64,000 nt of DNA from Clostridium sp. CAG:452. GTDB taxonomy: Bacteria > Spirochaetota > Spirochaetia > Sphaerochaetales > Sphaerochaetaceae. The position numbers and the translations under genes were made by a program. Shown here piece after piece: positions 1 through 64,000 of the stretch (positions are counted from its first letter, which is position 1; each line of letters opens with the position of its first letter). The notes under the pieces were generated by a model that had not been told where the DNA came from, ran no database searches, and was given only the letters and a program-made list of their open reading frames with translations. The stretch lies in the NCBI GenBank assembly GCA_963626675.1, contig CAVFXW010000001.1, positions 8,232-72,231 on the forward strand. Direction: 5' to 3'.

Positions 1-895
1 GGTGCATACCCTCACTCACTCCATTTGGAAATGTGAAATTGATTCCATGTCCTACCTCTACACCATCAAGATACCAAACAACATTGAGATCCTTCTCTTT
101 GACAACTGAGTTATCTGAAATTGAAACGGCGACAGTAAAGGCCGTGTCAGCTTCAACAAGAGATTCCACTCCTGTGATATTTACTTCAACCGGTAGTGAT
201 GTCTCATCCGATATTATGATTTCGGCACTGCTTTCTTCGACTTTGCTCAAGAAAGTAATTGTACCCTTTGTCACCTCTCCGTTCGATATCCTAATAGCTT
301 CAAGAAGCCCCTGAAGTTTCTTCCCCTCGGAGTCTCTTAGTTCTACTTGTAGTGTATATGAGCCTGATGGCAGATTTGTATACGTGATAGAGCTCTTTGA
401 ATTGACAGGCGTGGAGGGCGCAAGTATTATTTCCTTTCCGCTATGTGATTTAAACACAGTATGTATAGTCTTTACGTCTTCTAGCCCTGAGTCACTCCAG
501 TCTAGTGTTAGGGAGAGATCTCCATTCCCCAGGAGAGTGTCGAGAGATATGCTGATGTTGTTCTTCCCAGATATAAGTCCTATTTCTCCTTCTCCATATG
601 CGATATCTTGTTTTTCAAAATTGAAGCCGTATACTTTGATTTTCCATTTTCCTATGCTCAGGCCATCTAGATTAAGGTAGGAATAGTAGGTGTAATATGG
701 TTCACTCTCATTTCCACTTGGAGAGACTGCTATTATTTTATATCCATATATTTCAAGATTTTCCTTCTCAGGCGCTATTGTCCGTCGCGTGTTCTTCAGT
801 TCAATTCTTAGATTGGCTCTTTCTGTCTCCGGTTTACATGAAACAATTACAAACAATGAAAGCATAATCGATAAAATGATAAATAACCTTTTCAT
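1..895 (-). CDS. Lipoprotein, N-terminal 298 codons (C-terminus lies beyond the window start)
   Basis: Absent from the ORF track because it runs off the window. Manual reverse translation from the ATG at 895-893 gives MKRLFIILSIMLSLFVIVSCKPETERANL... A GGAGG (complement of 900-904) sits 4 nt upstream. There is a signal peptide plus a Cys lipobox-like VSC. I checked every codon in this frame down to position 2 and saw no stop. Confidence 0.7.
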   Translation of the reverse strand, partial: MKRLFIILSIMLSLFVIVSCKPETERANLRIELKNTRRTIAPEKENLEIYGYKIIAVSPSGNESEPYYTYYSYLNLDGLSIGKWKIKVYGFNFEKQDIAYGEGEIGLISGKNNISISLDTLLGNGDLSLTLDWSDSGLEDVKTIHTVFKSHSGKEIILAPSTPVNSKSSITYTNLPSGSYTLQVELRDSEGKKLQGLLEAIRISNGEVTKGTITFLSKVEESSAEIIISDETSLPVEVNITGVESLVEADTAFTVAVSISDNSVVKEKDLNVVWYLDGVEVGHGINFTFPNGVSEGMH

Positions 896-1436
896 AAGTC
901 CTCCATTTTTCTGAATTTATATTTCTAAGCAAAAATGTGGTTCTTTTTGTCAAAATCTTGTTTTTTATCTAAGGACCAATCTATCTAGGGCGTCTACTTA
1001 TCGACAAGTTTGTGTAGTTTCCTCTTCTGGGGTATGTATGTTAAGTGGAAACTTTAGAAGCAAGAAACAAGATCATTTCTTCTTCTAGTGTCAGTTAGTT
1101 CAATTTGCATTTTCGATGTGCTTTATACTTCAAAGAGGCGCGTGGAGACTATGATGCTTTGTCTCTGCTCCACGCTCGTCTTGTGCGTACCTCTACCTGC
1201 GGTTTCGGTTCTAAATGTGATTACACCATCTGTGGAGACAAAGACCCGTTTCTTAAGGAGCATCCAGAATACTGGGATGAGAATGGCTATAGGAGGAATA
1301 AATAATATTTTTCCAAACGATTCTAGAGAAACGCTGATTGGAAACTTTGCTAGAAAGTGAGGTTATAAGGTTTTAAGTCAGGAGATGAAATTGCTCTATT
1401 GCATTTGATTTGATATCATTCTTCTGGAAAAAGAAA

Positions 1437-1916
1437 ATGAAAAAAGATCCTCTTTTAATTGTATTGGCCGTTTGTGTAGGTATTTTCTCTTATTTTGCAG
1501 CTTTTAAAGGAGAGGTGCATATTTGGATGATACCTATTCTCGTTCTTATAACTGCTTTATGGTATATATGTACCTCCGTAGTAACAAGAAACATGATTAA
1601 GAAAAGAAGAAACGGTGAAGAGTTCTTCTTTGTTCGTGCTTCTCTAGTAAGTAATAATGAGACAGAACTCATAAATGGTGCACTTTGCGCCACACGAAGC
1701 GAAATTGTATTCTACAAAAGAAAAGGATACATGGGAGGGATTCAACCTATATGGTCGTGTTTTGTCTCGAATTTGGAGTCTTATTCATTGGAAAAGATTG
1801 CCGACAGGCACAGTGGAGTTGTTTTCGTTATTAAAGGAGATGATAACAAAGTTAAAGTCGCCTCTTCTTCTTTAAAAAAGAAAGAGAAGGAGTTCCAATC
1901 TTCTATAGGATGGTGA
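1437..1916 (+). CDS. Hypothetical membrane protein (2 TM helices plus a small PH/GRAM-like soluble domain)
   Basis: ORF 1410-1916. The ATG at 1437 (MKKDPLLIVLAV...) is the more plausible start. Two hydrophobic helices are followed by a beta-rich tail (EIVFYKRKG...VVFVIKGDDNKVKV). No family recognised. Confidence 0.5.
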   Translation: MKKDPLLIVLAVCVGIFSYFAAFKGEVHIWMIPILVLITALWYICTSVVTRNMIKKRRNGEEFFFVRASLVSNNETELINGALCATRSEIVFYKRKGYMGGIQPIWSCFVSNLESYSLEKIADRHSGVVFVIKGDDNKVKVASSSLKKKEKEFQSSIGW

Positions 1917-1978
1917 AAACTTTAAAAGTGTCACTTTTCTGACCATTTTTCATAGTTTGGATTTTAGAAAATTTAGTC

Positions 1979-2494
1979 ATGAGAAAGAGCATGACTATTT
2001 TTTTATTATTGATTACGACATATTCACTTTTTGCACTACGAGTTAGCTTAGGATGCGATTTACGCTCTTTTGATTCTTTGATCCTTTCAGATACGAGAAT
2101 CGATGCTGAAGTAGGTTTTGAAAATAAAGATATCAAAATAACAATCCCACTTAGGTATGGAAAAAGTAATTCTTATGACCTATCGCTTATAGAAACAGGA
2201 CTTTTAGTCTCTTTGTATCCCTGGGATGGGTTAGGCCTTTTCGTTGAAACCTCAATTGTAAAGGCTGGTTTTATGTGGGGGATTTTTACCCCCAAGGAGA
2301 AGATTTTCTTCTCTCTTGAAGGTTCTATTGGCTGGGAGTTCATCTTCGGCAATTTCTATGTAAAACCTAAATACACATATAGATCGACACTTTCTTCTGA
2401 TAACGCAAAGGAGGAGATCGTCAAGTCAATAAAACAGTTTGAAGAATCAAGAATCAGCTTATTTATAGGAGTTTTATTTGGAGGTAAAAAATGA
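1979..2494 (+). CDS. Hypothetical secreted, beta-rich protein (possible small outer-membrane barrel)
   Basis: N-terminal signal-like MTIFLLLITTYSLFA. Alternating hydrophobic beta-strand pattern with an aromatic-rich C-terminal part. 4-nt overlap with the next gene. Confidence 0.45.
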   Translation: MRKSMTIFLLLITTYSLFALRVSLGCDLRSFDSLILSDTRIDAEVGFENKDIKITIPLRYGKSNSYDLSLIETGLLVSLYPWDGLGLFVETSIVKAGFMWGIFTPKEKIFFSLEGSIGWEFIFGNFYVKPKYTYRSTLSSDNAKEEIVKSIKQFEESRISLFIGVLFGGKK

Positions 2495-3348
2495 AACAAA
2501 GAGTTTTATTCAACACAATTTTCGGTTGGGCGTTAGTTTTCTTGATGCTATTTGCATCATGTTCACCTGTGCTTGTTTCAGATAAGAAAATCAAGAAAAC
2601 CATTCTTATGAGTGAAAGTGCAAGAATGATCAATGAATACTATGAGGAAGTGAGAAGCATACTTGTTGAAAATGAAGTGTACTCAGAAGATGAGATAGCC
2701 TCTTACGGAACGCTTACGGGAGAAGAGATTACCCGTAATTTAATGAATGGCAATGGTGGCGAAGATTATCTAAATTTCCTCTATATGGCAAATTATGCAG
2801 AAAATTGTGACGAGATTATTGATGCTGCAGGTGCCTTTCTTGACTCGAGCGACATGGATGATTTGAGAAAACGTGCAGACGAGATAGAAGCTAACTTTGA
2901 AGATTTAGGGGAAAGTGTGTCTAGAGCCCTTAACCCTGCTGAGAAGGAACAATTTTATAAAGATTTAAGAACATTGACAGTAAAGTCTGTTGTATTACTT
3001 ACTGCAGCTGTTGTATATGCAATCATCCCGCATGTTATGTTCTGGGGAAAGGTCGCTGCGGCAACTGCCGTATCTGTTGCAGCCGGTGTGGTGGCATCTA
3101 CTGTTATAACAATAATCGAATGGTCCGATAAAGATATCGAGCACGATGAGAATGCTTTTAAGGAGTGGCTTGATAATGTTTCAAGTGAACCTGTGGCTGC
3201 TTGGGCATTGGCACAAGGGGTAATAACAACACAGACTGCAGCTGGACAGAGTCCTGTTGTTGCTGCATTGATTCTTGCTGTATTTGCTGCATACCAGATA
3301 ATTGATAGCGTTAAGGTTATTCTTAAAAATTACAACTGGAAAGCATAA
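2491..3348 (+). CDS. Hypothetical lipoprotein with C-terminal hydrophobic helices
   Basis: Signal plus lipobox LMLFASCSP. Acidic helical middle. Three Ala/Val-rich hydrophobic segments at the C-terminus. Confidence 0.5.
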   Translation: MKQRVLFNTIFGWALVFLMLFASCSPVLVSDKKIKKTILMSESARMINEYYEEVRSILVENEVYSEDEIASYGTLTGEEITRNLMNGNGGEDYLNFLYMANYAENCDEIIDAAGAFLDSSDMDDLRKRADEIEANFEDLGESVSRALNPAEKEQFYKDLRTLTVKSVVLLTAAVVYAIIPHVMFWGKVAAATAVSVAAGVVASTVITIIEWSDKDIEHDENAFKEWLDNVSSEPVAAWALAQGVITTQTAAGQSPVVAALILAVFAAYQIIDSVKVILKNYNWKA

Positions 3349-3430
3349 TTCTTTTATTCTCACTCAGGCTGCTATTTGGGTATAATGATTCTATAAGGTA
3401 GAATTCATTCTACCCGATAGGGAATAAATT

Positions 3431-4657
3431 ATGTTGTCTTTCAATGAATCGATTAAAGAACGTTTTATAAGGTATACAACCTATGACACAATGTCTGATG
3501 CAGATAAGGCAGAGAGCATTCGCCCGTCTACCAAGGGACAGGAAGAACTCCTACTAGAGTTAAAGAAGGAACTAGAAAAGCTTTCTCTTGAAACATATTA
3601 CGGCGAAGAGAAAGTATTAATGGGTCGTCTTAAAGGAAATAGTGGTACCGGTACAATTGGTTTTATGGCCCATGTTGATACAGCTCAAGATACTATGGGA
3701 AACGGAGTGAAGGCTCGTGTATGGAAGGACTATGACGGAGGAAAGATTATTCTTGATGGTGGAACCGTACTTGATCCTGAAAATGACAAGGATCTTCTTC
3801 TTTATCGAGGTGGGGAGATTATTACAAGTGATGGGACGACTCTTCTAGGCTCTGATGATAAGGCTGGAGTTGCCATCATAATGGAGAGTATCGAGTATCT
3901 TGTTAATCATCCAGAAGTAAAGAGACCCGATATTGAAGTCTATTTTACTCCTGATGAAGAGACAGGATGTGGTATGGATAGATTTCCATATGATAGGATG
4001 AAGAGCTCTTGTGTCTACACTGTTGATGGTGGAAGAGAGGGAGAAGTTGAGACTGAATGCTTTAATGCTGCAACCATCACAATAAAGATTCATGGTGTTT
4101 CGATCCATCTCGGAGATGCAAGAGGGCGGCTCGTCAATGCAGTAACAATAGGAGCAAAAATAATTTCAGCTCTCCCTCAAAGTGAGAGTCCTGAGGCAAC
4201 GGATTGTCGCTATGGATACTACTGTCCTCTTGTTTTCAATGGAAGCGGAAGTGAGGCTGAGTTAAAGGTATACATAAGAGACTTTGACGCTAATAAGTTT
4301 GACGAAAAGATTAAGAATACCGAGAATATCGCTCGTACAATTTGCTCTTTATACCATGGTCGCTGTGAGATAAATACAAAGATCAGCTATAGGAATATGA
4401 AGAGCGTCAATATGAGTAATCCCTCATCTATTGATGCAGTGTATGAGAGTGCAAAGAGACTGGGTATAACGATTGAGGATGAACTTATCCGCGGTGGTAC
4501 GGATGGCGCTAGACTAGCAGAAAATGGTACGGCTGCACCGAATCTTTTTACAGGTGGACATAATCTCCATTCAAACAGCGAATGGGTAAGCGTGGATGCA
4601 ATGAATAGGAGTGCAAATCTTGTTTTGGGCATAGTTGAATACTGGAGTGAAAGATAA
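3431..4657 (+). CDS. pepT: Peptidase T (tripeptide aminopeptidase, M20B)
   Basis: ERFIRYTTYDTMSD start, MAHVDTA, GSDDKAGVA, FTPDEETG and RGGTDGA motifs. The ~408-aa length is typical of PepT. Confidence 0.9.
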   Translation: MLSFNESIKERFIRYTTYDTMSDADKAESIRPSTKGQEELLLELKKELEKLSLETYYGEEKVLMGRLKGNSGTGTIGFMAHVDTAQDTMGNGVKARVWKDYDGGKIILDGGTVLDPENDKDLLLYRGGEIITSDGTTLLGSDDKAGVAIIMESIEYLVNHPEVKRPDIEVYFTPDEETGCGMDRFPYDRMKSSCVYTVDGGREGEVETECFNAATITIKIHGVSIHLGDARGRLVNAVTIGAKIISALPQSESPEATDCRYGYYCPLVFNGSGSEAELKVYIRDFDANKFDEKIKNTENIARTICSLYHGRCEINTKISYRNMKSVNMSNPSSIDAVYESAKRLGITIEDELIRGGTDGARLAENGTAAPNLFTGGHNLHSNSEWVSVDAMNRSANLVLGIVEYWSER

Positions 4658-4661
4658 ACTT

Positions 4662-5567
4662 GTGAAAAAGATTATTCTACTTCTGGTCGTATTTATACTT
4701 TCCTTCCCCGTTTTTTCATCAATTACTTATGACAGAACTGTTCCAGAGGAGCTTAAAACAAGGATTGACTCTGCTTATGAGAAGGCACGTGGAGACAGAA
4801 GGGATTTAGATATAACCATAAGTGATGCCAATGTCGATAACAAAATTCTGAGCTGTTCCATTTCATATGATGGAAAGAGTGTAGCGTTTGTCTCTCCTCT
4901 TGAATATCTAGAAGAGGAAATAGATTCTCTTTTCTTCTATGAGGAAAGTCTTTTCGAGAGTGGAGAGAGACTAGACTATGTTTATAAAAAATCATTCTCT
5001 TCCATTACTCTTGAAAATGCTAAAAGAGGAGATAACTACCGTCTCATCGGCCACTCTGGAAGAACTGAAGGTCTCTTTCAAGTTGATGAGATATATAGCG
5101 AAGCCGTACTTCTTAAACCTTATTTTCTTTCTTCTTCCGTACTTCCTGGTATGAGACTGGATAAAATAAACGATTTTTCCGTTTATCTTAGATTTTTTTC
5201 GACTTTAAAATTCAATAAAGTAGGCGTCTCATTTTCTTTTTCTTCTTCCTCCATTTTATATCCTCTTTCGCCTTTTATAGGTGGAGCAATAATCAAAGAT
5301 AGTAGTAGCCAGGCAATATTTATGCTTATAGGAATTAGTGGAAGATTTAATTTCTCGACTTATTTTCCTCAAGTGCCTGTTATTAAGAATCTTGCCCTAA
5401 GGGGAGAAGCGTCAATCGGGGGACGATATAACTCTAATCTCGCGTTATCTGCAGAGGCATCTCTTGAATTAGTATATACATTCAGCCGAGTAATGAGTAT
5501 TTCTCTTGGTGTAGTTAATTACGATGGCGACTATTATTATTCATTGACTCTTGGAGGAAAACTATGA
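4662..5567 (+). CDS. Hypothetical secreted protein, C-terminal beta-barrel-like
   Basis: ORF 4635-5567. The GTG at 4662, 5 nt after the pepT stop, gives a signal peptide (V/M)KKIILLLVVFILSFPVFSS. The C-terminus has alternating-strand character and ends ...YYYSLTLGGKL. Confidence 0.5.
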   Translation: MKKIILLLVVFILSFPVFSSITYDRTVPEELKTRIDSAYEKARGDRRDLDITISDANVDNKILSCSISYDGKSVAFVSPLEYLEEEIDSLFFYEESLFESGERLDYVYKKSFSSITLENAKRGDNYRLIGHSGRTEGLFQVDEIYSEAVLLKPYFLSSSVLPGMRLDKINDFSVYLRFFSTLKFNKVGVSFSFSSSSILYPLSPFIGGAIIKDSSSQAIFMLIGISGRFNFSTYFPQVPVIKNLALRGEASIGGRYNSNLALSAEASLELVYTFSRVMSISLGVVNYDGDYYYSLTLGGKL

Positions 5568-6937
5568 AGAAAATGGTTTTCTTATTGGGGACTTTAATGT
5601 TGTTTTCTTCGTGTAGAAGTATTGTTACGAGCATTTCAAATAGGCCTCAGTGGATAGATACTCCTCCATATTTCGCCCTCTCGACAGCGTTTGTCGGAGA
5701 GGGGGAAGGAGAGAGCGAGGAAGACGCAAAGATCAATGCTTATCTAGATGCGATAGAAAAGATGGGGGAAGAAGTACAGCTAGATTATAAGAATGTATAT
5801 TTTTCCGAACTCTATAACACATCTCGTATCCAGGAGTTTTCGACTATTATTTATGATTCATATTCAGAGGAAACGGATGGAATATGGCACTACTATGTTC
5901 TAACTGTTTCAAATACTCAGAGGCTTATTGAAGCAAGAAGTATCTCTTACAATGAAAGAGTAGACAGAGAGACGAGACTTACTTTTCTTGTTGATAAGGC
6001 TCTTGAATACTATAAGGACAATAGGGATGTAGATGCTGTAAATACTCTTCTTGAAGCAGTTCTCGTGACTATGGAAGGGGAGATAACAAAGGAAGAATAT
6101 TCTACCGAAGTTCTTGTTCAAAGAATTGAGAAGTATATATCACAGATAGAGTTCTCGGTTGATGAACGAGAAAGAGGATCAAATCTTTGCGCTTTCAAAA
6201 TTCAAAGAAACAAAGGAATTCTAAAGAGTGCTGTGGAGGGAGCCTCATGTAAGGTGATTTATCCATCCCTAGATCCGGACGGCAACATACTAAGGCTTCC
6301 TTATTCAGTGAAATCGAATGAAAAAGGGATAGTAACTGTTAATGAAACGAATGCCTATTCTTTAAAAAAAGGTGTTGTTTCAATTACAATAGATGTCGAT
6401 GAGGATATCATAGAGAATATTGATAGGGTTGCTGGAGAAGAGCTACTTAGAGGCGTGAAATCGTTAATTGAGTCCATTACTTTTTCTGCAGAATATAGTG
6501 AAGATGAGACATATTCAGAGGGGGAAGCTGTTATAGCGCTCGCTCTATACGGCTATGACGGTGGACGTATCGATATCGAGATGGGGAGAAAAATAATATC
6601 TTCGATGTGCGCTGCGCTTTATCTTGATGATGTTACAGTTGTAGAAGCGGAAGGCGAAGACGAAGAGGAGACCCTGCAGTTTCTTAAGGATAAATATGGC
6701 GATAGATTTGTCATCTATATGGTAAGAATTGGAGTTGTCGATAGAATTCATACATTGGGATTATGGTATACCAAAACGGAAGGTAATATTGTTAAAATTA
6801 CGCCGTCAAGGATAGTAAGGGATGGTTACAAAACCATGCAATATTCATCTGTAAGCAGTACAGAGGCACCAGATGATGAGAAAGCATTGGAAAATCAAAT
6901 CCGTCTTACCGTAGGTTTTGTTCTCGGAGAATTCTGA
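5564..6937 (+). CDS. Hypothetical lipoprotein (LPP20-like N-terminal region)
   Basis: Signal plus lipobox LMLFSSCRS. RPQWIDTPP...FVGEGEGESEEDAKINA resembles LPP20-type lipoprotein starts. 4-nt overlap with the upstream gene. Confidence 0.5.
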   Translation: MKKMVFLLGTLMLFSSCRSIVTSISNRPQWIDTPPYFALSTAFVGEGEGESEEDAKINAYLDAIEKMGEEVQLDYKNVYFSELYNTSRIQEFSTIIYDSYSEETDGIWHYYVLTVSNTQRLIEARSISYNERVDRETRLTFLVDKALEYYKDNRDVDAVNTLLEAVLVTMEGEITKEEYSTEVLVQRIEKYISQIEFSVDERERGSNLCAFKIQRNKGILKSAVEGASCKVIYPSLDPDGNILRLPYSVKSNEKGIVTVNETNAYSLKKGVVSITIDVDEDIIENIDRVAGEELLRGVKSLIESITFSAEYSEDETYSEGEAVIALALYGYDGGRIDIEMGRKIISSMCAALYLDDVTVVEAEGEDEEETLQFLKDKYGDRFVIYMVRIGVVDRIHTLGLWYTKTEGNIVKITPSRIVRDGYKTMQYSSVSSTEAPDDEKALENQIRLTVGFVLGEF

Positions 6938-7640
6938 CGATTTTTTCACTGTCATTTGTTATGATGAAAGGAGGATCGAGTTTAATCATTTCAAATAGAG
7001 ACTCTTTCGTGTCTACTGTCCATGGAACAACTTCGTATTTTCTTCTTTTTGTCTTCTCTCTTGTTGCTATATCCCATTTTGGTTTGAGGAATGAACATTT
7101 GAAGAAGAATCGACCTTCGCCGTGTCTCATGAAGAAAGGTAGAGTAGTTGGAGGGCCGTCGTATATCACTGCCATTTCGAATTTGTTATCAGTTAACTTT
7201 GCGAATTGCTTCATTGCTATGGGGTTAAATGATGAAACCATGATTTTGCCCCAAAGCTCTTTTCTCTTCTCTAATTCTTCTACAAGCAGAGTGACAACTT
7301 CTCTTTTGTAATCTATAGGCTGGTCAGCTTTTATCTCTATGTCGTAATAGATTTCTCCGAGTGCGTCGAACACTTCACTTAATTTCACTATTTGTGGTGC
7401 GGCATTTATTATCTCATGATAGGTGGATGACTCTATGAGAAGATCAGAGCCGTATACTCGTTTGAGAGAGTTGTCATGTGACGCAACAAGAACATGGTCT
7501 CTTGTGACACGAATATCGAGTTCAATGCCGTCGGCGCCTTCTAGTAGGGCCTTTCTAAATGACGGCAATGTATTTTCTATTTCTCTTAGAGGTACTCCTC
7601 TATGTCCCAGGACAAGGAATTTTTTATTGTTGTTGAACAT
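6906..7640 (-). CDS. Glycerophosphodiester phosphodiesterase (GDPD family, cytoplasmic type)
   Basis: LGHRGVP..ENTLPSF...GADGIELDIRVTRDHVLVASHD is the GDPD signature. No signal peptide. Confidence 0.88.
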   Translation of the reverse strand: MFNNNKKFLVLGHRGVPLREIENTLPSFRKALLEGADGIELDIRVTRDHVLVASHDNSLKRVYGSDLLIESSTYHEIINAAPQIVKLSEVFDALGEIYYDIEIKADQPIDYKREVVTLLVEELEKRKELWGKIMVSSFNPIAMKQFAKLTDNKFEMAVIYDGPPTTLPFFMRHGEGRFFFKCSFLKPKWDIATREKTKRRKYEVVPWTVDTKESLFEMIKLDPPFIITNDSEKIVRILREQNLR

Positions 7641-8484
7641 TTATAAGTTCCTTAATTTCCTCTTTCCATAGGGTTTCATCTGGAGTTTCAAGGATAAGTG
7701 GAATGAGTTGGACTTCTTTACGTTTTACTATTTCATGAAAAGCTTCTCTTCCGATTAGACCGTATCCAATATTGTCATGTCGGTCTTTATTGGATGAGAG
7801 AGCTACTTTCGAGTCATTCAGGTGCATACCGTACAGTTTGTCATTTCCGAAGATGGAAAAGAATGAATCGAGTATTTTATTTATATTATTCTTAACATCG
7901 TATCCCGCACCGTAGAGATGGGCAGTATCGAGTGTGAAGCCTGCTCTGTCTTTGTATTTTAAAAGTGACAGCAATTCCTCTAGTTCTTCAAATGTTGAGC
8001 CTATTATAGTGCCCGCTCCAGCAGTATTTTCTATTGCCACGCGCATATTGGGAAAAGTACCGAGAACTCTGTCTATCATCTCAGCAGAACGCTTTATGCC
8101 TTCTTTTCTATCTCCTTCCTTATATGCTCCGGGGTGTATATTGATTATATCGAGTCCAAGAGACTGTAGTCTTTCCATCTCAAGAAGGAAGAGAGAAAGA
8201 GATTTTGTTTTTATTTCTTCGTCGGGAGAAGCAGGGTTTATCAGGTAGCCGGCATGAGGGAGTATTGCTTTTTTTGTATAGCCGTACTCTTCCAGCTTTT
8301 TTTTGAAGTCTTTTATTTCATCATCTTTGAGACTTTGGCTTTTCCACATTCTTTGGTTTTTTGAAAAGAGTGCGAATCCTGTTGCTCCATAGTTATGTGC
8401 TCTCTCCGGAGCTAGTGCGATTGATTCGGAAATAGAAACATGAGGACCTATATATAGCATACGTGAAGGATAATATATTTCCAT
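7624..8484 (-). CDS. nfo: Endonuclease IV
   Basis: IGPHVS, HAGYLINPAS, INIHPG, AIENTAG, LDTAHLYGAGYD and HLNDSK...DRHDNIG motifs. The real start may be the internal MLYIGPHVS at 8460. Confidence 0.9.
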   Translation of the reverse strand: MEIYYPSRMLYIGPHVSISESIALAPERAHNYGATGFALFSKNQRMWKSQSLKDDEIKDFKKKLEEYGYTKKAILPHAGYLINPASPDEEIKTKSLSLFLLEMERLQSLGLDIINIHPGAYKEGDRKEGIKRSAEMIDRVLGTFPNMRVAIENTAGAGTIIGSTFEELEELLSLLKYKDRAGFTLDTAHLYGAGYDVKNNINKILDSFFSIFGNDKLYGMHLNDSKVALSSNKDRHDNIGYGLIGREAFHEIVKRKEVQLIPLILETPDETLWKEEIKELINVQQQ

Positions 8485-8522
8485 TTATTGGAGAAGTCAT
8501 CTTTTTTTTCTATAATTGAGAA

Positions 8523-11396
8523 ATGGAAATGAAACTAAAAGAAGGCACAGTCTATTCATCATTTAAGCTAGTCAATGTAACAGAGTGTCCTGATTACAAC
8601 GGGACAGGATATCTTTTTAAACATTTGAAGACGGACTTTGAAGTGTTTTTCTTCTCTCGAGAAGATGAGGAATGCTTCTTTTCATATAATGTCTATACCC
8701 CTGCATTTGACAACAGCGGAGTCTTTCATATTCTTGAGCATACCATTCTTACGGGAAGTCGTCGTTATCCTCTAAGAGATCCATTTATGGAGATTGATCG
8801 TAACAGCGTTAATACATTTTTGAATGCCATGACTGGAGCTGATAGAACGTACTATCCTGCCTCGAGTCCCGTAAAGAAGGATTTCGATAATATATTTAAA
8901 GTATATACAGATGCTCTCTTTTCTCCCCTTTTGAAGAAAGAATCTTTTATGCAGGAGGGAATAAGAGTGACCCGAAATGGGTTCTCGGGTGTGGTTTTCT
9001 CTGAAATGAAGGGAGATGTATCTTCACGTTCAAGTGTTGTTTTCAATACTGCAAATAGATGCCTTTTCGAGAGCCCGTCTCCATATGTTTACGAGTCCGG
9101 AGGAGATCCTATTGATATTGTAGATCTCACTTATGATAAGTTCATTGATACATATAAAGAATACTATGTTCCTGCTAATATGTCTCTTTTCCTTTACGGC
9201 AGAATGGATATTCTTGAAAAGCTTGAATTTTTGGATAAGGAGTACCTCTCGTCTCGGGAAAAGGGAAAAAAGAAAGAGCGGGCGGAGAAGCCTTTTAGAC
9301 TCACCGAAGAGAAAAAGGTGACTGCAGTATGTGATTCTGATGATGATACTAGAGGATTAAGTGTAATGCTGTCATGGCTGCTTTCTTCATCCTCTGATTC
9401 TTTGGAGAATACGATACTCTCTCTTGTTGTTGATATGCTTCTTGGCAATCCCGGCTGCCCGCTTTATAAGGCGATTATTGACTCCTCACTTGCAAGAGAT
9501 ATATCGAGTGAAGGCGGAATGAATGACCAATATTCTAATCTTGTCTTTTCAACTGGATTTGATGGGGTAGAAGAAGGAAGAAGTGATGAATGTAAAGAGT
9601 TTTTACTTTCTGCCTTGAAGGATATATGTGATAAGGGATTAGATCCACTTCTTGTAGAGTCGAGTTTAAGACGCATGGAATTCAGACTTGGAGAAATCAA
9701 AGAGGGAGTTCCTAATGGATATAGGATGTTCTTCTCCCGTATCGACAAGGGGTGGATAAGTGGTAAGAACCCGTCTAGTATGCTTTTCCCTCGTAAAGAG
9801 CTTGAATATATACGTTCTCAATTAGATAAGAACAAAAGATTCTTTGAGGACTGGATTCTAAAGAATATAGTAAACAATACTCATCGTTTGTATTCCGTTA
9901 TAAGACCAGAGAAATCAAATGAAGAGAGGAGAGAGAAGATAATTGAGGAGAAATTCCGTATAAAACTAGGCTCTCTATCTAAAGAAGAAGAGGAAGCATA
10001 TGCTATATATGAAGGCTCTAAAGATTCGAAAGAGGCTCTCTCTACTCTACCGAGATTGTCTCTTTCTGATATTCCTGTAAAAAATACAACTATAGAACGT
10101 GAGAATATCGAGGGGGTTTTAGTCTCCCCGATGATAACAAACGGAGTAGTATATGCCGATTTTGTAATCGATTGCTCTGATCTTACTATAGAGGAAATGG
10201 AGTATGCTTCACTTCTTTCGAGAATGATGACAATGACGAATGTGGGCGAACTCTCATATTCAGAGTTCCTCACATCTTTGCGTTTAGCCACTGGTGCATT
10301 CTCTGTAAATCTTGATATAGGGACAACCTGCCAAAATAAAGAGAAAGATTATATCCTCATACGTTTTAAGAGCTTGGAGAATCATTATAGAGAGAGCCTT
10401 GATTTGATTTTAAGGCTCCTTCTTGAAGGGGATTATTCATCTCCAGAAAGGATAAATGCGGTATTAAGAGATATCCAAAGCGACTACGAATCAAGTGTGA
10501 TAAGAGAAGCACATCTTTTTGCCTTATCGAGTGCCTCTCGTACATTTTCTCCTTCTCTTTATACTCAAGAAAGAACTCAGGGGCTTTCATTTTGGTTTAG
10601 AATAATAGAGCTCCTCAAGGAAAAAGTAGAAGATGTTGGGAGTCACTTAGACACTCTTAGAAAGAAAATATTCGTACGAGATAGAATTACCTTTCATGTA
10701 GTTACAGAAAATAAAGGCAAAGAGAATATTGCATTGATAACTAAGGGTTTTCTTTCTCGTCTTCCTTCCCTAGAAAAGGGAGAGAATAGAGAGAGGAGAA
10801 TCGATGATTGTGGCGTAAATATTGCCTACGTTCTTCCGTCCTCCGTTTCGTATATATCGCGCGTTTTCGCTTCTCCTTCTCTTCTTGATAAGTCGATAGG
10901 ACCGTTAAGAGTATTTCTCTCAATTTTGTCACATTCTTCCCTTTGGACGCTTGAAAGAGAAAAGGGCGGGGCATATGGAAGTGGCGCTTCACTCGATATA
11001 AACGAATGTATATGCTACTTCTACACTTATCGTGACCCGAGGCTCGATGGATCGATTAGTGATTTTCTTTCTGCTGTAGAGTCTGGTGATATGAGTGAGA
11101 GTCTACTTGAAGATGCAAAGCTTAGAGTGCTTTCCAGGGAGGTTAAACCTACCGGTCCACAAAGTAGGGGAATTATTGACTTGAGACGCTATCTCTATGG
11201 CGTTGATGATGACCTAAGATGGCGCCTTAGAGATGAAATGCTTCAAGTTTCTCTCGACGACCTCTATAAAGCGAGAGATATCTGCCTTCAACTAATGAAA
11301 GAGAAAAATTCGATTACCGTCATAACAAGCCATAGACTCCTCAAAAAAAGCAAGTTCGATTTCAAAGAAATAAAACTACCTTTTGCACCAAAATAA
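8523..11396 (+). CDS. M16C (PreP/insulinase-like) zinc metallopeptidase
   Basis: Inverted zinc motif HILEH at the N-terminus. The ~957-aa, four-domain length is typical of the M16C family. Confidence 0.85.
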   Translation: MEMKLKEGTVYSSFKLVNVTECPDYNGTGYLFKHLKTDFEVFFFSREDEECFFSYNVYTPAFDNSGVFHILEHTILTGSRRYPLRDPFMEIDRNSVNTFLNAMTGADRTYYPASSPVKKDFDNIFKVYTDALFSPLLKKESFMQEGIRVTRNGFSGVVFSEMKGDVSSRSSVVFNTANRCLFESPSPYVYESGGDPIDIVDLTYDKFIDTYKEYYVPANMSLFLYGRMDILEKLEFLDKEYLSSREKGKKKERAEKPFRLTEEKKVTAVCDSDDDTRGLSVMLSWLLSSSSDSLENTILSLVVDMLLGNPGCPLYKAIIDSSLARDISSEGGMNDQYSNLVFSTGFDGVEEGRSDECKEFLLSALKDICDKGLDPLLVESSLRRMEFRLGEIKEGVPNGYRMFFSRIDKGWISGKNPSSMLFPRKELEYIRSQLDKNKRFFEDWILKNIVNNTHRLYSVIRPEKSNEERREKIIEEKFRIKLGSLSKEEEEAYAIYEGSKDSKEALSTLPRLSLSDIPVKNTTIERENIEGVLVSPMITNGVVYADFVIDCSDLTIEEMEYASLLSRMMTMTNVGELSYSEFLTSLRLATGAFSVNLDIGTTCQNKEKDYILIRFKSLENHYRESLDLILRLLLEGDYSSPERINAVLRDIQSDYESSVIREAHLFALSSASRTFSPSLYTQERTQGLSFWFRIIELLKEKVEDVGSHLDTLRKKIFVRDRITFHVVTENKGKENIALITKGFLSRLPSLEKGENRERRIDDCGVNIAYVLPSSVSYISRVFASPSLLDKSIGPLRVFLSILSHSSLWTLEREKGGAYGSGASLDINECICYFYTYRDPRLDGSISDFLSAVESGDMSESLLEDAKLRVLSREVKPTGPQSRGIIDLRRYLYGVDDDLRWRLRDEMLQVSLDDLYKARDICLQLMKEKNSITVITSHRLLKKSKFDFKEIKLPFAPK

Positions 11397-11432
11397 AAAA
11401 AAGCGTTGTACAATTGAAAAAGGAGGAGTCTT

Positions 11433-12953
11433 ATGAAGTATGTAGGAGCTCTCGATCAAGGAACAACAAGTACAAGGTTTATCATTTTTGATGAACGAAA
11501 TAATATTGTGGCATCAAGCCAATTGGAACATAAACAGATTTACCCCAAGCCGGGTTGGGTGGAGCATAATCCTGAAGAAATATGGAAAAATACATGCCTT
11601 GTAATTCAGTCTGCGCTCGAGCAGTCTGGCTTAGAGGGCGAGGATATAGCTTGTGTAGGTATAACCAATCAACGTGAGACCATAATTGCTTTTGATAGGG
11701 AAACCGGCAAGAGTTACCACAATGCAATTGTATGGCAAGACTTGAGGGGAGCTGATTTCATCGATAATGTACTCTCGAAGAAGGTAAGTGAAGAGTACAT
11801 AAGACAAAAAACCGGGCTTTTATATTCCCCGTACTTTTCTGCTAGTAAGATAAGATGGCTCCTAGATAATGTATCTTCTGTGAAGAATAATGAAAAAACG
11901 GGGCGTCTTGTCTTTGGAACTATCGATACATATATGACATATCGTCTTACCGGTGGGAAGGCTCTTGTGACAGATGTAACGAATGCATCGCGCTATATGC
12001 TTATGAATATAGCTTCTCTCAAATGGGACGATGAGATGCTCTCCCTCTTTGGAGTAAAAAAAGAGTGTCTGCCTGAAATAGTATCCTCCTCTGGAGTTAT
12101 TTACGGCTATACAGATCCAGATGGGCCATTTAAGGCGTCAATTCCTGTATGTGGTATTCTTGGAGATCAGATGGCAGCTCTCTTCGGTCAGGCATGTTTT
12201 GATAAGGGAAGCAGCAAATGTACATATGGAACGGGATGCTTTATGCTTGCTAATGTCGGAGAGGAAATTTGTTACTCCTCTAGTGGTCTCCTGACAACTG
12301 TAGGCTATCGTATAGAAGGTGAGAAGCCGATTTATGCTCTCGAAGGGTCGGTGGCTGTTGCGGGCTCTCTTGTACAATGGGTGAGAGATAATCTCAAGAT
12401 GGTCTCTTCTGCCAAGGAGCTTGATGAGCTTGCACTCAATGTTCAGGATTGTGGTGGAGTATATATAGTACCTGCTTTTGCCGGACTTTTTGCTCCATAT
12501 TGGAGAAGTGATGCACGTGGTGTCATCGCCGGTCTTACGGGTTATGCCTCCCGCGAACATATATGTCGCGCAGTTCTCGAGGCTACAGCATTTCAGGCTT
12601 ACGATATTTTTACTGCAATGGAAAAGGATAGCGGGGTCAGGATATCTTCTTTAAAAGTCGATGGAGGAATGACTAATTCATGGCCTCTTATGGCATTCCA
12701 GAGCGATATACTATCAAAGCCCGTAATAAGGCCGGTCATCGCAGAAACTACAGCACTCGGAGCTGCATATGCCGCAGGACTTACGTCTCATGTGTGGAAA
12801 GATATCGATTCTCTTCGTTCATATTGGAAGGAACAAACAAGATGGACCCCTACAATGGATGACAAAGAGAGGCAAAAAAAGGTAGGATTCTGGAAGAAGG
12901 CAGTCAGTAGAACACTGAACTGGGTTCAGAAAGAAGAGGAAGAAAATGCTTGA
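11433..12953 (+). CDS. glpK: Glycerol kinase
   Basis: ALDQGTTSTRFIIFD, GITNQRETIIAFD, GDQMAALFGQ and KVDGGMTNS motifs. 506 aa. Confidence 0.95.
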   Translation: MKYVGALDQGTTSTRFIIFDERNNIVASSQLEHKQIYPKPGWVEHNPEEIWKNTCLVIQSALEQSGLEGEDIACVGITNQRETIIAFDRETGKSYHNAIVWQDLRGADFIDNVLSKKVSEEYIRQKTGLLYSPYFSASKIRWLLDNVSSVKNNEKTGRLVFGTIDTYMTYRLTGGKALVTDVTNASRYMLMNIASLKWDDEMLSLFGVKKECLPEIVSSSGVIYGYTDPDGPFKASIPVCGILGDQMAALFGQACFDKGSSKCTYGTGCFMLANVGEEICYSSSGLLTTVGYRIEGEKPIYALEGSVAVAGSLVQWVRDNLKMVSSAKELDELALNVQDCGGVYIVPAFAGLFAPYWRSDARGVIAGLTGYASREHICRAVLEATAFQAYDIFTAMEKDSGVRISSLKVDGGMTNSWPLMAFQSDILSKPVIRPVIAETTALGAAYAAGLTSHVWKDIDSLRSYWKEQTRWTPTMDDKERQKKVGFWKKAVSRTLNWVQKEEEENA

Positions 12954-13767
12954 TTTGTTCAATAACCTTGAGCTAGTTGATTACCTTAGGTTGTTAGTAG
13001 AAACAATTATATTGACTTATGTAATCTACAAGTTTTATATGGCCGTATCTGAAACACGGGCAAGAGAACTTGCATCAATCCTCGTCATTCTGATAATTCT
13101 GTACGGGTTTGCCTATATTCTTTCGTTGAAAGTTATCCTAACTTTGATGAAGAGACTTTTCATTCCGATTCTCATGGGTCTTGTGGTTTTCTATACACCG
13201 GAGCTCAGGCGTGCTTTTACGGGAACTTCAAGACGCTCTATTTTGCGTCTTTCCCAGACATCTTTAAGTCAGCTTGACAGTGTCCTAAATGCATGTACAA
13301 CGCTTGTAAGCAAGAAGAGGGGTGCATTGATTGTATTTCCTCGTCATACGGATTTGAAGAATATATATGAATCGGGTACGAAGCTTAATGCCGATCTATC
13401 TGCAAACCTCATTCTTACAATCTTTGATCATGACACTCCGCTACATGACGGAGCATGCGTAATATGGGGTGGTAAGTGTACATATGCAGCATGCTATTTA
13501 CCGCTTTCTAAACAAACCTCGATTAAGGACACATTCGGAACAAGACACCGTGCAGCTCTTGGCTTGAGTGAAGAGAGTGATGCTGTAATATTGATTGTCT
13601 CAGAGGAAACAGGGGCGATTTCACTCGCTTATAATGCCAACATTTATTATAATCTTGATGTTGATTGTGTAAAAGAGATGCTTCTTATGCTTCTCTCAGG
13701 TAAGGACGTTGTGCCTAAAGATATAAAGATTGAGAGGGAGGATGATAACAATGCAGTCACAGAATAA
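12946..13767 (+). CDS. cdaA: Diadenylate cyclase CdaA (DisA_N domain, 3 N-terminal TM helices)
   Basis: GALIVF, TPLHDGACVI, GTRHRAALGLSEESDA and VSEETGAISLA motifs. Overlaps the glpK stop by 8 nt. Confidence 0.9.
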   Translation: MLDLFNNLELVDYLRLLVETIILTYVIYKFYMAVSETRARELASILVILIILYGFAYILSLKVILTLMKRLFIPILMGLVVFYTPELRRAFTGTSRRSILRLSQTSLSQLDSVLNACTTLVSKKRGALIVFPRHTDLKNIYESGTKLNADLSANLILTIFDHDTPLHDGACVIWGGKCTYAACYLPLSKQTSIKDTFGTRHRAALGLSEESDAVILIVSEETGAISLAYNANIYYNLDVDCVKEMLLMLLSGKDVVPKDIKIEREDDNNAVTE

Positions 13768-14161
13768 ATTTTCCTCCACATTATTCGGGAACTGGGTAGT
13801 TAAGATAATCTGTTTCGTCTGTGCTCTTGCTATTGTGATTTCAATTAGATTTCTTAATGCGACAGATAGAGTTGTCACGATACCTCTTACCGTAATACTT
13901 GATGAGAATAGCCCATACGAGACTGCATCTCTTGTTCCCGAGTCCATCAAGGTAGTCATTACAGGAGATGAGAGTATAATTTATCTTGTGGATCCTTCTC
14001 TCATTAGTGCAACAGTCGACTTTTCAGATGTAAGCGAGGAGGGGATCAGTAGACGCACAGTCTCTCTCGAGTATGACAGAGATATATTCAGCGACAATTA
14101 CCTCTCGGTCTCATCATCTCCTTTAACAGTCAGAATTCTTTTTGAAGCAAAGAACGAATGA
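13730..14161 (+). CDS. YbbR-domain protein (short CdaR-like regulator)
   Basis: Sits immediately downstream of and overlapping cdaA. N-terminal TM helix. YbbR-like strand pattern (VVTIPLTVIL..., IKVVITGDESII, ISATVDFSDVSEEG). Only 143 aa. The start could be 13742 or 13751. Confidence 0.6.
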   Translation: MRGRMITMQSQNKFSSTLFGNWVVKIICFVCALAIVISIRFLNATDRVVTIPLTVILDENSPYETASLVPESIKVVITGDESIIYLVDPSLISATVDFSDVSEEGISRRTVSLEYDRDIFSDNYLSVSSSPLTVRILFEAKNE

Positions 14162-14493
14162 TAAGAATAGGAACAGATATAGCATTAATTAGTCGCTTTT
14201 CATCTCTCTCAGAGCATACCCAGGAGAGGATTTTCACTCCATATGAACTCGAAGAGGCTCAAAAGAGAGGAAACAAAAGCGAGTATCTTGCCTCTCGCTT
14301 TGCCTCGAAGGAAGCCTATTCAAAGGCCCGGGGGAGTGGTTTTAGTTCCCTCTCTCCTATAGATATCGAGATACATAACGATGATTCGGGTGCTCCATTT
14401 ATTCTTTACAAAGGGAAAATTGCCGAGAAGACGCAACTCTCAATTTCCCATGATGGTGATTATGCGATTGCGTTTGTGTTGATAGAAGAATGA
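14158..14493 (+). CDS. acpS: Holo-ACP synthase
   Basis: IGTDIALISRF, FTPYELEEA, LASRFASKEAYSKA and ISHDGDYAIA motifs. 111 aa. Confidence 0.85.
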   Translation: MIRIGTDIALISRFSSLSEHTQERIFTPYELEEAQKRGNKSEYLASRFASKEAYSKARGSGFSSLSPIDIEIHNDDSGAPFILYKGKIAEKTQLSISHDGDYAIAFVLIEE

Positions 14494-15329
14494 GCAGAGA
14501 AGATTGGAAGAGGCCTAAGGTTGTAATGCCTATTGATAAGAGACGCATTAAATTGGTCATCAGCTATGATGGCTCTGCTTTTCATGGCTGGCAGGAACAG
14601 CGTGATGAAGTTACGGTTCAAGAGGTGATAAGGTGTGAGCTTGAGGATTTCCTTGAAGAGGAAATAGAGCTTCCGGGATCCGGACGCACCGATAGTGGAG
14701 TTCATGCTCTTGGGCAGGTTGCCCATTTTGATACTAAATCAACTCTTCCGGCAGAGAAATTTGCCATTATTCTAAATTCTCGTCTTCCCCTTTCCATAAG
14801 GATTATTCAATCGGAAGAAGTAAAGCAATTATTCCATGCGCGCTATACTTCCTATGCACGCGAATATTGGTATTACATCAAAGAGTGGAAGGATATGCTC
14901 CCATTTGATAGTAATAGATATGCCGCGCTGAAAAAACTTCCCTCTCTGGACCTGCTTAACGAATATGCAGCCGTAATTGTTGGAACGCATGATTTTACTT
15001 CATTTTGTTCTAGTAAGGATATATGCCCATCCAAAGTTCGTGATATCTACATATCGAAATGGGATTTGCAAAATGATTCATATGGTCTTCCGTTTTATAG
15101 ATACATTGTAGTTGGTAACGCTTTTCTGTACCATCAAGTAAGAAGTATGGTTGGAACAATGGTTGAAGCTGCACTCAAAGAGGAAAGCGTTAATTCGTTT
15201 AAAGAGCGTCTTGATAAAAAAAATCGAGAGATGGCATTAAAGACATACCCATCTGAGGGTTTGTATCTCAAAAGAGTGAGCTACGACGAAGAAGAGTATA
15301 GATGGTTTGAGGAGAAATATGGGCGATAA
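14490..15329 (+). CDS. truA: tRNA pseudouridine(38-40) synthase
   Basis: ISYDGSAFHGWQEQ and GSGRTDSGVHALGQVAHFD (catalytic Asp), followed by FLYHQVRSMVG. Confidence 0.9.
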   Translation: MSREDWKRPKVVMPIDKRRIKLVISYDGSAFHGWQEQRDEVTVQEVIRCELEDFLEEEIELPGSGRTDSGVHALGQVAHFDTKSTLPAEKFAIILNSRLPLSIRIIQSEEVKQLFHARYTSYAREYWYYIKEWKDMLPFDSNRYAALKKLPSLDLLNEYAAVIVGTHDFTSFCSSKDICPSKVRDIYISKWDLQNDSYGLPFYRYIVVGNAFLYHQVRSMVGTMVEAALKEESVNSFKERLDKKNREMALKTYPSEGLYLKRVSYDEEEYRWFEEKYGR

Positions 15330-15975
15330 TCTGACAAAAGAGTATTTTCTCAAGCTTCTTGATGAGGCTTCTCAAGTAGTCTCTGGGGATAAGCTCTCTG
15401 AGACACATGAACACTATGAATATACTATACAGTCTTCTTCTCAATCGAATGTAGAAGTGTCTGAAGAGATTTCACAATGCCATAAATGTACATCTTGTTT
15501 CAATCGACGCTTATATGCTGAGCCCATATTGAGAAAGAACCCTCTTATTCTATTTATTCTTCCTTCTCCCGATGGAGATACGATACTCTCTCCTGAATCA
15601 TTCTCGTATTTTTCGAAATGGCTTAAGGCTATAAATCTGACGCTTGATCAAGTGGCGCTTACTTCTTTGATTAAGTGCCCTGTTGTATCATTCGATAATG
15701 TTTCAGCAGATTCCTGCCGCGAATATTTGAAAAATGAGATGAAGATCGTATCACCAAAATCTATTGTGCTTTTAGGCGCGTCAAGTGCGCAATATATGCT
15801 CAGGAGAAATCAAGAATATGATGAGATTCGTCTTCATACATATAAAGTAAATGGTATTAAGACATTTACAACGTATTCACCCTCTGATCTTGTTAGAGAC
15901 CGTTCTCTCAGGGGAAAAATATGGGAGGATTTGAAATATATCTCTTATATTTTGAATCAAGGAGATAATGCGTGA
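15307..15975 (+). CDS. Uracil-DNA glycosylase superfamily protein (family-4-like layout, divergent active-site motifs)
   Basis: CHKCTSC, then ILFILPSPDGD where family 4 has GEAPG, LIKCPV, SCREYLKNE, IVLLGASSAQ, and TYSPSD where family 4 has HPS/HPA. The start may be 15319. Confidence 0.55.
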   Translation: MRRNMGDNLTKEYFLKLLDEASQVVSGDKLSETHEHYEYTIQSSSQSNVEVSEEISQCHKCTSCFNRRLYAEPILRKNPLILFILPSPDGDTILSPESFSYFSKWLKAINLTLDQVALTSLIKCPVVSFDNVSADSCREYLKNEMKIVSPKSIVLLGASSAQYMLRRNQEYDEIRLHTYKVNGIKTFTTYSPSDLVRDRSLRGKIWEDLKYISYILNQGDNA

Positions 15976-17933
15976 AGAGTGTTGAGGTCGTACTCAATGT
16001 ACCTTTGGACATGAGTTTCACATATTCAATTCCAGAAGAGCTTGACTGTGAGTCACTTTTTGGTAAGAGGGTGGTTGTCCCTTTTGGTTTGAGTGAGAAG
16101 ACCGGATTTGTTATAGAGGAAAAAGATAAGGCCGAGGATGTCTCTTATGAGATAAAGCCCATTAAAAGAGTCATAGATAAAGAAGCGGTCTTCAATAAGG
16201 ACCTTGTTGACTGTGCTTTTTGGATGCGTGATATGTATCTCTCCCCTGTGGGGATTAATCTATCATCGATGATTCCATCCGGAAGGCGCGAAAGTGAATG
16301 GTCCGTTCTTCCTTCTGAAGTGAATTTTAAACGTGTGGAAAATCTAACTGAAGAACAGGAGAATGCTCTTTCTGTGCTCAGAAAAAGAGACGCAAAGCTT
16401 TATTATATCTTTGGTATAACAGGGTCAGGTAAGAGCGAAGTCTATCTCAGACGTGCCGAGGATATAATAGGAGAGGGAAAACAGGTTTTATATCTTGTTC
16501 CGGAGATAACTCTCACTCATCAATTAAGCGACGAAGTCTATTCAAGGTTTAACGCCCGTGTTGCAATTCTACATTCTCAGCTAACTCCCTCCCAGCGTCT
16601 GAGGGAATGGCTTAGGATAAAGAACGGCGAGGTCGATATAATAATAGGAGCTAGAAGCAGTGTCTTTGCTCCGTTTAAGAACCTAGGTCTTATAATCCTC
16701 GATGAGGAGCATGAGGGGGCATATAAATCGGGCTCATCTCCTAGGTATTCTGCGCGGCAAGTTGCGCAATATAGAGCAGAGAAAAATAAGTCTGAACTTA
16801 TCATGGGGTCTGCAACTCCCTCTCTTGAAGCGTGGAGACTGATAAGAAGCGGGAAGATAAAAACTATTGTAATGCGACATAGGATAGGAGAGGGGCGTTT
16901 CCCCTCTGTCTCCATCATCGATATGAATAAAGAATACCGCCACATAAGTCCAATTCTTGAAAAGGAGATTAGAGATGCTCTCTCAGAAAAGAGACAAGTT
17001 ATCCTTTTTCTAAATAGGCGCGGTTTTTCGTACGGCTATGTCTGCCAGAGCTGCGGTCATGTCATTGAGTGCCCCAATTGTTCGGTTTCCTTGACTTATC
17101 ATAAGAGGGAAAATAAGCTAATATGTCACACCTGTGGTTATAAGAGTGGAATAATTAAAGCATGCCCGGTTTGTAGGAATAGAGATTTAGTTCCTTCCGG
17201 CTTTGGAACTGAAAAGGCCGAAGATGAGATAAGGCAGCTCTTTCCTTTTGCTAAAATAGAGAGACTCGATACAGACACAACCAAGGGTGATAAAGAGAAA
17301 ACCAAGAAAATCCTTTCAGATTTCCGTGATGGTAAGATTGATATACTTCTTGGAACACAGATGATTGCAAAAGGACTTAATTTTCCTCTTGTCTCCCTTG
17401 TCGGGATTATAAATGCAGACAGCTCCCTCTCTCTTCCAGATTTCCGGGCCGGAGAGAGGACATTCGATATGCTCTATCAAGTTACGGGAAGGGCTGGCCG
17501 CTATAGAGATGACGGGAGAGTTATAATACAGACAAGGCATCCGGGAGCGCATTCAATTGTTTCTGTTGCATTGAATAATGTCGAAGATTTCTTCGATAGG
17601 GAGCTTACGGAAAGACGCGAGACGGGGTTTCCACCGTTTTCTCGCCTAGTGAACTTAACGCTACGAAGTAAAAATAAAGATAAGGCAGAGGAAGCGTCAG
17701 AGAATCTCTATGCCATTGTCTCCTCCAGGCTAACTCAAGATGACGATATTGAAGCATTTTCTCCGTCTCCGTGTTTAATAGAAAAACTTGCTCAACAATG
17801 GCGTTTTCATGTTCTTCTAAGATCTAAAAGCATAGCTCATCTTCTTTCCTTTACAAAGGAGATCCTCTCTGATTTTAGAGTACCGTCATCTGTATATCTT
17901 GAGATAGACGTCGATCCAGTCGGGATATTATAG
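15972..17933 (+). CDS. priA: Primosomal protein N' (replication restart helicase)
   Basis: Walker A GITGSGKSEVY, DEEH box, Cys-rich zinc insert CQSCGHVIECPNCSVSLTYH...CHTCGY...CPVC, and QVTGRAGR. Confidence 0.9.
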   Translation: MKSVEVVLNVPLDMSFTYSIPEELDCESLFGKRVVVPFGLSEKTGFVIEEKDKAEDVSYEIKPIKRVIDKEAVFNKDLVDCAFWMRDMYLSPVGINLSSMIPSGRRESEWSVLPSEVNFKRVENLTEEQENALSVLRKRDAKLYYIFGITGSGKSEVYLRRAEDIIGEGKQVLYLVPEITLTHQLSDEVYSRFNARVAILHSQLTPSQRLREWLRIKNGEVDIIIGARSSVFAPFKNLGLIILDEEHEGAYKSGSSPRYSARQVAQYRAEKNKSELIMGSATPSLEAWRLIRSGKIKTIVMRHRIGEGRFPSVSIIDMNKEYRHISPILEKEIRDALSEKRQVILFLNRRGFSYGYVCQSCGHVIECPNCSVSLTYHKRENKLICHTCGYKSGIIKACPVCRNRDLVPSGFGTEKAEDEIRQLFPFAKIERLDTDTTKGDKEKTKKILSDFRDGKIDILLGTQMIAKGLNFPLVSLVGIINADSSLSLPDFRAGERTFDMLYQVTGRAGRYRDDGRVIIQTRHPGAHSIVSVALNNVEDFFDRELTERRETGFPPFSRLVNLTLRSKNKDKAEEASENLYAIVSSRLTQDDDIEAFSPSPCLIEKLAQQWRFHVLLRSKSIAHLLSFTKEILSDFRVPSSVYLEIDVDPVGIL

Positions 17934-17934
17934 C

Positions 17935-18333
17935 TTAGGGAAAAAAGCTTTCTCTCTTCTTGTAATAGCTGTGTATGAAATAAGCAACCAAGGAGAGTGC
18001 AACGAAATGAAGAGCAAAGAGATATTTAGTTAATAAGATATTCCCGATGATAAGTATAAGCATTATGTATATACGGATCGTGGTTGAAAGAAGGATCATT
18101 TTCCATCCTGCGTGAGTTTTCCCTAGTAGACCTATAAGTGAAACGGTATATAAAAGAACGGTGACAAATGGAAGAAAGAGGTCTACAGCTTCAAAAATAG
18201 AGAAAATTGATGTGAAATCAATCCTCCCGATATCGTACACATTCCCGAGGGCTAGATATATATTCAATGCAGTTGAAAGGGGAAGATAGAGATATGTAAT
18301 CAATTTATGCATTCTTAAGTTGTCTTTGCTCAT
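17935..18333 (-). CDS. Hypothetical small integral membrane protein (about 4 TM)
   Basis: A 132-aa ORF that is hydrophobic almost throughout. No competing ORF on the other strand. Confidence 0.45.
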   Translation of the reverse strand: MSKDNLRMHKLITYLYLPLSTALNIYLALGNVYDIGRIDFTSIFSIFEAVDLFLPFVTVLLYTVSLIGLLGKTHAGWKMILLSTTIRIYIMLILIIGNILLTKYLFALHFVALSLVAYFIHSYYKKRESFFP

Positions 18334-18401
18334 TCTCTTATTTTATTGTCGTATTGTGCTTTTTTCTACACTATAATTTCCTTTTCTGCTAGAGTTGAGG
18401 A

Positions 18402-18962
18402 ATGATGAGAACAAGGGAAGAAAGGGTGAAGTTTCTTTGTGAAATGATAGAAAAGAAGAAACCCCGTGTAATTGCAATCGATGGGCCGTGTGCATCCGGT
18501 AAGACAACACTCGCCATGGATCTTAAAAAAAGAACGGATTTTTCCTTAATTTGTATGGATGATTTCTTTCTTCCTTTAGAGATGAGGACTCCTCTGCGCT
18601 TTAAGGAAAAAGGCGGAAACATTCATTATGAGCGCTTTATAGAAGAGGTTATTAAGCCTTTATCAAAGAAAGAAGAGTTTATATATCGCCGTTACTCATG
18701 TGCCTCGTTCTCATATTCGGGCTCTGTCTATATTCCGTCTGATGGTTTAATAGTGGTTGAAGGAAGCTACGCCCTTCATCCTTCCTTTTCTAAATATTGG
18801 GATATGTCGGTTTTTCTAACTGTAGATAGCCCAGAGCAGATAAGAAGACTCGAGATACGCTCTCCCGATAAACTAGATATGTTTATATCTCGTTGGATTC
18901 CACTCGAGAATGAATATTTCTCCGCCTACGCTGTAAGTGAGCGTGCAACATATATCTTATAA
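18402..18962 (+). CDS. P-loop nucleoside kinase-like protein (uridine kinase family)
   Basis: Walker A IAIDGPCASGKTTLA, followed by MDDFFLP and VVEGSYALHP, similar to uridine/ribosylnicotinamide kinases. Confidence 0.55.
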   Translation: MMRTREERVKFLCEMIEKKKPRVIAIDGPCASGKTTLAMDLKKRTDFSLICMDDFFLPLEMRTPLRFKEKGGNIHYERFIEEVIKPLSKKEEFIYRRYSCASFSYSGSVYIPSDGLIVVEGSYALHPSFSKYWDMSVFLTVDSPEQIRRLEIRSPDKLDMFISRWIPLENEYFSAYAVSERATYIL

Positions 18963-19038
18963 ATCATTGATTGGGCTGACTAAGCCCACTCTTTCTATGG
19001 AAAGAAAAAAATATTATAGTGTGTAGGTGAGGAAAAAA

Positions 19039-19560
19039 ATGGAAACAACTCTCGATATTGTAAAGATTGGTGATGATATATTACGAAAGAACTGTAAGGA
19101 AGTTACGAAGTACGATGACTCATTTCGTATGCTTACACAAGCGATGCTCTCAACTCTCGAGGAAGCAGATGGCGTGGGTCTTGCCGCTCCGCAGATTGGG
19201 GTTGACGGACGTTTCTTTGTCGTAGATATAAGAGATGGAAAACAATATGTATTTGTCAATCCCGAGATAATTGAAACAAGTGAGGAGATGGGGCCTTATG
19301 AGGAAGGTTGCTTATCGATTCCGGGAGTATATCATAATGTGATGAGACCTATCAGAGTTAAGGTTACGGCTTATAATGAATACGGTAAGCCGTTCACAAT
19401 TGATGCAGACGGCCTTCTTGCTCGTGTAATACAACATGAGAACGACCATTTGAATGGGCATCTCTTTATTGATCGCCTCACCGAAGAGGAGAAGGAGAAG
19501 CTACTCTCTTTGTACGAAAAGAAAAATGGAAATAGAAAAGCTAAGAGGAAGAGAAATTGA
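19039..19560 (+). CDS. def: Peptide deformylase
   Basis: GVGLAAPQIG, EGCLSIPG and QHENDHLNG motifs. The ATG at 19039 is preceded by AGGTGAGGA. Confidence 0.95.
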   Translation: METTLDIVKIGDDILRKNCKEVTKYDDSFRMLTQAMLSTLEEADGVGLAAPQIGVDGRFFVVDIRDGKQYVFVNPEIIETSEEMGPYEEGCLSIPGVYHNVMRPIRVKVTAYNEYGKPFTIDADGLLARVIQHENDHLNGHLFIDRLTEEEKEKLLSLYEKKNGNRKAKRKRN

Positions 19561-20483
19561 GAATATTATTCGCCGCAACCGATAAAATCGCTGTACCGCT
19601 TCTGGAAGCTCTTCATAAAAAAGGCTTATGTACGCTTGTCTTTACTTCTCCCGATGCTCCCAAAAAGAGAGGAAAGGGATTCGTTCCAACTCCTATCAAA
19701 GAAAAAGCACTTGAGCTGGGCCTCCCTGTATTTACTCCTGAGCACATTAATAAACCTGAGCGTGAGATAGTCGAATCATACTCTCCCGACACACTTCTTT
19801 CCTTCTCTTACGGAAGGATCTTCGGTCCGAAGTTTTTAGCTCTCTTCAAATACACATTTAATGTTCATCCTTCGCTTCTTCCGAAGTATCGTGGCTGCAG
19901 CCCGATCTTCAACGTTATAAAAAACGGAGAAAGGGAGAGCGCAATAACACTACAGAAGATATCGCTAGGAATTGATGAAGGCGATATATATTCCAGTTTT
20001 CCTCTTTCTCTTGACGGCAGCGAAACAAGTGAGAGCTTGGAGGATGTTATCGGGAGAGAGACGCCATCTTTTGTTCTCTCCACACTCGAGGCTGTAGACA
20101 ACATTATTCCTTATCCGCAGCGCGGGGAACCATCCTACACAGGATTTATAAAGAAAGAAGATGGTCGCATAGATTGGTTTGATAGCGCTTTTCACATTCA
20201 TTCTCTCATAAGAGCATGTTATCCATGGCCAAAGGCCTATTGCCTCTATGATGGAGAGCCACTATTTATAACAGGTGTCTACTCATCTGTATTTCTTCCG
20301 TTTGAGGAATCTTATGAGGCCCCCGGAACTGTTGTTGCTCTCGAAAAAGGAAAAGGCCTCAAGGTTGCAACAGGAAAGGGATACTTATACATTTCGCGAG
20401 TTCTTCCTCCTCAAAGAAAGGAGATGGATGCTGCCTCATATGTAAATGGTAACAGAGGAATAATTAAAGCAAAGCTCTCCTAG
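19557..20483 (+). CDS. fmt: Methionyl-tRNA formyltransferase
   Basis: Overlaps def by 4 nt. FNVHPSLLPKYRGCSPI motif. Classic def-fmt pair. Confidence 0.9.
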   Translation: MRILFAATDKIAVPLLEALHKKGLCTLVFTSPDAPKKRGKGFVPTPIKEKALELGLPVFTPEHINKPEREIVESYSPDTLLSFSYGRIFGPKFLALFKYTFNVHPSLLPKYRGCSPIFNVIKNGERESAITLQKISLGIDEGDIYSSFPLSLDGSETSESLEDVIGRETPSFVLSTLEAVDNIIPYPQRGEPSYTGFIKKEDGRIDWFDSAFHIHSLIRACYPWPKAYCLYDGEPLFITGVYSSVFLPFEESYEAPGTVVALEKGKGLKVATGKGYLYISRVLPPQRKEMDAASYVNGNRGIIKAKLS

Positions 20484-21865
20484 AGTTCCTTAAATGTTTT
20501 TGCTATGTAATAGAAAGCAAGAATCGTTGTCAGCCCGTCCGATAGCGGGAATGAAAAGAGAATACCGTCTAGTCCCATAAAAATGGGCAGGATTATCGGG
20601 AGAAAGACACCGAATATAATCTCTCTTGTTAATGAAATCAAAGTTGATTCTTTTGCTTTTCCCAATGCCTGGAGAAATATGAAGGTTCCCTTGTTAATAG
20701 TACTAAGTGGGAGCATACATAGATATATTCTGAAACATTTGACTACAAATTCCGTATAGTAGATACTCTCGTTAGAAGCGCCAAAGAGGGATGCTATTTC
20801 GAGCGGAAAGATCTCAACAATGAGAAGTGCAATTGTTCCGATTAGAGCTTCCCATAAAAGTACGTATGAAAAGAGCTTCTTTACCCTATCTTTTCTGCCA
20901 CTTCCCATATTGTACCCGACAAGAGGAATTGCTCCCGCGGATAATCCAATCGCAATAGATATTGCTATCTGGAAAAACTTCATTACGATGCCGAGTACTG
21001 CTAGTGGAATTTGTGAGTATTCGGGAGCACTAAAGAGGGGGTCGAGGGCAGAGTATTTTGTTGTACTCTTTTGTACTGCCGCCATGCTAATTACAAGAGA
21101 TATCTGAGAAAGTAGGCTTGTCAGCCCGAGGGAAAGGAAATTCTTTTCCACTTTCCATTCAAGCTTAAAGTGCTCTCTTTTGAGGGAGAGAGCCTTCATG
21201 TTAAAGACATACCATAGTGAAAGCCCTGCCGAAATAATTTGTCCGATTACTGTAGCCACACTAGCTCCCATCATCCCCCAATGAAAAGTATATATGAAGA
21301 TTGGGTCGAGTATGATATTCGTGATGGCTCCAGAAAGGGTTGCAAGCATTGCAAAGCGGGGAGATGAGTCACTACGGATTATTGGATTGAGGGCTTGGCC
21401 AAACATATAAAATGGAATTCCGAGCGTGATAAAGAAGAAATATTCTTCGCTGAACGCATATGTCTCTTTATTGACTTTACCTCCAAAAAATGTAAGGAGA
21501 GGCTCGGAGAAAATGAGATAGATGAGAGTAAGAATTATGCTTGAAATGACTGTTAGAACAATGGCATTACCTACGCACTTTTCAGCTTTATCCCTTCTCC
21601 CTTCACCAAGAGAGAGACTGATATAACTACAAGAACCATCTCCTATCATAACGGCAATGGCTAGAGCTACTACAGTAAGAGGAAAGGCTACTGTGTTTGC
21701 AGCATTACCATTTGATCCTAGGTAGTCTGCGTTGGCGATGTAAATTTGGTCAACAATGTTATAGAGGGCTCCAACAAGGAGTGAAACGATGCATGGGAGC
21801 GAGAATTTTCTTAGGAGCTTCTGTATTCTCTCCGTTTCAAGAAAAGAGTTGGTTTTTTCTTCCAT
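20480..21865 (-). CDS. MATE family efflux transporter
   Basis: 461 aa with 12 TM helices. N-terminal LLRKFSLPCIVSLLVGALYNIVDQIYI is typical of MATE/NorM-like proteins. Confidence 0.85.
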   Translation of the reverse strand: MEEKTNSFLETERIQKLLRKFSLPCIVSLLVGALYNIVDQIYIANADYLGSNGNAANTVAFPLTVVALAIAVMIGDGSCSYISLSLGEGRRDKAEKCVGNAIVLTVISSIILTLIYLIFSEPLLTFFGGKVNKETYAFSEEYFFFITLGIPFYMFGQALNPIIRSDSSPRFAMLATLSGAITNIILDPIFIYTFHWGMMGASVATVIGQIISAGLSLWYVFNMKALSLKREHFKLEWKVEKNFLSLGLTSLLSQISLVISMAAVQKSTTKYSALDPLFSAPEYSQIPLAVLGIVMKFFQIAISIAIGLSAGAIPLVGYNMGSGRKDRVKKLFSYVLLWEALIGTIALLIVEIFPLEIASLFGASNESIYYTEFVVKCFRIYLCMLPLSTINKGTFIFLQALGKAKESTLISLTREIIFGVFLPIILPIFMGLDGILFSFPLSDGLTTILAFYYIAKTFKEL

Positions 21866-21898
21866 ATTTATCTTCCTTTTCGTGCAAAATCCACGAGA

Positions 21899-22237
21899 TT
21901 ATGTATCGTATCGGAAGATTCTCTTCTTGTATCGTGTCTGGTTTTTTCTAACATTTTGAGAAAGAAAAATCAAGAAAGTACGACAGAGGTCTGCCATGGT
22001 TAAAGCTTTGTTTATGTAAGCTGTAACAATGAGATTCCTCTGATTGCTAGGTAAACGATAGACCCTAGAAATTGGTTGATTGGTGACCCACCTAGTGTCA
22101 CCACCATCGTAAAGGTATTGCCATTCTTTTACAGTGGATCTATCTAGGTGTAAGGATTCAGAGATCTTGCGACTCCTGTATCCTTGCTTAAACATACTAA
22201 GAACTTGTTTCTTAGTTTGGAGGGATATGATACCCAT
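21899..22237 (-). mobile_element. Orphan IS3-family OrfA-like helix-turn-helix ORF (transposase N-terminal remnant, no catalytic ORF)
   Basis: MGIISLQTKKQVLSMFKQGYRSRKISESLHLDRSTVKEWQYLY fits the IS3 OrfA HTH pattern. AAAGGAG lies before the ATG at 22237. No DDE-encoding ORF follows, and the C-terminal part looks degenerate. Confidence 0.5.
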
Positions 22238-22391
22238 TTTTGGACTCCTTTGAGTGTCCAAATTTATGGGGTCAGTTCACTCTGGTAATTTATTACCGAG
22301 TAGTTCACAAGGAGACCATTTCATAGCCCGGAACAAAAGTGATGAGTTTGATAAGGTTGTATTGGATTTTCTACTTGAGTAGAATGATGGT

Positions 22392-23375
22392 ATGTACTCA
22401 AGTTGGAACAACTACAGAGATTATCTAGAGAAGAAGTACGGAGGACCGTTCTACCGTGTAGGAGTAGACGGGGGATTTAATTGTCCCAACCGTAGTTCTG
22501 ACCACAGTGGCGGATGTGCGTTTTGTGATGGAACGGGATCCGTTGCGGTATATCAAAGGAGTTCAGAGAGTGCTTTTACACGCTCTTCTGATTATTCAGA
22601 AGGAGTGGCATCAAGAATTACGACCCGTTATGCTTCGATCGAGAGACAAATTTTGAAGGGGCTGGAGTTTATAAAGAGAAGGTACAAGGCCGATAAAGCC
22701 GCTCTTTATTTTCAAAGCTGGACCAATACTTACGATACAATCGACAATTTGAAGAAAATATATGATAAGGCTCTTGGGTATTTTCCCTTCAGTGAGCTTA
22801 TAGTGTCGACACGTCCCGATTGCATGGATGATGATGTGTGCTCGCTTCTTTCTTCTTATATAACACCAGAGCGTGAAGTGTGGGTTGAGCTTGGACTTCA
22901 AAGTGCTAATGACGAGACGCTGGAAAGAATAAACCGCGGCCACGATGCTTCTTGTTATACTAAAGCATCTTTGAGAGCAAAGAGCTATGGTCTTAAGGTT
23001 TCGACTCATATAATACTCGGCCTTCCCGGAGAGAACAGAGATGATTATAGAAGAACAGCTCTGTGCATCAATAATGCTTCATCTGATGCTGTTAAAATAC
23101 ATAATCTTCATATATGCGGCGGAACGAGAATTCTGGATGATTTCTACTCGGGGGAAGTTGTCTCTTCTTCGACTCTTCGACATAAGGAGGATAGTGCATA
23201 TGTACTCCGTCTTCTCAATCCGGATATTATCATACAGCGTCTTGTGTGTGATACGCCGATGCATCGCCTTGTTGAGCCTAGGCATTTTATGGATAAATCA
23301 TTGTTTTTGAAGACTCTGGATGAGTATATGAAGGAGAATGGATTTCATCAGGGAGATTTATATTATCCTGATTAG
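22392..23375 (+). CDS. TIGR01212-family radical SAM protein (YhcC-like)
   Basis: CPNRSSDHSGGCAFCD cluster close to the N-terminus. ELGLQSANDETLERINRGH. 327 aa. Confidence 0.8.
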   Translation: MYSSWNNYRDYLEKKYGGPFYRVGVDGGFNCPNRSSDHSGGCAFCDGTGSVAVYQRSSESAFTRSSDYSEGVASRITTRYASIERQILKGLEFIKRRYKADKAALYFQSWTNTYDTIDNLKKIYDKALGYFPFSELIVSTRPDCMDDDVCSLLSSYITPEREVWVELGLQSANDETLERINRGHDASCYTKASLRAKSYGLKVSTHIILGLPGENRDDYRRTALCINNASSDAVKIHNLHICGGTRILDDFYSGEVVSSSTLRHKEDSAYVLRLLNPDIIIQRLVCDTPMHRLVEPRHFMDKSLFLKTLDEYMKENGFHQGDLYYPD

Positions 23376-24026
23376 ATTCTCAAGTTCTTCATATGAAGAG
23401 ACAGAGTAAGTGGCTTCTTCTGCCTTATGTCCAAGGAAATTGATATAGATGCTCTCCATCTTGACATTCGACGCTCCTAGGATATCGCTAGAAATGCTGT
23501 CGCCTATCATTATGCATTCGCTTCTGTCTTTTTTTATTACTTCAAGTATCTTTTCGAAGAGCTCTTTTTGTGGCTTATGGTAGCCTATCTCACTACTTAT
23601 GAAGATATGATCAAAGTACTCTCCTATTCCTGTATCCTTTATTCTCTGTCTTTGTATTGATGATATACCATTTGTTACGAGAGATTTCGGGTATTCCTTG
23701 ATTCTTTCAAGAAACTCTCCGGCGCCGTCAAGAAGGATTCCGTTATGCGCAAGTGCATCTTTGAAGAAAAGTGATGCTTCCACGGGGGAATAGTCTCTTT
23801 GGGTTTTATCGAAGAAAAGCTTCCATCGTTTTACCTCGAGTGTATCGAGATCGAGTTCTCCCTTTTCATACTCGCGCCAGCAGAGCACATTACCTTCCAT
23901 GTATGAGTTTATATTTTCGTCATCATATGGAATATTGTAGAAGGAGAAGAGTTGTCTCAGTCCTATCTCTTCTGTTGCTTTGAAGTTCCATATTGTCTCA
24001 TCTGCATCAAAAAGTAAGTAGCGCAT
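23358..24026 (-). CDS. HAD-superfamily hydrolase (YjjG-like nucleotidase subfamily)
   Basis: Motif I LLFDADETIW, motif II LVTNG, and GDSISSDILGA late motif. Confidence 0.8.
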   Translation of the reverse strand: MRYLLFDADETIWNFKATEEIGLRQLFSFYNIPYDDENINSYMEGNVLCWREYEKGELDLDTLEVKRWKLFFDKTQRDYSPVEASLFFKDALAHNGILLDGAGEFLERIKEYPKSLVTNGISSIQRQRIKDTGIGEYFDHIFISSEIGYHKPQKELFEKILEVIKKDRSECIMIGDSISSDILGASNVKMESIYINFLGHKAEEATYSVSSYEELENLIRII

Positions 24027-24108
24027 AGCCGGAGTTTATCATAATCGTATTTTATGCTCTATACGATTTTAATTTTTGGTATCATATTAATGGTAAGGAT
24101 TAAAAGAA

Positions 24109-24738
24109 ATGAAAAGTGCACTTTTATTTTGGATAGCTGGGATTCTGGCTCTTATTTTTGGTGTTTTTGCTATTGTTGAACCAGCTGCGGTTTTGAATAT
24201 TGCATGTATAGTTTTCTCTGCCATTCTAATTATTCGAGGACTCAAGAGATTATTCGATGCTGTTCGATTTAAGAAGAAAGCAGTAAAAGTCTCCGTTAAT
24301 GGAGCCGAGATAGACCTTGGCATACAGAAAAACATAAGACTGACGATGATCTGGGATGGTGTGGGTGCATTGGTTATAGGATCCGTAACACTTGGCCTTG
24401 TTCTGAGAAGTATGTCAAAGGGCGGGGCAGAGACGATGAAGTGGCTTGTTTATCTTGTTGCTGCAGGCTTCCTCTATACCGGATGTGTTGCTCTTCTGGA
24501 GAGCCATAAACTTAAGCCTTATCCTCTTCTTTCGTCTTCATTCCGTTCCAATTCACTTGTCTTTATTATTGCTTCTGTTCTTCTCTTTGCATTCCCGTTC
24601 TTCATCGGAGCGACTGTGATGAACATATTCGGAATAATACTCATCATATTGGGCGTTTCCCTCTTTGTATGGGGAATAAGAATTTTCTCCGTCTCACGTC
24701 ACAAGGCAAAGACAGTTGAATTTAGAGAAGTCAAATAA
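24109..24738 (+). CDS. Hypothetical integral membrane protein (about 6 TM, HdeD/DUF308-like appearance)
   Basis: 209 aa of paired hydrophobic helices separated by short basic loops. Weak family call. Confidence 0.45.
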   Translation: MKSALLFWIAGILALIFGVFAIVEPAAVLNIACIVFSAILIIRGLKRLFDAVRFKKKAVKVSVNGAEIDLGIQKNIRLTMIWDGVGALVIGSVTLGLVLRSMSKGGAETMKWLVYLVAAGFLYTGCVALLESHKLKPYPLLSSSFRSNSLVFIIASVLLFAFPFFIGATVMNIFGIILIILGVSLFVWGIRIFSVSRHKAKTVEFREVK

Positions 24739-24796
24739 TTCTTTCACACTTAAAGAGTTTTAAATATAAATATCCCTCATTTTCTTCTCAAAAATG

Positions 24797-24826
24797 TTGA
24801 CAAGTAAATTCTAAACAAATAATACT
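24797..24826 (+). promoter_or_regulatory. Candidate sigma70-type promoter for hisIE
   Basis: Perfect TTGACA at 24797-24802. After a 17-18 nt spacer comes TAATAC/AATACT at 24820-24826. The ATG lies at 24855 and is preceded by GAGGG. Confidence 0.35.
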
Positions 24827-24854
24827 AAAAAAAAGAAGTATAAATGAGGGTTGT

Positions 24855-25466
24855 ATGACGATAGACTTTTCCAAATATAAGGACGGGCTTGTTCCGTCTG
24901 TTGTGCAGGATGCTGTTACACGCAATGTTCTTACTGTCGGCTTCATGAATGAGGAAGCTTATACTTTAACACTTGAGAGGGGACTGGTTACTTTCTATTC
25001 ACGAAGTAAGGGCCGCTTGAGGGTAATGGGTGAGAACAGTGGCAACTACATCAAAGTCAGGGAGATTCTCGTCGACTGTGATGGTGATACACTCCTTATA
25101 AAAGCAATGCCGTCTGGTCCTGTATGCCATACAGGCTCCGACACATGTTTTGGTGAAGATAATGAGCCGGGGGATTTTTCGTCTTCCGAATTTTTATTCT
25201 ATCTTGAGTCTGTAATTGAGGATAGGCGTCTCAATCCTGTGGACGGAAGCTATACAAACCATCTCTTTTCTCGCGGTCTTAATAGAATTGCACAAAAGAC
25301 GGGAGAGGAGGCTGTGGAGCTAATTATCGCAAGTAAGGATAATAATAAAGAGCTCTTTCTTGGTGAGGCAGCTGATTTGATGTATCACTTTCTTGTGCTC
25401 TTAAGGGAGAAGGATACAACGCTTTCTGAAGTGGTGGATGTTTTAAAAGATAGACATTCCAGATAA
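24855..25466 (+). CDS. hisI: Bifunctional phosphoribosyl-AMP cyclohydrolase / phosphoribosyl-ATP pyrophosphatase
   Basis: LVPSVVQDAVTRNVLTVGFMNEEA and DCDGDTLLIKA..GPVCHTGSDTCF (HisI), then a C-terminal HisE helix bundle EEAVELIIA...EAADLMYHFLVLL. Confidence 0.85.
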   Translation: MTIDFSKYKDGLVPSVVQDAVTRNVLTVGFMNEEAYTLTLERGLVTFYSRSKGRLRVMGENSGNYIKVREILVDCDGDTLLIKAMPSGPVCHTGSDTCFGEDNEPGDFSSSEFLFYLESVIEDRRLNPVDGSYTNHLFSRGLNRIAQKTGEEAVELIIASKDNNKELFLGEAADLMYHFLVLLREKDTTLSEVVDVLKDRHSR

Positions 25467-25544
25467 AAAATTTGTAGCCTTTTAAGAAAAAATGTGTTTA
25501 TATTGTAAAAAACGGTATATTAAGCCGCTAGATGAGGTAATGAA

Positions 25545-26102
25545 ATGAAAAAATTTACTGTTGTTTTGCTAATTCTCGCTCTTGTCGCAACATCTGCTTT
25601 CGCAAGTGTTTTCCAAATTGGAGGAACAGCACGCTATGGTGGAAAATTGAATAGCTTTGATGATTATAAGGAAATTTCCAATTATGATTTTGGAGCTGAT
25701 GCAAGATTGAATTTAGGATTCTTCGGAGTTGCTGCAAATGTTCTCTTCGGAAAGAATAATGATAATACTGTTCTTAATTCAATTGTTACAGCAAATGTTC
25801 GCTTCGACATGAAGGTTGTAGATCTTGCTTTTGGTCTTGGATATTCTCTACCAATTGAATTTGGAAAGGATGGAATTTTGATTAATGATAAGCCTATAAA
25901 CGAAGCTCTTGATGTTCTTAAGAACTCGCAGCTTCTTCTTAGAGCAGCCATTGGTGCAAATATCGGCGTTTTAGGATTAAGCATCGACTACAAGATTCCT
26001 TTCAACACGATCAAGACCTATGTTGAAAACAAAGATTATAGTGATCTTAAGTCATTCCAAGAAGGCAAGATTGCTGTTTCTGTTTTGGCTAATCTTTTCT
26101 AA
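25545..26102 (+). CDS. Small outer-membrane beta-barrel protein
   Basis: Signal peptide MKKFTVVLLILALVATSAFA, alternating beta-strand pattern, C-terminal ...AVSVLANLF. Confidence 0.55.
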   Translation: MKKFTVVLLILALVATSAFASVFQIGGTARYGGKLNSFDDYKEISNYDFGADARLNLGFFGVAANVLFGKNNDNTVLNSIVTANVRFDMKVVDLAFGLGYSLPIEFGKDGILINDKPINEALDVLKNSQLLLRAAIGANIGVLGLSIDYKIPFNTIKTYVENKDYSDLKSFQEGKIAVSVLANLF

Positions 26103-26125
26103 GATATATCTAATCTATATTGAGT

Positions 26126-26156
26126 CCTCTACTTTAAAGAGTAGGGGATTTCTTTT
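26126..26156 (+). terminator. Intrinsic terminator after the OMP gene
   Basis: CCTCTACT (26126-26133) pairs with AGTAGGGG (26140-26147) and is followed by ATTTCTTTT. Confidence 0.6.
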
Positions 26157-26167
26157 AAACTCCAAAT

Positions 26168-27205
26168 ATGGAAGAAAAATATATTGAATACGCAATAGAG
26201 AAGACGCTTGCTCTTCTCTCTATCGACAGCCCCACCGGTTACACAGAAGATGTGAAGAATTATTTATCGGGGGAATTTGAGAGCCTTGGATATAAAACCC
26301 GAACAACAAATAAGGGTGGGCTTATTGTCGATATGGGCGGAGAGAGAGATGACGATGGTTTATGTATTATGGCTCATATGGATACTATCGGGGCTATTGT
26401 AAGTGAGATTAAACCCTCAGGAAGGCTGAGAATGGATAAATTGGGAGGCCTTCATCCAAGCAGCGTCGAGGGGGAGAATGTCAGAATACATACTAGGGAC
26501 GGCCGTGTATATGAAGGGACAATCCAGATTCCAAATCCATCGGTTCATGTGAACGATGACTACGATGGATATAAGAGGGATTGGAGGACGCTTGAGTGTT
26601 TCATAGATGAGAATACCAAAAGTGAAGAGGAGACGAGAGCGCTTGGAATTGAAGTGGGAGATCCCGTTTGTCTCTTCACAGGCGCCCATGTTACGAAGTC
26701 GGGATATATAAAGAGTAGGTTTTTAGATGATAAGCTCTCTCTTGGAATATTACTCGGATTAGCAAAATATATTTCAGATAAGAATATTACACTTAGTAGG
26801 CATACTTATATGCACATTACGGTCTATGAGGAGGTCGGACACGGAGCGTCCGCTTCTCTCCCGGAGGGTGTCACAGAAGGACTCTCTGTCGATATGGGAT
26901 GCGTAGGGGAAGGCATAAAATGTACAGAGAGGGAAGTCTCGATATGTTGTAAGGATGCCCGAGGGCCCTATAACTACAAAATGGTCGGTAAACTAATATT
27001 AGCTGCAAAGAAAGAGGGCGCTTCATATTGTATTGATGCTTATCCTCATTATTCGTCTGATGTAGAGGCTTCCCTTTCCGGCGGGGCAGATATACGACAT
27101 GCTCTAATAGGACCGGGAGTCTTTGCCTCTCATTGCAATGAACGCAGTCATAAGGACGCAGTGAAAAATACTCTTCTTCTATTGAAGGGATACCTTGAGA
27201 TATAA
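26168..27205 (+). CDS. M42 family metallopeptidase (glutamyl aminopeptidase/FrvX-like)
   Basis: MAHMDTIGA, FLDDKLS, YEEVGHGAS and DMGCVG motifs. 345 aa. Confidence 0.85.
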   Translation: MEEKYIEYAIEKTLALLSIDSPTGYTEDVKNYLSGEFESLGYKTRTTNKGGLIVDMGGERDDDGLCIMAHMDTIGAIVSEIKPSGRLRMDKLGGLHPSSVEGENVRIHTRDGRVYEGTIQIPNPSVHVNDDYDGYKRDWRTLECFIDENTKSEEETRALGIEVGDPVCLFTGAHVTKSGYIKSRFLDDKLSLGILLGLAKYISDKNITLSRHTYMHITVYEEVGHGASASLPEGVTEGLSVDMGCVGEGIKCTEREVSICCKDARGPYNYKMVGKLILAAKKEGASYCIDAYPHYSSDVEASLSGGADIRHALIGPGVFASHCNERSHKDAVKNTLLLLKGYLEI

Positions 27206-27208
27206 GCT

Positions 27209-27901
27209 CTAGGTTTCTTTCTCAATTTCCTCTAGGATGTTCTTTAGTGTTCCACTGTCATAGAAGGAGTAGTAGGAATCTCTGGTGATGATTAAGTGAT
27301 CTAGCACCGGGATTCCGAGTATTTGACCGGAGCGGATGATTCTTTTTGTGCCGAGGATATCTTCTTTACTTGGAAGTAGACTTCCAGACGGGTGGTTATG
27401 GGCGATAACTATTTGAGTCGCCCTCTCTTTAATAGCTTCGGAGAATATCTCTCGAGGATGGAAGAAGGCCTTATCTACATAGCCTATGCTTGCCGTGTGG
27501 ATAGCGAGTATTTCAAATGCTGCATTCATGCTGATTACAATCAGCTGCTCTTGATCTCTCTGGGCATAGTGCCTTATCTCCTGGTAGATATCCAAGTGGT
27601 GATTGTATTGCTTCGGCTTACGATTCGTTTTACGTCGTCCGAACTCCAAAGAAGCAAGTATTGTTGCACCCTTTGCCCTTCCGACTCCGGGAATATTCAT
27701 TAATGCCGAAAGTGGAAATGGGATACCTTTGTCTATAAGTGATAAAACATCTGCGCTTATGTCCTCTACGCTTCTCATTGAATTGCCTTGGCCTATGAGG
27801 ATCATCAATAATTCCTCATCAGATAGTGCGCGTACACCATTTTTTTCTAGCCTAAGCCTCGGCTCTTCGCCCCTTTTAAATTTATATTTAACTGTTTCCA
27901 T
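27209..27901 (-). CDS. radC: RadC-family JAMM/MPN protein
   Basis: N-terminal HhH part (LSDEELLMILIGQG, IPGVGRAKGATILA) and JAMM motif IAHNHPSGSLLPSKED. Confidence 0.85.
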   Translation of the reverse strand: METVKYKFKRGEEPRLRLEKNGVRALSDEELLMILIGQGNSMRSVEDISADVLSLIDKGIPFPLSALMNIPGVGRAKGATILASLEFGRRKTNRKPKQYNHHLDIYQEIRHYAQRDQEQLIVISMNAAFEILAIHTASIGYVDKAFFHPREIFSEAIKERATQIVIAHNHPSGSLLPSKEDILGTKRIIRSGQILGIPVLDHLIITRDSYYSFYDSGTLKNILEEIEKET

Positions 27902-27966
27902 GTATTATAAACACTATAAGTGCTCTTTTTTGTCAAAATTACATTCAATTGGTGTATAATAATCTC

Positions 27967-28422
27967 ATGCATAAGAGAATTTTCAGAATAGGTGAGATGG
28001 CTTCTCTTTCGGGTTTAACGCCACGTACGATTCGTTATTATATGGAGCTTGGCTTGCTTCCTGAAGAGAGAAGTGAAGGTGGACAGAGATGTTTCACTCA
28101 AAATGATCTTGTCTATCTGAAAAGGATAAAGGAACTCAAGGCTCTCGGCTTCTCTCTTGAAGAGATAGCGAAAATAATAAGCATGAAGAAGGAAGATGAT
28201 TCGGGCTCTTTAAGGCGTACGGAGCTATTGAGACAGTACAGAAGCAAACTCAGTCAGGATAAGGCTAAAATAAATGAGCTAGAGAGCCATATCGAGGCAC
28301 TTGAATGGCATATAAAACAACTTGAGGAAGCTGAAGGCGGGGCCTTCAAAGAGTGCCCCGGCTCAAGCTGTATAACGTGTTCCTACAGGAATAAGTGCAT
28401 ATTCTTCTCTGAAGGAAGCTAA
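27967..28422 (+). CDS. MerR-family transcriptional regulator with Cys-rich C-terminal tail
   Basis: IGEMASLSGLTPRTIRYYMELGLL HTH, a coiled-coil dimerisation helix, and the tail CPGSSCITCSYRNKC. The ATG at 27967 is preferred over the ORF start at 27949. Confidence 0.85.
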   Translation: MHKRIFRIGEMASLSGLTPRTIRYYMELGLLPEERSEGGQRCFTQNDLVYLKRIKELKALGFSLEEIAKIISMKKEDDSGSLRRTELLRQYRSKLSQDKAKINELESHIEALEWHIKQLEEAEGGAFKECPGSSCITCSYRNKCIFFSEGS

Positions 28423-29687
28423 CTATTTTGCGCTTTGTAGCTTGAGATGGCGTCCATAACTGTCTTTTCCATCTCGCTTACGGCTAAATCTATATTCTTA
28501 CCATTAATTACATCCATGACATTCTTCTGGAATGAATAGTAGATGGTATATGCAGATGGAAGCCATACGTTGACCATCTTCTCATCGGAGGACATTAGAT
28601 AATCCAAGGCTACTTTATAGAGAGGATTATCCTGGAGGAAGGAGGTGTAGGCTGCGTCTGTGTATGTTTTTGTATTTACAGGGACGTATCCTGTTTTTTC
28701 GCTCCAGAGGGCCTGTACGGAAGGAGAAGTAAGATATTCAAGAACTGTTTTAACTTCCTCCGAGGATGTGAAGCTGTATAAAGCTCCTCCCGATACGATT
28801 GCGCCTCCAGTAGAAGATGAGTCTACAACAGGAACTGGGGCAGTAGCGACGACGAATGAGCCTTCACTTTGCAAAAGTATTTTTGAGAGATTGGAGGATG
28901 ACGCGAGCATGCTGAGAGTGCGGCCGCTTACAAAATCATCACTAACTCCGGTGGAAGAGGAGCTGCAGTGCCCAGTATCATAGAGAGCTTTCCATTTTTC
29001 AAGAAAGGCCTTGTATGTACCCTCTTTGCCAAAGAGAACTTCATTTGGCGGTCCCATATGTCCGTTTTCATTGTCGACCATGTATGTTCCACCATTCTGG
29101 GCACATATAAAATAGCTTAGTTCATATGTTGCGGGAACTCCCTCAAAAAGTATGAGGTTTTCCTTGAGAGATGATGAAATAGATATCATATCATCAAGGG
29201 TTTGGGGAACGGCAATACCGTACTCATCAAAGGCGGTTTTGTTGTAATAGTAGAGTAGAGCTGATGCATTGAAAGGAAGAGCGATTGTACCTTTTTCGGA
29301 TGTGTAGCTTTTTAGTGCCAGTGGTAGAATATTTGAAGAATCGAAACCGAGTTCTTCTAAAGTTACGATACGTCCCGAATTATTCATTTCAAGTGCGGCC
29401 GTTGCATCCATCATTGCGATATCGGGAAGAGTGTCTGCCACGATTGAAGCGTTGACCTTGCTTAGTACATCATTGGCTTTCCCTTGATATATTGCCTCTA
29501 CGACTATTTTCTTCTCCTTTCCGATTGTGTCGTTGAAGTCTTCGATTATCTCTTCAAATAGAGATAATGCTTCTCCCTGGCTGGAGTGCCATATGGTAAT
29601 TTTAGTGCTGTTGTCTTCTTTTCTTCCCATTGCAGATAAAATTGAAAGAGTAAAGATTAGAATGAATAATGTGGTTATTTTCTTCAC
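28419..29687 (-). CDS. ABC transporter extracellular solute-binding protein (CUT1 sugar type)
   Basis: Signal peptide, 422 aa, family-1 SBP character. First-transcribed gene upstream of two MalFG-type permease genes. Confidence 0.8.
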   Translation of the reverse strand: MKKITTLFILIFTLSILSAMGRKEDNSTKITIWHSSQGEALSLFEEIIEDFNDTIGKEKKIVVEAIYQGKANDVLSKVNASIVADTLPDIAMMDATAALEMNNSGRIVTLEELGFDSSNILPLALKSYTSEKGTIALPFNASALLYYYNKTAFDEYGIAVPQTLDDMISISSSLKENLILFEGVPATYELSYFICAQNGGTYMVDNENGHMGPPNEVLFGKEGTYKAFLEKWKALYDTGHCSSSSTGVSDDFVSGRTLSMLASSSNLSKILLQSEGSFVVATAPVPVVDSSSTGGAIVSGGALYSFTSSEEVKTVLEYLTSPSVQALWSEKTGYVPVNTKTYTDAAYTSFLQDNPLYKVALDYLMSSDEKMVNVWLPSAYTIYYSFQKNVMDVINGKNIDLAVSEMEKTVMDAISSYKAQNS

Positions 29688-29698
29688 GGGGAATCTCC

Positions 29699-30508
29699 TT
29701 ATTTTTTTATCAGGGTTTCTTCTATCTTGTTTTTTGTGAGTCCTATTATGATTATTGATGGCAGTGTAATAATTGCGATTGTTGCCATCAATGCGCCTCT
29801 CTCTCCGCTCTCAGCAAAACCGAGCATCGTCAGGGCGACTTGTATCGTCCTTGAAGATGGCTTATTTGTAACAATAAGCGGCCATAGATAGCTGTTGAAC
29901 GAAGTGATGAGAGACTGTATGAAAACTGTGAGTATCACTGGTTGTGATATCGGGACAAGAATATATACCATATATTTTATATCGCTGGCCCCATCGATTG
30001 AAGACGCCTCATAATACTCCCTGCCGAGTGCTTTGAAGTATCCCATGAGAAGAAGCATTTGAGAGCAGCTAAAGAGGGAAGGAAGAATAATCCCCAGGTG
30101 TGTATCGAGAAGATTGAGATTTGCTATCGTCACATAATTTTGATAGAGAAGAGCATCCGATGGAATAAAGATTGTTAGCACAAGAATTGAGAAAATTAAC
30201 CCTTTCCCTTTGAAATGGAGATGCGTGAATGTGAATGCCGCAAGAATGGCGCTTATTGCTCTTATTGAGGCCTCAAGAAGGCTTGTTATTATTGAGTTCA
30301 TCAAATAAACGGCGAAGTGACGTTCACTTAATGCCTTATGATAGTTTTCCCATATAGGTTTATTTGGAAAAAGTCTAAGTTCGTTGAAGTCTTTTTGCGA
30401 AAAGAGGGACGAGGAGAATATATAAAATATCGGAAAGAGGATGATTATGGAGAGGGCTATAAGAAGAATCAATCTGATGATTTTCCGTATTTTATCCTTA
30501 GTTCTCAT
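29699..30508 (-). CDS. Carbohydrate ABC transporter permease (MalG/UgpE-like)
   Basis: 6 TM helices. EAA-loop-like EASSIDGASDIKYMVYILVP. Confidence 0.85.
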   Translation of the reverse strand: MRTKDKIRKIIRLILLIALSIIILFPIFYIFSSSLFSQKDFNELRLFPNKPIWENYHKALSERHFAVYLMNSIITSLLEASIRAISAILAAFTFTHLHFKGKGLIFSILVLTIFIPSDALLYQNYVTIANLNLLDTHLGIILPSLFSCSQMLLLMGYFKALGREYYEASSIDGASDIKYMVYILVPISQPVILTVFIQSLITSFNSYLWPLIVTNKPSSRTIQVALTMLGFAESGERGALMATIAIITLPSIIIIGLTKNKIEETLIKK

Positions 30509-31346
30509 CTTTCAGCCTCCTATGGTAGAAGACCATGAAAACGGCAACCCCATAGACAATGATGGAGACCAGAGTGTTCTGTACGGCCGTGTTTCCACTT
30601 CTGAAAGCCTCTGTGTAGTAGTAGAACATAATTGTCTCCGTACTTCTGTAAGGACCGCCTTCTGTAAGTATTATCACCGGGGCCGATATTAAAAGAGCAT
30701 CCTTCACGGCTAAAAATATAGTCACAAGTAGTGTATGCCTGACCTGTGGAAGCTCTATCGAGAAGAAGAGTCTTCTCCCTCCCGCTCCATCTATTCGTGC
30801 AGCCTCAATGATGCTTTTGTCGATTGAACGAAATGAACAGAGTAGAAGAATGTAATCGAGCCCAAAGTCCAGTACCACTCCTAGAAGGACTAGAGTTATC
30901 ATGGCACCCAGAGGCGAAGTAATACCTGCAAACGACAGAGAAAGAAGATTGTTTATAACACTATCTTTTCCTCTGAAGAGCTCCTTGAAAACAAGGCTAT
31001 ATGCCGATAATGATACTGCAATGGGCATGAAGAATATGAACTCTGGGATAAAGGAGAACCTATTTTTTCGCCGTGTGAGCGAAGAGGAAAGAAGCGTGAA
31101 GAATGTATTTGCGCTCACAAAGAGTAGAGTGAACACTAATGTGTTTACAGCGCTGTTGAGAAATGCTGGGTCGGAGAAAAGCGCTCTATAGTTTTCGAGG
31201 AATGCAAAACCTGTTATTTCATTCTTTGAATTAACGATAAGAAAAGATTTTATCACCGCCGATAATGACGGATAAATATAAAAGACAAGACTGATGATAA
31301 TAGAGGGAAGTAAAAAAAGATATGCTGATCTTGTCTCTTTTCTCAT
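30498..31346 (-). CDS. Carbohydrate ABC transporter permease (MalF/UgpA-like)
   Basis: EAARIDGAGGRRLFFSIELP EAA loop. The ORF-track version (to 31418) starts at a TTG. The internal MRKETRSAYLFLLPS (ATG 31346-31344) matches the usual N-terminus of these permeases. Confidence 0.8.
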   Translation of the reverse strand: MRKETRSAYLFLLPSIIISLVFYIYPSLSAVIKSFLIVNSKNEITGFAFLENYRALFSDPAFLNSAVNTLVFTLLFVSANTFFTLLSSSLTRRKNRFSFIPEFIFFMPIAVSLSAYSLVFKELFRGKDSVINNLLSLSFAGITSPLGAMITLVLLGVVLDFGLDYILLLCSFRSIDKSIIEAARIDGAGGRRLFFSIELPQVRHTLLVTIFLAVKDALLISAPVIILTEGGPYRSTETIMFYYYTEAFRSGNTAVQNTLVSIIVYGVAVFMVFYHRRLKDEN

Positions 31347-32255
31347 AACGAGAAGGAATATAATCCAAAGAAGGAAAGTGGTCAACCGGTAAAATAGAAA
31401 TAATTTCTTGTAAAACAAACAAATAGATAACGTAATATAAGTTAACGTTAATTTTAGTTATGTAAGGTTTTTTAAAAAACAGCTTAAATTGATTTATCTC
31501 ATTTCTCTTTACATGTTGTGAAATAATTCACTGTTGAAAGAGGTGCTGGTGACACCGAAATATAATAGAAAATAGTAATGGACTGCCTAAACATGTTTGG
31601 TGGTAGAGAAGAAGAGGCTTATAAAGTATTTAAAGAGGAATTTCTGGACAAGAAAACCAAAAGGAGATCATCAGTTTTGTTTCCAATCTGATGGGTGTTG
31701 TCTTTGACTCTGTATATTACAAATGGAATAGAAGGTTTAAGAGTATGAAGAGATATGCGCCTGCGGCAAGTAAGAATAAAAACAATGAATAATCATGCTT
31801 TATGTATCATTATCATTCTGGGCATATTGGCGGGTATTATTGGTACAGTTTGAGAGTTCGCCGTAGAATCAGAGCGCGACTCTTTTCTTTTTGCCGGAAC
31901 TACCTTTCTTGAGTAAACTTTTCTATTATCTCGCTCGTTATGTCTGTTTCTTTTAAACTGTTAGCCTTGATATATTAGGCGTAACCTCTTAAATCGAAGG
32001 TAATCGGTTGCAGGTTATCATAAGGGTTAACTTTTCAGGTATTCTTCCACTTTCCTGTTTTTAGATTTCCTTGTCTGTCCAGTTATAGGTGGAAACCTTT
32101 CTTAGTCTGTATGTTTAAAGAAAAAGATGAGACGGATGATATAAAACCTCTGGATAAGAAAATGAGATAGCGTAATGACTTGTTTTATTATAGAATTATT
32201 TGTGGCACTGTTTGTGATATAGCGGTGGTATGTTGACTTCATGTCGCTTCGGCAT

Positions 32256-32293
32256 GGAGGCATATGTCCTCCAAATCTATCTAGGTAAGGAGG
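32256..32293 (+). promoter_or_regulatory. Possible SD-sequestering switch in the 5' UTR of the small toxin-like ORF
   Basis: GGAGG (32256-32260) and CCTCC (32268-32272) form a hairpin. The same CCTCC is also complementary to the SD AAGGAGG at 32287-32293. Confidence 0.3.
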
Positions 32294-32300
32294 TACTAAT

Positions 32301-32399
32301 ATGTCGGATTACGAGATAATCAATCTGGTAGTAGGTATAATTGGTATTGTGTTGACTGCAATCGTAGTCGGGATAAACATAAAAAACAACCGCCACTAG
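32301..32399 (+). CDS. 32-aa hydrophobic peptide, holin-like / type I toxin-like
   Basis: Not in the ORF track (too short). MSDYEIINLVVGIIGIVLTAIVVGINIKNNRH. Strong SD AAGGAGG 7 nt upstream. One TM helix plus a basic tail. The MSxYE start and NN-basic end resemble the Hol-Tox small toxin family as I remember it. Confidence 0.55.
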   Translation: MSDYEIINLVVGIIGIVLTAIVVGINIKNNRH

Positions 32400-32668
32400 C
32401 GAAGTATCAAGCTTTGTGGCGATTGACATTTCAAACTTAAAACTTGAAGTCAGCACGCCTTAAGCTTTTCACGGCAGTGCCTTCTTTCTATCTAAATTAT
32501 CATAATGCAGACAAGAAATGTCAATAAAATAACAGTTCTTATATTTTCTCCATACTTTCGAAGCCAGTTAACAATTCCAAGTTAAGTTAATTATCTATAC
32601 CAGCAGAAAATGCTGGATTTCTATTGCCGGTTTGGAAAAATATTTTTCTGATTTCTCACGATTTACTA

Positions 32669-32697
32669 TTTACAATATAATTCTTTTATAGTAAAAT
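32669..32697 (+). promoter_or_regulatory. Candidate transposase promoter inside IS left end
   Basis: TTTACA (32669-32674), a 17-nt spacer, then TAAAAT (32692-32697), about 20 nt before the ATG at 32718. Confidence 0.4.
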
Positions 32698-32717
32698 AAT
32701 TATTAAGGATTACATTT

Positions 32718-34592
32718 ATGGCATATATACTCAAAACTAGAACATGCAAGAATGGAGATATTACTTATACCATCTTCGACACAAACCGTATTCCAGGAAC
32801 GAAGAACAGCTACAAATCAACAAAAGTTAAGAAGTTCAGTAAGAAAGCCCTCAAGAATGAAGGGATTGAAGACTCTGATGCATATGTTAATGAATATATT
32901 GAAAGTCTAAAGAAACAGCTTAAGGAGAAGAAAGAAGAAGAAATTGCCATTTTGAATATTCCACTAAATGCGCCATTGAAAGGGCAGGAAGATAAGTTTG
33001 TCAATCTAGGCTATGCTGCATATTCCAGTATTTATCATAACCTTGAACTCGATAAGCTTATTAATATGCGTCGTCAACATACAGAAAGAGAATACAATGC
33101 CAATCAAATACTTCAGCATCTTGTTTATTCGAGGTGTCTCGATCCGTCATCCAAGATTTCCTCATGGTGGGACAGAGGTAGATTTTATGATCAGATTACT
33201 GACAGTACAGGTGAAAAGCCGAAGGATTGCCAAAAAGATAGCGTTTATTATTGCATGGATGATATTCTTTCTTGGAGAAATGACATTCTTAATCACATGA
33301 ACAAAATGATTAAGAAGAAATACGGAAGAAAGAACACAATTCTCTATTACGACGTCACCAATTATTACTTCGAACGCGATATTGAAGACGACGAAAAAGG
33401 TTTGAGAGCAAGAGGTGTTAGCAAGGAACATAGACCTGAACCTATTATTCAGATGGGGCTTTTCATGGATGAAATGCAGATTCCTATTACCTATGGACTA
33501 TATAGAGGGAACACCGCCGACAGTCTGACATTTAAGGATGCACTTGATGACAGCGTTATTGACTTTACTGACAAGAGGAAGATATTGGTTGCAGATAAAG
33601 GAATGCTCAGCTACCACAACATACTTAAGATACGTAATGATAAGAACGGCTATGTCATGAGCCAGTCCATACGTAAAAGCGATGCAGATACTGTGAAGTT
33701 CGCACTCGATGAAAGTGGCTATACCTATCAGACAGATGAAGAGACAGGCGAGATTCTCTATAAGATAAAGGAACGTACTACTCTAAGGACAGCTAAAAGC
33801 TATGGTGAAGTTGATGATAAGCAGCATACAGGTCACTACAATGAGAGGCAAATCTTCATCTGGAGTAAGAAATACGATGAAAGAGCTAAGGAAAATAGGA
33901 AAAAGGTCATTGAAGACGCAAAGGAATATGTGGGAACTAAGTCTAAGAATTACAAAGATTCCAATTACGGCAAGCTGAAATATGTAAAGAAGAAGGCTGT
34001 TAAGAATGGTGAGACAATAGATGCTGATTACAACGAAGTTGTTCTGGATGAAGAGGCTATAAAGGAAGATGAGAAATATGATGGTTACTACATCATAGTT
34101 ACCAATGTTGTAGGGCTTGAGGAGGGAGAGAAGCCTAATCCTAACTATCCGTCTGACCATGCATATTACCGTAACGACGGTTTTCTGGTATTCAATAGGA
34201 AGGTTACAAGCGAAGACATCCGTAGTATTTATGGAGGACTGGAGAAAATAGAAGAGACATTCAAGGTAACAAAGACTGGGATGATTAATCTCCGTCCGGT
34301 CTTTCACTCGCTACAAGATCGCATCAAGGCCCATTTTCTTATTTGCTTCATTGCTCTTGTCATAGAAAGACTTTTGGAGAAGAAACTGGACTGGAAATAT
34401 TCATCAAGTACGATACAGAAGAGTCTGAGGGCCTTTAATGCATTAAACATTTATAAGTCAAACATATGGCAGGTGACAGGAGAAAATGTAGTCGCACTTG
34501 AGGCTTACAGAAAACTCGGAATCGAAATACCAGGAAGAAACATACGACAGGAGAAGTTAAGGAGTATATTTTCGTCTACAAAAAAAAGTTGA
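32718..34592 (+). CDS. IS1634-family DDE transposase
   Basis: MAYILKTRTCKNGDITY start typical of IS1634-type transposases. DDE candidates are in ILYYDVTNYYFE, ILVADKGMLS and YGGLEKIEETFKVTK (YREK-like). No frameshift or internal stop. Confidence 0.85.
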   Translation: MAYILKTRTCKNGDITYTIFDTNRIPGTKNSYKSTKVKKFSKKALKNEGIEDSDAYVNEYIESLKKQLKEKKEEEIAILNIPLNAPLKGQEDKFVNLGYAAYSSIYHNLELDKLINMRRQHTEREYNANQILQHLVYSRCLDPSSKISSWWDRGRFYDQITDSTGEKPKDCQKDSVYYCMDDILSWRNDILNHMNKMIKKKYGRKNTILYYDVTNYYFERDIEDDEKGLRARGVSKEHRPEPIIQMGLFMDEMQIPITYGLYRGNTADSLTFKDALDDSVIDFTDKRKILVADKGMLSYHNILKIRNDKNGYVMSQSIRKSDADTVKFALDESGYTYQTDEETGEILYKIKERTTLRTAKSYGEVDDKQHTGHYNERQIFIWSKKYDERAKENRKKVIEDAKEYVGTKSKNYKDSNYGKLKYVKKKAVKNGETIDADYNEVVLDEEAIKEDEKYDGYYIIVTNVVGLEEGEKPNPNYPSDHAYYRNDGFLVFNRKVTSEDIRSIYGGLEKIEETFKVTKTGMINLRPVFHSLQDRIKAHFLICFIALVIERLLEKKLDWKYSSSTIQKSLRAFNALNIYKSNIWQVTGENVVALEAYRKLGIEIPGRNIRQEKLRSIFSSTKKS

Positions 34593-34644
34593 AGAATAGA
34601 TTTTTGGTCAATCAGAAAAATCTTAATTTGCTGCTTCGATAAAG

Positions 34645-34675
34645 GCTTGTAATTTAATAAGTTACAAGCTTTTTG
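34645..34675 (+). terminator. Intrinsic terminator downstream of transposase gene (inside IS right end)
   Basis: GCTTGTAA (34645-34652) pairs with TTACAAGC (34662-34669) and is followed by TTTTT. Confidence 0.6.
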
Positions 34676-35137
34676 CTTGGTTTCTGGCTTCGAAAGTCAG
34701 GATAAACTTCAATATTAAAAATATGAGTTTTTAGTTACGGCCAGTGTCAAGTTTCTCTTGTCGCATAGATTGAATCCCTATGATTATGTTGTACGAAAGA
34801 TGCGCATTGGAGAATTCATTCCGAGAGAACTGAGAAAGTATGCAGAATATCTTAACGGGAGAGATTTTGTATATGTATATATTTCACGCGCATACGACCA
34901 CAAAGAGAAGCTTCATAGACTCATTCCATCGTTTCGTCTCGCCGAATGTGTGTAGAGAATTCTGGAATAAAGCCTATAAAGGGAGTGGATGAAGATTTGA
35001 AAGAACTTCTAAACTAAAATTCAGCTTCCCTTCTTCAATGTGTGGGAGTTCTTTATTTTTTTCTTCAATGAAGTGAATATAATTGTATGCCTTATTTTTT
35101 TGTTATAAAATTCAAAAACGGGCATGGAGGAAAATAT

Positions 35138-36046
35138 ATGAAACCAACACTTGTTGTAATGGCTGCCGGTATGGGCTCTAGATATGGGGGCGTCAAGCAA
35201 ATCGATGCTGTTGGAATGCATGGAGAGACTCTTCTTGACTATGGTGTGTATGATGCTTACCACCAAGGGTATGGTAAGGTTGTATTCATCATAAGAAAAG
35301 ATATAGAGAAGGATTTTAGAGAGCGTCTTTTTGATAGGATTGCGAGAAACATGAATGCAGAGTATGTCTTTCAGAATCTAGACTCTCTTATTACTCCTGA
35401 GGAGAAAAAGCTCAGTGAGGGAAGAACTAAACCCTGGGGGACGATACACGCGGTGCTATGTGCAGAGAAGGCTGTGAAGACTCCATTTACAGTCGTCAAC
35501 GCCGATGACTATTACGGCCGCAGTGCATATATAACAATGGGAAAGTATCTATCGACACTTGAAAATGACGATACTACACATGCAATGGTAGGCTTTGTTC
35601 TTGAAAATACCATGAGTCCATCGGGCTCTGTTACAAGAGCTATCTGCGAGAGTAGGGACGGCCTACTTACATCACTCAATGAGACATTTAAGATTTTCTG
35701 GAGAGACGGGAAGGTTATTTCGGCACTTCCAGAGGGAGAAGAGGAACTTACTGGCAAGGAACTTGTGAGCATGAACTTCTTCGGTTTTACTCCTAAGGCT
35801 TTTGAGAGCTTCAATACCTATTGGGAGGAGTTTAAAGCTCAATCCATAAGGGAGATGAAAGCCGAGTGTCTGCTTCCTTCTGGGGTAAGCGAAATGATTG
35901 AAAAGGGAGAGGGTACTGTAAAGGTTCTCTCGTCAAACGACAAGTGGTTCGGAATGACATACCCAGAGGACAAAGCGTCTGTCATGGAGGCTTTAAGAAA
36001 GAAGATATCGAGCGGTTATTACCCAGATAAGCTTTGGGAGAAATAA
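35138..36046 (+). CDS. Sugar-phosphate nucleotidyltransferase-family protein
   Basis: LVVMAAGMGSRYGGVKQ (GxGxR nucleotide-binding loop) and VVNADDYYG. The ATG at 35138 is preceded by GGAGGA. Confidence 0.75.
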   Translation: MKPTLVVMAAGMGSRYGGVKQIDAVGMHGETLLDYGVYDAYHQGYGKVVFIIRKDIEKDFRERLFDRIARNMNAEYVFQNLDSLITPEEKKLSEGRTKPWGTIHAVLCAEKAVKTPFTVVNADDYYGRSAYITMGKYLSTLENDDTTHAMVGFVLENTMSPSGSVTRAICESRDGLLTSLNETFKIFWRDGKVISALPEGEEELTGKELVSMNFFGFTPKAFESFNTYWEEFKAQSIREMKAECLLPSGVSEMIEKGEGTVKVLSSNDKWFGMTYPEDKASVMEALRKKISSGYYPDKLWEK

Positions 36047-36058
36047 AGATAGAGTCAC

Positions 36059-36982
36059 CTATTTCTGGGTGACGTCTTTATTAGATGCCAGTATTTCAAG
36101 CGGGGAGTAACCCTCCCCGAGTACATGGTATGTATCCTGCACAACCATGAATGCGTCGGGATCTGTTTCTTGAACGCAGCGCGTAAGTCTTGTGAGATCC
36201 TTTTTGGGAATCGTTGTCATGAGCATATCCTTCTCTTCCTTCGAGAAAAGGCCTTTCGCATTGATTATAGTTCCACTTCTATTCAATTCCTTTAGTATGT
36301 AATTTCCTATTTCATTTATTTTGGGAGAGATGATAAATACATTCTTTGCATAGTTCGTTCCGAAAGGCACGACTACCTTGTCTATTATGAGTGATATTAT
36401 CATCGATACTATGCATGAATATAGGGCATGTTCGATACCAAAAAAGAAAGCAGATACGAAGATGATTATCCCATCTACAATAAATAGTGCATTTCCAAGA
36501 GCAATCGGAGTATAAGAAGCAATTATTTGCGCAATTATATCTGTCCCTCCCGTGTTGGAGCCCGCTCTCATCACAAGGCCCATTCCCAGTCCGTTAGTAA
36601 TACCTGTAAAGAGAGTGCATAGCCACAAAGAAGACTCTTTTGAGTAGTCTATAAGTCCGTTCGGGAGAAGTATGTTAAAAAGTGAAGTAAAGAGAGAGAG
36701 GAGAGTAGTTCCTAGGAGTGTCTTTAAACCGTATTCCTTCCCAAAAAGAAGGAGGCCGATTAAATAGATCGGAATTGAAAGACAGAGCATTATAATACCA
36801 AGGTCCCATGCTTTTCCGCTTCTTTCCAGTACTATGTGATATATGAGGGTGCCGAGTCCTGAAACCCCACCGGGGGCGAGTTTAGCCCTATTCATGAAGA
36901 TTGATATACCAAAAGCAGTCAAAGCTGTTCCGATAACTATATATGAATAGTCCTGGACAAGGTTTTTGATTCTGTTTCTCAT
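36059..36982 (-). CDS. YitT-family membrane protein (with C-terminal DUF2179-type domain)
   Basis: GTALTAFGISIFMNRAKLAPGGVSGLGTLIYH and TGGTDIIAQII motifs. Soluble C-terminal domain ending ...MVVQDTYHVLGEGY. Confidence 0.8.
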   Translation of the reverse strand: MRNRIKNLVQDYSYIVIGTALTAFGISIFMNRAKLAPGGVSGLGTLIYHIVLERSGKAWDLGIIMLCLSIPIYLIGLLLFGKEYGLKTLLGTTLLSLFTSLFNILLPNGLIDYSKESSLWLCTLFTGITNGLGMGLVMRAGSNTGGTDIIAQIIASYTPIALGNALFIVDGIIIFVSAFFFGIEHALYSCIVSMIISLIIDKVVVPFGTNYAKNVFIISPKINEIGNYILKELNRSGTIINAKGLFSKEEKDMLMTTIPKKDLTRLTRCVQETDPDAFMVVQDTYHVLGEGYSPLEILASNKDVTQK

Positions 36983-37554
36983 AACTTACTTGGAAGCTCC
37001 CTGTGATCTAATCTTAAATGGTCGAGTAGTACATCTGGATCATCACTGACAATCAATACGTTTCGGACTGCCTCGTTAACGAAACCTTCTTTTACAGCGT
37101 TATCGAGAAGGGATAGAAACGAATCAAAATAACCATCTATATTAAATAGTGCGATATTAGCTTTCGTGTAGCCAAGCTGCCTCCATGTATATATCTCACA
37201 GAGTTCTTCAAATGTTCCGATACCTCCAGGAAGGGCAATAAAACCGTCGGCCTTGTCATACATCGTCTGTTTTCTTTCGTGCATATTCTCTGTAATTATA
37301 GTTTCATTTGCGCTAGAACCGTTTGTGACAGATGGAATGTTCATCGCTTTTGGCAGTACTCCTGTAACATATCCACCACTCTCTCTTACACTATGCGCCA
37401 GAACTCCCATGAGGCCTCTATTGCCTCCTCCGTATACAAGAGATATTCCTCTTGCAGCAATTCTTGATGCAAGCTGAATCGTCTTTTCTTTATAAATAGC
37501 CTTATTGCCTAGGGTAGAACCACAGAAAACTGTAACTGTAAAATTAGTAGCCAT
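36979..37554 (-). CDS. LOG-family (TIGR00730) nucleotide phosphoribohydrolase
   Basis: VFCGS, LVYGGGNRGLMG and LPGGIGTFEEL motifs. The ATG at 37554 (MATNFTV) is preferred over the ORF start at 37590. Confidence 0.85.
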   Translation of the reverse strand: MATNFTVTVFCGSTLGNKAIYKEKTIQLASRIAARGISLVYGGGNRGLMGVLAHSVRESGGYVTGVLPKAMNIPSVTNGSSANETIITENMHERKQTMYDKADGFIALPGGIGTFEELCEIYTWRQLGYTKANIALFNIDGYFDSFLSLLDNAVKEGFVNEAVRNVLIVSDDPDVLLDHLRLDHRELPSKL

Positions 37555-37703
37555 AGGATAGTTATTACCATATTGAAGGAAAAATCTCAATAAATGTTAT
37601 TATGATAACAGCATTTTAAGACAAATTATAAATAATCGAGCTTAGCAATTGTTTTATTAAATCTTTTGTAATATTCTAGTTAATGTATTTTGAGGAGATT
37701 TCT

Positions 37704-39296
37704 ATGAAGAAAATTACCAGAATTACCTTTGTTTTGATTTTACTGTTAATAGTGGTGTTGCCTCTTGCTGCAGAGAAAGCGATGGTTGTTACATGGCAGT
37801 GGGCGCTTTCCGATCCGGACGTGACAGCATACCGCTATCAGATAGATGGTGAGAAGGATGGGGAATGGATAGTTGTTGATGGAAGAACAGATTCCTATAC
37901 TGCTTCTGGATTGGATCCATACAAGGATTACACATTATATCTTCAATGCTCTTATGACGGTGTATATTGGTCTCTCAGTGCTAGTAGTACAGCTTATGCA
38001 ATTCTTTCTCTGGAGACAGAAGAAGCTTCTCTTCCTGAGATAGATGTATCCACAGGAGAAGGAGCACTTGTAGAAGAGAAAAAATCTCAAGTGGGTGAGA
38101 GAGTATTCTTTGTCTTCGGTTATGGGGTTATGAATGAGTGGAAAGACGGAACACTTATATCTAGAACGATGGATGAGGGTATTGTCAAGGCAGAAGATAT
38201 AGAGGCATTCCTCTGTGTGGAGAAGGAAAAGTACTTGCTTGATGATGATGTAGTGAGCCTCGCTTCTGACGGTTTTGTTCTTGACTACAGCCGATTTGAT
38301 CTTGATATAGAAACTATCCTTGATGTGTATGAAGAAGATTTGAATGCATATATCTTATCACTTCTTTCAAAAGAGAAAGAGAAGAGCAGTGATTTCTCTC
38401 TCTTCGGTTATACTTTCCATAACACATATAAAGGAACAACATTTGAAAGCACAGTAAATGATGAAAGTGCAATTCTTTCTGGCGATATTCTTTCATTCAT
38501 TGATTATGAGAATGCGAAGTACTCATTCCTTAAAGATGTTGTTTATGTAGACTCGATTGAGGACGGAAAGCTTGTTCTCTCTGTACCAGAAGGTCTGGAC
38601 TATGATCTCTATATATCTGAATACAAGAACGAGATCTTCCTTTATGTAAGTTCACTTCTTGAAAGAGCTAAGTATAGTGAGATAGTTAAGAGTGAGGAAG
38701 TTGTTGAAGAGGTACCTGTAGTTCAGCCGATTGCCCCTGTTGTAGAGGTTAAAAAGAGTAAAGAAACCAATGCTAAGTGCTCATTTAATCTCGGCTTCAA
38801 CGGCTCTTTTGAGTTCGGTTATCTAGAGGGAAGAAGATATGCTACTTGTTTCCCACGCTTTGCTGTTTCTCTTGAGGCACAGAATCTTATCCACTTCGGA
38901 CTATTCGGTCTTGGTCTAAGAAGTGACCTATCATCTGTTTTTGTTCCTGAATCTGGAACATTGAAAAGTATAAACGGAAAATGGGGATTTGATTTGACAG
39001 CTGATATAAAGCTTATGGGATATTTTAACTTTGATAAACTCAATATTTATCTCGGTGGCGGTGTAGGATACTCGCTTGCCTCCCCTGGCTTTGCTAATGA
39101 GCATTCATCAGAGACTCAGCTTTATGATATGAATAAGGTAGTAGTAGCTACAGCTCTCTTGGGATGTGATTTCCTCTTAAATGATTGGTCGGCTTTCTCT
39201 ATTACTTCGTATGGTAGAGGAATATTCAATTCTTCTAAAACTATAAATGAGTACTCTGCAAATATTGCATTGGGTCTCACATTTAAGTACAGATAA
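37704..39296 (+). CDS. Secreted protein: FN3-like N-terminal domain, acidic repeat-like middle, C-terminal beta-barrel-like domain
   Basis: Signal MKKITRITFVLILLLIVVLPLAA. VVTWQWALSDPDVTAYRYQIDGEKDGEWIVV...YKDYTLYLQ looks FN3-like. The C-terminal ~170 aa has an alternating strand pattern ending LTFKYR. Confidence 0.5.
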   Translation: MKKITRITFVLILLLIVVLPLAAEKAMVVTWQWALSDPDVTAYRYQIDGEKDGEWIVVDGRTDSYTASGLDPYKDYTLYLQCSYDGVYWSLSASSTAYAILSLETEEASLPEIDVSTGEGALVEEKKSQVGERVFFVFGYGVMNEWKDGTLISRTMDEGIVKAEDIEAFLCVEKEKYLLDDDVVSLASDGFVLDYSRFDLDIETILDVYEEDLNAYILSLLSKEKEKSSDFSLFGYTFHNTYKGTTFESTVNDESAILSGDILSFIDYENAKYSFLKDVVYVDSIEDGKLVLSVPEGLDYDLYISEYKNEIFLYVSSLLERAKYSEIVKSEEVVEEVPVVQPIAPVVEVKKSKETNAKCSFNLGFNGSFEFGYLEGRRYATCFPRFAVSLEAQNLIHFGLFGLGLRSDLSSVFVPESGTLKSINGKWGFDLTADIKLMGYFNFDKLNIYLGGGVGYSLASPGFANEHSSETQLYDMNKVVVATALLGCDFLLNDWSAFSITSYGRGIFNSSKTINEYSANIALGLTFKYR

Positions 39297-39324
39297 GTTT
39301 TGTTGATATAAGCGAACAATATTG

Positions 39325-39366
39325 AACTGCCTCAAGTTTCTATTAAGAAATTAGAGGCAGTTTTTA
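39325..39366. terminator. Bidirectional intrinsic terminator between convergent genes
   Basis: AACTGCCTC (39325-39333) pairs with GAGGCAGTT (39354-39362), with T-run TTTTT on the + strand and A/T-rich flanks on the other. Confidence 0.65.
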
Positions 39367-39380
39367 ATTTGTAGATAAGC

Positions 39381-41579
39381 CTATTTTCTCTTAAGCTTGA
39401 TCTTCACCTTGTTCTTTATAATATAACAGTGGTGTATGTTCATGTCTCTCTTAAAGTCGTCGCCGATCGTCTTCTCAGTTATATCTTCAACATAGTAGGA
39501 TGCATAAATCTCATCATCCATTTTGAAGCGTCTATAGTTATTTGAGAAGATTAGCGTGCCTCCCGGAGAGAGGTGCATGGCAGCACTCTTTATAAGCTTA
39601 ACGTGGTCACGCTGTACATCGAATGTATTTCTTCGGCTCTTACTATTGGAGAAGGTCGGAGGATCACAGAAGATGAGATCAAAGCGGTCATATGTATCCC
39701 ATAGGTAGTCCATTACATCTGCTTCATAGAGATAGTTTCCCATCGTTGTAGACCATCCGTTAATTTTAATATTCTCCTCTAGCCATCTCAGGTATGTAGA
39801 TGATGTATCGACACTGACTGTGCTGAGTGCTCCTCCCTTTATGGCATTGAGAGTTGCTGTTCCTGTGTATGCAAATAGATTGAGAAATCTCTTGTTTGAG
39901 CTCATCTTCTGAATGAGTTCTCTAACCTTTCTATGATCGAGGAATACTCCAGTGTCGAGATAGTCGGTGAAGTTGACAAGGAATGTAACACCATTCTCGC
40001 GGGCAAGAAACATTCTGTTGTTTGAGGCCAGCTTTCTATATTGTTCGTTTCCTTTCTGTCTGCTTCTTTCTTTTACATAGATGTTCTCTACATCTATTCC
40101 TGTTGCTCTCTCTGTTGCAAGAATAAGTTCATCAAGTCTTCGTCTTGTATCTTCCTCCGGGATTTCCTTAGGGGCTTTATATTCACTTACCACTATCCAT
40201 TTTCCCATGTAGAAATCAATTGATGCCGCGTATTCCGGCATATCTGCATCATAGATGCGGTAGCACTCAACGCCTTCCTTTTCCATAAGAGGTTTCAATT
40301 CTTTAAGATTCTTTATGAGTCTGTTGTAGACGAATTGAGCGCCTTGAGAGAGCGCTGTGGAGAGCCGCAATTTTTTCTTCTCTTCACTTTTTCTTATGAG
40401 CTCTTCTCTCTCTTCGTCTGTAAATACAGAGTAGTGTGCAGCCTGACACTCTATGCCACCGTTAAAGAGCTTGTTTGTTCTTTCGGGTTTCATATCTATG
40501 TTACTCAAAAGATCGCTGTTACCTGTAAGAATCGTAGCCTTCCAGCCTTTGAATGTGCTCTGTAGAGTATCTCCGATTCTCTTATATAGACCTTCGATGT
40601 CGTTTACGGCCATTCTCTCGCCATATGGAGGATCTGTTACGATACATCCTGTTTCAGCTGGGGCTTTTTCCATCTTTGTAAAATCCTGAACAGAGAAGGT
40701 GATAAAATCATATACGCCGGCCTTAAGGGCTGCTGCCTTGCTTATCTCGACGGCAGTGCGAGAGATATCTTGAGCATAGATTTGGATATCTCTTTCCTTT
40801 ATTGCTCTTTCCCGTTTTTCTTTTGCTTCAGCGACTATCTTATTAAAGAGCTCCTCATCGTAGGACGGAAGTTTCTGGAATTGATAGAAAGTCTTTCTAA
40901 GTAATCCTGGTGCTGTCTCTGTTGCCATCAGGGCAGCCTCAATTGCAATGGTTCCTGAACCACAGAATGGATCGAAAAAAGGAAGTGGAGCATTATTGTC
41001 TCGGCTTTTCTTCCATTCGCTACGACATATAAGGGAAGAAGCAAGATGCTCTTTTAAAACGGCATCGGTCTGCTCGCTTCTGTATCCTCTCATGGAAAGA
41101 TTCTCTCCTGAGAAGTCTATATACCATTTTACTGTGTATCGTTCTATATGGACATGTACTGTCACATCTGGATTGAGTATTTCGATATTTGGTCTCTCTC
41201 TATCGAACTTCTCTCTTATCCTCTCCACTATTCCGTCTTTGACCTTCAATGCTGCATAGTGGCTGTTTGTTATATAAGGGCAATCCTGTGTCGTACAAGT
41301 AACCTTGAGTGTCTTTTGTGGCGTAAGATATTCCTCCCAAGGAAGTGAGAGAGTCGCTTGCTCAAGCTCTTTGTCATCTCTTACATCATCATCTTCATAT
41401 AGTCCCCATAGAAGACGTGAGGAGATACGTGTGTTAAATGTGAAACGATAGCCGAATTCTAGATTGCCTTCTATTTCGACTCCACTCGATGTTACCCTTA
41501 CACGGTCACATCCACACTTTCTCGCTTCATCTGCGATCAAGTCACCTTGGTTTGCTGCGCTCGTTGCAAAAAATATCAT
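39381..41579 (-). CDS. rlmL: Bifunctional 23S rRNA methyltransferase RlmKL (m2G2445/m7G2069)
   Basis: 732 aa. THUMP-containing N-terminal half with DPFCGSGTI and VTDPPYGER. The second class I MTase half has FCDPPTFSNSK. Confidence 0.85.
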   Translation of the reverse strand: MIFFATSAANQGDLIADEARKCGCDRVRVTSSGVEIEGNLEFGYRFTFNTRISSRLLWGLYEDDDVRDDKELEQATLSLPWEEYLTPQKTLKVTCTTQDCPYITNSHYAALKVKDGIVERIREKFDRERPNIEILNPDVTVHVHIERYTVKWYIDFSGENLSMRGYRSEQTDAVLKEHLASSLICRSEWKKSRDNNAPLPFFDPFCGSGTIAIEAALMATETAPGLLRKTFYQFQKLPSYDEELFNKIVAEAKEKRERAIKERDIQIYAQDISRTAVEISKAAALKAGVYDFITFSVQDFTKMEKAPAETGCIVTDPPYGERMAVNDIEGLYKRIGDTLQSTFKGWKATILTGNSDLLSNIDMKPERTNKLFNGGIECQAAHYSVFTDEEREELIRKSEEKKKLRLSTALSQGAQFVYNRLIKNLKELKPLMEKEGVECYRIYDADMPEYAASIDFYMGKWIVVSEYKAPKEIPEEDTRRRLDELILATERATGIDVENIYVKERSRQKGNEQYRKLASNNRMFLARENGVTFLVNFTDYLDTGVFLDHRKVRELIQKMSSNKRFLNLFAYTGTATLNAIKGGALSTVSVDTSSTYLRWLEENIKINGWSTTMGNYLYEADVMDYLWDTYDRFDLIFCDPPTFSNSKSRRNTFDVQRDHVKLIKSAAMHLSPGGTLIFSNNYRRFKMDDEIYASYYVEDITEKTIGDDFKRDMNIHHCYIIKNKVKIKLKRK

Positions 41580-42508
41580 TCTTTTCCCTCCGTGAAGAGC
41601 TCTTTCAATTGTTCTTCAGAGAATTTATATTCAGTGCCGCAATTGAAACACTGAAGTACAAGGGGAAATTCTCCCTTGAGTATCTCATCTTTTTCTTTTT
41701 GTGGAAGATTTACAAGATATCTTGTGAAGTTTTTTTCATTGCATGGGCATGAAAAACCTATAGGAGAACGGCCAAGATAGTCGACTCCAAGAGATGAGAA
41801 AGTTGAATCGACATATTCTCGGACGCTCATGCCACTTCCGATTTTTTTCGCCATATCATCCAATTGAGGCGAGAGTTCAGCGAGTTTATTCAATATGTTC
41901 TCTTTGCATAGCGGTAGGGCTTGCATCATTATGCCTCCGGAGCCCCATACGCGGCCGTATTTATCATAGTCGATGGAAAGGGCAAAGAGAGAGGAGGTTT
42001 GCTCCGACTCTCTGTAGTAGGCTGCAAGATCCTGTGCAAGGTGTCCGGTAGAAAGCATTACTTCTCCCGAAAATGGTGATTTTGATCCTTCAAGGATTTT
42101 TGTTATGCGAAGAAAACCCGGGCCGTATAGTGGGGAAGTGTCAAGAGAGGAGAGAGGCTTCTCTAGTGGTATGGGATTATTAACAAGATATCCTCTGACG
42201 GCACCACACGCCCATGCTTCTATATTCATACCCTTGATTGGGCCAGCACAATTGATGGTAAGAAGTATTCTGTCATTTCCTTTTACTTCACTGGAAAGAA
42301 GAGATCCTGCCGTATAGCCTTGGGAGAGAACATATGTTTCTAAAAGTCCTGTTTGGTGATTTGCTCTCATCTCGTTAATCATTCTTGTCGTGTTGACAGC
42401 ACTTAATCTTACTGAACCGTCTCCTACAAGAAAGATTTCTCTTCTGTCATCCTCTATTTTCTCGAGATGCTCTAAAAGTATATTGTCTTCAATTTTCTTC
42501 TTTATCAT
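41576..42508 (-). CDS. hslO: Hsp33 redox-regulated chaperone
   Basis: C-terminal zinc centre FSCPCNEKNF...LQCFNCGTEY (CxC...CxxC). 310 aa. 4-nt overlap with rlmL. Confidence 0.88.
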   Translation of the reverse strand: MIKKKIEDNILLEHLEKIEDDRREIFLVGDGSVRLSAVNTTRMINEMRANHQTGLLETYVLSQGYTAGSLLSSEVKGNDRILLTINCAGPIKGMNIEAWACGAVRGYLVNNPIPLEKPLSSLDTSPLYGPGFLRITKILEGSKSPFSGEVMLSTGHLAQDLAAYYRESEQTSSLFALSIDYDKYGRVWGSGGIMMQALPLCKENILNKLAELSPQLDDMAKKIGSGMSVREYVDSTFSSLGVDYLGRSPIGFSCPCNEKNFTRYLVNLPQKEKDEILKGEFPLVLQCFNCGTEYKFSEEQLKELFTEGKE

Positions 42509-42693
42509 GAGGATAGTTTAAAGAAAGAATGAACTATAGTTAAGTATTCCTTCTCATTTTAGATCTAGATATGGCCGTGTAATCTAAATTGATTAGTGTC
42601 TCAGTATTATATGACAAGCGTTCTTGAAAAAAGGGTGGTTGTGAAGATATGGGATGTGATAGACTCATAAAAACATCTTTAAGGAGATTTGAT

Positions 42694-42990
42694 ATGGAAA
42701 TAAAGAAAGAAAATAATGGAAAAGAGCTTACCCTTTTTATCAAAGGAAGACTTGATACTACTACTTCTCCACTTCTTGAAAGGGAATTAAAGGAGAGTAT
42801 AAGTGGAGTTGAGAAACTCATTCTGGATTTTTCGTTACTTGAATATCTTTCATCGGCAGGACTAAGGGTAATCCTTGCGGCCCAGAAGGTTATGAATAGG
42901 CAGGGTGAGATGATTGTGAGAAATGTCAACGAGACAATCAGCGAGATCTTCGAAGTTACAGGTTTTGTCGACATCCTTACAATAGAGTGA
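42694..42990 (+). CDS. STAS-domain anti-sigma-factor-antagonist-like protein (SpoIIAA/RsbV type)
   Basis: LTLFIKGRLDTTTSPLLEREL...LILDFSLLEYLSSAGLRVIL, with Ser in the phosphorylatable position, then VTGFVDILTI. The ATG at 42694 is preceded by AAGGAG. Confidence 0.85.
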   Translation: MEIKKENNGKELTLFIKGRLDTTTSPLLERELKESISGVEKLILDFSLLEYLSSAGLRVILAAQKVMNRQGEMIVRNVNETISEIFEVTGFVDILTIE

Positions 42991-43021
42991 GCTCTGATTA
43001 ATGCTATAGAGAGGAGGAAAT

Positions 43022-44743
43022 GTGGATTCACGTTTTCAATACAATGCATACAGATACTTTCTCCTCTGGGGTATATTCTCTTCTCTTGTTCTGACTCTTT
43101 CATGCTTTGTAGACGCTACACTTGTGGGAAGGCTAACAGGGAGCGACGGCCTTGCAGCATATAATCTTATAACTCCTGTATTTCTCTTATATGCGCTACT
43201 AGGCGTTACGATAGGAGTCGGCGCGAATGTCAGGGTGGTTAAACTTATCGGAGAAGACAAGAAAGAAGAGGCTGATGAAGTATTTCACAGTGCCCTTACA
43301 CTCGGTTTAATCGTATCGACTCTACTGCTTTTCCCCTTACTCTTTAAAAGAAAGTATGCATCATTTCTTGGCTTGACTGGTAGTTTGTATCCTCTCTCCG
43401 TAGGGTATCTTAGTACGGCGCTTCTAGCTTCTCCTGCATTTGTAATGTATCACATACTATCGGCCTCTGTACGCTCGGATGGCAATCCCCGTCTATGCTT
43501 CTGGAGTTCTCTTGTTGTGTGTTTAACGAACATTACACTCGATATCGTATTCATGAAGGTAATGAAAATGGGTATAAAAGGAGCCGCGATAGCGTTGTGT
43601 ATAGGAGAGACTCTTGGCGTTTTTACACTTCTCTCGCATTTTTTCAGAAAAAGAGGTCTCCTCACTCTTTCGTTAAAGCTACCTCATTTTACCTTTATCA
43701 GAACGCTTTTCTTGAATGGATGCAGCGTCGGCTCTGCATATATCTTCTCTGCACTTGTAATGCTGTTTTTTAATACGATGCTTCTTTCATACGGAGGTAC
43801 AAATGGTGCTCTCTATGTTGCTATATATGGCATAATATATACAATGAACACGACTGTGGCTGCTGTTTATGACGGTAATGGAATGGCAATGCAGAGTGTC
43901 ATTTCGTTTCTTACGGGGGAGGCGGACAGCGAGGGAATTATTGCTGTATTGAAAAGAGCTATTATCACAATGATTGTATTAAGTGTTGTGATGGTCATTC
44001 TTTTTTCTTCTTTTTCGTCTTGCTTAATCGCCCTCTTTGGCATTACGGGAAACGATGATGTATATGCGTCTTCTCGCGCATTGAGGATCTTTCTCATAAG
44101 TGCGATCTTTACTTCTCTGAATACTACACTTACTTCATTCTGGCTCAGTATAGGGAGAACGAGACTCGCATCTCTTATGTCCCTTATTAGAAACTGCCTC
44201 CTTATTCTTCTATTTGGCTTTATTCTTGTTCCTGGGTATCTTGTTGACGGACTCGGATTAACATATATAGCATCAGAGGCGTCATCTCTCTTAATTGCTC
44301 TTATTGTTCTTTGGAAAAGTCCATCGAGAGAATATATGAAGAAGAAGTTCGGTACTATAGAGAGTTCGTTTGAAAAGACTTATCTAATAAAGAAGGAGAG
44401 TATGGGTGATATTTCTTCGGACATTGAAAGGATAAGTAGAGACTGGGATATAGACTATAAGAGATCATTTATGATCAATTTTATATTGGAAGAAATACTT
44501 CTCAACATTATTAAGTTTGCATTGTCGGAAAATAGCAAAAAAGAATACTACATCTCGATAAAGATTATAGCAAAAGATGAGGATTTATGTCTCCGTATAC
44601 GCGATAACGTCAAAGAGTACAATCCCTTCGATTGTGGCGGCGATGAGATTGACAGTGGTGTCTTAAAATTAATAAAGAAGAAGACGAAGTATTTGGAGTA
44701 TCAGAGAAAGATGATCTTCAATTACTTCTACACGATAATTTGA
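43022..44743 (+). CDS. MATE-family transporter fused to a C-terminal RsbW/SpoIIAB-like HATPase domain (degenerate ATP lid)
   Basis: The first ~440 aa are a 12-TM MATE (VDATLVGRLTGSDGLAAYNLITP...). The last ~130 aa carry N-box-like LEEILLNIIKFA, then IRDNVKEYNPFD (G1 without Gly) and IDSGVLKLIKK (weak G2). GTG start after GAGGAGG. Confidence 0.75.
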   Translation: MDSRFQYNAYRYFLLWGIFSSLVLTLSCFVDATLVGRLTGSDGLAAYNLITPVFLLYALLGVTIGVGANVRVVKLIGEDKKEEADEVFHSALTLGLIVSTLLLFPLLFKRKYASFLGLTGSLYPLSVGYLSTALLASPAFVMYHILSASVRSDGNPRLCFWSSLVVCLTNITLDIVFMKVMKMGIKGAAIALCIGETLGVFTLLSHFFRKRGLLTLSLKLPHFTFIRTLFLNGCSVGSAYIFSALVMLFFNTMLLSYGGTNGALYVAIYGIIYTMNTTVAAVYDGNGMAMQSVISFLTGEADSEGIIAVLKRAIITMIVLSVVMVILFSSFSSCLIALFGITGNDDVYASSRALRIFLISAIFTSLNTTLTSFWLSIGRTRLASLMSLIRNCLLILLFGFILVPGYLVDGLGLTYIASEASSLLIALIVLWKSPSREYMKKKFGTIESSFEKTYLIKKESMGDISSDIERISRDWDIDYKRSFMINFILEEILLNIIKFALSENSKKEYYISIKIIAKDEDLCLRIRDNVKEYNPFDCGGDEIDSGVLKLIKKKTKYLEYQRKMIFNYFYTII

Positions 44744-44750
44744 GGTCGAG

Positions 44751-46169
44751 ATGGAAAATCTGTTCATTTTTCAGAACAATGATGAGATAGAAAGGCTTTC
44801 TGTACAGAACAAGCTTCTCTTTCCATATGAAAAGAAGGTTATGGACAAACTTTTCTTAGGGAGGAGCAATCTCTCCGTATTGGATATAGGTGCTAATGAC
44901 GGCAGTAAAACGTCCTCTCTTTTTTCAGATAGCAGAGTAGGAAGAGTCATTGCACTTGAATACAATGCACTTCTTGTGGAGAAAGCCGAGAGACAGAAAA
45001 AGGATGACCGTTTTTCCTTCTATACAGTAGATGTGGAGAAGGCTGATTATAAGAGCTTATTGAAGAGAGTGATGAAAGAGTCTTCTCTAAAAGGTTTTGA
45101 TATCATATACATATCATTTGTTCTAATGCATCTTAAGGAAAGCGAAGCGCTTCTCATCTCTCTTAAGGAATTTCTCAATTGTGGAGGAACTATCGTTATT
45201 ACGGAAGCTGATGACCTCTCGTCGCATCTTACTCCCGATGAAAATGGACTTCTTGAGACATTTCTTTCGATTCTCGATAAGGACAAGTATTCTGGTAACC
45301 GACGTCTCGGACACGATATTGAAAATATTGTGAAAAGTGCGGGATATGGGGATATAACTATCCACTGTGATGGCGTTTCGGCTTTTCCTGGGGAGGAGGA
45401 GAAGAAAAAAGATATCTATAAAACATTCTTTTCATATCTACCGGAGGATGTTGATATTCTTTTGAGTGAAGATGAAAAAAACAGTGAATACAGAGAATGG
45501 AAGAAGTGGATAGATTCGAATTATTTGTCACTCAAAGAGCTTATAGAGAGTCCTTCGTCCTCAATTTCCATGGGGATGAAGATACTTACTTGTCGTAAGA
45601 CGATTTTCCATTCTGTTCCTCTTGAGGAAAGTGAAATAAACTCAACTCTTCTTCTTATGGATGAATGTGTCGGTAAGAACCTTTACAATAAAGATGATCT
45701 ATCTAAGGCAATTAAATCTTGCGATGAGTTCTTTATGCTTTATAAGACTGAAGAGGGTGTCATAGGCGGATACATATATTACTTTCTTACCGATAAGGAG
45801 ATGCTCTCTTCTTCAGGTAAAATACCACGTAAGCAGTTAGACAGTGTCTATAAAGGCAATAAGTGCGCACGTATTCAATCCGTTGGAGTGAGAAAAGAGT
45901 ATAGTGGGTTTGGTCTTGGAACGAGGATGATCAAAGAGGCTCTTCTTGACAACAAAATGCGTGGTGTGGAGGCTGTATATTGTGTATGCTGGGCGCCAAA
46001 TGGAGAGGTTCCGCTTGCTTTCCCTCTCTATCAATCGGGATTTTCCCATCTCATGAAAATCAGAGACTACTGGGCTGAAGAAGAGAGCCTTGTCTGCCCG
46101 TATTGCTCTGGTCGCTGTCACTGCAACGCTGAAGTTTATTATAAAATATTGAAGGAGGAGTGTAGATGA
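44751..46169 (+). CDS. Class I SAM methyltransferase - GNAT acetyltransferase fusion with C-terminal CxxCx3CxC cluster
   Basis: MTase motif I VLDIGANDGSKTS and post-I VIALEYN. GNAT motif A IQSVGVRKEYSGFGLGTRMIKEAL. The tail is LVCPYCSGRCHCNAEVY. Confidence 0.7.
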   Translation: MENLFIFQNNDEIERLSVQNKLLFPYEKKVMDKLFLGRSNLSVLDIGANDGSKTSSLFSDSRVGRVIALEYNALLVEKAERQKKDDRFSFYTVDVEKADYKSLLKRVMKESSLKGFDIIYISFVLMHLKESEALLISLKEFLNCGGTIVITEADDLSSHLTPDENGLLETFLSILDKDKYSGNRRLGHDIENIVKSAGYGDITIHCDGVSAFPGEEEKKKDIYKTFFSYLPEDVDILLSEDEKNSEYREWKKWIDSNYLSLKELIESPSSSISMGMKILTCRKTIFHSVPLEESEINSTLLLMDECVGKNLYNKDDLSKAIKSCDEFFMLYKTEEGVIGGYIYYFLTDKEMLSSSGKIPRKQLDSVYKGNKCARIQSVGVRKEYSGFGLGTRMIKEALLDNKMRGVEAVYCVCWAPNGEVPLAFPLYQSGFSHLMKIRDYWAEEESLVCPYCSGRCHCNAEVYYKILKEECR

Positions 46170-48187
46170 AACTCAAGCTCTTACCCAAATTCATAATTTC
46201 ACTATGTGTTGTAGGTCTCGTTTTTATAGTGAGTGTCTCTCTTTTCGGTTATCTTACATCTAAAAGATATCTTGAGGAACTTTATGCAGAGCGTGTAATG
46301 ACGAACAGTAATACGATTGCTTCTCTTCTCGATAAAGAGGCTGTAAAGACTATCATTAGTGAAGGCGGGGAGAATACACAAGAGTACAAGACTATGTACA
46401 ATCTTTTCCAAGCCCTTAAAAAGGATGGTGATATTACATATCTATCTCTTGTTGTTCCCGGCAAGGACAGTGTTACATTTTACATAGATGCATTCGTTCC
46501 CGAGATGGGAGATAAAGAATCGGCTTTTCTTCCTTATGGGGCTGAGATTTTCTATAGAGATGCTGCCAATCCAGATGATCCTAACGACCTCGAGAAATAC
46601 TATGAGATATGGAATGCATATAAATTAAATAAAGGTCTCGATAAGCCACTTGTGACGGACAATAAGTATGGTTATAACTACACCGGCATTTCCGTTGTGC
46701 TCGATGAAAATGGAAAGGCCATTGCTGAGGTTCAATATATTCTGGACATGAGCGAGGTGAGATCATACCTCTTCTCATTCCTCAATAACATGATTTTGAT
46801 CTCATTTATAATAAGCGCCGTAACAATGGCTGCATACATTTTCTTTGTAAGAAAGATGGTAACTTTCCCTATTGGAAAGCTGACGAGTTTTACAGAGGAA
46901 ATAACAAAGACGAAAGATTTCGAGAATCAGAAAATAGAGATTAATACGGGGGATGAAATAGAGGCGCTCTCTTCTTCGTTTAATTTCATGCTTTTAGAGC
47001 TTGAAGAATATATAAAGAACCTTTCGATAGTTACACGAGAGAAGGAGAGGATAGGAACGGAACTTGATGTTGCACGTCATATACAGAGGAGCATGCTTCC
47101 GCACGCGATCCCTACATTACCTTGCCTCAATAAAATCGATATATATGCCACAATGACGAGTGCAAAGGAGGTCGGCGGCGACTTCTATGACTATTTTCTC
47201 ATCGATGATGATCACCTTGCCCTAGTTATGGCCGATGTTTCGGGTAAAGGAGTACCGGCTGCTCTCTTTATGGCGATAAGTAAGAGTCTTATTAAATCTG
47301 CTCTACAGAGCACCTTAAGTCCAAAAGAGGTATTAGAGAAGGTTAATAACCAGCTTTGTGAGAACAATGATGCAGGGATGTTTGTTACTGTATGGCTCGG
47401 TATACTCGATATAAAAAGTGGCGTTATGAAATGTGCCAACGCAGGACACGAGTTCCCCGTAGTTAAGCGCAATAACGGAAAATGGGAGCTCTATAAGGAT
47501 AAACACGGCTTTGTTCTTGCGGGCATGGAGGCATCGAAATACGTAGAGTATGAACTTAAATTCGATAAAGGCGATAAGCTCTTTGTCTATACCGACGGTG
47601 TTCCCGAGGCAACTGATGGTAACCTCGTCCTCTACGGGACAAAGAGAATGATAGACGCTCTCGATAGAACAGAGGGCCTATCTAGTCGTGAGAGCCTTGA
47701 GTATATTCAGAGTGACGTAAACAATTTTGTTGGCCATGTGGATCAATTTGATGATATAACAATGATGATGCTTGAGATAAAAGATTGTCCTCTTATAAAG
47801 GAGATTACCGTTACTCCGACACCAAAGTGTGTAGAGAGTGTCACATCATTTATTGAGGATATCCTATCTGATAGCGGGGCGCCATTTAAGACGATAGCAC
47901 AGGTGAATGTTGCAATAGACGAAATATTATCGAATATAATCTCTTACAGCGGGGCTGAAAAAGTGACTGTCAAATGTGCTTCTTCTCTCAGTGAGATAAA
48001 GATTGAGTTTTCAGATGATGGTAAACCATATGATCCGACTTCTTCTCCCGATCCTGATACCTCACTATCGGTGGAAGAGAGGAAGCTTGGAGGATTGGGT
48101 ATATTAATGGTTAAAAAGATAATGGACGATATAACATACATGTATAAGGAAAATAAGAACATCCTATCAATCAAGAAGGGCTGGTAA
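46166..48187 (+). CDS. Sensor PP2C (SpoIIE-type) phosphatase: TM - extracytoplasmic Cache-like domain - TM - HAMP - PP2C - C-terminal RsbW-like kinase domain
   Basis: Two TM segments flank about 170 aa. HAMP-like PIGKLTSFTEEI...IEALSSSFNFMLLEL. PP2C motifs EVGGDFYDY, LVMADVSGKGVPAALFM, YTDGVPEA and FDDITMMMLE. The kinase part has DEILSNII (N box), FSDDGKPYDP (G1) and GGLGILMVKK (G2). Confidence 0.85.
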   Translation: MKLKLLPKFIISLCVVGLVFIVSVSLFGYLTSKRYLEELYAERVMTNSNTIASLLDKEAVKTIISEGGENTQEYKTMYNLFQALKKDGDITYLSLVVPGKDSVTFYIDAFVPEMGDKESAFLPYGAEIFYRDAANPDDPNDLEKYYEIWNAYKLNKGLDKPLVTDNKYGYNYTGISVVLDENGKAIAEVQYILDMSEVRSYLFSFLNNMILISFIISAVTMAAYIFFVRKMVTFPIGKLTSFTEEITKTKDFENQKIEINTGDEIEALSSSFNFMLLELEEYIKNLSIVTREKERIGTELDVARHIQRSMLPHAIPTLPCLNKIDIYATMTSAKEVGGDFYDYFLIDDDHLALVMADVSGKGVPAALFMAISKSLIKSALQSTLSPKEVLEKVNNQLCENNDAGMFVTVWLGILDIKSGVMKCANAGHEFPVVKRNNGKWELYKDKHGFVLAGMEASKYVEYELKFDKGDKLFVYTDGVPEATDGNLVLYGTKRMIDALDRTEGLSSRESLEYIQSDVNNFVGHVDQFDDITMMMLEIKDCPLIKEITVTPTPKCVESVTSFIEDILSDSGAPFKTIAQVNVAIDEILSNIISYSGAEKVTVKCASSLSEIKIEFSDDGKPYDPTSSPDPDTSLSVEERKLGGLGILMVKKIMDDITYMYKENKNILSIKKGW

Positions 48188-48190
48188 AAG

Positions 48191-48661
48191 ATGAATGAAA
48201 ATCTGTTTCGTAAATCAAGTGTTGACAGGGTAAATTCCCCCGAAGAGCTCAATGACTACATCCGTGTCGCTTCTCCAAGCGTATGGCTTATTCTTTCTGC
48301 TATAGTTGCATTCCTCGTTGGAGTTGTAATCTGGGGAATATGGGGAAATATAGAGGTGACAGTAAAGGCCCCTGTAGTAGTAAAGGATGGTGTAGTGACT
48401 TGCTACGTAGATGATGTTTCATCTCTTGAGGAGGCCCTGGACGTTCGTATTGACGGAAAAATTGGCAGTATAAAGAGTATAAAGCGAACGCCGGTTGAGA
48501 TCACAGATGACTATGACCCGTATTTTCTTTATATCTCATCGTACTCGTCGGGATCATTTGCCTATCCAGTCACCGTTGAAATAAGTGGGCTTGAAGACGG
48601 AGTATACAGCTCGGAGATTGTGAAAGAGAGAATCAATCCAATCTACTTTATCATCCATTAG
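48191..48661 (+). CDS. Miniature HlyD-type (NHLM bacteriocin-system secretion protein-like) membrane-anchored protein
   Basis: LFRKSSVDRVNSPEELNDYIRVASPSVWLILSAIVAFLVGVVIWGIWGNIEV matches the characteristic N-terminus of NHLM/NHLP-system HlyD proteins. Only 156 aa. It starts 3 nt after the PP2C stop, and the next gene follows 9 nt later. Confidence 0.6.
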   Translation: MNENLFRKSSVDRVNSPEELNDYIRVASPSVWLILSAIVAFLVGVVIWGIWGNIEVTVKAPVVVKDGVVTCYVDDVSSLEEALDVRIDGKIGSIKSIKRTPVEITDDYDPYFLYISSYSSGSFAYPVTVEISGLEDGVYSSEIVKERINPIYFIIH

Positions 48662-48670
48662 GGGGAGATT

Positions 48671-50854
48671 ATGGAAAAGAAGAAGAGGTCTGCTCCTCCT
48701 ATAAAGGGTGGCGTTGCCAAAGTTCCTGTAGTTATACAGTTGGAGGCATTGGAATGTGGAGCTGCCGCTCTTACGATGATTCTTGAGTATTACGGTAAGT
48801 GGATTCCTCTTGAGAAGGTTCGTGCAGACTGTGGTGTCTCTAGAGACGGTTCGAATGCAAAGAATATTCTCAAGGCGGCACGCTCCTATGGCTTAAAAGC
48901 GAAAGGCTATAGATATGAGCCGGAAAAGCTAAAGGAGGATGGCGTCTTTCCGTGTATAATACACTGGAACTTTAATCATTTCGTGGTTTTATGTGGTTTT
49001 AAGGGAAATAAGGCCGTTATAAATGATCCTGCAAAGGGAACATACTCTGTTTCGTTTGAGACATTCGATAAATCATTTACCGGAATATGTCTCATGATGG
49101 AGCCTGGAGAGGATTTTGTCCCTGAGGGAAAAAAGAAGAGTGTAGCTTCATTTATAAAGAAAAAACTCAAGGGTACTGGTAGTTCATTCTCTCTCGTTGT
49201 CATTACGACTTTCATCTCATTTCTTATCGGCATCATAACGCCCGGATTTTCGAATGTCTTTGCAGATTATCTCCTCTCTGGAAAGAATATGGAATGGTTC
49301 ATGCCTTTCATGTACGGTATAACTGCAATATCGATCATACAGATAATAGTTGGGATAATACAGTCGGTGTATACTCTCAAGGTTAACGGAAAGATAGCGA
49401 TAGTCGCAAACAGCGAGTACATGTGGCATGTTCTGCGTCTTCCTATGGAGTTTTTCTCTGTTCGTATGGCCGGGGATATACAGGCGCGTCGGAGCCAGAA
49501 CGAGTCGATCGCTGGGACTATAATTAATACTTTTGCCCCTCTTTCAATTGAGGCTTTCATGCTTTTCTTCTACCTATTTGTAATGCTGAGGTATAGTATA
49601 GTATTGTCGTTTGTTGGGATTCTTTCGGTATTTTTAAATATGGCGGTGAGCTCATATATATCGAAAAAGAGAGTCAATTCCACTCGTGTTGCAAGTAGAG
49701 ATAACGGCAAGTTATATGGTGCGACGGTTGCGGGAATCGAGATGATAGAGTCGATTAAGTCCACTGGAGGAGAGAACGGTTTCTTCGAGAAGTGGTCGGG
49801 TTATCAGGCGAGTGTAAACTCCGGACAGGTGAAATGCACACGTCTTAATGCACTCTTTGGTCTCATACCTTCTCTAATAAGCATGCTTACCAATAATATA
49901 GTCCTATTGGGGGGTGTCTATCTCTGTCAGAATGGCGCATGGACAGTCGGTATGATAAGTGCGTTCTCCGGCTTTCTTTCCTCCTTTCTCTCTCCAGCAA
50001 TGCTCTTTGTCTCGGCATCGCAATCTCTTTTGGAGATGCGTACGAGTATGGAGAGGATTGAGGATGTTATGGAATATAAGACCGATATCCCGTACGCACT
50101 AGAAGGTGTAAAGGACGATGTAGAATACGATAAACTCAGCGGCAAAATAGAGCTTAGGAATGTTACATTCGGCTACTCACGTCTTGGAGAACCTCTTATT
50201 AAAGATTTCTCTATGACGCTTGAGAGAGGTCAGACTGTGGCCTTTGTTGGGCCATCTGGCTCGGGAAAATCGACATTGGGTAAGTTGATATCTGGGCTAT
50301 ATAAACCTTGGAGTGGAGAGATTCTCTTCGATGGAAAGCCTATAAGTGAAATAAACCATTCGGTATTCACCGGCTCAGTTAGCGTTGTGGATCAAGATAT
50401 TACGCTCTTTGAGGATACAATCGCCAATAATATAAAGATGTGGGACGACTCGATAGAGGACTTTGAAATGATACTTGCTGCAAGGGACGCCCAGATCCAC
50501 AGCGATATAATGCTTAGAGATGGAGGATACTCATATAAACTAATGGAGGGAGGAAAGGATCTATCGGGCGGACAGAGACAGAGGCTTGAGATAGCACGAG
50601 TACTAGCAGAAGATCCAACAATTATCATCATGGATGAGGCAACAAGTGCCTTAGATGCAAAGACGGAGTATTGTGTTGTCTCGTCAATTAGAAATAGAGG
50701 TATAACGACCATTGTTATCGCTCATAGACTCAGCACAATCAGGGATGCTGATGAAATCATCGTTCTCGACAACGGATTAGTTGTGGAGAGGGGAACTCAT
50801 GATGCTCTCTATAAGAAGGGCGGAGTTTATACTTCGCTCGTTTCCAACGAGTAA
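48671..50854 (+). CDS. Bacteriocin-processing ABC exporter with N-terminal C39 cysteine peptidase domain (NHLM ABC1-like)
   Basis: C39 catalytic residues in QLEALECGAAAL (Cys29), WNFNHFVVL (His) and INDPAKG (Asp). Six TM helices. Walker [10 protein letters not shown], signature LSGGQRQR, Walker B IIIMDEATSALD. Confidence 0.9.
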   Translation: MEKKKRSAPPIKGGVAKVPVVIQLEALECGAAALTMILEYYGKWIPLEKVRADCGVSRDGSNAKNILKAARSYGLKAKGYRYEPEKLKEDGVFPCIIHWNFNHFVVLCGFKGNKAVINDPAKGTYSVSFETFDKSFTGICLMMEPGEDFVPEGKKKSVASFIKKKLKGTGSSFSLVVITTFISFLIGIITPGFSNVFADYLLSGKNMEWFMPFMYGITAISIIQIIVGIIQSVYTLKVNGKIAIVANSEYMWHVLRLPMEFFSVRMAGDIQARRSQNESIAGTIINTFAPLSIEAFMLFFYLFVMLRYSIVLSFVGILSVFLNMAVSSYISKKRVNSTRVASRDNGKLYGATVAGIEMIESIKSTGGENGFFEKWSGYQASVNSGQVKCTRLNALFGLIPSLISMLTNNIVLLGGVYLCQNGAWTVGMISAFSGFLSSFLSPAMLFVSASQSLLEMRTSMERIEDVMEYKTDIPYALEGVKDDVEYDKLSGKIELRNVTFGYSRLGEPLIKDFSMTLERGQTVAFVGPSGSGKSTLGKLISGLYKPWSGEILFDGKPISEINHSVFTGSVSVVDQDITLFEDTIANNIKMWDDSIEDFEMILAARDAQIHSDIMLRDGGYSYKLMEGGKDLSGGQRQRLEIARVLAEDPTIIIMDEATSALDAKTEYCVVSSIRNRGITTIVIAHRLSTIRDADEIIVLDNGLVVERGTHDALYKKGGVYTSLVSNE

Positions 50855-50865
50855 GGAAGGATACT

Positions 50866-53049
50866 ATGGGTTGGTTTGATGAACAGATAAGAGAACGTAT
50901 ACAAAAAGATGATGATAACTTCGCAGATGCATTTGCTTCTCTTGCTTCTCTTGTTATGGGAAAGCGTATAACAAGGGCCTTGAATGAGGCTAAGTTTCAG
51001 ACGAAGTCCGCAATCGAGGAAATATTGAAATATTACCATATAAAGGCAGTTGAACTTCCCGATTGTGTGAAGGATGTAAACGATCAGCTTGAGTATTTAT
51101 TGCGTCCGAGCGGCATTATGAGACGGACGGTGAGCCTCAGCGACGGGTGGTATAAAGACGCTATAGGCGCGATGCTGGGCTCTCTTAAATCTGACGGCAC
51201 TCCTATTGCGCTTCTTCCCCATGGAACAAATGGATATAGGTATTTCGACAGCAGAAAAAAGAAGTGGGTGCGTGTTAATAAGGAAAGCGCCAAGGAGATA
51301 GATAGTGAAGCTATATGCTTTTACAAACCTTTTCCAATGAAAAAACTCGGCGTCAAGGATCTCCTCTTATACATAGTGGGATTGATGAATATTTCAGATT
51401 ATGTGGCTTTGTGTCTCATAACACTTGCTGTTTCCTTAGTCGGTCTTTTTACTCCGAAAATCCAAAGGCTTATTTACGGACCTGTGATAGAAGGCGGTAG
51501 CGCTGAGCTTCTATTTGCCGTATTCGGCTTCCTCATTTCAATCAGTGTTTCTCAGCTTCTTATCTCTTCTACGCGCTCTCTTATCATGGGAAGGCTATCG
51601 ACTAAAATGAATACAAGTGTGCAAGCAGCTGGGATGATAAGGTTACTCTCCCTTCCTGCGCAGTTCTTTAAGGACTACTCTGCCGGAGAGCTCTCGTCTC
51701 GTATGAATGCACTCAACTCTTTGTGCTCAGTGCTTGTAAGTACGATTTTTACGACAGGGCTCTCAAGTCTCTTTTCACTTATTTATATAACCCAGATGGT
51801 CCAATACGGGCCGCATTTGGTCATTCCGGGACTAATTGTCATTCTTGTAACTGTAATTTTCTCGCTTATTACTACGTTGGTTCAACTTAGGGTGAGTGAA
51901 AAGCAGCTTCTCCTCTCTGCTTCGGAGTCTGGGCTTGAGTATTCACTAATTACGGGAGTGCAGAAGATAAAACTCAGCGGGGCAGAGAAGAGAGCTTTTG
52001 CTAAATGGGCCGAGGCTTACACGGCAGAAGCGAGAGAGGAGTATGATCCACCGTTTTTCTTAAAGCTTAGCGGAGTATTTTCATCATGCATATCACTTGT
52101 AGGAACGATTGTAATATATTTCTTTACCATAAAGACTAATGTAAGTCTTGCGGATTATTATGCATTTAACAGTGCTTATGGCGCGGTGATGGGGGCATTT
52201 ACATCCCTTGTATCATTGTCAACAACGGCTGCAAGAATCAGACCACTGTTAAATATGGTGAAGCCTATAATCGAGACTGTACCTGAGACAGCACAGTCAA
52301 AAAGGGTGGTTACAAGACTTTCTGGTGCGATAGAACTTAACAATGTCTCTTTCCGTTACACCCCCGATGGGCCACTTATTCTTGACGATCTTTCACTTAA
52401 GATAAGGCCGGGACAGTATACTGCGATAGTAGGTGCAACAGGATGTGGTAAGTCGACTCTTATGCGTCTCATGCTTGGCTTTGAGACTCCGCAGAAGGGT
52501 GCCATCTACTACGATGGGATGGATCTTGCTTCTCTTGATCTCAAGTCATTAAGACGGAAAATCGGATCTGTAATGCAGAATGGGAAGCTCTTTCAAGGCG
52601 ATATCTACTCAAACATAGTAATAACAGCTCCATCTCTCGGCCTGGAGGAGGCATGGATAGCTGCAGAGAAAGCAGGGATTAAGGAAGATATAGAGAGAAT
52701 GCCGATGGGGATGCATACAATCATCAGCGAAGGAACGGGAGGTATTTCCGGTGGACAAAGACAGAGGATTATGATAGCCCGTGCAATAGCACCCAAGCCG
52801 AGGATTCTCATGTTTGATGAAGCGACAAGTGCACTCGACAATATTACACAGAAGATAGTTTCTGATTCACTTTCAAAGCTCAAGTGTACACGCATTGTAA
52901 TTGCACACCGTCTCTCAACAATAAAGGAATGTGACAGAATTATAGTATTGGACAAAGGTAAAATAGTTGAAGATGGAAAATATGATGAGCTGATTGCTAA
53001 AAATGGATATTTTGCATCTCTTGTTTCAAGACAGCGACTTGACGGATAA
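50866..53049 (+). CDS. Second ABC exporter with non-catalytic N-terminal peptidase-like domain (NHLM ABC2-like)
   Basis: N-terminal ~160 aa lack a catalytic Cys. PIALLPHGTNGYRYFD...EAICFYKPFP pattern as in NHLM-system ATP-binding proteins. Walker A GATGCGKST, ISGGQRQR, ILMFDEATSALD. Confidence 0.85.
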   Translation: MGWFDEQIRERIQKDDDNFADAFASLASLVMGKRITRALNEAKFQTKSAIEEILKYYHIKAVELPDCVKDVNDQLEYLLRPSGIMRRTVSLSDGWYKDAIGAMLGSLKSDGTPIALLPHGTNGYRYFDSRKKKWVRVNKESAKEIDSEAICFYKPFPMKKLGVKDLLLYIVGLMNISDYVALCLITLAVSLVGLFTPKIQRLIYGPVIEGGSAELLFAVFGFLISISVSQLLISSTRSLIMGRLSTKMNTSVQAAGMIRLLSLPAQFFKDYSAGELSSRMNALNSLCSVLVSTIFTTGLSSLFSLIYITQMVQYGPHLVIPGLIVILVTVIFSLITTLVQLRVSEKQLLLSASESGLEYSLITGVQKIKLSGAEKRAFAKWAEAYTAEAREEYDPPFFLKLSGVFSSCISLVGTIVIYFFTIKTNVSLADYYAFNSAYGAVMGAFTSLVSLSTTAARIRPLLNMVKPIIETVPETAQSKRVVTRLSGAIELNNVSFRYTPDGPLILDDLSLKIRPGQYTAIVGATGCGKSTLMRLMLGFETPQKGAIYYDGMDLASLDLKSLRRKIGSVMQNGKLFQGDIYSNIVITAPSLGLEEAWIAAEKAGIKEDIERMPMGMHTIISEGTGGISGGQRQRIMIARAIAPKPRILMFDEATSALDNITQKIVSDSLSKLKCTRIVIAHRLSTIKECDRIIVLDKGKIVEDGKYDELIAKNGYFASLVSRQRLDG

Positions 53050-53101
53050 TTCTCTTACAATACGGGAAATTATGCGTAATAATAATTAAAAGGATGAAAG
53101 A

Positions 53102-53533
53102 ATGAATAATTTAGAAAATGATTTTATTGAAAAAGTAAAGAATGCGAGAAGTGTTGATGATATCATAAATATTGCACACGAGAATGGAATTGAAATTAGA
53201 AGAGAGCAGGCACAGTTCTATTTTAACAATATGAAACAAGGCGAACTAACAGATGATGAGATATCATCTGTCTCAGGAGGCGGTTGTAGTAGCAGTAGAA
53301 GTTCCGTATCCTCATCAAAGAGCGATTTACGCCTCGGTACAGTCGTCACTCTTAAAAACAACGGACATACGTTCTCCTCTTCTGCTGCTTCGACAATTTG
53401 TAGTAACCCGAATTGTGGAAGCAACACGTTTTATATTTTGAGAAAAATAAGCGGCACTGATTATTATCTAATGGAATGTACCAAATGTAAGTGGACCTAT
53501 AATGCTTTAAGAGACAATATAACTGCTATTTAA
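53102..53533 (+). CDS. RiPP/bacteriocin precursor with Nif11-type leader and double-glycine cleavage motif; 83-aa Ser-rich, Cys-containing core
   Basis: The leader is MNNLENDFIEKVKNARSVDDIINIAHENGIEIRREQ...GELTDDEISSVSGG (Nif11 pattern F.EKVK....S.....IA.E.G.EI, then ELTDDE..SVSGG). The core has Cys at residues 62, 100, 105, 126 and 129. It sits between the exporter and an rSAM/SPASM gene. Confidence 0.8.
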   Translation: MNNLENDFIEKVKNARSVDDIINIAHENGIEIRREQAQFYFNNMKQGELTDDEISSVSGGGCSSSRSSVSSSKSDLRLGTVVTLKNNGHTFSSSAASTICSNPNCGSNTFYILRKISGTDYYLMECTKCKWTYNALRDNITAI

Positions 53534-53578
53534 TAGGGTTATCCTCTTTTCAAGAGCCACTCTTGCCGAGAAAGAATA

Positions 53579-54991
53579 ATGTATTACGTAATTAATCCGA
53601 ATATAGGAATAAGGAGTTGGTGGCGCTCTCCGTACTCTTATTACATGAAAGGTGTGAGGAATGCGTTTAGACTTACTCAAGAAGAATTTGAATTCCTTTA
53701 TAAGTGTGATGGTATTACAAATCTTGAGGAAGGAAGCCTTTCGAATAGAATGCTCAATCGAGCCATGATTATACCTTGTAAGAAGGGAGAAATGTCTCTC
53801 TCCTCATGGCAGAGAAAGATCTGTGACAATCGATATTTTCCTGCCATGAATTGGATGATTACCGGTAAATGCAACTACAATTGTCTTCATTGTTTCAATG
53901 CGTCAGATAATGCGCCTCTCATGAGTGAGTTCACGCTTAAAGAAGCAGAGCGCCTGATGGATGAAGCCGAGGAATGTGGAATCAACGCCTTTACAATAAC
54001 AGGTGGTGAGCCCATGTGTCATAAATCTTTCTTTGATATAATCGAGGGGATATATAAGAGAGGAATGTTCGTCGAAGAGCTTAATACGAATGGCTATTAT
54101 ATAACCCAGGATGCTCTCGATTCATTCAAAGCTATAGGATGCCATCCTCTCATAAAGATATCGTTTGATGGAGTTGCCCACCATGATTGGCTGAGAAACC
54201 GCCCTGGCGCAGAGGAGGATGCCCTCAGGGCAATAAAACTATCTGTTGAAAACGGCTTTCGGGTCAAAGTTCAGAGTAATGTTCATCGCAATAATGTCGA
54301 AAGTATGATTACCTCTGCACACCTTCTTAACAAAATTGGTGTCAGCGAGATGCGCCTTATTCGCACAACGGAAGCACCACGCTGGATAAAGAACGGAGGA
54401 TCAAATACACTCACCCTTTCTGAGTATTTCGACAGAATGCTCTCTTTTATAGAAGAATATTCAGCCTCGAGAGACAAAATGGAGATCGACATATGGCAGC
54501 TCTTACATCTTTACCCAGAAAGTAAATCCTATAGGCCACGTGCCGTAGAGTGCATCGAGGAAGAGTATAGGGACTCTCTTCCTGTGTGTCGCGGAAACAG
54601 GGGTATGGTCGCTGTGGCTGCTAACGGGAACTTATTTCCATGCCTTCAGATGTCAGGATACTACGAAACGCACAATTGGAAACTGGGCAATGTGAAAGAG
54701 AACGGCCTCAAGAGATATCTTCAGCATGGAGATTACCTTGAAGAAGTATGTACTACGGTAAAGGATCTCAAGGACAGTAATGAAAAATGCCGCCGGTGCG
54801 AATGGTTTAAGTATTGCGTCGGAGGCTGCAGGGCTCTAGCTCTTCTATTCAGTGGCGACAAAAAGGGTAGCGATATATCAAAATGTCTTTTCTTTAAAGG
54901 CGGTTATATGGAGAAGCTCAAGAATGTAATGAAAGACTGGCGTGATGTAAGCGGAGTTATGAAAAGTAGAGAAAATGTGAACATTACTTGA
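53579..54991 (+). CDS. Radical SAM / SPASM-domain peptide maturase with N-terminal RRE-like extension
   Basis: CNYNCLHC (Cys98/102/105) rSAM cluster and TITGGEP. SPASM motif CRGNRGMVAVAANGNLFPC (GX4C) ... CRRCEWFKYCVGGC (CX2CX5CX3C) plus a trailing Cys. The first ~90 aa carry RLTQEEFEFLYKCDGITNLEE, which is PqqD/RRE-like. Confidence 0.9.
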   Translation: MYYVINPNIGIRSWWRSPYSYYMKGVRNAFRLTQEEFEFLYKCDGITNLEEGSLSNRMLNRAMIIPCKKGEMSLSSWQRKICDNRYFPAMNWMITGKCNYNCLHCFNASDNAPLMSEFTLKEAERLMDEAEECGINAFTITGGEPMCHKSFFDIIEGIYKRGMFVEELNTNGYYITQDALDSFKAIGCHPLIKISFDGVAHHDWLRNRPGAEEDALRAIKLSVENGFRVKVQSNVHRNNVESMITSAHLLNKIGVSEMRLIRTTEAPRWIKNGGSNTLTLSEYFDRMLSFIEEYSASRDKMEIDIWQLLHLYPESKSYRPRAVECIEEEYRDSLPVCRGNRGMVAVAANGNLFPCLQMSGYYETHNWKLGNVKENGLKRYLQHGDYLEEVCTTVKDLKDSNEKCRRCEWFKYCVGGCRALALLFSGDKKGSDISKCLFFKGGYMEKLKNVMKDWRDVSGVMKSRENVNIT

Positions 54992-55054
54992 AGTTTCTGG
55001 TTTTCTTTTCATTTGTTATTTACCTTGAATTTAAAATAGGGATATTTTTAAACA

Positions 55055-56476
55055 ATGAAAAAGAAATTGCTAATTACCATTTTATTGGCAATAGCTGTGC
55101 TTATTACAATCAACGCAGCAACTGTCGATGAAATACTTGAGAGCGCGAAGAAGACAAGTCCGTCATATCAAAATATTTTATTGAACTATCAAAACGGGCT
55201 TCTTACAGTCGCTGAACTTGGAAAAGATGATGAAATCGGGGTTGCACTTTCTGTGACGGTTGACCCGTTGAGCGAGGTCTACTCTGGCGGTAGCACTACA
55301 CCATCTTCACTTACTGATACAAGTAGTAAAGGGCTTACAGCCACGCCTACAGCCCAAATAACGTTTCCTAATGATGGGAATACTACAATCAGTGGAGGCG
55401 CGAGGATTTCAACAAGATATGAAGATGGCTCTACTTCAATAAGTGGCGAGGTCGGGGTTTCTCATACTTTTGATTTTTCAGGATATTCTAGTAAGCATTC
55501 TGAGGATTTGAAATATGCCTCTACAAAATACAGTACGGAGCTTACATACAGTAAAGCAGAGCTCTCGTTTGAGACGAGTGTCCTTAAAATGATTTCATCG
55601 ATTCTTAGCGCTGAAAGTTCAATTAAGAGGGCTCAATTCAATCTTAAAAAACAGCAGACAGCATTCGATAAACTTACTGCTTTAAAAACATATTCAGAAG
55701 ATTCGAGTGTTTATAAGAGCACTCTCAATACACTCAATGCTCTTGAGAGTTCACTCTCTTCGACAGAGGAGCAATATAATAGCCTTCTTTCAAGATACAA
55801 GACTCTTACCGGCCTAGCATGGGAGGGCGTTGATGTGGGAGAGCCTCCCGTACTTACGCTGACAACATACGAGAATGGTAATACAGAAGTTATGATAGAA
55901 TCTTTGAATGCCGAAAGCAGTGAAGAATCTTATAAGAGTACGCTTGCTTCTTCAAAGCCCTCAAAGCTTGTAACTTCGTTATCTCTTTCGGCATCAAGTA
56001 GCAAGTATGATATTTCGGGTTCTTTGCAATATGCCGGTAACAATTGGAGTATTACTGCAAAGCCTGGGGTAAGTATATCTAGTGACGGCGATACAACACC
56101 GAGCCTTACATTAGCGGGAAGCTGGAAGAATAATGAAGGCTCTATCACATCTGGCTCTGCACTTAGTAGTGCTTTGAACAATGCCAAAGTAGCAGCCAAT
56201 AATTACCTTGAGGCACTTTCAACATATGAGGAGAATGCAACGAATTATGCTCTCGAGATTGTAGAATGGAATACCAAACTCTCTCAAGCTAAAGCCGATT
56301 TGGAGTATAAAGAGACTCTTCTCGAGAGTGCCCAGGCTCTTTATGACTTGGGTTTGAATACATCGGAGGAACTCGAGAGTGCCGAGCTCGAGTACACTCT
56401 AAGTAAGACCGACTATGATAAGGTGATAATCGAAGGATTATCTCTAGAACGTGATTTAGCAATATTTGCACTATAA
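55055..56476 (+). CDS. TolC-like outer-membrane efflux protein (divergent, Ser/Thr-rich inserts)
   Basis: Signal MKKKLLITILLAIAVLITINA. OEP-like start TVDEILESAKKTSPSYQNILLNYQNG. Two helical repeats, the second ending LESAQALYDLGLNTSEELESAELEY. Precedes an adaptor/ABC set. Confidence 0.6.
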   Translation: MKKKLLITILLAIAVLITINAATVDEILESAKKTSPSYQNILLNYQNGLLTVAELGKDDEIGVALSVTVDPLSEVYSGGSTTPSSLTDTSSKGLTATPTAQITFPNDGNTTISGGARISTRYEDGSTSISGEVGVSHTFDFSGYSSKHSEDLKYASTKYSTELTYSKAELSFETSVLKMISSILSAESSIKRAQFNLKKQQTAFDKLTALKTYSEDSSVYKSTLNTLNALESSLSSTEEQYNSLLSRYKTLTGLAWEGVDVGEPPVLTLTTYENGNTEVMIESLNAESSEESYKSTLASSKPSKLVTSLSLSASSSKYDISGSLQYAGNNWSITAKPGVSISSDGDTTPSLTLAGSWKNNEGSITSGSALSSALNNAKVAANNYLEALSTYEENATNYALEIVEWNTKLSQAKADLEYKETLLESAQALYDLGLNTSEELESAELEYTLSKTDYDKVIIEGLSLERDLAIFAL

Positions 56477-56493
56477 GGAACAGAAAATAGATT

Positions 56494-57588
56494 ATGGATA
56501 AGAAAGAAGAAATATTGACAGAAAGTGAAAGACAAGAGAAGAAATTGAGGGAAGCTCAAAAAGCAAGAAAGAGAAGAAAAAGAGTAAAGACATTCCTAGG
56601 GTGGATTATTGTTATATTCATTGTAGCGCTTGTTCTCGTTTGGTTCTTAAAAATGAAGAAGGACAGTGAGGCTCAAATTGCTGCTCTTCAGAATGCATCG
56701 AATGAGATTGAATATACTGTGACAAGAACGAATTACGTAAAGTCTATAGATGTTTCCGGTAATGTCGTAGCATATGACAAACAGGAAGCGAACTTCCGCT
56801 CCGCAGGTGCTGTAACGGGTGTGTTTGTAAAAGTCGGGGACAAGGTCGAGAAGGGACAGATTCTTGCGACTATAGACTCAACCGAGCAGCAATATAATCT
56901 CAAGCAGATCGAAAATCAGATTGCAGAGGCCAAAATTACAGGTTCTTTACAGACTCTCGAGTCTTTGGAGCTAAAGAAAAGTAATGCAGAAGAGCAGCTA
57001 TCATATACAACACTTACAGCGAACTTTGATGGAATTGTATCGAAGGTAAGTATAAGTGAGAATGACTATGTTACGGCTGGAACTGCAGTCATTACGGTTA
57101 TTGATGTTTCGAAACTCAAGACTACTGTCGAAATCGATGAAATCGATATGCAATACATAGAAGAGAATCAGACAGCGACACTCTCGTTTGATTCTCTTCC
57201 TGGTGAGAGCGTTGTTGCATATGTTTCATACATCCCGATGGAAGGAAGATATACAACACAGGGAATTGGTGTTGTTGATGTAGAGATGACAATAGAAAAT
57301 CCTCCGTCAGGACTCAGAACTGGATTTACATTCACCGGTTCGATTGATCTAGAACAGGATGTGAATATTCTTCTTATTCCGTCTTCATCTGTCTCCTCCG
57401 AGCGTGGCGGAAGAACTTTTGTTACTGTAAAGAAGGCGGACGGCCAGAGTGAGAGAAGAAGTGTGACGGTTTCGTATCTAGGAGAAGGATACAGCGAAGT
57501 ACTCTCAGGCCTCAGTGAGGGAGAAGTCATTGTTTATTCTCAGTCATCCGGTGGTGGCATGGGCTTCATGATGAGAGGAGGATTTTAA
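56494..57588 (+). CDS. Efflux periplasmic adaptor (HlyD/MacA family)
   Basis: N-terminal TM. Lipoyl-like GAVTGVFVKVGDKVEKGQILATID, a coiled coil, then LTANFDGIVSKV and beta-barrel/MPD parts. Confidence 0.8.
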   Translation: MDKKEEILTESERQEKKLREAQKARKRRKRVKTFLGWIIVIFIVALVLVWFLKMKKDSEAQIAALQNASNEIEYTVTRTNYVKSIDVSGNVVAYDKQEANFRSAGAVTGVFVKVGDKVEKGQILATIDSTEQQYNLKQIENQIAEAKITGSLQTLESLELKKSNAEEQLSYTTLTANFDGIVSKVSISENDYVTAGTAVITVIDVSKLKTTVEIDEIDMQYIEENQTATLSFDSLPGESVVAYVSYIPMEGRYTTQGIGVVDVEMTIENPPSGLRTGFTFTGSIDLEQDVNILLIPSSSVSSERGGRTFVTVKKADGQSERRSVTVSYLGEGYSEVLSGLSEGEVIVYSQSSGGGMGFMMRGGF

Positions 57589-58283
57589 TGGCGTCTAGTG
57601 TTATAGAGCTTCAGAATGTCAGGCGCTATTACCTCGTGGGTGAATACGTTGTCAAAGCTCTTGATGATGTATCGCTTACCATAGATAGAGGCTCATTTAC
57701 CGCAATAATGGGACCTAGCGGAAGTGGTAAGTCTACTCTTATGAACCTTATCGGTTGTCTTGATACTCCAACAAGCGGGTATATTACAATCGGTGGTGAG
57801 CTTACAAACGGAATGGACGAGTCTGAGCTTGCATTTTTGAGAAATCAGAAGATAGGCTTTGTCTTCCAACAGTTTAATTTGCTTGGAAAACTCAATGCTC
57901 TGGAGAATGTTATGACACCGATGCTCTATTGTCTTGTCCCTCACAAGGAGAGAAAGGAGAGAGCTGAGGCAATGCTGGAAAAGGTAGGGCTCAAAGATAG
58001 AATGAAACATCTTCCGAGCGAGCTATCGGGTGGGCAGAAGCAGAGAGTTGCTATTGCACGCGCTCTTGTCAACGATCCCGATATTCTCCTAGCCGATGAG
58101 CCTACTGGAGCTCTTGATAGTAGAACGGGCCATGAGGTTATGGGGCTTTTTCAGGAATTGAATGAAGAAGGACGTACAATCGTCTTTGTTACACATGATA
58201 GAAAATTGGGAATGCAATGTGCAGAACAGGTTTTCATTAAAGATGGAAGGATAGTAGAGGAAGATGTTACTCGAGAACTTTAA
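57588..58283 (+). CDS. MacB/LolD-type ABC transporter ATP-binding protein
   Basis: [47 protein letters not shown] and VTHD motifs. 1-nt overlap (TAATG) with the adaptor gene. Confidence 0.9.
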
Positions 58284-59436
58284 ACTAGCAATTAAGAGTA
58301 TGGTAACAAGTAAGATGAGAACATTTCTTTCTCTTCTTGGTATTGTGATAGGAGTCGGTTCGGTTGTAGCTATTATGACGCTCGGTGAGAGTGTGAAGGG
58401 CTCGATCAATGATGAGATGAACCTCTCGGGTATGGACCTTGTTACTCTCAGTAACACGGGATCAAATACAATTTTTGATGAAGAACTAGGCTATACAATC
58501 AAGGAAAAGATACTCGGAATAGATGATGTTGCGATCCAGACTGTTGGAAATGCAACGATTAGACATGCCCAGGAATCGGCAAGCGCAACTGTATATGGTG
58601 TATCCTCAACCTTTGGTGATATACAGCAGCTGGAAATAATGGACGGTTCTTTCTTCTCGAAGGAAGACAATATGGAGAAGGCTCAGGTTGTAGTGCTTGG
58701 TTATGATGTTGCAATGGATCTCTTCCCCGGAGGAGATGCTCTCGGAAGTTATGTATCAATCTTCAGAACTCAAGCGAAGACATATAAGGTAATTGCTGTA
58801 CTCGAAGACACTTCAGAATCGACTATGTCTGATACAAACAGCAATGTTTATATACCTTACCACACATACAGCCAGAATATTAGGAAGATAAACAGTGTCC
58901 CGAGGTACTACTTTAAAATCAATGAAGACTATTCTGCAACCGATGTATCATCATCGATAAAATCCTATATGCAGAATATAGCATCATCGAATGAGTATGT
59001 GGTCTCCACTGCGCAGGAGTTTGTCGATATGGCAAACTCGATTATGGAGACGCTTACGACATTCCTATCCGCAATTGCCGCTATCTCATTGATCGTCGGT
59101 GGAATAGGGATTATGAATATAATGCTTGTCACGGTTGTCGAGAGAACAAGAGAGATTGGTGTGAGAAAGGCTCTCGGCGCGACCCCGAAGACCATAAGGC
59201 ATCAATTCCTTGTTGAGGCACTTGTTTTATCGGTATGTGGCGGTATATTTGGAATAATATTTGGGATTATTGTAAGTTATGTTGTTGCGACTGCGCTTTC
59301 ATATAGCCTCAAGTTATCGCTGTTGTCTATTGCGCTTTCTATTGGATTCTCATCGGCTGTCGGTATATTCTTCGGCTGGTATCCTGCAGCTAAGGCATCG
59401 TCGCTTGATCCTATTCAGGCACTATCATATGAGTAA
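58264..59436 (+). CDS. MacB-type ABC permease (MacB periplasmic domain + FtsX 4-TM)
   Basis: LAIKSMVTSKMRTFLSLLGIVIGVGSVV start, a large periplasmic loop, C-terminal FtsX part ERTREIGVRKALGA...WYPAAKASSLDPIQALSYE. Confidence 0.85.
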   Translation: MLLENFKLAIKSMVTSKMRTFLSLLGIVIGVGSVVAIMTLGESVKGSINDEMNLSGMDLVTLSNTGSNTIFDEELGYTIKEKILGIDDVAIQTVGNATIRHAQESASATVYGVSSTFGDIQQLEIMDGSFFSKEDNMEKAQVVVLGYDVAMDLFPGGDALGSYVSIFRTQAKTYKVIAVLEDTSESTMSDTNSNVYIPYHTYSQNIRKINSVPRYYFKINEDYSATDVSSSIKSYMQNIASSNEYVVSTAQEFVDMANSIMETLTTFLSAIAAISLIVGGIGIMNIMLVTVVERTREIGVRKALGATPKTIRHQFLVEALVLSVCGGIFGIIFGIIVSYVVATALSYSLKLSLLSIALSIGFSSAVGIFFGWYPAAKASSLDPIQALSYE

Positions 59437-59692
59437 GGCTAGGGTGAACTACCGCCCTCCTAAAGGGATTGAGGCTTCGTGCTCAATAGACTAAAGTTGG
59501 CTGCTTCGGTTTTTAATAACCGAGGCAACTAGAGCTTCAATCTCCACACGCTTACCCGGTGCGTCCCACACCTACATGATTGTTGTACAAGAGATACGAT
59601 GGTTTTATCAATAACAACTCATGTGCCAGACTTGAAGGCGATGGCATCTTTCTTGCTCAATTTATGTAAATTATCGGACGGAAGGTATGATT
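59437..59692 (+). ncRNA. Candidate structured leader / cis-regulatory RNA (family not recognised)
   Basis: A 370-nt ORF-free spacer that is visibly more G+C-rich than other spacers. Hairpin 59496-59529 (GTTG/CAAC plus CTTCGGTT/AACCGAGG) is nested in a helix of 59465-59477 with 59532-59545. Further small stems follow, then a terminator-like hairpin before the ABC operon. Confidence 0.35.
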
Positions 59693-59736
59693 GCTGCTTG
59701 TTTTCTAGGTCTTGTGGAGACAAGCAGCTTTTAATT
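59693..59736 (+). terminator. Intrinsic-terminator-like hairpin (possible attenuator/expression platform, or the end of the upstream 13-gene array)
   Basis: GCTGCTTGT (59693-59701) pairs perfectly with ACAAGCAGC (59720-59728) and is followed by TTTTAATT. It lies 77 nt upstream of the ATG at 59813. Confidence 0.55.
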
Positions 59737-59812
59737 GAATCTCATCGCGTTTGATATTGATTATAAAATAACAGGTTAGTAAAATCTAACCAAGTAATGT
59801 GAGGTGATATCT

Positions 59813-60787
59813 ATGAAGAAGATAATATTGATTTTGGCTTTTGTCTGTATGTGTTTCTCTCTAATTGCCAGACCGGTAAATGAGACGGTTGAAGATGATA
59901 AAACTAATCTAAGCATTGTCGCACTTAAGGGACCGACTGCAATGGGATTGGTTAAACTTATGGAGAGAAGTGAAAAGGAAAGTGATGATCTTGATAACAG
60001 CTATACTTTCACAATCGAGGCTTCTCCTGATGCTGTTACACCACTTATTGCAAAAAATGAGGTCGATATTGCTTGTATACCTGCTAATCTATCTGCAGTT
60101 CTCTATAACAATACGGGGAAAATACAAGTTGTTGCAATAAATACGCTTGGGGTGCTGTATCTTGTAGGTAGGACAGATTCTTCTATATCTTCGCTTGATG
60201 ATATAAAAGGCAGAACAATCTATTCTGCTGGAAAGGGGTCGACTCCAGAGTATGCGATAGAGACTATTCTTTCCGGTTACGGACTTGTTGATGGCATAGA
60301 TGTAAGCGTTGAATGGAAGAGCGAGCACGCAGAGTGTGTTGCAGCTCTCATGAACGATGAGAATGCACTTGCCCTTCTCCCTCAGCCTTTTGCAACTTCC
60401 GCAATGATGCAAAATCCCTCTCTAGAAATATTCTTTGACCTGAATGATTTATGGAAGGATTTATCTGGGACTAGTCTTATAACCGGTGTTACAGTAGTCA
60501 ATAAAGAGTTTGCAGCAAAGAATAGAGAGGCTGTTGAGGACTTCCTTGAAGAATATAGTGAGAGTGCTGAGTGGGTTAACGAAAATGTAGAGGAAGCAGC
60601 TCTATTGATTGAAAACTATGGTATAATAAAGGCTCAGGTTGCCCTAAAGGCGATTGATAAGTGTAATATAGTAGTGTGGACAGGAGATAAGCTTGAAGAG
60701 AACCTCTCTGTTTATCTAGATGCATTATACAAAGCGAATCCAAAAAGTGTAGGTGGCTCGGTTCCAGGTGAAGAATTCTACTTCTGA
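59813..60787 (+). CDS. ABC transporter substrate-binding protein (NMT1/THI5-like, NitT/TauT family)
   Basis: Signal MKKIILILAFVCMCFSLIA. LSIVALKGPTAMGLVKL and VDIACIPANLSAVLYN are typical of NitT/TauT-type SBPs. The ATG at 59813 follows GAGGTG. Confidence 0.7.
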   Translation: MKKIILILAFVCMCFSLIARPVNETVEDDKTNLSIVALKGPTAMGLVKLMERSEKESDDLDNSYTFTIEASPDAVTPLIAKNEVDIACIPANLSAVLYNNTGKIQVVAINTLGVLYLVGRTDSSISSLDDIKGRTIYSAGKGSTPEYAIETILSGYGLVDGIDVSVEWKSEHAECVAALMNDENALALLPQPFATSAMMQNPSLEIFFDLNDLWKDLSGTSLITGVTVVNKEFAAKNREAVEDFLEEYSESAEWVNENVEEAALLIENYGIIKAQVALKAIDKCNIVVWTGDKLEENLSVYLDALYKANPKSVGGSVPGEEFYF

Positions 60788-61532
60788 TAGACGCTCGATT
60801 ATTTTTAAATTCCTCTCAATTGTTATTTGGATAGGAATATGGTTTATCCTCTCTCTTATAGTGGGAGAGGAGATTTTTCTTCCGTCTCCGCTCGGAACTT
60901 TGTCGGCTCTATTCTCTCTTATTCCTTCCTCGTTATTCTGGACTTCGATTCTCTTTAGCCTCACGAGAATTGTGCTTGCTCTCGTCATTTCTTTTTTTCT
61001 CGGAACTCTTCTTGCCATTCTTGCATCTTTTTCAAAGTACCTTGAAATATTTTTGTCCCCGATTGTTAAAGCTGTCAGAACAATACCTGTGGCATCAATT
61101 ATTATACTTATACTCTTATGGGTCAAAAGTAAAAACCTCAGTATGGTCGTATCATCTCTAATGGTATTTCCGATTATATATTCATCGGTCCTTTCGGGTA
61201 TGAAGGCTACTTCTCCTCTTTTAATCGAAGCTGCTGACAACTACAGTGTTGGAACAAAAAAGAGAATAAGATATATATACCTGCCGTCCCTTTTTCCATT
61301 TGTAGAAACAGGATTACATTCTGCTGTGGGACTTGGTTTTAAGAGTGCAATAGCTGCAGAGGTTATAGCTCTTCCGAGAATTTCTATAGGCTCGTCACTC
61401 TATGAAGCGAAGATATATCTTACAACTCCGCTTCTCTTTGCATGGACTATCGTGATAGTAATTCTTTCAACTATTTTTGAGAAGTTGACTCTTTTTATTC
61501 TTAAGAAAGCTGAAAGGAGGATTCTCAAGTGA
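60753..61532 (+). CDS. ABC transporter permease (TauC/SsuC/ThiX-like)
   Basis: 6 TM helices. FSLTRIVLALVISFFLGTLLAIL and VRTIPVASIIILILLW. The reported start overlaps the SBP gene by 35 nt, so the true start is uncertain. Confidence 0.8.
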   Translation: MARFQVKNSTSDRRSIIFKFLSIVIWIGIWFILSLIVGEEIFLPSPLGTLSALFSLIPSSLFWTSILFSLTRIVLALVISFFLGTLLAILASFSKYLEIFLSPIVKAVRTIPVASIIILILLWVKSKNLSMVVSSLMVFPIIYSSVLSGMKATSPLLIEAADNYSVGTKKRIRYIYLPSLFPFVETGLHSAVGLGFKSAIAAEVIALPRISIGSSLYEAKIYLTTPLLFAWTIVIVILSTIFEKLTLFILKKAERRILK

Positions 61533-62080
61533 AGATCGAAATTAAATCAAAAAGTTTCGGAGAGAGAATAATATTCAAAGACTTGTCCCTCTTAATTAGA
61601 GACGGGGAATCTACACTTATATGCGGCGAGAGTGGAAGGGGAAAGACAACGCTCCTAAGGATGATAGCCCGCCTTGATGAAGATTATTGTGGTCATATAG
61701 ATTCTGATGGTGGTGTTCTTCTTTTTCAAGATAACAGACTCATTGAGAATATGTCGGTTTTGTCGAATCTTGAGCTTGTTACTGATGACAGAAAAAAGGC
61801 CTTGGAATTACTAAAAGAGCTGGGACTTGAGGGAGAGGAAAAGAGTATTGTTTCTACACTTTCTGGTGGAATGAAGAGACGTGTTGCAATAGCAAGAGTT
61901 CTCCTATTAGAGAGTACGCTATATCTCTTTGATGAACCATTTTCTGCCTTGGATGATGATACAAAAAAGAGAACGGCAGAGGTAATAAGAAGAAATACGG
62001 AAGGAAAGACGATTATTGTTGTCTCCCATGATATAGAAGACGGAAGGCTCCTTTGCTGTTCTTCTGTAGTGGACCTTTGA
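61529..62080 (+). CDS. ABC transporter ATP-binding protein (compact, 183 aa)
   Basis: Walker A GESGRGKTT, Q-loop LLFQD, LSGGMKRRVAIARVL, Walker B LYLFDEPFSALD, H-loop VSHD. 4-nt overlap with the permease gene. Confidence 0.8.
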   Translation: MKIEIKSKSFGERIIFKDLSLLIRDGESTLICGESGRGKTTLLRMIARLDEDYCGHIDSDGGVLLFQDNRLIENMSVLSNLELVTDDRKKALELLKELGLEGEEKSIVSTLSGGMKRRVAIARVLLLESTLYLFDEPFSALDDDTKKRTAEVIRRNTEGKTIIVVSHDIEDGRLLCCSSVVDL

Positions 62081-62104
62081 ATCGAAGTAATTTACACTTG
62101 AGCT

Positions 62105-63817
62105 ATGTGCAAAGAAAAATTACCCAAGTGGGATCTTGAATCCATCTATTCAAGTGTTGAAAGCAAAGAATTCAAAGATGATATAGGAAGGCTTTATAAG
62201 CTGTCGTCACTTCTTAAAGAGAGGTGTCTGGATTCCTCAATCCCATTGATTGAACTTATAAAACTTCGTGATGAGATGAGCGCTCTTAAGACGGAACTCA
62301 GCGCATATGCATATGCCTCATTCAGTGTTGATACTACCAATCCTCTAGTTATTGCAGCATACTCGAAGGTTGAGGATGCTTGTGTAGTTGCAGAAGAAGC
62401 AGATACAGTCTTCGAGTATTACACTCGAGAGAGGGAGAGTGAATTTAGATCTCCCTTACTTCTAGATTATGCCCTCTTTCTTAATGAAGCGAAAATAAAT
62501 AGCAGCCATATGATGAGTCTTGAGGAAGAGGCCCTTGCCGGAGAGATGCTTCAAGTCTCTTCATCAGCATGGGAAAAACTCCATATGACGGTGACAGCTG
62601 AGATCAAGGACGGAGACAAAACCCTCACCCAGCTAAGGGGAATGCAGTCAAGTGGCGATAGAAGTGTGAGAAAGGATGCCTATGAGAGGGAGATAAAGAT
62701 TTTGGCTTCTTCCCGTACTTCTCTTGCAGCCGCCCTTAACGGCGTCAAAGGGACGACACTCCTATTAGAAAAGAGAAGGGGCTGGAAGGACCCTCTTGAT
62801 CGCTCGTTGTTTTATTCGAGAATAACTCATAAGACTCTTGATGCACTCATCTCTACGCTAGAAGACTCAAGGGAGATGTTCAAGGACTACCTACGCACAA
62901 AGGCTCAGCTTTTAGGGCTCGATCACCTCGACTGGTATGATATTGCAGCACCGGTCGGAAAGGTCTCTTTGTCCTATACATGGCAAGAGGCTAAAGATCT
63001 TGTTACAAGATGCTATACGTCATTCTCTCCGGAAGTTGGGGCATTCATAAAGAGTGCATTTGATAATAGGTGGATTGATCCCGAGAGTAGGGATGGCAAG
63101 ATCGGAGGTGCGTATGATATATCATTCCCGTTAAAGGGAGAGAGCAGAGTTATGATGAATTGGGATGGTTCGTATGATTCTGTATCGACTCTTGCACATG
63201 AACTTGGCCATGCATACCACGACTATGTTGTTAAGGACTATCCGATGAGCCAGAAGAACTATCCGATGACCCTCGCAGAGACGGCGTCAATCTTTGGTGA
63301 GACAACGCTCTTTAAACAAGTGCTGAAGACCTGCTCTGACGACGAGAGCCTTGGGATAATCGAAGCCTTTGTGGCCTCTTCTTTCCAGGTTTGTATAGAT
63401 ATTCTCTCCCGCTTCTACTTTGAGAAATATGCTTTCGAAGCGAGAAGGGAAGGCGATGTAACACCCGATGAATTCTGTCGTCTCATGACACAATCGCAAG
63501 AGGAGACATACGGGGACGCTGTCAGAATTAAACACCCATATATGTGGGCAGTGAAAGGCCACTATTATTCTGAAGGGTTTTCATTCTACAACTATCCGTA
63601 TGCATTTGGACAATTGTTTGCTCTTGGCCTATATGCTTCAAAAGACAGCGTAGAGGATTTTCCTTCCCACTATAAGAATGTGCTTTCAATGACTGGGCGT
63701 TATAATGCCGAGGATGTTGCGCGTGCAGCCGGTTGTGATATAGAGAGTAAAGAATTCTGGATGAAGGGAATAAATCTAATCGGGGAATATGCAAAGAAAT
63801 TGAAAGAATGGCTTTAA
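62105..63817 (+). CDS. pepF: Oligoendopeptidase F (M3B)
   Basis: Zinc motif HELGHAYH with a downstream ETAS Glu ligand region. 570 aa. Confidence 0.88.
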   Translation: MCKEKLPKWDLESIYSSVESKEFKDDIGRLYKLSSLLKERCLDSSIPLIELIKLRDEMSALKTELSAYAYASFSVDTTNPLVIAAYSKVEDACVVAEEADTVFEYYTRERESEFRSPLLLDYALFLNEAKINSSHMMSLEEEALAGEMLQVSSSAWEKLHMTVTAEIKDGDKTLTQLRGMQSSGDRSVRKDAYEREIKILASSRTSLAAALNGVKGTTLLLEKRRGWKDPLDRSLFYSRITHKTLDALISTLEDSREMFKDYLRTKAQLLGLDHLDWYDIAAPVGKVSLSYTWQEAKDLVTRCYTSFSPEVGAFIKSAFDNRWIDPESRDGKIGGAYDISFPLKGESRVMMNWDGSYDSVSTLAHELGHAYHDYVVKDYPMSQKNYPMTLAETASIFGETTLFKQVLKTCSDDESLGIIEAFVASSFQVCIDILSRFYFEKYAFEARREGDVTPDEFCRLMTQSQEETYGDAVRIKHPYMWAVKGHYYSEGFSFYNYPYAFGQLFALGLYASKDSVEDFPSHYKNVLSMTGRYNAEDVARAAGCDIESKEFWMKGINLIGEYAKKLKEWL

Positions 63818-64000
63818 AAATTAAAAAACTAATTTCCTCTGCCCGTGGAATTGGATATGACAACGGTAAAACCGTAATACTCTCCAATGCACTTCCCGGT
63901 GAGGAAGTAGAATACTTCATAAAGAGAGAACGTAAGGGAATAATTGAAGGAGAGGTAACAAGAATACTTGTCTCCTCTCCGTTACGCGTAGAACCACTAT
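63808..64000 (+). CDS. 23S rRNA (uracil-5)-methyltransferase RumA/RlmD-like, N-terminal TRAM part only (continues beyond window end)
   Basis: Not in the ORF track (open-ended). The ATG at 63808 overlaps the pepF stop by 10 nt. MALKIKKLISSARGIGYDNGKTVILSNALPGEEVEYFIKRERKGIIEGEVTRILVSSPLRVEPL fits the TRAM-domain pattern (G.G....GK.V.....LPGE.V........K...GE...IL..SP.RV.P). No stop before 64000. Confidence 0.55.
   Translation, partial: MALKIKKLISSARGIGYDNGKTVILSNALPGEEVEYFIKRERKGIIEGEVTRILVSSPLRVEPL

Follow-up and report, generated by a model that had tools for sequence, protein, structure and literature searches.

An apparently uncharacterised gene cassette of gut anaerobes for the probable leader-dependent maturation and export of a small cysteine-bearing protein

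What is the task of a radical SAM/SPASM enzyme that is encoded next to a precursor with a Nif11-like leader and a three-gene export set? The question is raised by five genes on the + strand (48191 to 54991) of the window, i.e., the whole stretch of 64,000 nucleotides from Clostridium sp. CAG:452 analyzed here. A first-pass annotation, made from the letters alone, had read them as a candidate locus for a modified peptide or small protein. The five open reading frames lie exactly at the coordinates it gave and carry the motifs it pointed out; its overall interpretation is supported, and none of the refutation tests that were run speaks against it. In our view, with a probability of about 0.68, the genes form a cassette that matures a small cysteine-bearing protein in a leader-dependent manner and exports it. 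Nor is the locus the isolated oddity that it had seemed, since 351 species-level genomes, most of them from gut Clostridia and a few from spirochaetes, encode relatives of the enzyme, which makes the locus one member of a large family. This family is described neither by the curated models nor in the literature that we located, and the locus represents one copy of a gene cassette that is widespread in gut anaerobes and apparently uncharacterised.

The export genes are the most readily classified. The first of them (48191..48661, +) encodes a short HlyD-like membrane accessory protein of 156 aa, previously assigned to the NHLM HlyD type. The assignment holds for the N-terminus, where residues 13-64 align with positions 1-52 of TIGR03794 (E 2e-10), but the match to this 421-position profile is partial and reaches 40 bits, below the cut-off of 156. 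Besides the NHLM-type N-terminus, the protein has one predicted transmembrane segment and an extracytoplasmic domain of roughly 100 aa, and the coiled-coil hairpin is absent. Because the short form (133-197 aa) recurs at the same position in 29 related loci, it constitutes a conserved short variant and not a truncation. The second gene (48671..50854, +) encodes ABC1, a peptidase-containing ABC exporter made up of a C39 domain, a transmembrane domain and an ATPase, as had been proposed; it exceeds the TIGR03796 cut-off (887 bits against 853) and matches Peptidase_C39 at E 1e-35. Its protease domain is near-identical to an enzyme whose cleavage after GG has been demonstrated, matching LahT150 (PDB 6mpz) at E 3.3e-70 with identical catalytic motifs (LECGAA, NHFVV and INDPAKG). 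LahT150 cleaves Nif11 leaders at the GG site (PMC6363468), and ABC1 is predicted to remove the leader by a cut after Gly59-Gly60 and to carry the core out of the cell. The third gene (50866..53049, +) encodes ABC2, a second exporter subunit (permease and ATPase) with 747 bits on TIGR03797 (cut-off 709). It does lack a catalytic Cys, as annotated, but this is uninformative because neither phmmer against the PDB nor hhalign detects any C39 similarity in its N-terminal 178 aa.

The precursor gene (53102..53533, +) encodes 143 aa, divided into a leader (residues 1-60; 53102..53281, +) and a core (residues 61-143, plus the stop codon; 53282..53533, +). The Nif11 affiliation of the leader was borne out by TIGR03798, which matches the precursor at E 1.7e-5; its 24.9 bits stay under the curated cut-off of 32.3, whereas sibling precursors from related loci surpass it with 35.5 and 36.8 bits. 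A Pfam search of the precursor gave no match. In the AF2 model, the leader forms helices at residues 3-13, 18-27, 34-45 and 51-56, with a block-mean pLDDT of 93-95 over residues 11-40 and lower values at both leader ends. The model suggests a Nif11-like three-helix bundle, followed by a recognition helix, ELTDDEISSV, and then by the GG cleavage site. The C-terminal end of the leader is ELTDDEISSVSGG, after which comes GC, so that the junction is SGG/GC; read back from the GG site, hydrophobic residues occupy positions -4 (V), -7 (I) and -12 (L).

The core of 83 residues is devoid of XYG motifs, as had been read directly from the sequence. It begins with Gly61-Cys62, followed by a disordered, Ser-rich linker that reaches about residue 78, and ends in a small beta domain containing Cys100, Cys105, Cys126 and Cys129. 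The AF2 pLDDT is below 50 at residues 64-71 and above 90 at 101-143, and Cys62 (codon 53285..53287, +; position +2 after GG) is placed in the disordered linker directly after the leader. The four distal cysteines are zinc-ribbon-like, and as such would be metal ligands rather than cross-link donors; Foldseek with the core returned weak SH3/Tudor-like matches alone (E of at least 0.02). The earlier statement that the core belongs to no recognised family stands insofar as none of the curated NCBIfam and Pfam models claims it, but relatives do exist, namely P0122-P0126, which are 35-45% identical (HMMER) and all carry leaders. Leaderless homologues were sought as well, in an exhaustive search: among the best 150 of 959 matches, all match from within the first 12 query residues and have the same leader.

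Across the cassette family the cores are hypervariable. At least 54 unrelated core families can be told apart, and in other cargoes LysM domains are recognised by Pfam. One cysteine is nevertheless conserved in position. Of 212 precursors, 182 have their first Cys no more than four residues from GG, and the same holds for 46 of the 54 unrelated core families (expected 32%, p about 2e-15); in 33 of the 54 families it is exactly at +2 (expected 9%). Cys makes up 9.4% of core residues versus 0.6% of leader residues. The N-proximal Cys is missing in 30 of the 212 precursors, and four have no Cys at all; P0137 and the precursor at 7336-7716 of locus L053, a close branch of the core family of the window, are without Cys62 and the linker. 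The Cys two residues after GG is the most informative feature of the core, and the first-pass annotation had not singled it out. Cys62 is a candidate site of radical SAM modification, at which we infer that the enzyme would act.

The enzyme itself (53579..54991, +; 470 aa) passes the Pfam cut-offs for Radical_SAM (70.5 bits) and SPASM (29.1 bits). It has the radical SAM cysteines C98-x3-C102-x2-C105, and its seven-Cys SPASM motif (C337, C355, C404, C407, C413, C417 and C436) is invariant in 37 homologues, in agreement with the complete motif reported before. No NCBIfam equivalog was reached: the best was AhbD, with 113 bits (cut-off 500), and lower scores were given by StsB (93; cut-off 625), anSME (63; cut-off 349) and PapB (61; cut-off 340). 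It stands at about the same distance from sactisynthases, ranthisynthases, anSME, PqqE and heme-pathway enzymes. Its AF2 model (pLDDT 86.5) has the architecture of the peptide maturases SuiB, CteB, SkfB and PqqE, i.e., an N-terminal domain, a radical SAM core and SPASM. The longest Foldseek alignments, of about 480-490 columns, are with SuiB (5v1t, TMq 0.62) and CteB (5why), and anSME structures are also among the top matches (E 1e-12). The RRE label given earlier draws support from the predicted fold of residues 1 to about 80, but sequence models detected no RRE in the enzyme.

A survey of the 80 best loci of relatives, 29 of them with a full upstream flank, places this enzyme in a conserved context. 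In nearly all of those among the 80 that have enough flank, 1-11 leader-bearing genes adjoin it. The leader model finds such small genes beside the enzyme in 27 of the 29 full-flank loci, so that the association seen in the window recurs elsewhere; the remaining two, L062 and L064, have LysM genes with short GG leaders instead, and two of the three in L062 are Cys-free, from which it follows that some cargo is probably exported unmodified. The export set adjoins the enzyme in 23 of the 29, and six loci (L029, L041, L049, L060, L070 and L072) have no exporter within 10 kb upstream. Where two enzymes coexist, each radical SAM gene adjoins its own leader subtype and core class, which points to enzyme-precursor specificity. 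The machinery is conserved, with enzyme identities of 58-76%; median identity to the window is 64% for the enzyme and 68% for ABC1, and most cores cannot be aligned.

Several known systems resemble parts of this arrangement. The Lah cluster of Lachnospiraceae bacterium C6A11, to which LahT belongs (Bobeica et al., eLife 2019; PMC6363468), shares with the window family a gut Clostridia host, double-glycine leaders of the Nif11 type, several precursors whose cores are diverse and a TIGR03796-type exporter, and cleavage after GG was shown in vitro for LahT. It differs in being described as a lanthipeptide operon and not a radical SAM one, in its LahA cores of about 2.3-2.7 kDa (83 residues in the window) and in that a conserved Cys at +2 is not reported there (PMC6363468). 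The three-gene NHLP/Nif11 export system (TIGR03794/TIGR03796/TIGR03797; Haft et al. 2010; PMC2887384) has the same order of HlyD-like protein, ABC1 and ABC2, and likewise hypervariable precursor paralogues; the short HlyD-like component sets the window apart. That system was tied to cyclodehydratases and LanM, in a text where the term "radical SAM" does not occur (PMC2887384). Prochlorosins also combine one conserved enzyme (ProcM) with many hypervariable Nif11-leader cores (about 30 ProcA precursors) and export via a C39 ABC transporter, but their chemistry is LanM lanthionine formation instead of radical SAM/SPASM, and their cores are short peptides. The RRE/SPASM maturases CteB/SCIFF, SkfB, RumMc of ruminococcin C and PapB have the predicted domain architecture of the window enzyme. 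Sactipeptide and ranthipeptide maturases give full-length or near full-length structural matches to it and act on Cys-rich substrates in clostridial hosts, but their sequence similarity to it is at the superfamily level alone. The substrates known for them are 40-65 aa peptides whose leaders are short, unlike the window-family cores, of 60-95 aa and predicted to fold, which follow a structured 60-aa Nif11 leader. Spliceotides (PlpX/PlpY) and proteusins also involve radical SAM enzymes whose substrates are Nif11 or NHLP precursors; however, spliceases need a separate RRE protein as well as the XYG motifs that the window core lacks, and proteusin epimerases, which use NHLP leaders, are not known to be SPASM enzymes.

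Other readings have to be weighed. The paired cysteines C100/C105 and C126/C129 could give several thioether bridges across two hairpins, and thus a ruminococcin-C-like product in which the apparent zinc ribbon would consist of cross-link donors and Cys62 would be merely one more. Ruminococcin C is a product of gut Clostridia built with two Cys pairs; moreover, cores with an N-proximal Cys mostly have at least four further Cys (four being commonest), 107 of 212 cores contain at least two CxxC motifs, and the enzyme fold matches the sactisynthases CteB and SkfB as well as anything else. We still hold this to be unlikely, given that some cores, in L002 (6778-7164) and L063, have the N-proximal Cys alone, followed by a Cys-free SH3-like domain, that the beta domain is confidently modelled by AF2 as an independently folded unit, and that StsB and PapB, the sactipeptide and ranthipeptide maturase models, fall so far under their cut-offs.

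Conversion of the N-proximal Cys into a group that is not a cross-link, e.g., by anSME-type oxidation to formylglycine, or into some other reactive group, would provide an N-terminal chemical handle on many different exported mini-domains. The sole feature common to unrelated cores is a Cys that follows the leader at a fixed distance and often precedes a Gly/Ser linker and a folded domain, and the variable residues around it fit chemistry on Cys itself more readily than they fit cross-linking to one particular partner; the Foldseek rank of the anSME structures agrees with this. However, a leader-binding domain is absent from anSME-type enzymes, the score of the anSME model is far below its cut-off, and a conserved C-x-P/A-x-R motif is not found across the cores, all of which makes such a conversion improbable; we know of no precedent for formylglycine-type chemistry in leader-dependent systems. 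It is quite improbable, too, that the small proteins leave the cell unmodified, as ordinary double-glycine cargo of, e.g., the bacteriocin-like or cell-wall-binding mini-protein kind, with the radical SAM enzyme working on something else or on a minority of the cargo. This would suit the situation in L062 and L064, where Cys-free LysM cargo with a short GG leader is encoded between ABC2 and the enzyme, as well as the 14% of precursors without an N-proximal Cys and the use of this exporter type for lanthipeptides in the Lah cluster, which makes the export set a portable module. Against it, leader-bearing genes adjoin the enzyme at essentially every locus, including the six that have no exporter within 10 kb upstream, paralogous enzymes each go with a leader and core class of their own, and a structured leader of 60 residues exceeds what a C39 protease needs, LahT recognition lying in the last 13 leader residues (PMC6363468).

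The surroundings of the five genes are less constant. Immediately upstream, a PP2C (SpoIIE-type) phosphatase is fused to a HATPase_c_2 anti-sigma-type kinase domain (46166..48187, +; SpoIIE E 1e-44, HATPase_c_2 E 4e-18 in Pfam). Its homologues adjoin the cassette in L053, L062, L064, L027, L082 and L029, a cut gene upstream of the short HlyD gene in L005 has a HATPase_c_2 domain, and STAS genes adjoin the cassette in L042 and L047; with low confidence, this protein is a possible cassette regulator. A MatE-type membrane protein with a C-terminal extension (43022..44743, +; Pfam MatE E 1.5e-31) has homologues whose genes immediately precede the PP2C gene in L062 and L064 and lie close by in L071 and L077, so it is a neighbour that recurs in a few loci and whose membership in the cassette is uncertain. 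Downstream of the enzyme (55055..59436, +) lie genes for an outer-membrane-factor-like protein, a membrane-fusion protein, a MacB ATPase and a MacB permease (Pfam OEP, HlyD_D23, MacB_PCD and FtsX). The window, L006, L007 and L009 have this module 3' of the enzyme, and the otherwise syntenic L053, L010 and L011 lack it; it is an accessory of a subset of loci and may serve as an outer-membrane route or in immunity.

Leader-guided, cysteine-directed cross-linking ahead of cleavage and export is our best guess for the cassette. The 143-aa precursor would be synthesized in the cytoplasm, where its Nif11-like helical leader would dock on the RRE-like N-terminal domain of the enzyme, thereby positioning the disordered segment that follows the leader, Cys62 included, in the active site. 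There, the 5'-deoxyadenosyl radical and the auxiliary Fe-S clusters would carry out a cysteine-dependent modification of the core, most likely a thioether (sactionine- or ranthionine-type) cross-link at the N-proximal Cys, with other core cysteines possibly cross-linked as well. The C39 domain of ABC1 would then cleave after Gly59-Gly60, and ABC1 and ABC2, together with the short HlyD-like protein, would export the 83-residue product. Since the cargo in related loci is hypervariable and arranged in tandem arrays, the exported proteins likely take part in interbacterial competition or in cell-surface interaction.

The enzyme of the cassette (53579-54991, + strand) lies directly downstream of a single precursor gene (53102-53533, + strand), and the five open reading frames of the cassette, all on the + strand, have exactly the coordinates that the first-pass annotation had given them. 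That annotation had also described the enzyme as a radical SAM protein with a complete SPASM motif. Indeed, Pfam models PF04055 (Radical_SAM) and PF13186 (SPASM) are both matched above their cut-offs, and all the cysteines of the radical SAM motif CxxxCxxC (C98, C102 and C105), as well as the seven of the SPASM motif (C337-x12-G-x4-C355, C404-x2-C407-x5-C413-x3-C417 and C436), are invariant in 37 homologues. The enzyme does not reach any NCBIfam equivalog, the best being AhbD with 113 and ScmE with 110 bits against cut-offs of 400-500, and the curated sactisynthase and ranthisynthase families stay below cut-off (StsB 93/625, PapB 61/340 and ScmE 110/400 bits). The model for anaerobic sulfatase-maturing enzymes, TIGR03942, gives 63 bits against a cut-off of 349; the core of the window carries C-S-S-S-R after the double glycine, and the C/S-x-P/A-x-R motif is not conserved in homologous cores. 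A viperin-like, anti-phage reading was also considered and rejected: the PADLOC pVip match (65-68 bits) is confined to residues 90-263, the generic radical SAM core, and viperins have neither the SPASM nor the N-terminal domain of the enzyme.

The AF2 model of the enzyme (pLDDT 86.5) has three parts in succession: an N-terminal domain, the radical SAM barrel and the SPASM region. Its best structural matches in the PDB, as found by Foldseek, are PqqE, SkfB, anSME, CteB and SuiB, that is, RiPP maturases and their relatives, with the longest alignments (about 480-490 columns) being those to SuiB (TMq 0.62) and CteB, which both contain an RRE. Residues 2-67 fold as three strands, two helices and one strand, with block-mean pLDDT values of 85-96. 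Since residues 1-95 have no match by sequence, either in Pfam at E 10 or in a profile search of the PDB, the assignment is structural, and the N-terminal domain is provisionally regarded as a candidate RRE.

For the precursor, a Nif11-type leader had been proposed. The leader model TIGR03798 does detect it (E 1.7e-5), although its 24.9 bits fall below the cut-off of 32.3; two of ten sibling precursors tested pass that cut-off, with 36.8 and 35.5 bits, and therefore Nif11 membership holds at the family level, the member in the window being divergent. A Pfam profile search returned no match for the precursor. The leader ends in ELTDDEISSVSGG, with hydrophobic residues at -4 (V), -7 (I) and -12 (L), which are those expected for C39 double-glycine cleavage. 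The 83-residue core contains C62, at position +2 after the double glycine, together with C100, C105, C126 and C129, and in agreement with the first reading it holds no Tyr-Gly, and hence no XYG motif of the kind that marks spliceotide cores. In the AF2 model, the leader has a confident three-helix part plus a short helix at 51-56, residues 57-78, which include the GG, Cys62 and a Ser-rich run, are disordered, and residues 80-143 form a confident beta domain, for which Foldseek retrieved only weak, non-significant SH3/Tudor-like matches. Thus, with a predicted beta domain carried on a disordered linker, 'tethered mini-protein' would be a more fitting description of the core than 'peptide'. The precursor at first seemed an orphan, as a word-indexed search returned only itself, an idea dismissed by an exhaustive HMMER search that gave relatives in 959 representative clusters, most of them matching in the leader only. 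Full-length relatives are few (P0122-P0126, homologous precursors 35-45% identical to it, all with leaders). Nothing above chance was found as a terminator or attenuator after the gene.

Across the family, 212 precursors were parsed from related loci. GG terminates 197 of their leaders, within a (V/I)(S/A/T)GG ending, the median core length is 70 residues, and cysteine makes up 9.4% of the cores vs 0.6% of the leaders. Grouping of the 190 cores that have 30 or more residues gave at least 54 families, with no relationship to each other at BLAST E 1e-5. The first cysteine lies no more than four residues after the GG in 182 of the 212 precursors, and in 121 its position is exactly +2. When each core family is counted once, a cysteine occurs within four residues of the GG in 46 of 54 (expected 32%, p 2e-15) and at +2 in 33 of 54 (expected 9%, p 8e-21). 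A cysteine right after the cleavage site is thus the sole feature common to unrelated cores. Beyond it, four further cysteines is the commonest number, hence a minimal pattern of the N-proximal cysteine plus two CxxC-type pairs, which is present both in the core of the window and in the 37-residue core of Sporofaciens musculi WCA-9-b2, GCGPNRCKFCGGDLNAVENHTYPPNLICPYCGQWGDL. In some other cores the N-proximal cysteine is the only one, and a Gly/Ser linker leads from it to an SH3-like domain free of cysteine.

Homologues of the enzyme form more than 120 clusters at 62-76% identity, and when one genome per species was scanned, 351 proved to encode relatives. Of these, the best 80 are nearly all metagenome-assembled genomes of gut Clostridia (Oscillospiraceae, Lachnospiraceae and others), joined by a few spirochaetes and by a single cultured isolate, S. 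musculi WCA-9-b2 (locus at roughly 3,984,760-4,006,130 of NZ_WUQX01000001.1). A survey of open reading frames and HMM matches revealed a recurrent gene order, in which the short HlyD-like gene, ABC1 and ABC2 are followed by 1-11 small genes and then by the enzyme. Among the 29 loci with a full 10 kb upstream, the export set is present in 23, and the leader model finds at least one leader-bearing gene in 27, the remaining two (L062 and L064) having short-leader LysM genes instead. Median identity to the window is 64% for the enzyme, 68% for ABC1, 62% for ABC2 and 40% for both the short HlyD-like protein and the leaders; the cores are mostly unalignable, with a median local alignment of 18 residues. 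The G+C content of the locus equals that of its flanks. In the closest relative cassette (L001/L006, on CAVHPV010000005.1; L001 2257-7993) there are 11 tandem precursor genes, compared with one in the window, and after the first of them the opposite strand carries an inserted AAA_14/DUF4143 ATPase gene. The related loci L006-L011 and L053, whose enzymes are 72-76% identical, bear the names of organisms that belong to four phyla (Faecalibacterium, Phocaeicola, Eggerthellaceae, Muribaculaceae and Ruminococcus). Such 'cleanbin' labels do not look reliable, and several of these loci have flanking genes in common with the window.

Regarding the exporter genes, the intact C39 peptidase read in ABC1 (48671-50854, + strand) stands: TIGR03796, for the NHLP-type peptidase/permease/ATPase subunit, gives 887 bits against a cut-off of 853, the C39 domain spans profile positions 2-132 of 133 in a Pfam profile search, and it aligns with LahT150 (6mpz) at E 3.3e-70 with identical catalytic regions. 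LahT150 cuts Nif11-type leaders after GG on diverse substrates, its recognition residing in the final ~13 leader residues (PMC6363468). The Lah cluster is described there as a lanthipeptide operon with cores of ~2.5 kDa (PMC6363468), and therefore the export set is a portable module common to different RiPP classes. ABC2 (50866-53049, + strand) was likewise correctly placed in an NHLM-type set, as it exceeds the cut-off of TIGR03797 (747 vs 709 bits), the model of the peptidase-less exporter subunit; its N-terminal domain was also tried as a degenerate C39-like domain, and neither phmmer against the PDB nor hhalign against the ABC1 domain gave anything significant. The HlyD-type start noticed in the 156-residue protein encoded at 48191-48661 (+ strand) was partly upheld: the first 52 of the 421 positions of TIGR03794 match, but with 40 bits against a cut-off of 156 the full-length HlyD model fails. 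A short form of 133-197 residues recurs in 29 loci and is therefore a family trait rather than a truncation, which rules out a truncated HlyD or a pseudogene. Radical SAM enzymes are absent from the original description of the NHLP/Nif11 export system (PMC2887384).

The tight conservation of the enzyme (58-76%) had raised the idea of a housekeeping function unrelated to the precursor. Neighbourhood analysis rules this out, and the link between enzyme and precursor proposed in the first reading is strengthened, since leader-bearing genes adjoin the enzyme in essentially every locus, including six without an exporter within 10 kb upstream. Moreover, loci with two radical SAM genes provide a natural experiment on enzyme-precursor pairing. 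In these loci the family enzyme (more than 640 bits to that of the window) follows GG-GC, zinc-ribbon-type precursors, and a divergent second enzyme (190-236 bits) adjoins a different leader subtype with CxC-GGGG repeat cores. The second genes and their precursors (L039 11397-13654; L071 12146-14462; L076 11642-13037; L077 12146-14532; L017 29-2469), with leaders of the ...EEDFQPADAQGELADDELDAVAGG subtype and cores of three CxC-x-GGGG-like repeats, look like a separate RiPP class served by the same export set. In L062 (8863-9603) and L064 (9091-9576), LysM proteins (PF01476 above cut-off) with a double-glycine leader of ~19 residues ahead of the LysM domain are encoded between ABC2 and the radical SAM gene; two of the three in L062 have no cysteine. 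The exporter thus seems also to carry cell-wall-binding mini-domains.

The mechanism that we prefer, though the chemistry itself is not derivable from sequence, would start with the docking of the leader on the N-terminal domain of the enzyme, which would then perform cysteine-dependent radical chemistry on the segment held beside the leader; ABC1 would cut after the GG, and the product would be exported by ABC1 and ABC2 with the short HlyD-like protein. The N-proximal cysteine is the probable modified residue because it lies at a fixed distance from the leader in otherwise unrelated cores, and a thioether involving it would be the most likely product. Enteropeptins offer a precedent for a local sactionine with a single cysteine. 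Multiple bridges could instead be formed from cysteine pairs, of which the minimal pattern contains two, the cores with an N-proximal cysteine only having none to offer; alternatively, the enzyme might oxidize the N-proximal cysteine, for which the same fixed position would serve. A further rival is that most of the cargo is not modified at all. The simple picture is weakened by the 14% of precursors from which the N-proximal cysteine is absent, by a close branch of the core family of the window itself that lacks it (P0137 and a precursor of locus L053), and by the Cys-free LysM cargo.

There is also a bolder reading, which we hold to be unlikely, at perhaps one chance in five: rather than tailoring one peptide scaffold, the enzyme would make one modification only, on a cysteine 'handle' set at a constant spacing from the leader, and so turn dozens of unrelated mini-domains, each folding independently, into modified secreted proteins. 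The predicted fold of the core of the window is a small four-cysteine beta domain; other cores look zinc-ribbon-like or SH3-like. Such a layout, with a folded domain joined to the handle by a flexible linker, is reminiscent of lipoproteins, and by that likeness the modified cysteine may be a point of attachment or of cross-linking, or a reactive group, at the cell surface or on a target.

The surroundings of the cassette hold further recurrent genes. Two genes upstream of it, for a PP2C/SpoIIE phosphatase fused to an anti-sigma-type kinase domain (HATPase_c_2; 46166-48187) and for a MatE-type membrane protein extended at its C-terminus (43022-44743), have counterparts beside the cassette in several Clostridial loci, and elsewhere genes for STAS-domain antagonists adjoin it. 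Such partner-switching-type regulators thus accompany the cassette in several unrelated loci (among them L042 4727-5059; L047 1256-1588; L064 3753-4172), which suggests partner-switching regulation; the neighbouring regulators may control cassette expression. Between the MatE-type and PP2C genes lies a gene (44751-46169) whose 472-residue product joins a SAM-dependent methyltransferase to a GNAT acetyltransferase and has a CPYCSGRCHC motif at its C-terminal end; a homologue was seen only in L053. The enzyme gene is directly followed (55055-59436) by genes for an outer-membrane-factor-like protein, for a membrane-fusion protein and for the ATPase and permease of a MacB-type transporter. Besides the window, only its close relatives L006, L007 and L009 have this module after the enzyme; it is absent from the otherwise syntenic L053, L010 and L011. 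The module is accessory; it could be an outward route for the product in an outer-membrane host, or an immunity pump. The outer-membrane-type genes, together with spirochaete-labelled relatives (L038 and L085), suggest a diderm host for the window. Elsewhere in the window, a 624-residue open reading frame (32718-34592) has no Pfam match at E 0.001, no regulatory RNAs were found, and neither tRNA genes nor Rfam families at gathering threshold occur in the whole 64 kb.

The pairing of a leader-dependent radical SAM/SPASM maturase with a C39 ABC exporter is of an already known kind. What is new here is the enzyme family itself, the cores as mini-proteins and the conserved N-proximal cysteine across unrelated cores. 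NCBIfam release 20 has no model for the enzyme or for the cores, in line with the initial reading, which did not recognize in the core any characterized RiPP family. A full-text literature search found no description of the family, most subscription-journal papers lying outside its coverage, so that a prior description is possible. The proposal is directly testable, since the cassette is small, the in vitro leader protease LahT150 (E 3e-70 to the native C39 domain) is a standard reagent, and S. musculi WCA-9-b2 is available as a cultured carrier.

If the inference holds, a new radical SAM enzyme family would be established, whose relatives occur in at least 351 species-level genomes, mostly of gut Clostridia, and whose substrates lie on the border between peptide and protein. 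If the reading of the cysteine as a handle were also true, it would represent a protein-level, radical-SAM-dependent pathway of tagging and secretion, and not a classical peptide natural-product pathway. Judging by the tandem arrays of hypervariable secreted cargo, the gut microbiome may possess a large repertoire of factors for competition or surface interaction.

Follow-up and report, generated by a model that had tools for sequence, protein, structure and literature searches.

The open reading frame at 53102-53533 of the window, which is the whole 64,000-nucleotide stretch analyzed here, raises the question of what is made from a protein that carries a RiPP-type leader, a long core with five Cys residues, and a radical SAM gene directly downstream. 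The original prediction had placed three outcomes side by side: thioether crosslinking of the Cys residues, formylglycine-type oxidation, and simple export of a folded mini-protein. The reading that we favor, with slightly better than even confidence on the basis of homologue alignments and structural models, is that the frame encodes a precursor whose product is a secreted mini-protein dependent on the radical SAM enzyme, and that this mini-protein would be exported by a PCAT, bind zinc through four of its Cys residues, and be modified at Cys62. The features of the precursor and its partner enzyme are as follows.

53102-53533, + strand: precursor ORF, 143 aa, ATG at 53102 (read from the sequence)
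53090..53094, + strand: Shine-Dalgarno-like AAGGA, 7 nt 5' of the precursor ATG (read from the sequence)
53102..53281, + strand: Nif11-type leader, residues 1-60, ending ...GELTDDEISSVSGG, the predicted double-glycine cleavage site (TIGR03798, AlphaFold, homology)
53285..53287, + strand: Cys62, second core residue, proposed target or thiol donor of the radical SAM enzyme (conservation)
53288..53326, + strand: Ser-rich flexible linker, residues 63-75, SSSRSSVSSSKSD (homologue alignment, pLDDT)
53327..53530, + strand: predicted folded beta-rich core domain, residues 76-143 (homologue alignment, AlphaFold)
53399..53416, + strand: knuckle 1, C100-SNPN-C105 followed by G106 (Cx4C invariant in 26/26)
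53477..53488, + strand: knuckle 2, C126-TK-C129 (Cx2C invariant in 26/26, 19-20 residues beyond knuckle 1)
53579..54991, + strand: predicted radical SAM/SPASM maturase, 470 aa (Pfam Radical_SAM, Fer4_12, SPASM)

The ORF, the Gly-Gly pair at residues 59-60 (nt 53276-53281), the Cys residues 62, 100, 105, 126, and 129 with their Cx4C-x20-Cx2C spacing, the nine Ser residues among the first 15 of the core, and the further FSSSAAS tract, all of which had been described earlier, are present in the sequence. A word-index homology search with the whole precursor returned the precursor itself alone, and its relatives were recovered by mining the neighborhoods of radical SAM homologues and by searching with a three-sequence core profile. 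The precursor is a real gene, as shown by 26 homologous proteins (37-47% identity) that have 21 invariant columns in common; in addition, the identical protein occurs on five contigs from different samples. The invariant columns comprise C62, C100, C105, C126, and C129 together with 16 others, and this conservation indicates that the five-Cys pattern is functional. The radical SAM gene starts 45 bp past the precursor end. An attenuator hairpin sought between the two genes gave a z-score of -0.47, and a promoter/terminator scan found sites no more numerous than in shuffled sequence.

TIGR03798 matched residues 6-60 of the precursor with 24.9 bits, below its cut-off of 32.3. Four of the ten sibling and related precursors scanned pass this cut-off (34-38 bits), and Pfam Nif11 matches 8 of the 26 members of the precursor subfamily. 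Judged from its alignment throughout with the TIGR03798-passing siblings, the precursor leader is a Nif11-type homologue by transitivity, though it lies below the threshold alone. Helices are placed at residues 3-12, 18-27, and 34-44 in the AlphaFold model. As in the Nif11 leader family, the leader closes with a double glycine (DDEISSVSGG), after which a hypervariable core begins. Among the NCBIfam models, the Nif11 leader model is the only one that the precursor matches, with no match to SCIFF or any other family. The leader (profile positions 1-70) is common to 904 protein clusters at E<1e-10, whereas the whole protein is common to only six.

The genes immediately upstream of the precursor encode an export cassette.

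48191..48661, + strand: short (156 aa) HlyD-like secretion accessory protein (TIGR03794 over the N-terminal 52 positions only, 40 bits against a cut-off of 156)
48671..50854, + strand: PCAT exporter subunit 1, C39 double-glycine peptidase plus ABC permease/ATPase (TIGR03796, 887 bits against a cut-off of 853.3; Pfam Peptidase_C39, E=1e-35)
50866..53049, + strand: exporter subunit 2, an ABC permease/ATPase that lacks a peptidase domain (TIGR03797, 747 bits against a cut-off of 709.4)

Thus, as expected of NHLM-type export, the TIGR03796 and TIGR03797 genes are adjacent, both score above their cut-offs, and a short HlyD-like protein accompanies them. Each of the two exporter subunits is present in 36 radical-SAM-anchored loci, and HlyD-like homologues are found in 28 loci with a median identity of 36%. 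The order of the cassette, which runs from the short HlyD-like protein through the C39-peptidase ABC exporter and the second ABC subunit to the precursor or precursors and a single radical SAM gene, is conserved in about 36 loci. The earlier proposal that a folded mini-protein is exported through a RiPP-type leader is in keeping with these NHLM-type genes and with the AlphaFold model described below.

The radical SAM enzyme carries an RRE-like N-terminal domain (residues 1-85, from AlphaFold and Foldseek), a CX3CX2C motif at C98/C102/C105, and SPASM Cys residues at 337, 355, 404, 407, 413, 417, and 436, with the full seven-Cys motif kept in 121/121 homologues. Two further Cys residues of the SPASM region are conserved, C391 in 120/121 and C325 in 114/121; since these stand beside seven invariant SPASM Cys residues, the Cys count gives no indication of an auxiliary cluster left open to a substrate thiol. 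The AlphaFold model of the enzyme has a pLDDT of 86, and its Foldseek neighbors PqqE, SkfB, SuiB, anSME, TigE, and ChlB are generic SPASM maturases of RiPPs and proteins, among which the reaction is not discriminated. Among the best 25 of 68 matched NCBIfam models, none reached its cut-off. The enzyme also stayed below the cut-offs of characterized thioether-synthase families (StsB, 93 bits against 625; PapB, 61 against 340) and so is not assigned to them. The genetic context is that of sactipeptides and ranthipeptides, with an adjacent radical SAM enzyme bearing SPASM and RRE-like domains and a core with five Cys residues.

Enzyme and precursor are coupled. Nearly every radical SAM gene of the family is accompanied by 1-11 precursors that share one leader type and differ widely in their cores of 60-90 aa; of the 81 sources scanned (80 radical-SAM-anchored loci plus the window), 70 yielded leader-bearing precursors. 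Starting from the precursors, the enzyme was present in 21-22 of 26 metagenome loci of at least 12 kb, and, of the four exceptions, the one that was inspected contains a truncated radical SAM remnant. The enzyme is 55-76% identical across loci while the cores are unrelated.

This coupling bears on the explanation that the mini-protein is exported unmodified, so that the leader would serve only PCAT-dependent secretion of a zinc-ribbon protein and the radical SAM enzyme would be inactive on the precursor or otherwise employed. Such a route would suit the known export of unmodified class II bacteriocins by PCATs, the predicted unaided folding of the core, and the minority of family cores that lacks the Cys residue near the leader. 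The radical SAM gene, however, lies 45 bp past the precursor, is retained in most precursor-anchored loci or persists as the remnant mentioned above, and encodes an RRE-like leader-binding domain; moreover, the leader-proximal Cys is kept in 92-98% of cores, for which a folded domain offers no reason. We therefore regard export without modification as quite improbable. The favored reading, a radical-SAM-dependent product, requires a closer look at the core.

The core comprises 83 aa after Gly60: Gly61-Cys62, a 13-residue Ser-rich linker, and a beta-rich domain of about 68 residues. It had been called unusually long, which holds in comparison with classical RiPPs but not within its own family, where 218 unique cores have a median length of 67 aa and a 90th percentile of 82 aa; an anomaly of length inside the family was accordingly rejected, 83 aa being ordinary there. 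The AlphaFold prediction that had been proposed as a check gave a helical leader, followed by disorder through the junction and linker and then by a beta-rich domain modeled with confidence. The pLDDT is below 50 over residues 47-73, which cover the junction and linker, 62-73 over residues 71-100, and 83-88 over residues 101-143. The modeled strands are residues 81-84, 110-115, 121-126, 132-136, and 140-142. In the 26 homologues, the invariant residues of the domain are G79, L84, G88-H89, F110, I112, L123, W131-T132-Y133, A135, and N139, in addition to its Cys residues.

The last four Cys residues had been described as zinc-ribbon-like, and the alignment and the model agree with this description. 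The two Cys knuckles bracket a beta-hairpin with Cx4C-x19/20-Cx2C spacing in 26/26 homologues, and in the AlphaFold model the Cys residues take ribbon-knuckle positions, in the loop before strand 110-115, and at the end of strand 121-126 and in the turn before strand 132-136. Across the family, 482 CxxC motifs show a zinc-knuckle bias, with Pro at +1 in 15% (background 4%) and Gly after the second Cys in 34% (background 11%). No family was recognized in the core by the Pfam and NCBIfam scans: against Pfam, nothing scored below E=0.08, the best weak matches being IBR, PyrI_C, and zf-DNL (E 0.08-0.13). A Foldseek search of the precursor model against the PDB gave no match at E<=0.001, and the best, non-significant matches were SH3/Tudor-like small barrels. 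The most likely role of the four ribbon Cys residues is to coordinate a single structural Zn2+, not to serve as thioether donors.

The contrary view is that the product is a classical multi-bridge sactipeptide or ranthipeptide, in which several or all of the five Cys residues would be thioether donors and the product would be thioether-stapled instead of zinc-held, as for QhpD/QhpC. All five Cys residues are invariant and family cores contain about 10% Cys, both of which fit this view, as does the inferred unavailability of disulfides in the anaerobic producers. SPASM enzymes with Cys-rich substrates typically form thioethers, and QhpD crosslinks a protein of 80-100 aa (PMC8326336, PMC10114670). 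Yet the CxxC motifs show the classical Pro and Gly enrichment of zinc knuckles and lie at the hairpin ends of a confidently modeled domain, and members whose only Cys is the leader-proximal one still adjoin the radical SAM gene. High conservation of the enzyme stands against unrelated Cys patterns in the cores, and the enzyme scores far under the cut-offs of PapB, StsB, and other thioether synthases. Multiple stapling of this kind is thus unlikely, and the comparative data point to Cys62, not the four ribbon Cys residues, as the key residue of the favored mini-protein.

Across the family, conservation within the core is confined to the leader-proximal Cys, here Cys62. Cys62 is invariant in 26/26 homologues, and a Cys residue no more than five residues after VxGG is found in 92% of 181, 97.6% of 123, and 98% of 129 cores in three samples, leaving 2-8% of cores without one. 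In the family profile, this Cys is the sole core position conserved across the whole family, and it is kept even in cores that have no other Cys, such as the single-Cys SH3-like core at L073:3617-4009, which lies directly upstream of a radical SAM gene. No thioether acceptor is conserved at a fixed spacing from this Cys, and no more than 32% of cores contain the PapB-like motif C-x3-D.

The alignment of homologous precursors, likewise suggested at the outset, upheld the Cys pattern but not the conservation of the Ser tract or of CSSSR. For the nine Ser residues among the first 15 of the core, the binomial P is ~2e-6, given that Ser makes up 9.6% of residues locally. In the homologues, the corresponding linker is 13-17 aa of unrelated S/E/G/P/A/N/T/D-rich sequence, and residues 63-75 vary freely. 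The Ser tract and CSSSR are confined to the species-level cluster of the window. We rejected the idea that modification takes place at a conserved site in the Ser tract, as the tract fills a linker that is variable in relatives.

CSSSR had also been likened to the motif that sulfatase maturases oxidize, which would make Cys62 the site of a formylglycine-type or other oxidation without a crosslink, in the manner of an anaerobic sulfatase maturase. A Cys that is conserved family-wide alone, with no partner residue, would be in keeping with such a reaction; in the SPASM region, the enzyme finds its best sequence match among solved structures in anSME (31.7 bits, compared with 23.1 for CteB), which is also one of the top structural neighbors. 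Against it, (C/S)-x-(P/A)-x-R occurs nowhere in any of the 26 subfamily members and is missing from the family profile, where, among 161 cores, position +2 after the leader-proximal Cys is T/G/S/A and position +4 is D/G/Y, not R. CSSSR itself is found in none of the 25 homologues, and two close variants that are 94-97% identical carry CSGSR in its place. With TIGR03942, the model for anaerobic sulfatase maturases (cut-off 349.45), the enzyme scores 62.8 bits, which is less than it scores with several unrelated SPASM families. The sulfatase-like reading of CSSSR was therefore rejected, and oxidation of Cys62 as such appears highly improbable.

For the favored radical-SAM-dependent mini-protein, we propose that the enzyme docks on the leader, and that this would put Cys62 into the active site. 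Cys62 would then be modified, likeliest as the thiol donor for one thioether of the sacti/ranthi type, with a C-H of the linker or the domain as acceptor; a thioether is the most likely chemistry. A precedent for this role of Cys62 is the third core residue of CteA, Cys21, which in the CteB-CteA structure ligates the open iron of a CteB auxiliary cluster (PMC8326336). The C39 domain would cleave after Gly60 and the ABC pair would export the product, in which the Ser tract would be a flexible spacer only and C100, C105, C126, and C129 would bind their single Zn2+. Alternatively, the leader-proximal Cys may be conserved for the sake of cleavage, of export, or of a subsequent step that a housekeeping enzyme carries out. 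A bolder and rather doubtful version is that these secreted mini-proteins form a class of their own among radical-SAM products, with a Cys62-centered modification outside the known sacti/ranthi bridge types (a very short-range ring at the new N-terminus, a reactive handle, or a tether) and with interchangeable folded cargo domains behind the Cys, such as zinc ribbons, SH3-like barrels, and Cys knots. A single conserved enzyme would in that case mature unrelated small gut-bacterial proteins by the hundreds. Single-Cys members give direct access to the chemistry, since their one Cys would have to take part in whatever mass change occurs.

Three further groups of genes flank the cassette and the radical SAM gene.

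44751..46169, + strand: methyltransferase-GNAT fusion (Pfam methyltransferase and acetyltransferase)
46166..48187, + strand: HAMP-PP2C(SpoIIE)-RsbW-like kinase fusion, abutting the cassette (Pfam SpoIIE, HATPase_c_2)
55055..59436, + strand: outer-membrane factor, membrane-fusion protein, and MacB-type ABC genes (Pfam OEP, TP096X_N, BSH_CzcB, MacB_PCD, FtsX)

Homologues of the kinase fusion (50% identity) lie just upstream of the cassette in two other loci, L061 and L064, and genes for PP2C, RsbW-like, and STAS proteins and an ECF-type sigma factor recur among the loci. The fusion is probably a regulator and may possibly be part of the precursor/radical SAM system. The methyltransferase-GNAT fusion accompanies the cassette in L061 and L064 as the only other loci (37-38% identity) and is a possible, weakly linked accessory tailoring enzyme. 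The outer-membrane factor, membrane-fusion, and MacB-type genes occur 3' of the radical SAM gene solely here and in the nearest relative, L006 (58-93% identity), and they might possibly give outer-membrane passage or immunity in the diderm host of the window. No second modifying enzyme was found to recur across loci.

The family as a whole is large. The radical SAM enzyme has more than 1,600 relatives (clusters at 90% identity) in gut Clostridia, spirochaetes, and Bacteroidales, and the precursors fall into 900 or more clusters when grouped at 50% identity. The family occurs abundantly in gut metagenomes of humans and animals and spans several phyla, with hosts that are gut anaerobes known from MAGs only. 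We found no curated family and, in the full-text literature outside subscription-only papers, no description of the precursor or enzyme family; what comes nearest is a mining study from 2014, which lists uncharacterized clusters of NHLP/Nif11, radical SAM, and PCAT genes in anaerobes (PMC4289311). The hypervariable cores, the multi-copy precursor arrays, and the spread across phyla suggest a role of the products in competition or signaling between gut bacteria. If the favored reading is true, one radical SAM enzyme family would mature, and help to export, hundreds of unrelated folded small proteins, and the boundary that separates RiPP peptides from modified proteins would become less sharp. 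This would be a natural leader-guided diversification of scaffolds comparable to that of the prochlorosins, with radical chemistry and mini-protein cargo, and would imply a large unexplored set of secreted effectors in gut ecology.

The locus can be compared with several known systems. It resembles anSME systems in its SPASM enzyme and the proposed action on Cys, but neither the sulfatase-type motif nor a sulfatase context accompanies it, and the enzyme is far under the family cut-off. With zinc-ribbon and rubredoxin-like proteins it shares two invariant CxnC knuckles around a beta-hairpin and a family-wide CPxCG bias, whereas its zinc ribbon is a prediction with no significant Pfam or PDB match. 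QhpD/QhpC likewise pairs a radical SAM/SPASM enzyme with a Cys-containing protein substrate of 80-100 aa; QhpC, however, is the small subunit of the periplasmic quinohemoprotein amine dehydrogenase, a single conserved sequence that takes a Sec-type route, whereas the present substrates are hypervariable, multi-copy, Nif11-leadered, and PCAT-exported, with no dehydrogenase genes nearby.

In SCIFF systems, a precursor of about 45 aa carries a short leader and is not known to be associated with a PCAT export cassette; the window precursor has 143 aa and does not match the SCIFF model. The SCIFF ranthipeptides, in which CteB forms a Cys-Thr gamma-thioether, are nevertheless similar in having a radical SAM/SPASM enzyme with an N-terminal RRE (RRE-like here) and a Cys-rich core, and the window enzyme aligns weakly with CteB in the SPASM region (23 bits). 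They are also alike in a Cys two to three residues into the core (PMC8326336 for CteA).

The locus also resembles the Nif11/NHLP-leader RiPPs with NHLM-type export (Haft, Basu & Mitchell 2010, PMC2887384), for example the prochlorosins. Both have a long structured leader ending in VxGG, the C39-peptidase ABC exporter, second ABC subunit, and HlyD-like protein (TIGR03798, TIGR03794, TIGR03796, TIGR03797), and one enzyme for a large set of hypervariable precursors, of which a locus here holds as many as 11. In contrast to those systems, the modifying enzyme here is a radical SAM/SPASM protein and not LanM or a cyclodehydratase, the cores are foldable sequences of 60-90 aa and not peptides of 15-30 aa, the hosts are gut anaerobes known from MAGs, and a Cys at core position 1-3 is near-universal.

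The ORF at 53102-53533 (+) was confirmed to encode a 143-aa precursor, with a leader (residues 1-60) ending in GG at residues 59-60 and five Cys at residues 62, 100, 105, 126, and 129, as in the original prediction. The predicted Ser richness also held (9 Ser among core residues 1-15; binomial P ~2e-6 at the local Ser frequency), and both the FSSSAAS tract and the Cx4C-x20-Cx2C spacing were seen. The Nif11-like leader model matched residues 6-60 with 24.9 bits and thus fell short of its 32.3-bit cut-off, which sibling precursors pass. An identical copy of the protein was found on five contigs from separate samples. A spurious ORF is excluded by conserved homologues. It is one of a run of cassette genes on the same strand, 48191-54991:

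48191-48661 (+): HlyD-like protein, 156 aa, matching only the N-terminus of TIGR03794
48671-50854 (+): C39-peptidase ABC exporter (TIGR03796, 887 bits; cut-off 853)
50866-53049 (+): second ABC subunit (TIGR03797, 747 bits; cut-off 709)
7 nt before 53102-53533 (+): ribosome-binding site AAGGA
53102-53533 (+): precursor, between the second ABC subunit and the radical SAM gene
53579-54991 (+): radical SAM/SPASM protein, 470 aa, starting 45 bp after the precursor

The cassette, in the order HlyD-like protein, two ABC genes, precursors, and radical SAM enzyme, is repeated in ~36 loci. No gene family other than regulators is widely shared across the enzyme-bearing loci, so the radical SAM protein is the sole conserved tailoring enzyme. 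The common regulators are an ECF-type sigma factor (near the cassette in 21 loci) and PP2C, STAS, and RsbW-like partner-switching proteins (recurring there as separate genes), which suggests partner-switching regulation. Directly 5' of the export genes, methyltransferase-GNAT and HAMP-PP2C-RsbW-like fusions (44751-48187) were observed, and the same pair occurs in two other loci, L061:6569-10200 and L064:8809-12450, with 37-38% identity for the first fusion and 50% for the second. Genes for an outer-membrane factor (Pfam OEP / TP096X_N), a membrane-fusion protein, and MacB-type ABC proteins lie 3' of the enzyme gene (55055-59436), an arrangement seen only here and in the closest relative (L006:9468-13800; 58-93% identity). 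Pfam TP096X_N indicates that the host is probably spirochaetal; the Faecalibacterium label of L006 is at odds with this diderm-type gene, which suggests mis-binning or transfer.

A word-index search with the precursor alone retrieved zero relatives. The enzyme has >1,600 relatives at E<=1e-20, the best 120 being 62-99% identical, and was found at 55-76% identity in eighty genome loci of gut Clostridia, spirochaetes, Bacteroidales, and others. Just 5' of nearly all copies lies at least one ORF of 115-160 aa, in which a common leader (...GELSDDELDNVSGG) is followed by a long Cys-rich core. These precursors number 229, from 70 of the 81 sources scanned (80 loci and the window), with a maximum of 11 per locus; the 218 unique cores have a median length of 67 aa, and Cys makes up ~10% of residues in cores of at least 40 aa. 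In L006:2257-7993, 10 tandem precursor genes lie between the second ABC subunit and the enzyme, the orthologue of the window precursor being the first; L064 and L084 carry 11 apiece. The window has a single precursor, and its flanking gaps of 52 bp and 45 bp hold no precursor remnants. L061 (labelled Absicoccus, Firmicutes) and L064 (labelled Alistipes communis, Bacteroidota) have nearly identical precursor arrays and flanks; either the region was transferred horizontally in recent times or the bin labels are unreliable. A second, distinct class of precursor, sharing this leader type, was seen near the same cassettes (L012:1077-1490, L012:2038-2469, L027:10817-11654); its Gly- and Cys-rich cores of ~47-69 aa have repeated CxC motifs, e.g. 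DCACVAGGGGTVYDDDEHFCPCIVYGQGST...

The window core aligned with two array members (L006:2257-2742 and L027:5782-6267), and the three-core profile retrieved a subfamily of 26 proteins at 37-47% identity. The invariant columns include C62, G79, L84, G88, H89, C100, C105, F110, I112, and L123, together with C126, C129, W131, T132, Y133, A135, and N139, and the Cx4C-x19/20-Cx2C spacing is kept in 26/26. G88-H89 (53363-53368) and W131-T132-Y133 (53492-53500) have no obvious structural role; possible functions are as a binding surface, as a fifth ligand to a metal, or as acceptor of a crosslink. The region of residues 63-75 comprises 13-17 residues of unrelated S/E/G/P/A/N/T/D-rich sequence across the homologues, and its filling with Ser (9/13) is limited to the window cluster. 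The proposed sulfatase-like CSSSR motif was not borne out: CSSSR is absent from all homologues, as is (C/S)-x-(P/A)-x-R in any form, and variants 94-97% identical to the window protein read CSGSR. The refuting condition set in the original prediction thus gives a split outcome: the Cys pattern is kept in homologous precursors, and the motif is not.

A full HMMER scan of the subfamily profile against 1.84 billion representative proteins gave 2,252 clusters at E<1e-3; 904 of them lie below E<1e-10, and 6 share the protein over its whole length (E<1e-30). Past these six, most clusters in the listed top 150 match in the leader only. Many clusters repeat one architecture in unrelated sequence: GGGC, a low-complexity linker, beta-strand, and CxxC...CxxC.

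The sole core position conserved family-wide is a Cys at most five residues from VxGG, mostly as GG-G-C. It is present in 92% of 181 enzyme-anchored cores, 97.6% of 123 leader-anchored cores, and 98% of 129 cores in a precursor-anchored metagenome sample. No partner residue at a fixed distance is conserved, C-x3-D occurring in just 32% of cores. The Cys is retained in cores that lack other Cys and resemble plain SH3-type barrels, such as the single-Cys L073:3617-4009, directly 5' of its own enzyme gene. SH3-barrel-like cores in which it is the sole Cys or among very few also include L084:6967-7359, L047:4152-4595, P0168, P0182, P0262, and P0274; such Cys-poor members would be the cleanest substrates for the enzyme chemistry.

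The enzyme is present in 21-22 of 26 precursor-anchored metagenome loci 12 kb or longer; of the four exceptions, the one inspected holds a truncated enzyme remnant. Decayed cassette parts were also seen (L014:399-653, L038:5761-6024, L068:7232-7486, L107:11463-11792), including precursors ending soon after a GGGC-x-x-x-DG start and an enzyme gene of which the first 109 codons, coding for the RRE-like part, are left beside four intact precursors. These results establish the precursor architecture, its cassette membership, the tight coupling of enzyme and precursor genes, the five-Cys conservation, and the family-wide leader-proximal Cys. Export of the mini-protein unmodified, which would suit a folded core but leave this coupling unaccounted for, is unlikely.

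For the enzyme, no NCBIfam equivalog cut-off was reached among the 25 best-scoring of 68 matched models; the best score was to heme b synthase (113 bits against 500), and the anSME model gave 62.8 bits against 349. CX3CX2C (C98/C102/C105) and all seven canonical SPASM Cys are kept without exception (121/121 homologues). Two further Cys, C391 (120/121) and C325 (114/121), show conservation as well, which precludes inferring an open site on an auxiliary cluster. The AlphaFold model (pLDDT 86) has an RRE-like beta/alpha N-terminal domain, in which Cys43 and Cys82 are kept in 120/121 and 118/121 homologues; such a pair is not known to be common in RRE domains, and it may mark an additional metal site or form a disulfide. 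The closest structures, PqqE, SkfB, SuiB, anSME, TigE, and ChlB, are all peptide or protein maturases and do not discriminate the reaction. In the SPASM region, anSME is nearest by sequence (31.7 bits), followed by CteB (23 bits). Formylglycine-type oxidation of Cys62, which would fit the anSME resemblance but not the absence of the recognition motif from homologues, is very improbable.

For the precursor, the AlphaFold model built on the 26-sequence alignment shows a three-helix leader, disorder at residues 47-73 (pLDDT <50), a stretch that takes in the GG site together with Cys62 and the greater part of the linker, and a beta-rich core most confident at residues 101-143 (pLDDT 83-88). The modelled strands are placed around both knuckles (C100/C105 and C126/C129) in zinc-ribbon fashion. 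A Foldseek search of the PDB gave no significant match, the nearest shapes being SH3/Tudor-like small barrels (target-normalised TM-scores 0.6-0.7, E ~0.1), and Pfam on the core gave only weak zinc-domain echoes (E 0.08 or worse). For 482 CxxC motifs, taken from 317 family cores, Pro directly after the first Cys (15% vs 4%) and Gly directly after the second (34% vs 11%) are enriched, a bias that is the classical CPxCG zinc-knuckle signature. This signature favours candidate metal sites rather than thioether donors for the CxxC Cys. A multi-thioether product with the ribbon Cys as donors would agree with their invariance but not with this signature, and is doubtful.

For CteB-CteA, core residue 3 is a Cys that touches the open iron of an auxiliary cluster (PMC8326336). 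We propose that the conserved leader is held by the RRE-like domain of the enzyme, which would put Cys62, just past the GG site, in the active site irrespective of the cargo domain. The enzyme would then modify Cys62, most likely as thiol donor for one thioether. The C39 domain would cleave after Gly60 and the ABC pair export the 83-aa product, whose four other Cys would probably hold zinc; the downstream OEP/MFP/MacB genes may serve outer-membrane passage or immunity.

The scale of the enzyme family, the near-universal leader-proximal Cys, and the cores as interchangeable folded mini-domains are in no curated model, the source annotation goes no further than 'radical SAM protein', and a literature search, with most subscription journals outside its coverage, found no paper on them. 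Overall, the combination of a Nif11-leader precursor, PCAT, and radical SAM enzyme is of a general kind already known (PMC2887384), and uncharacterised examples of such clusters from anaerobes were listed earlier (PMC4289311); compared with these, it is the three features that appear to be new.
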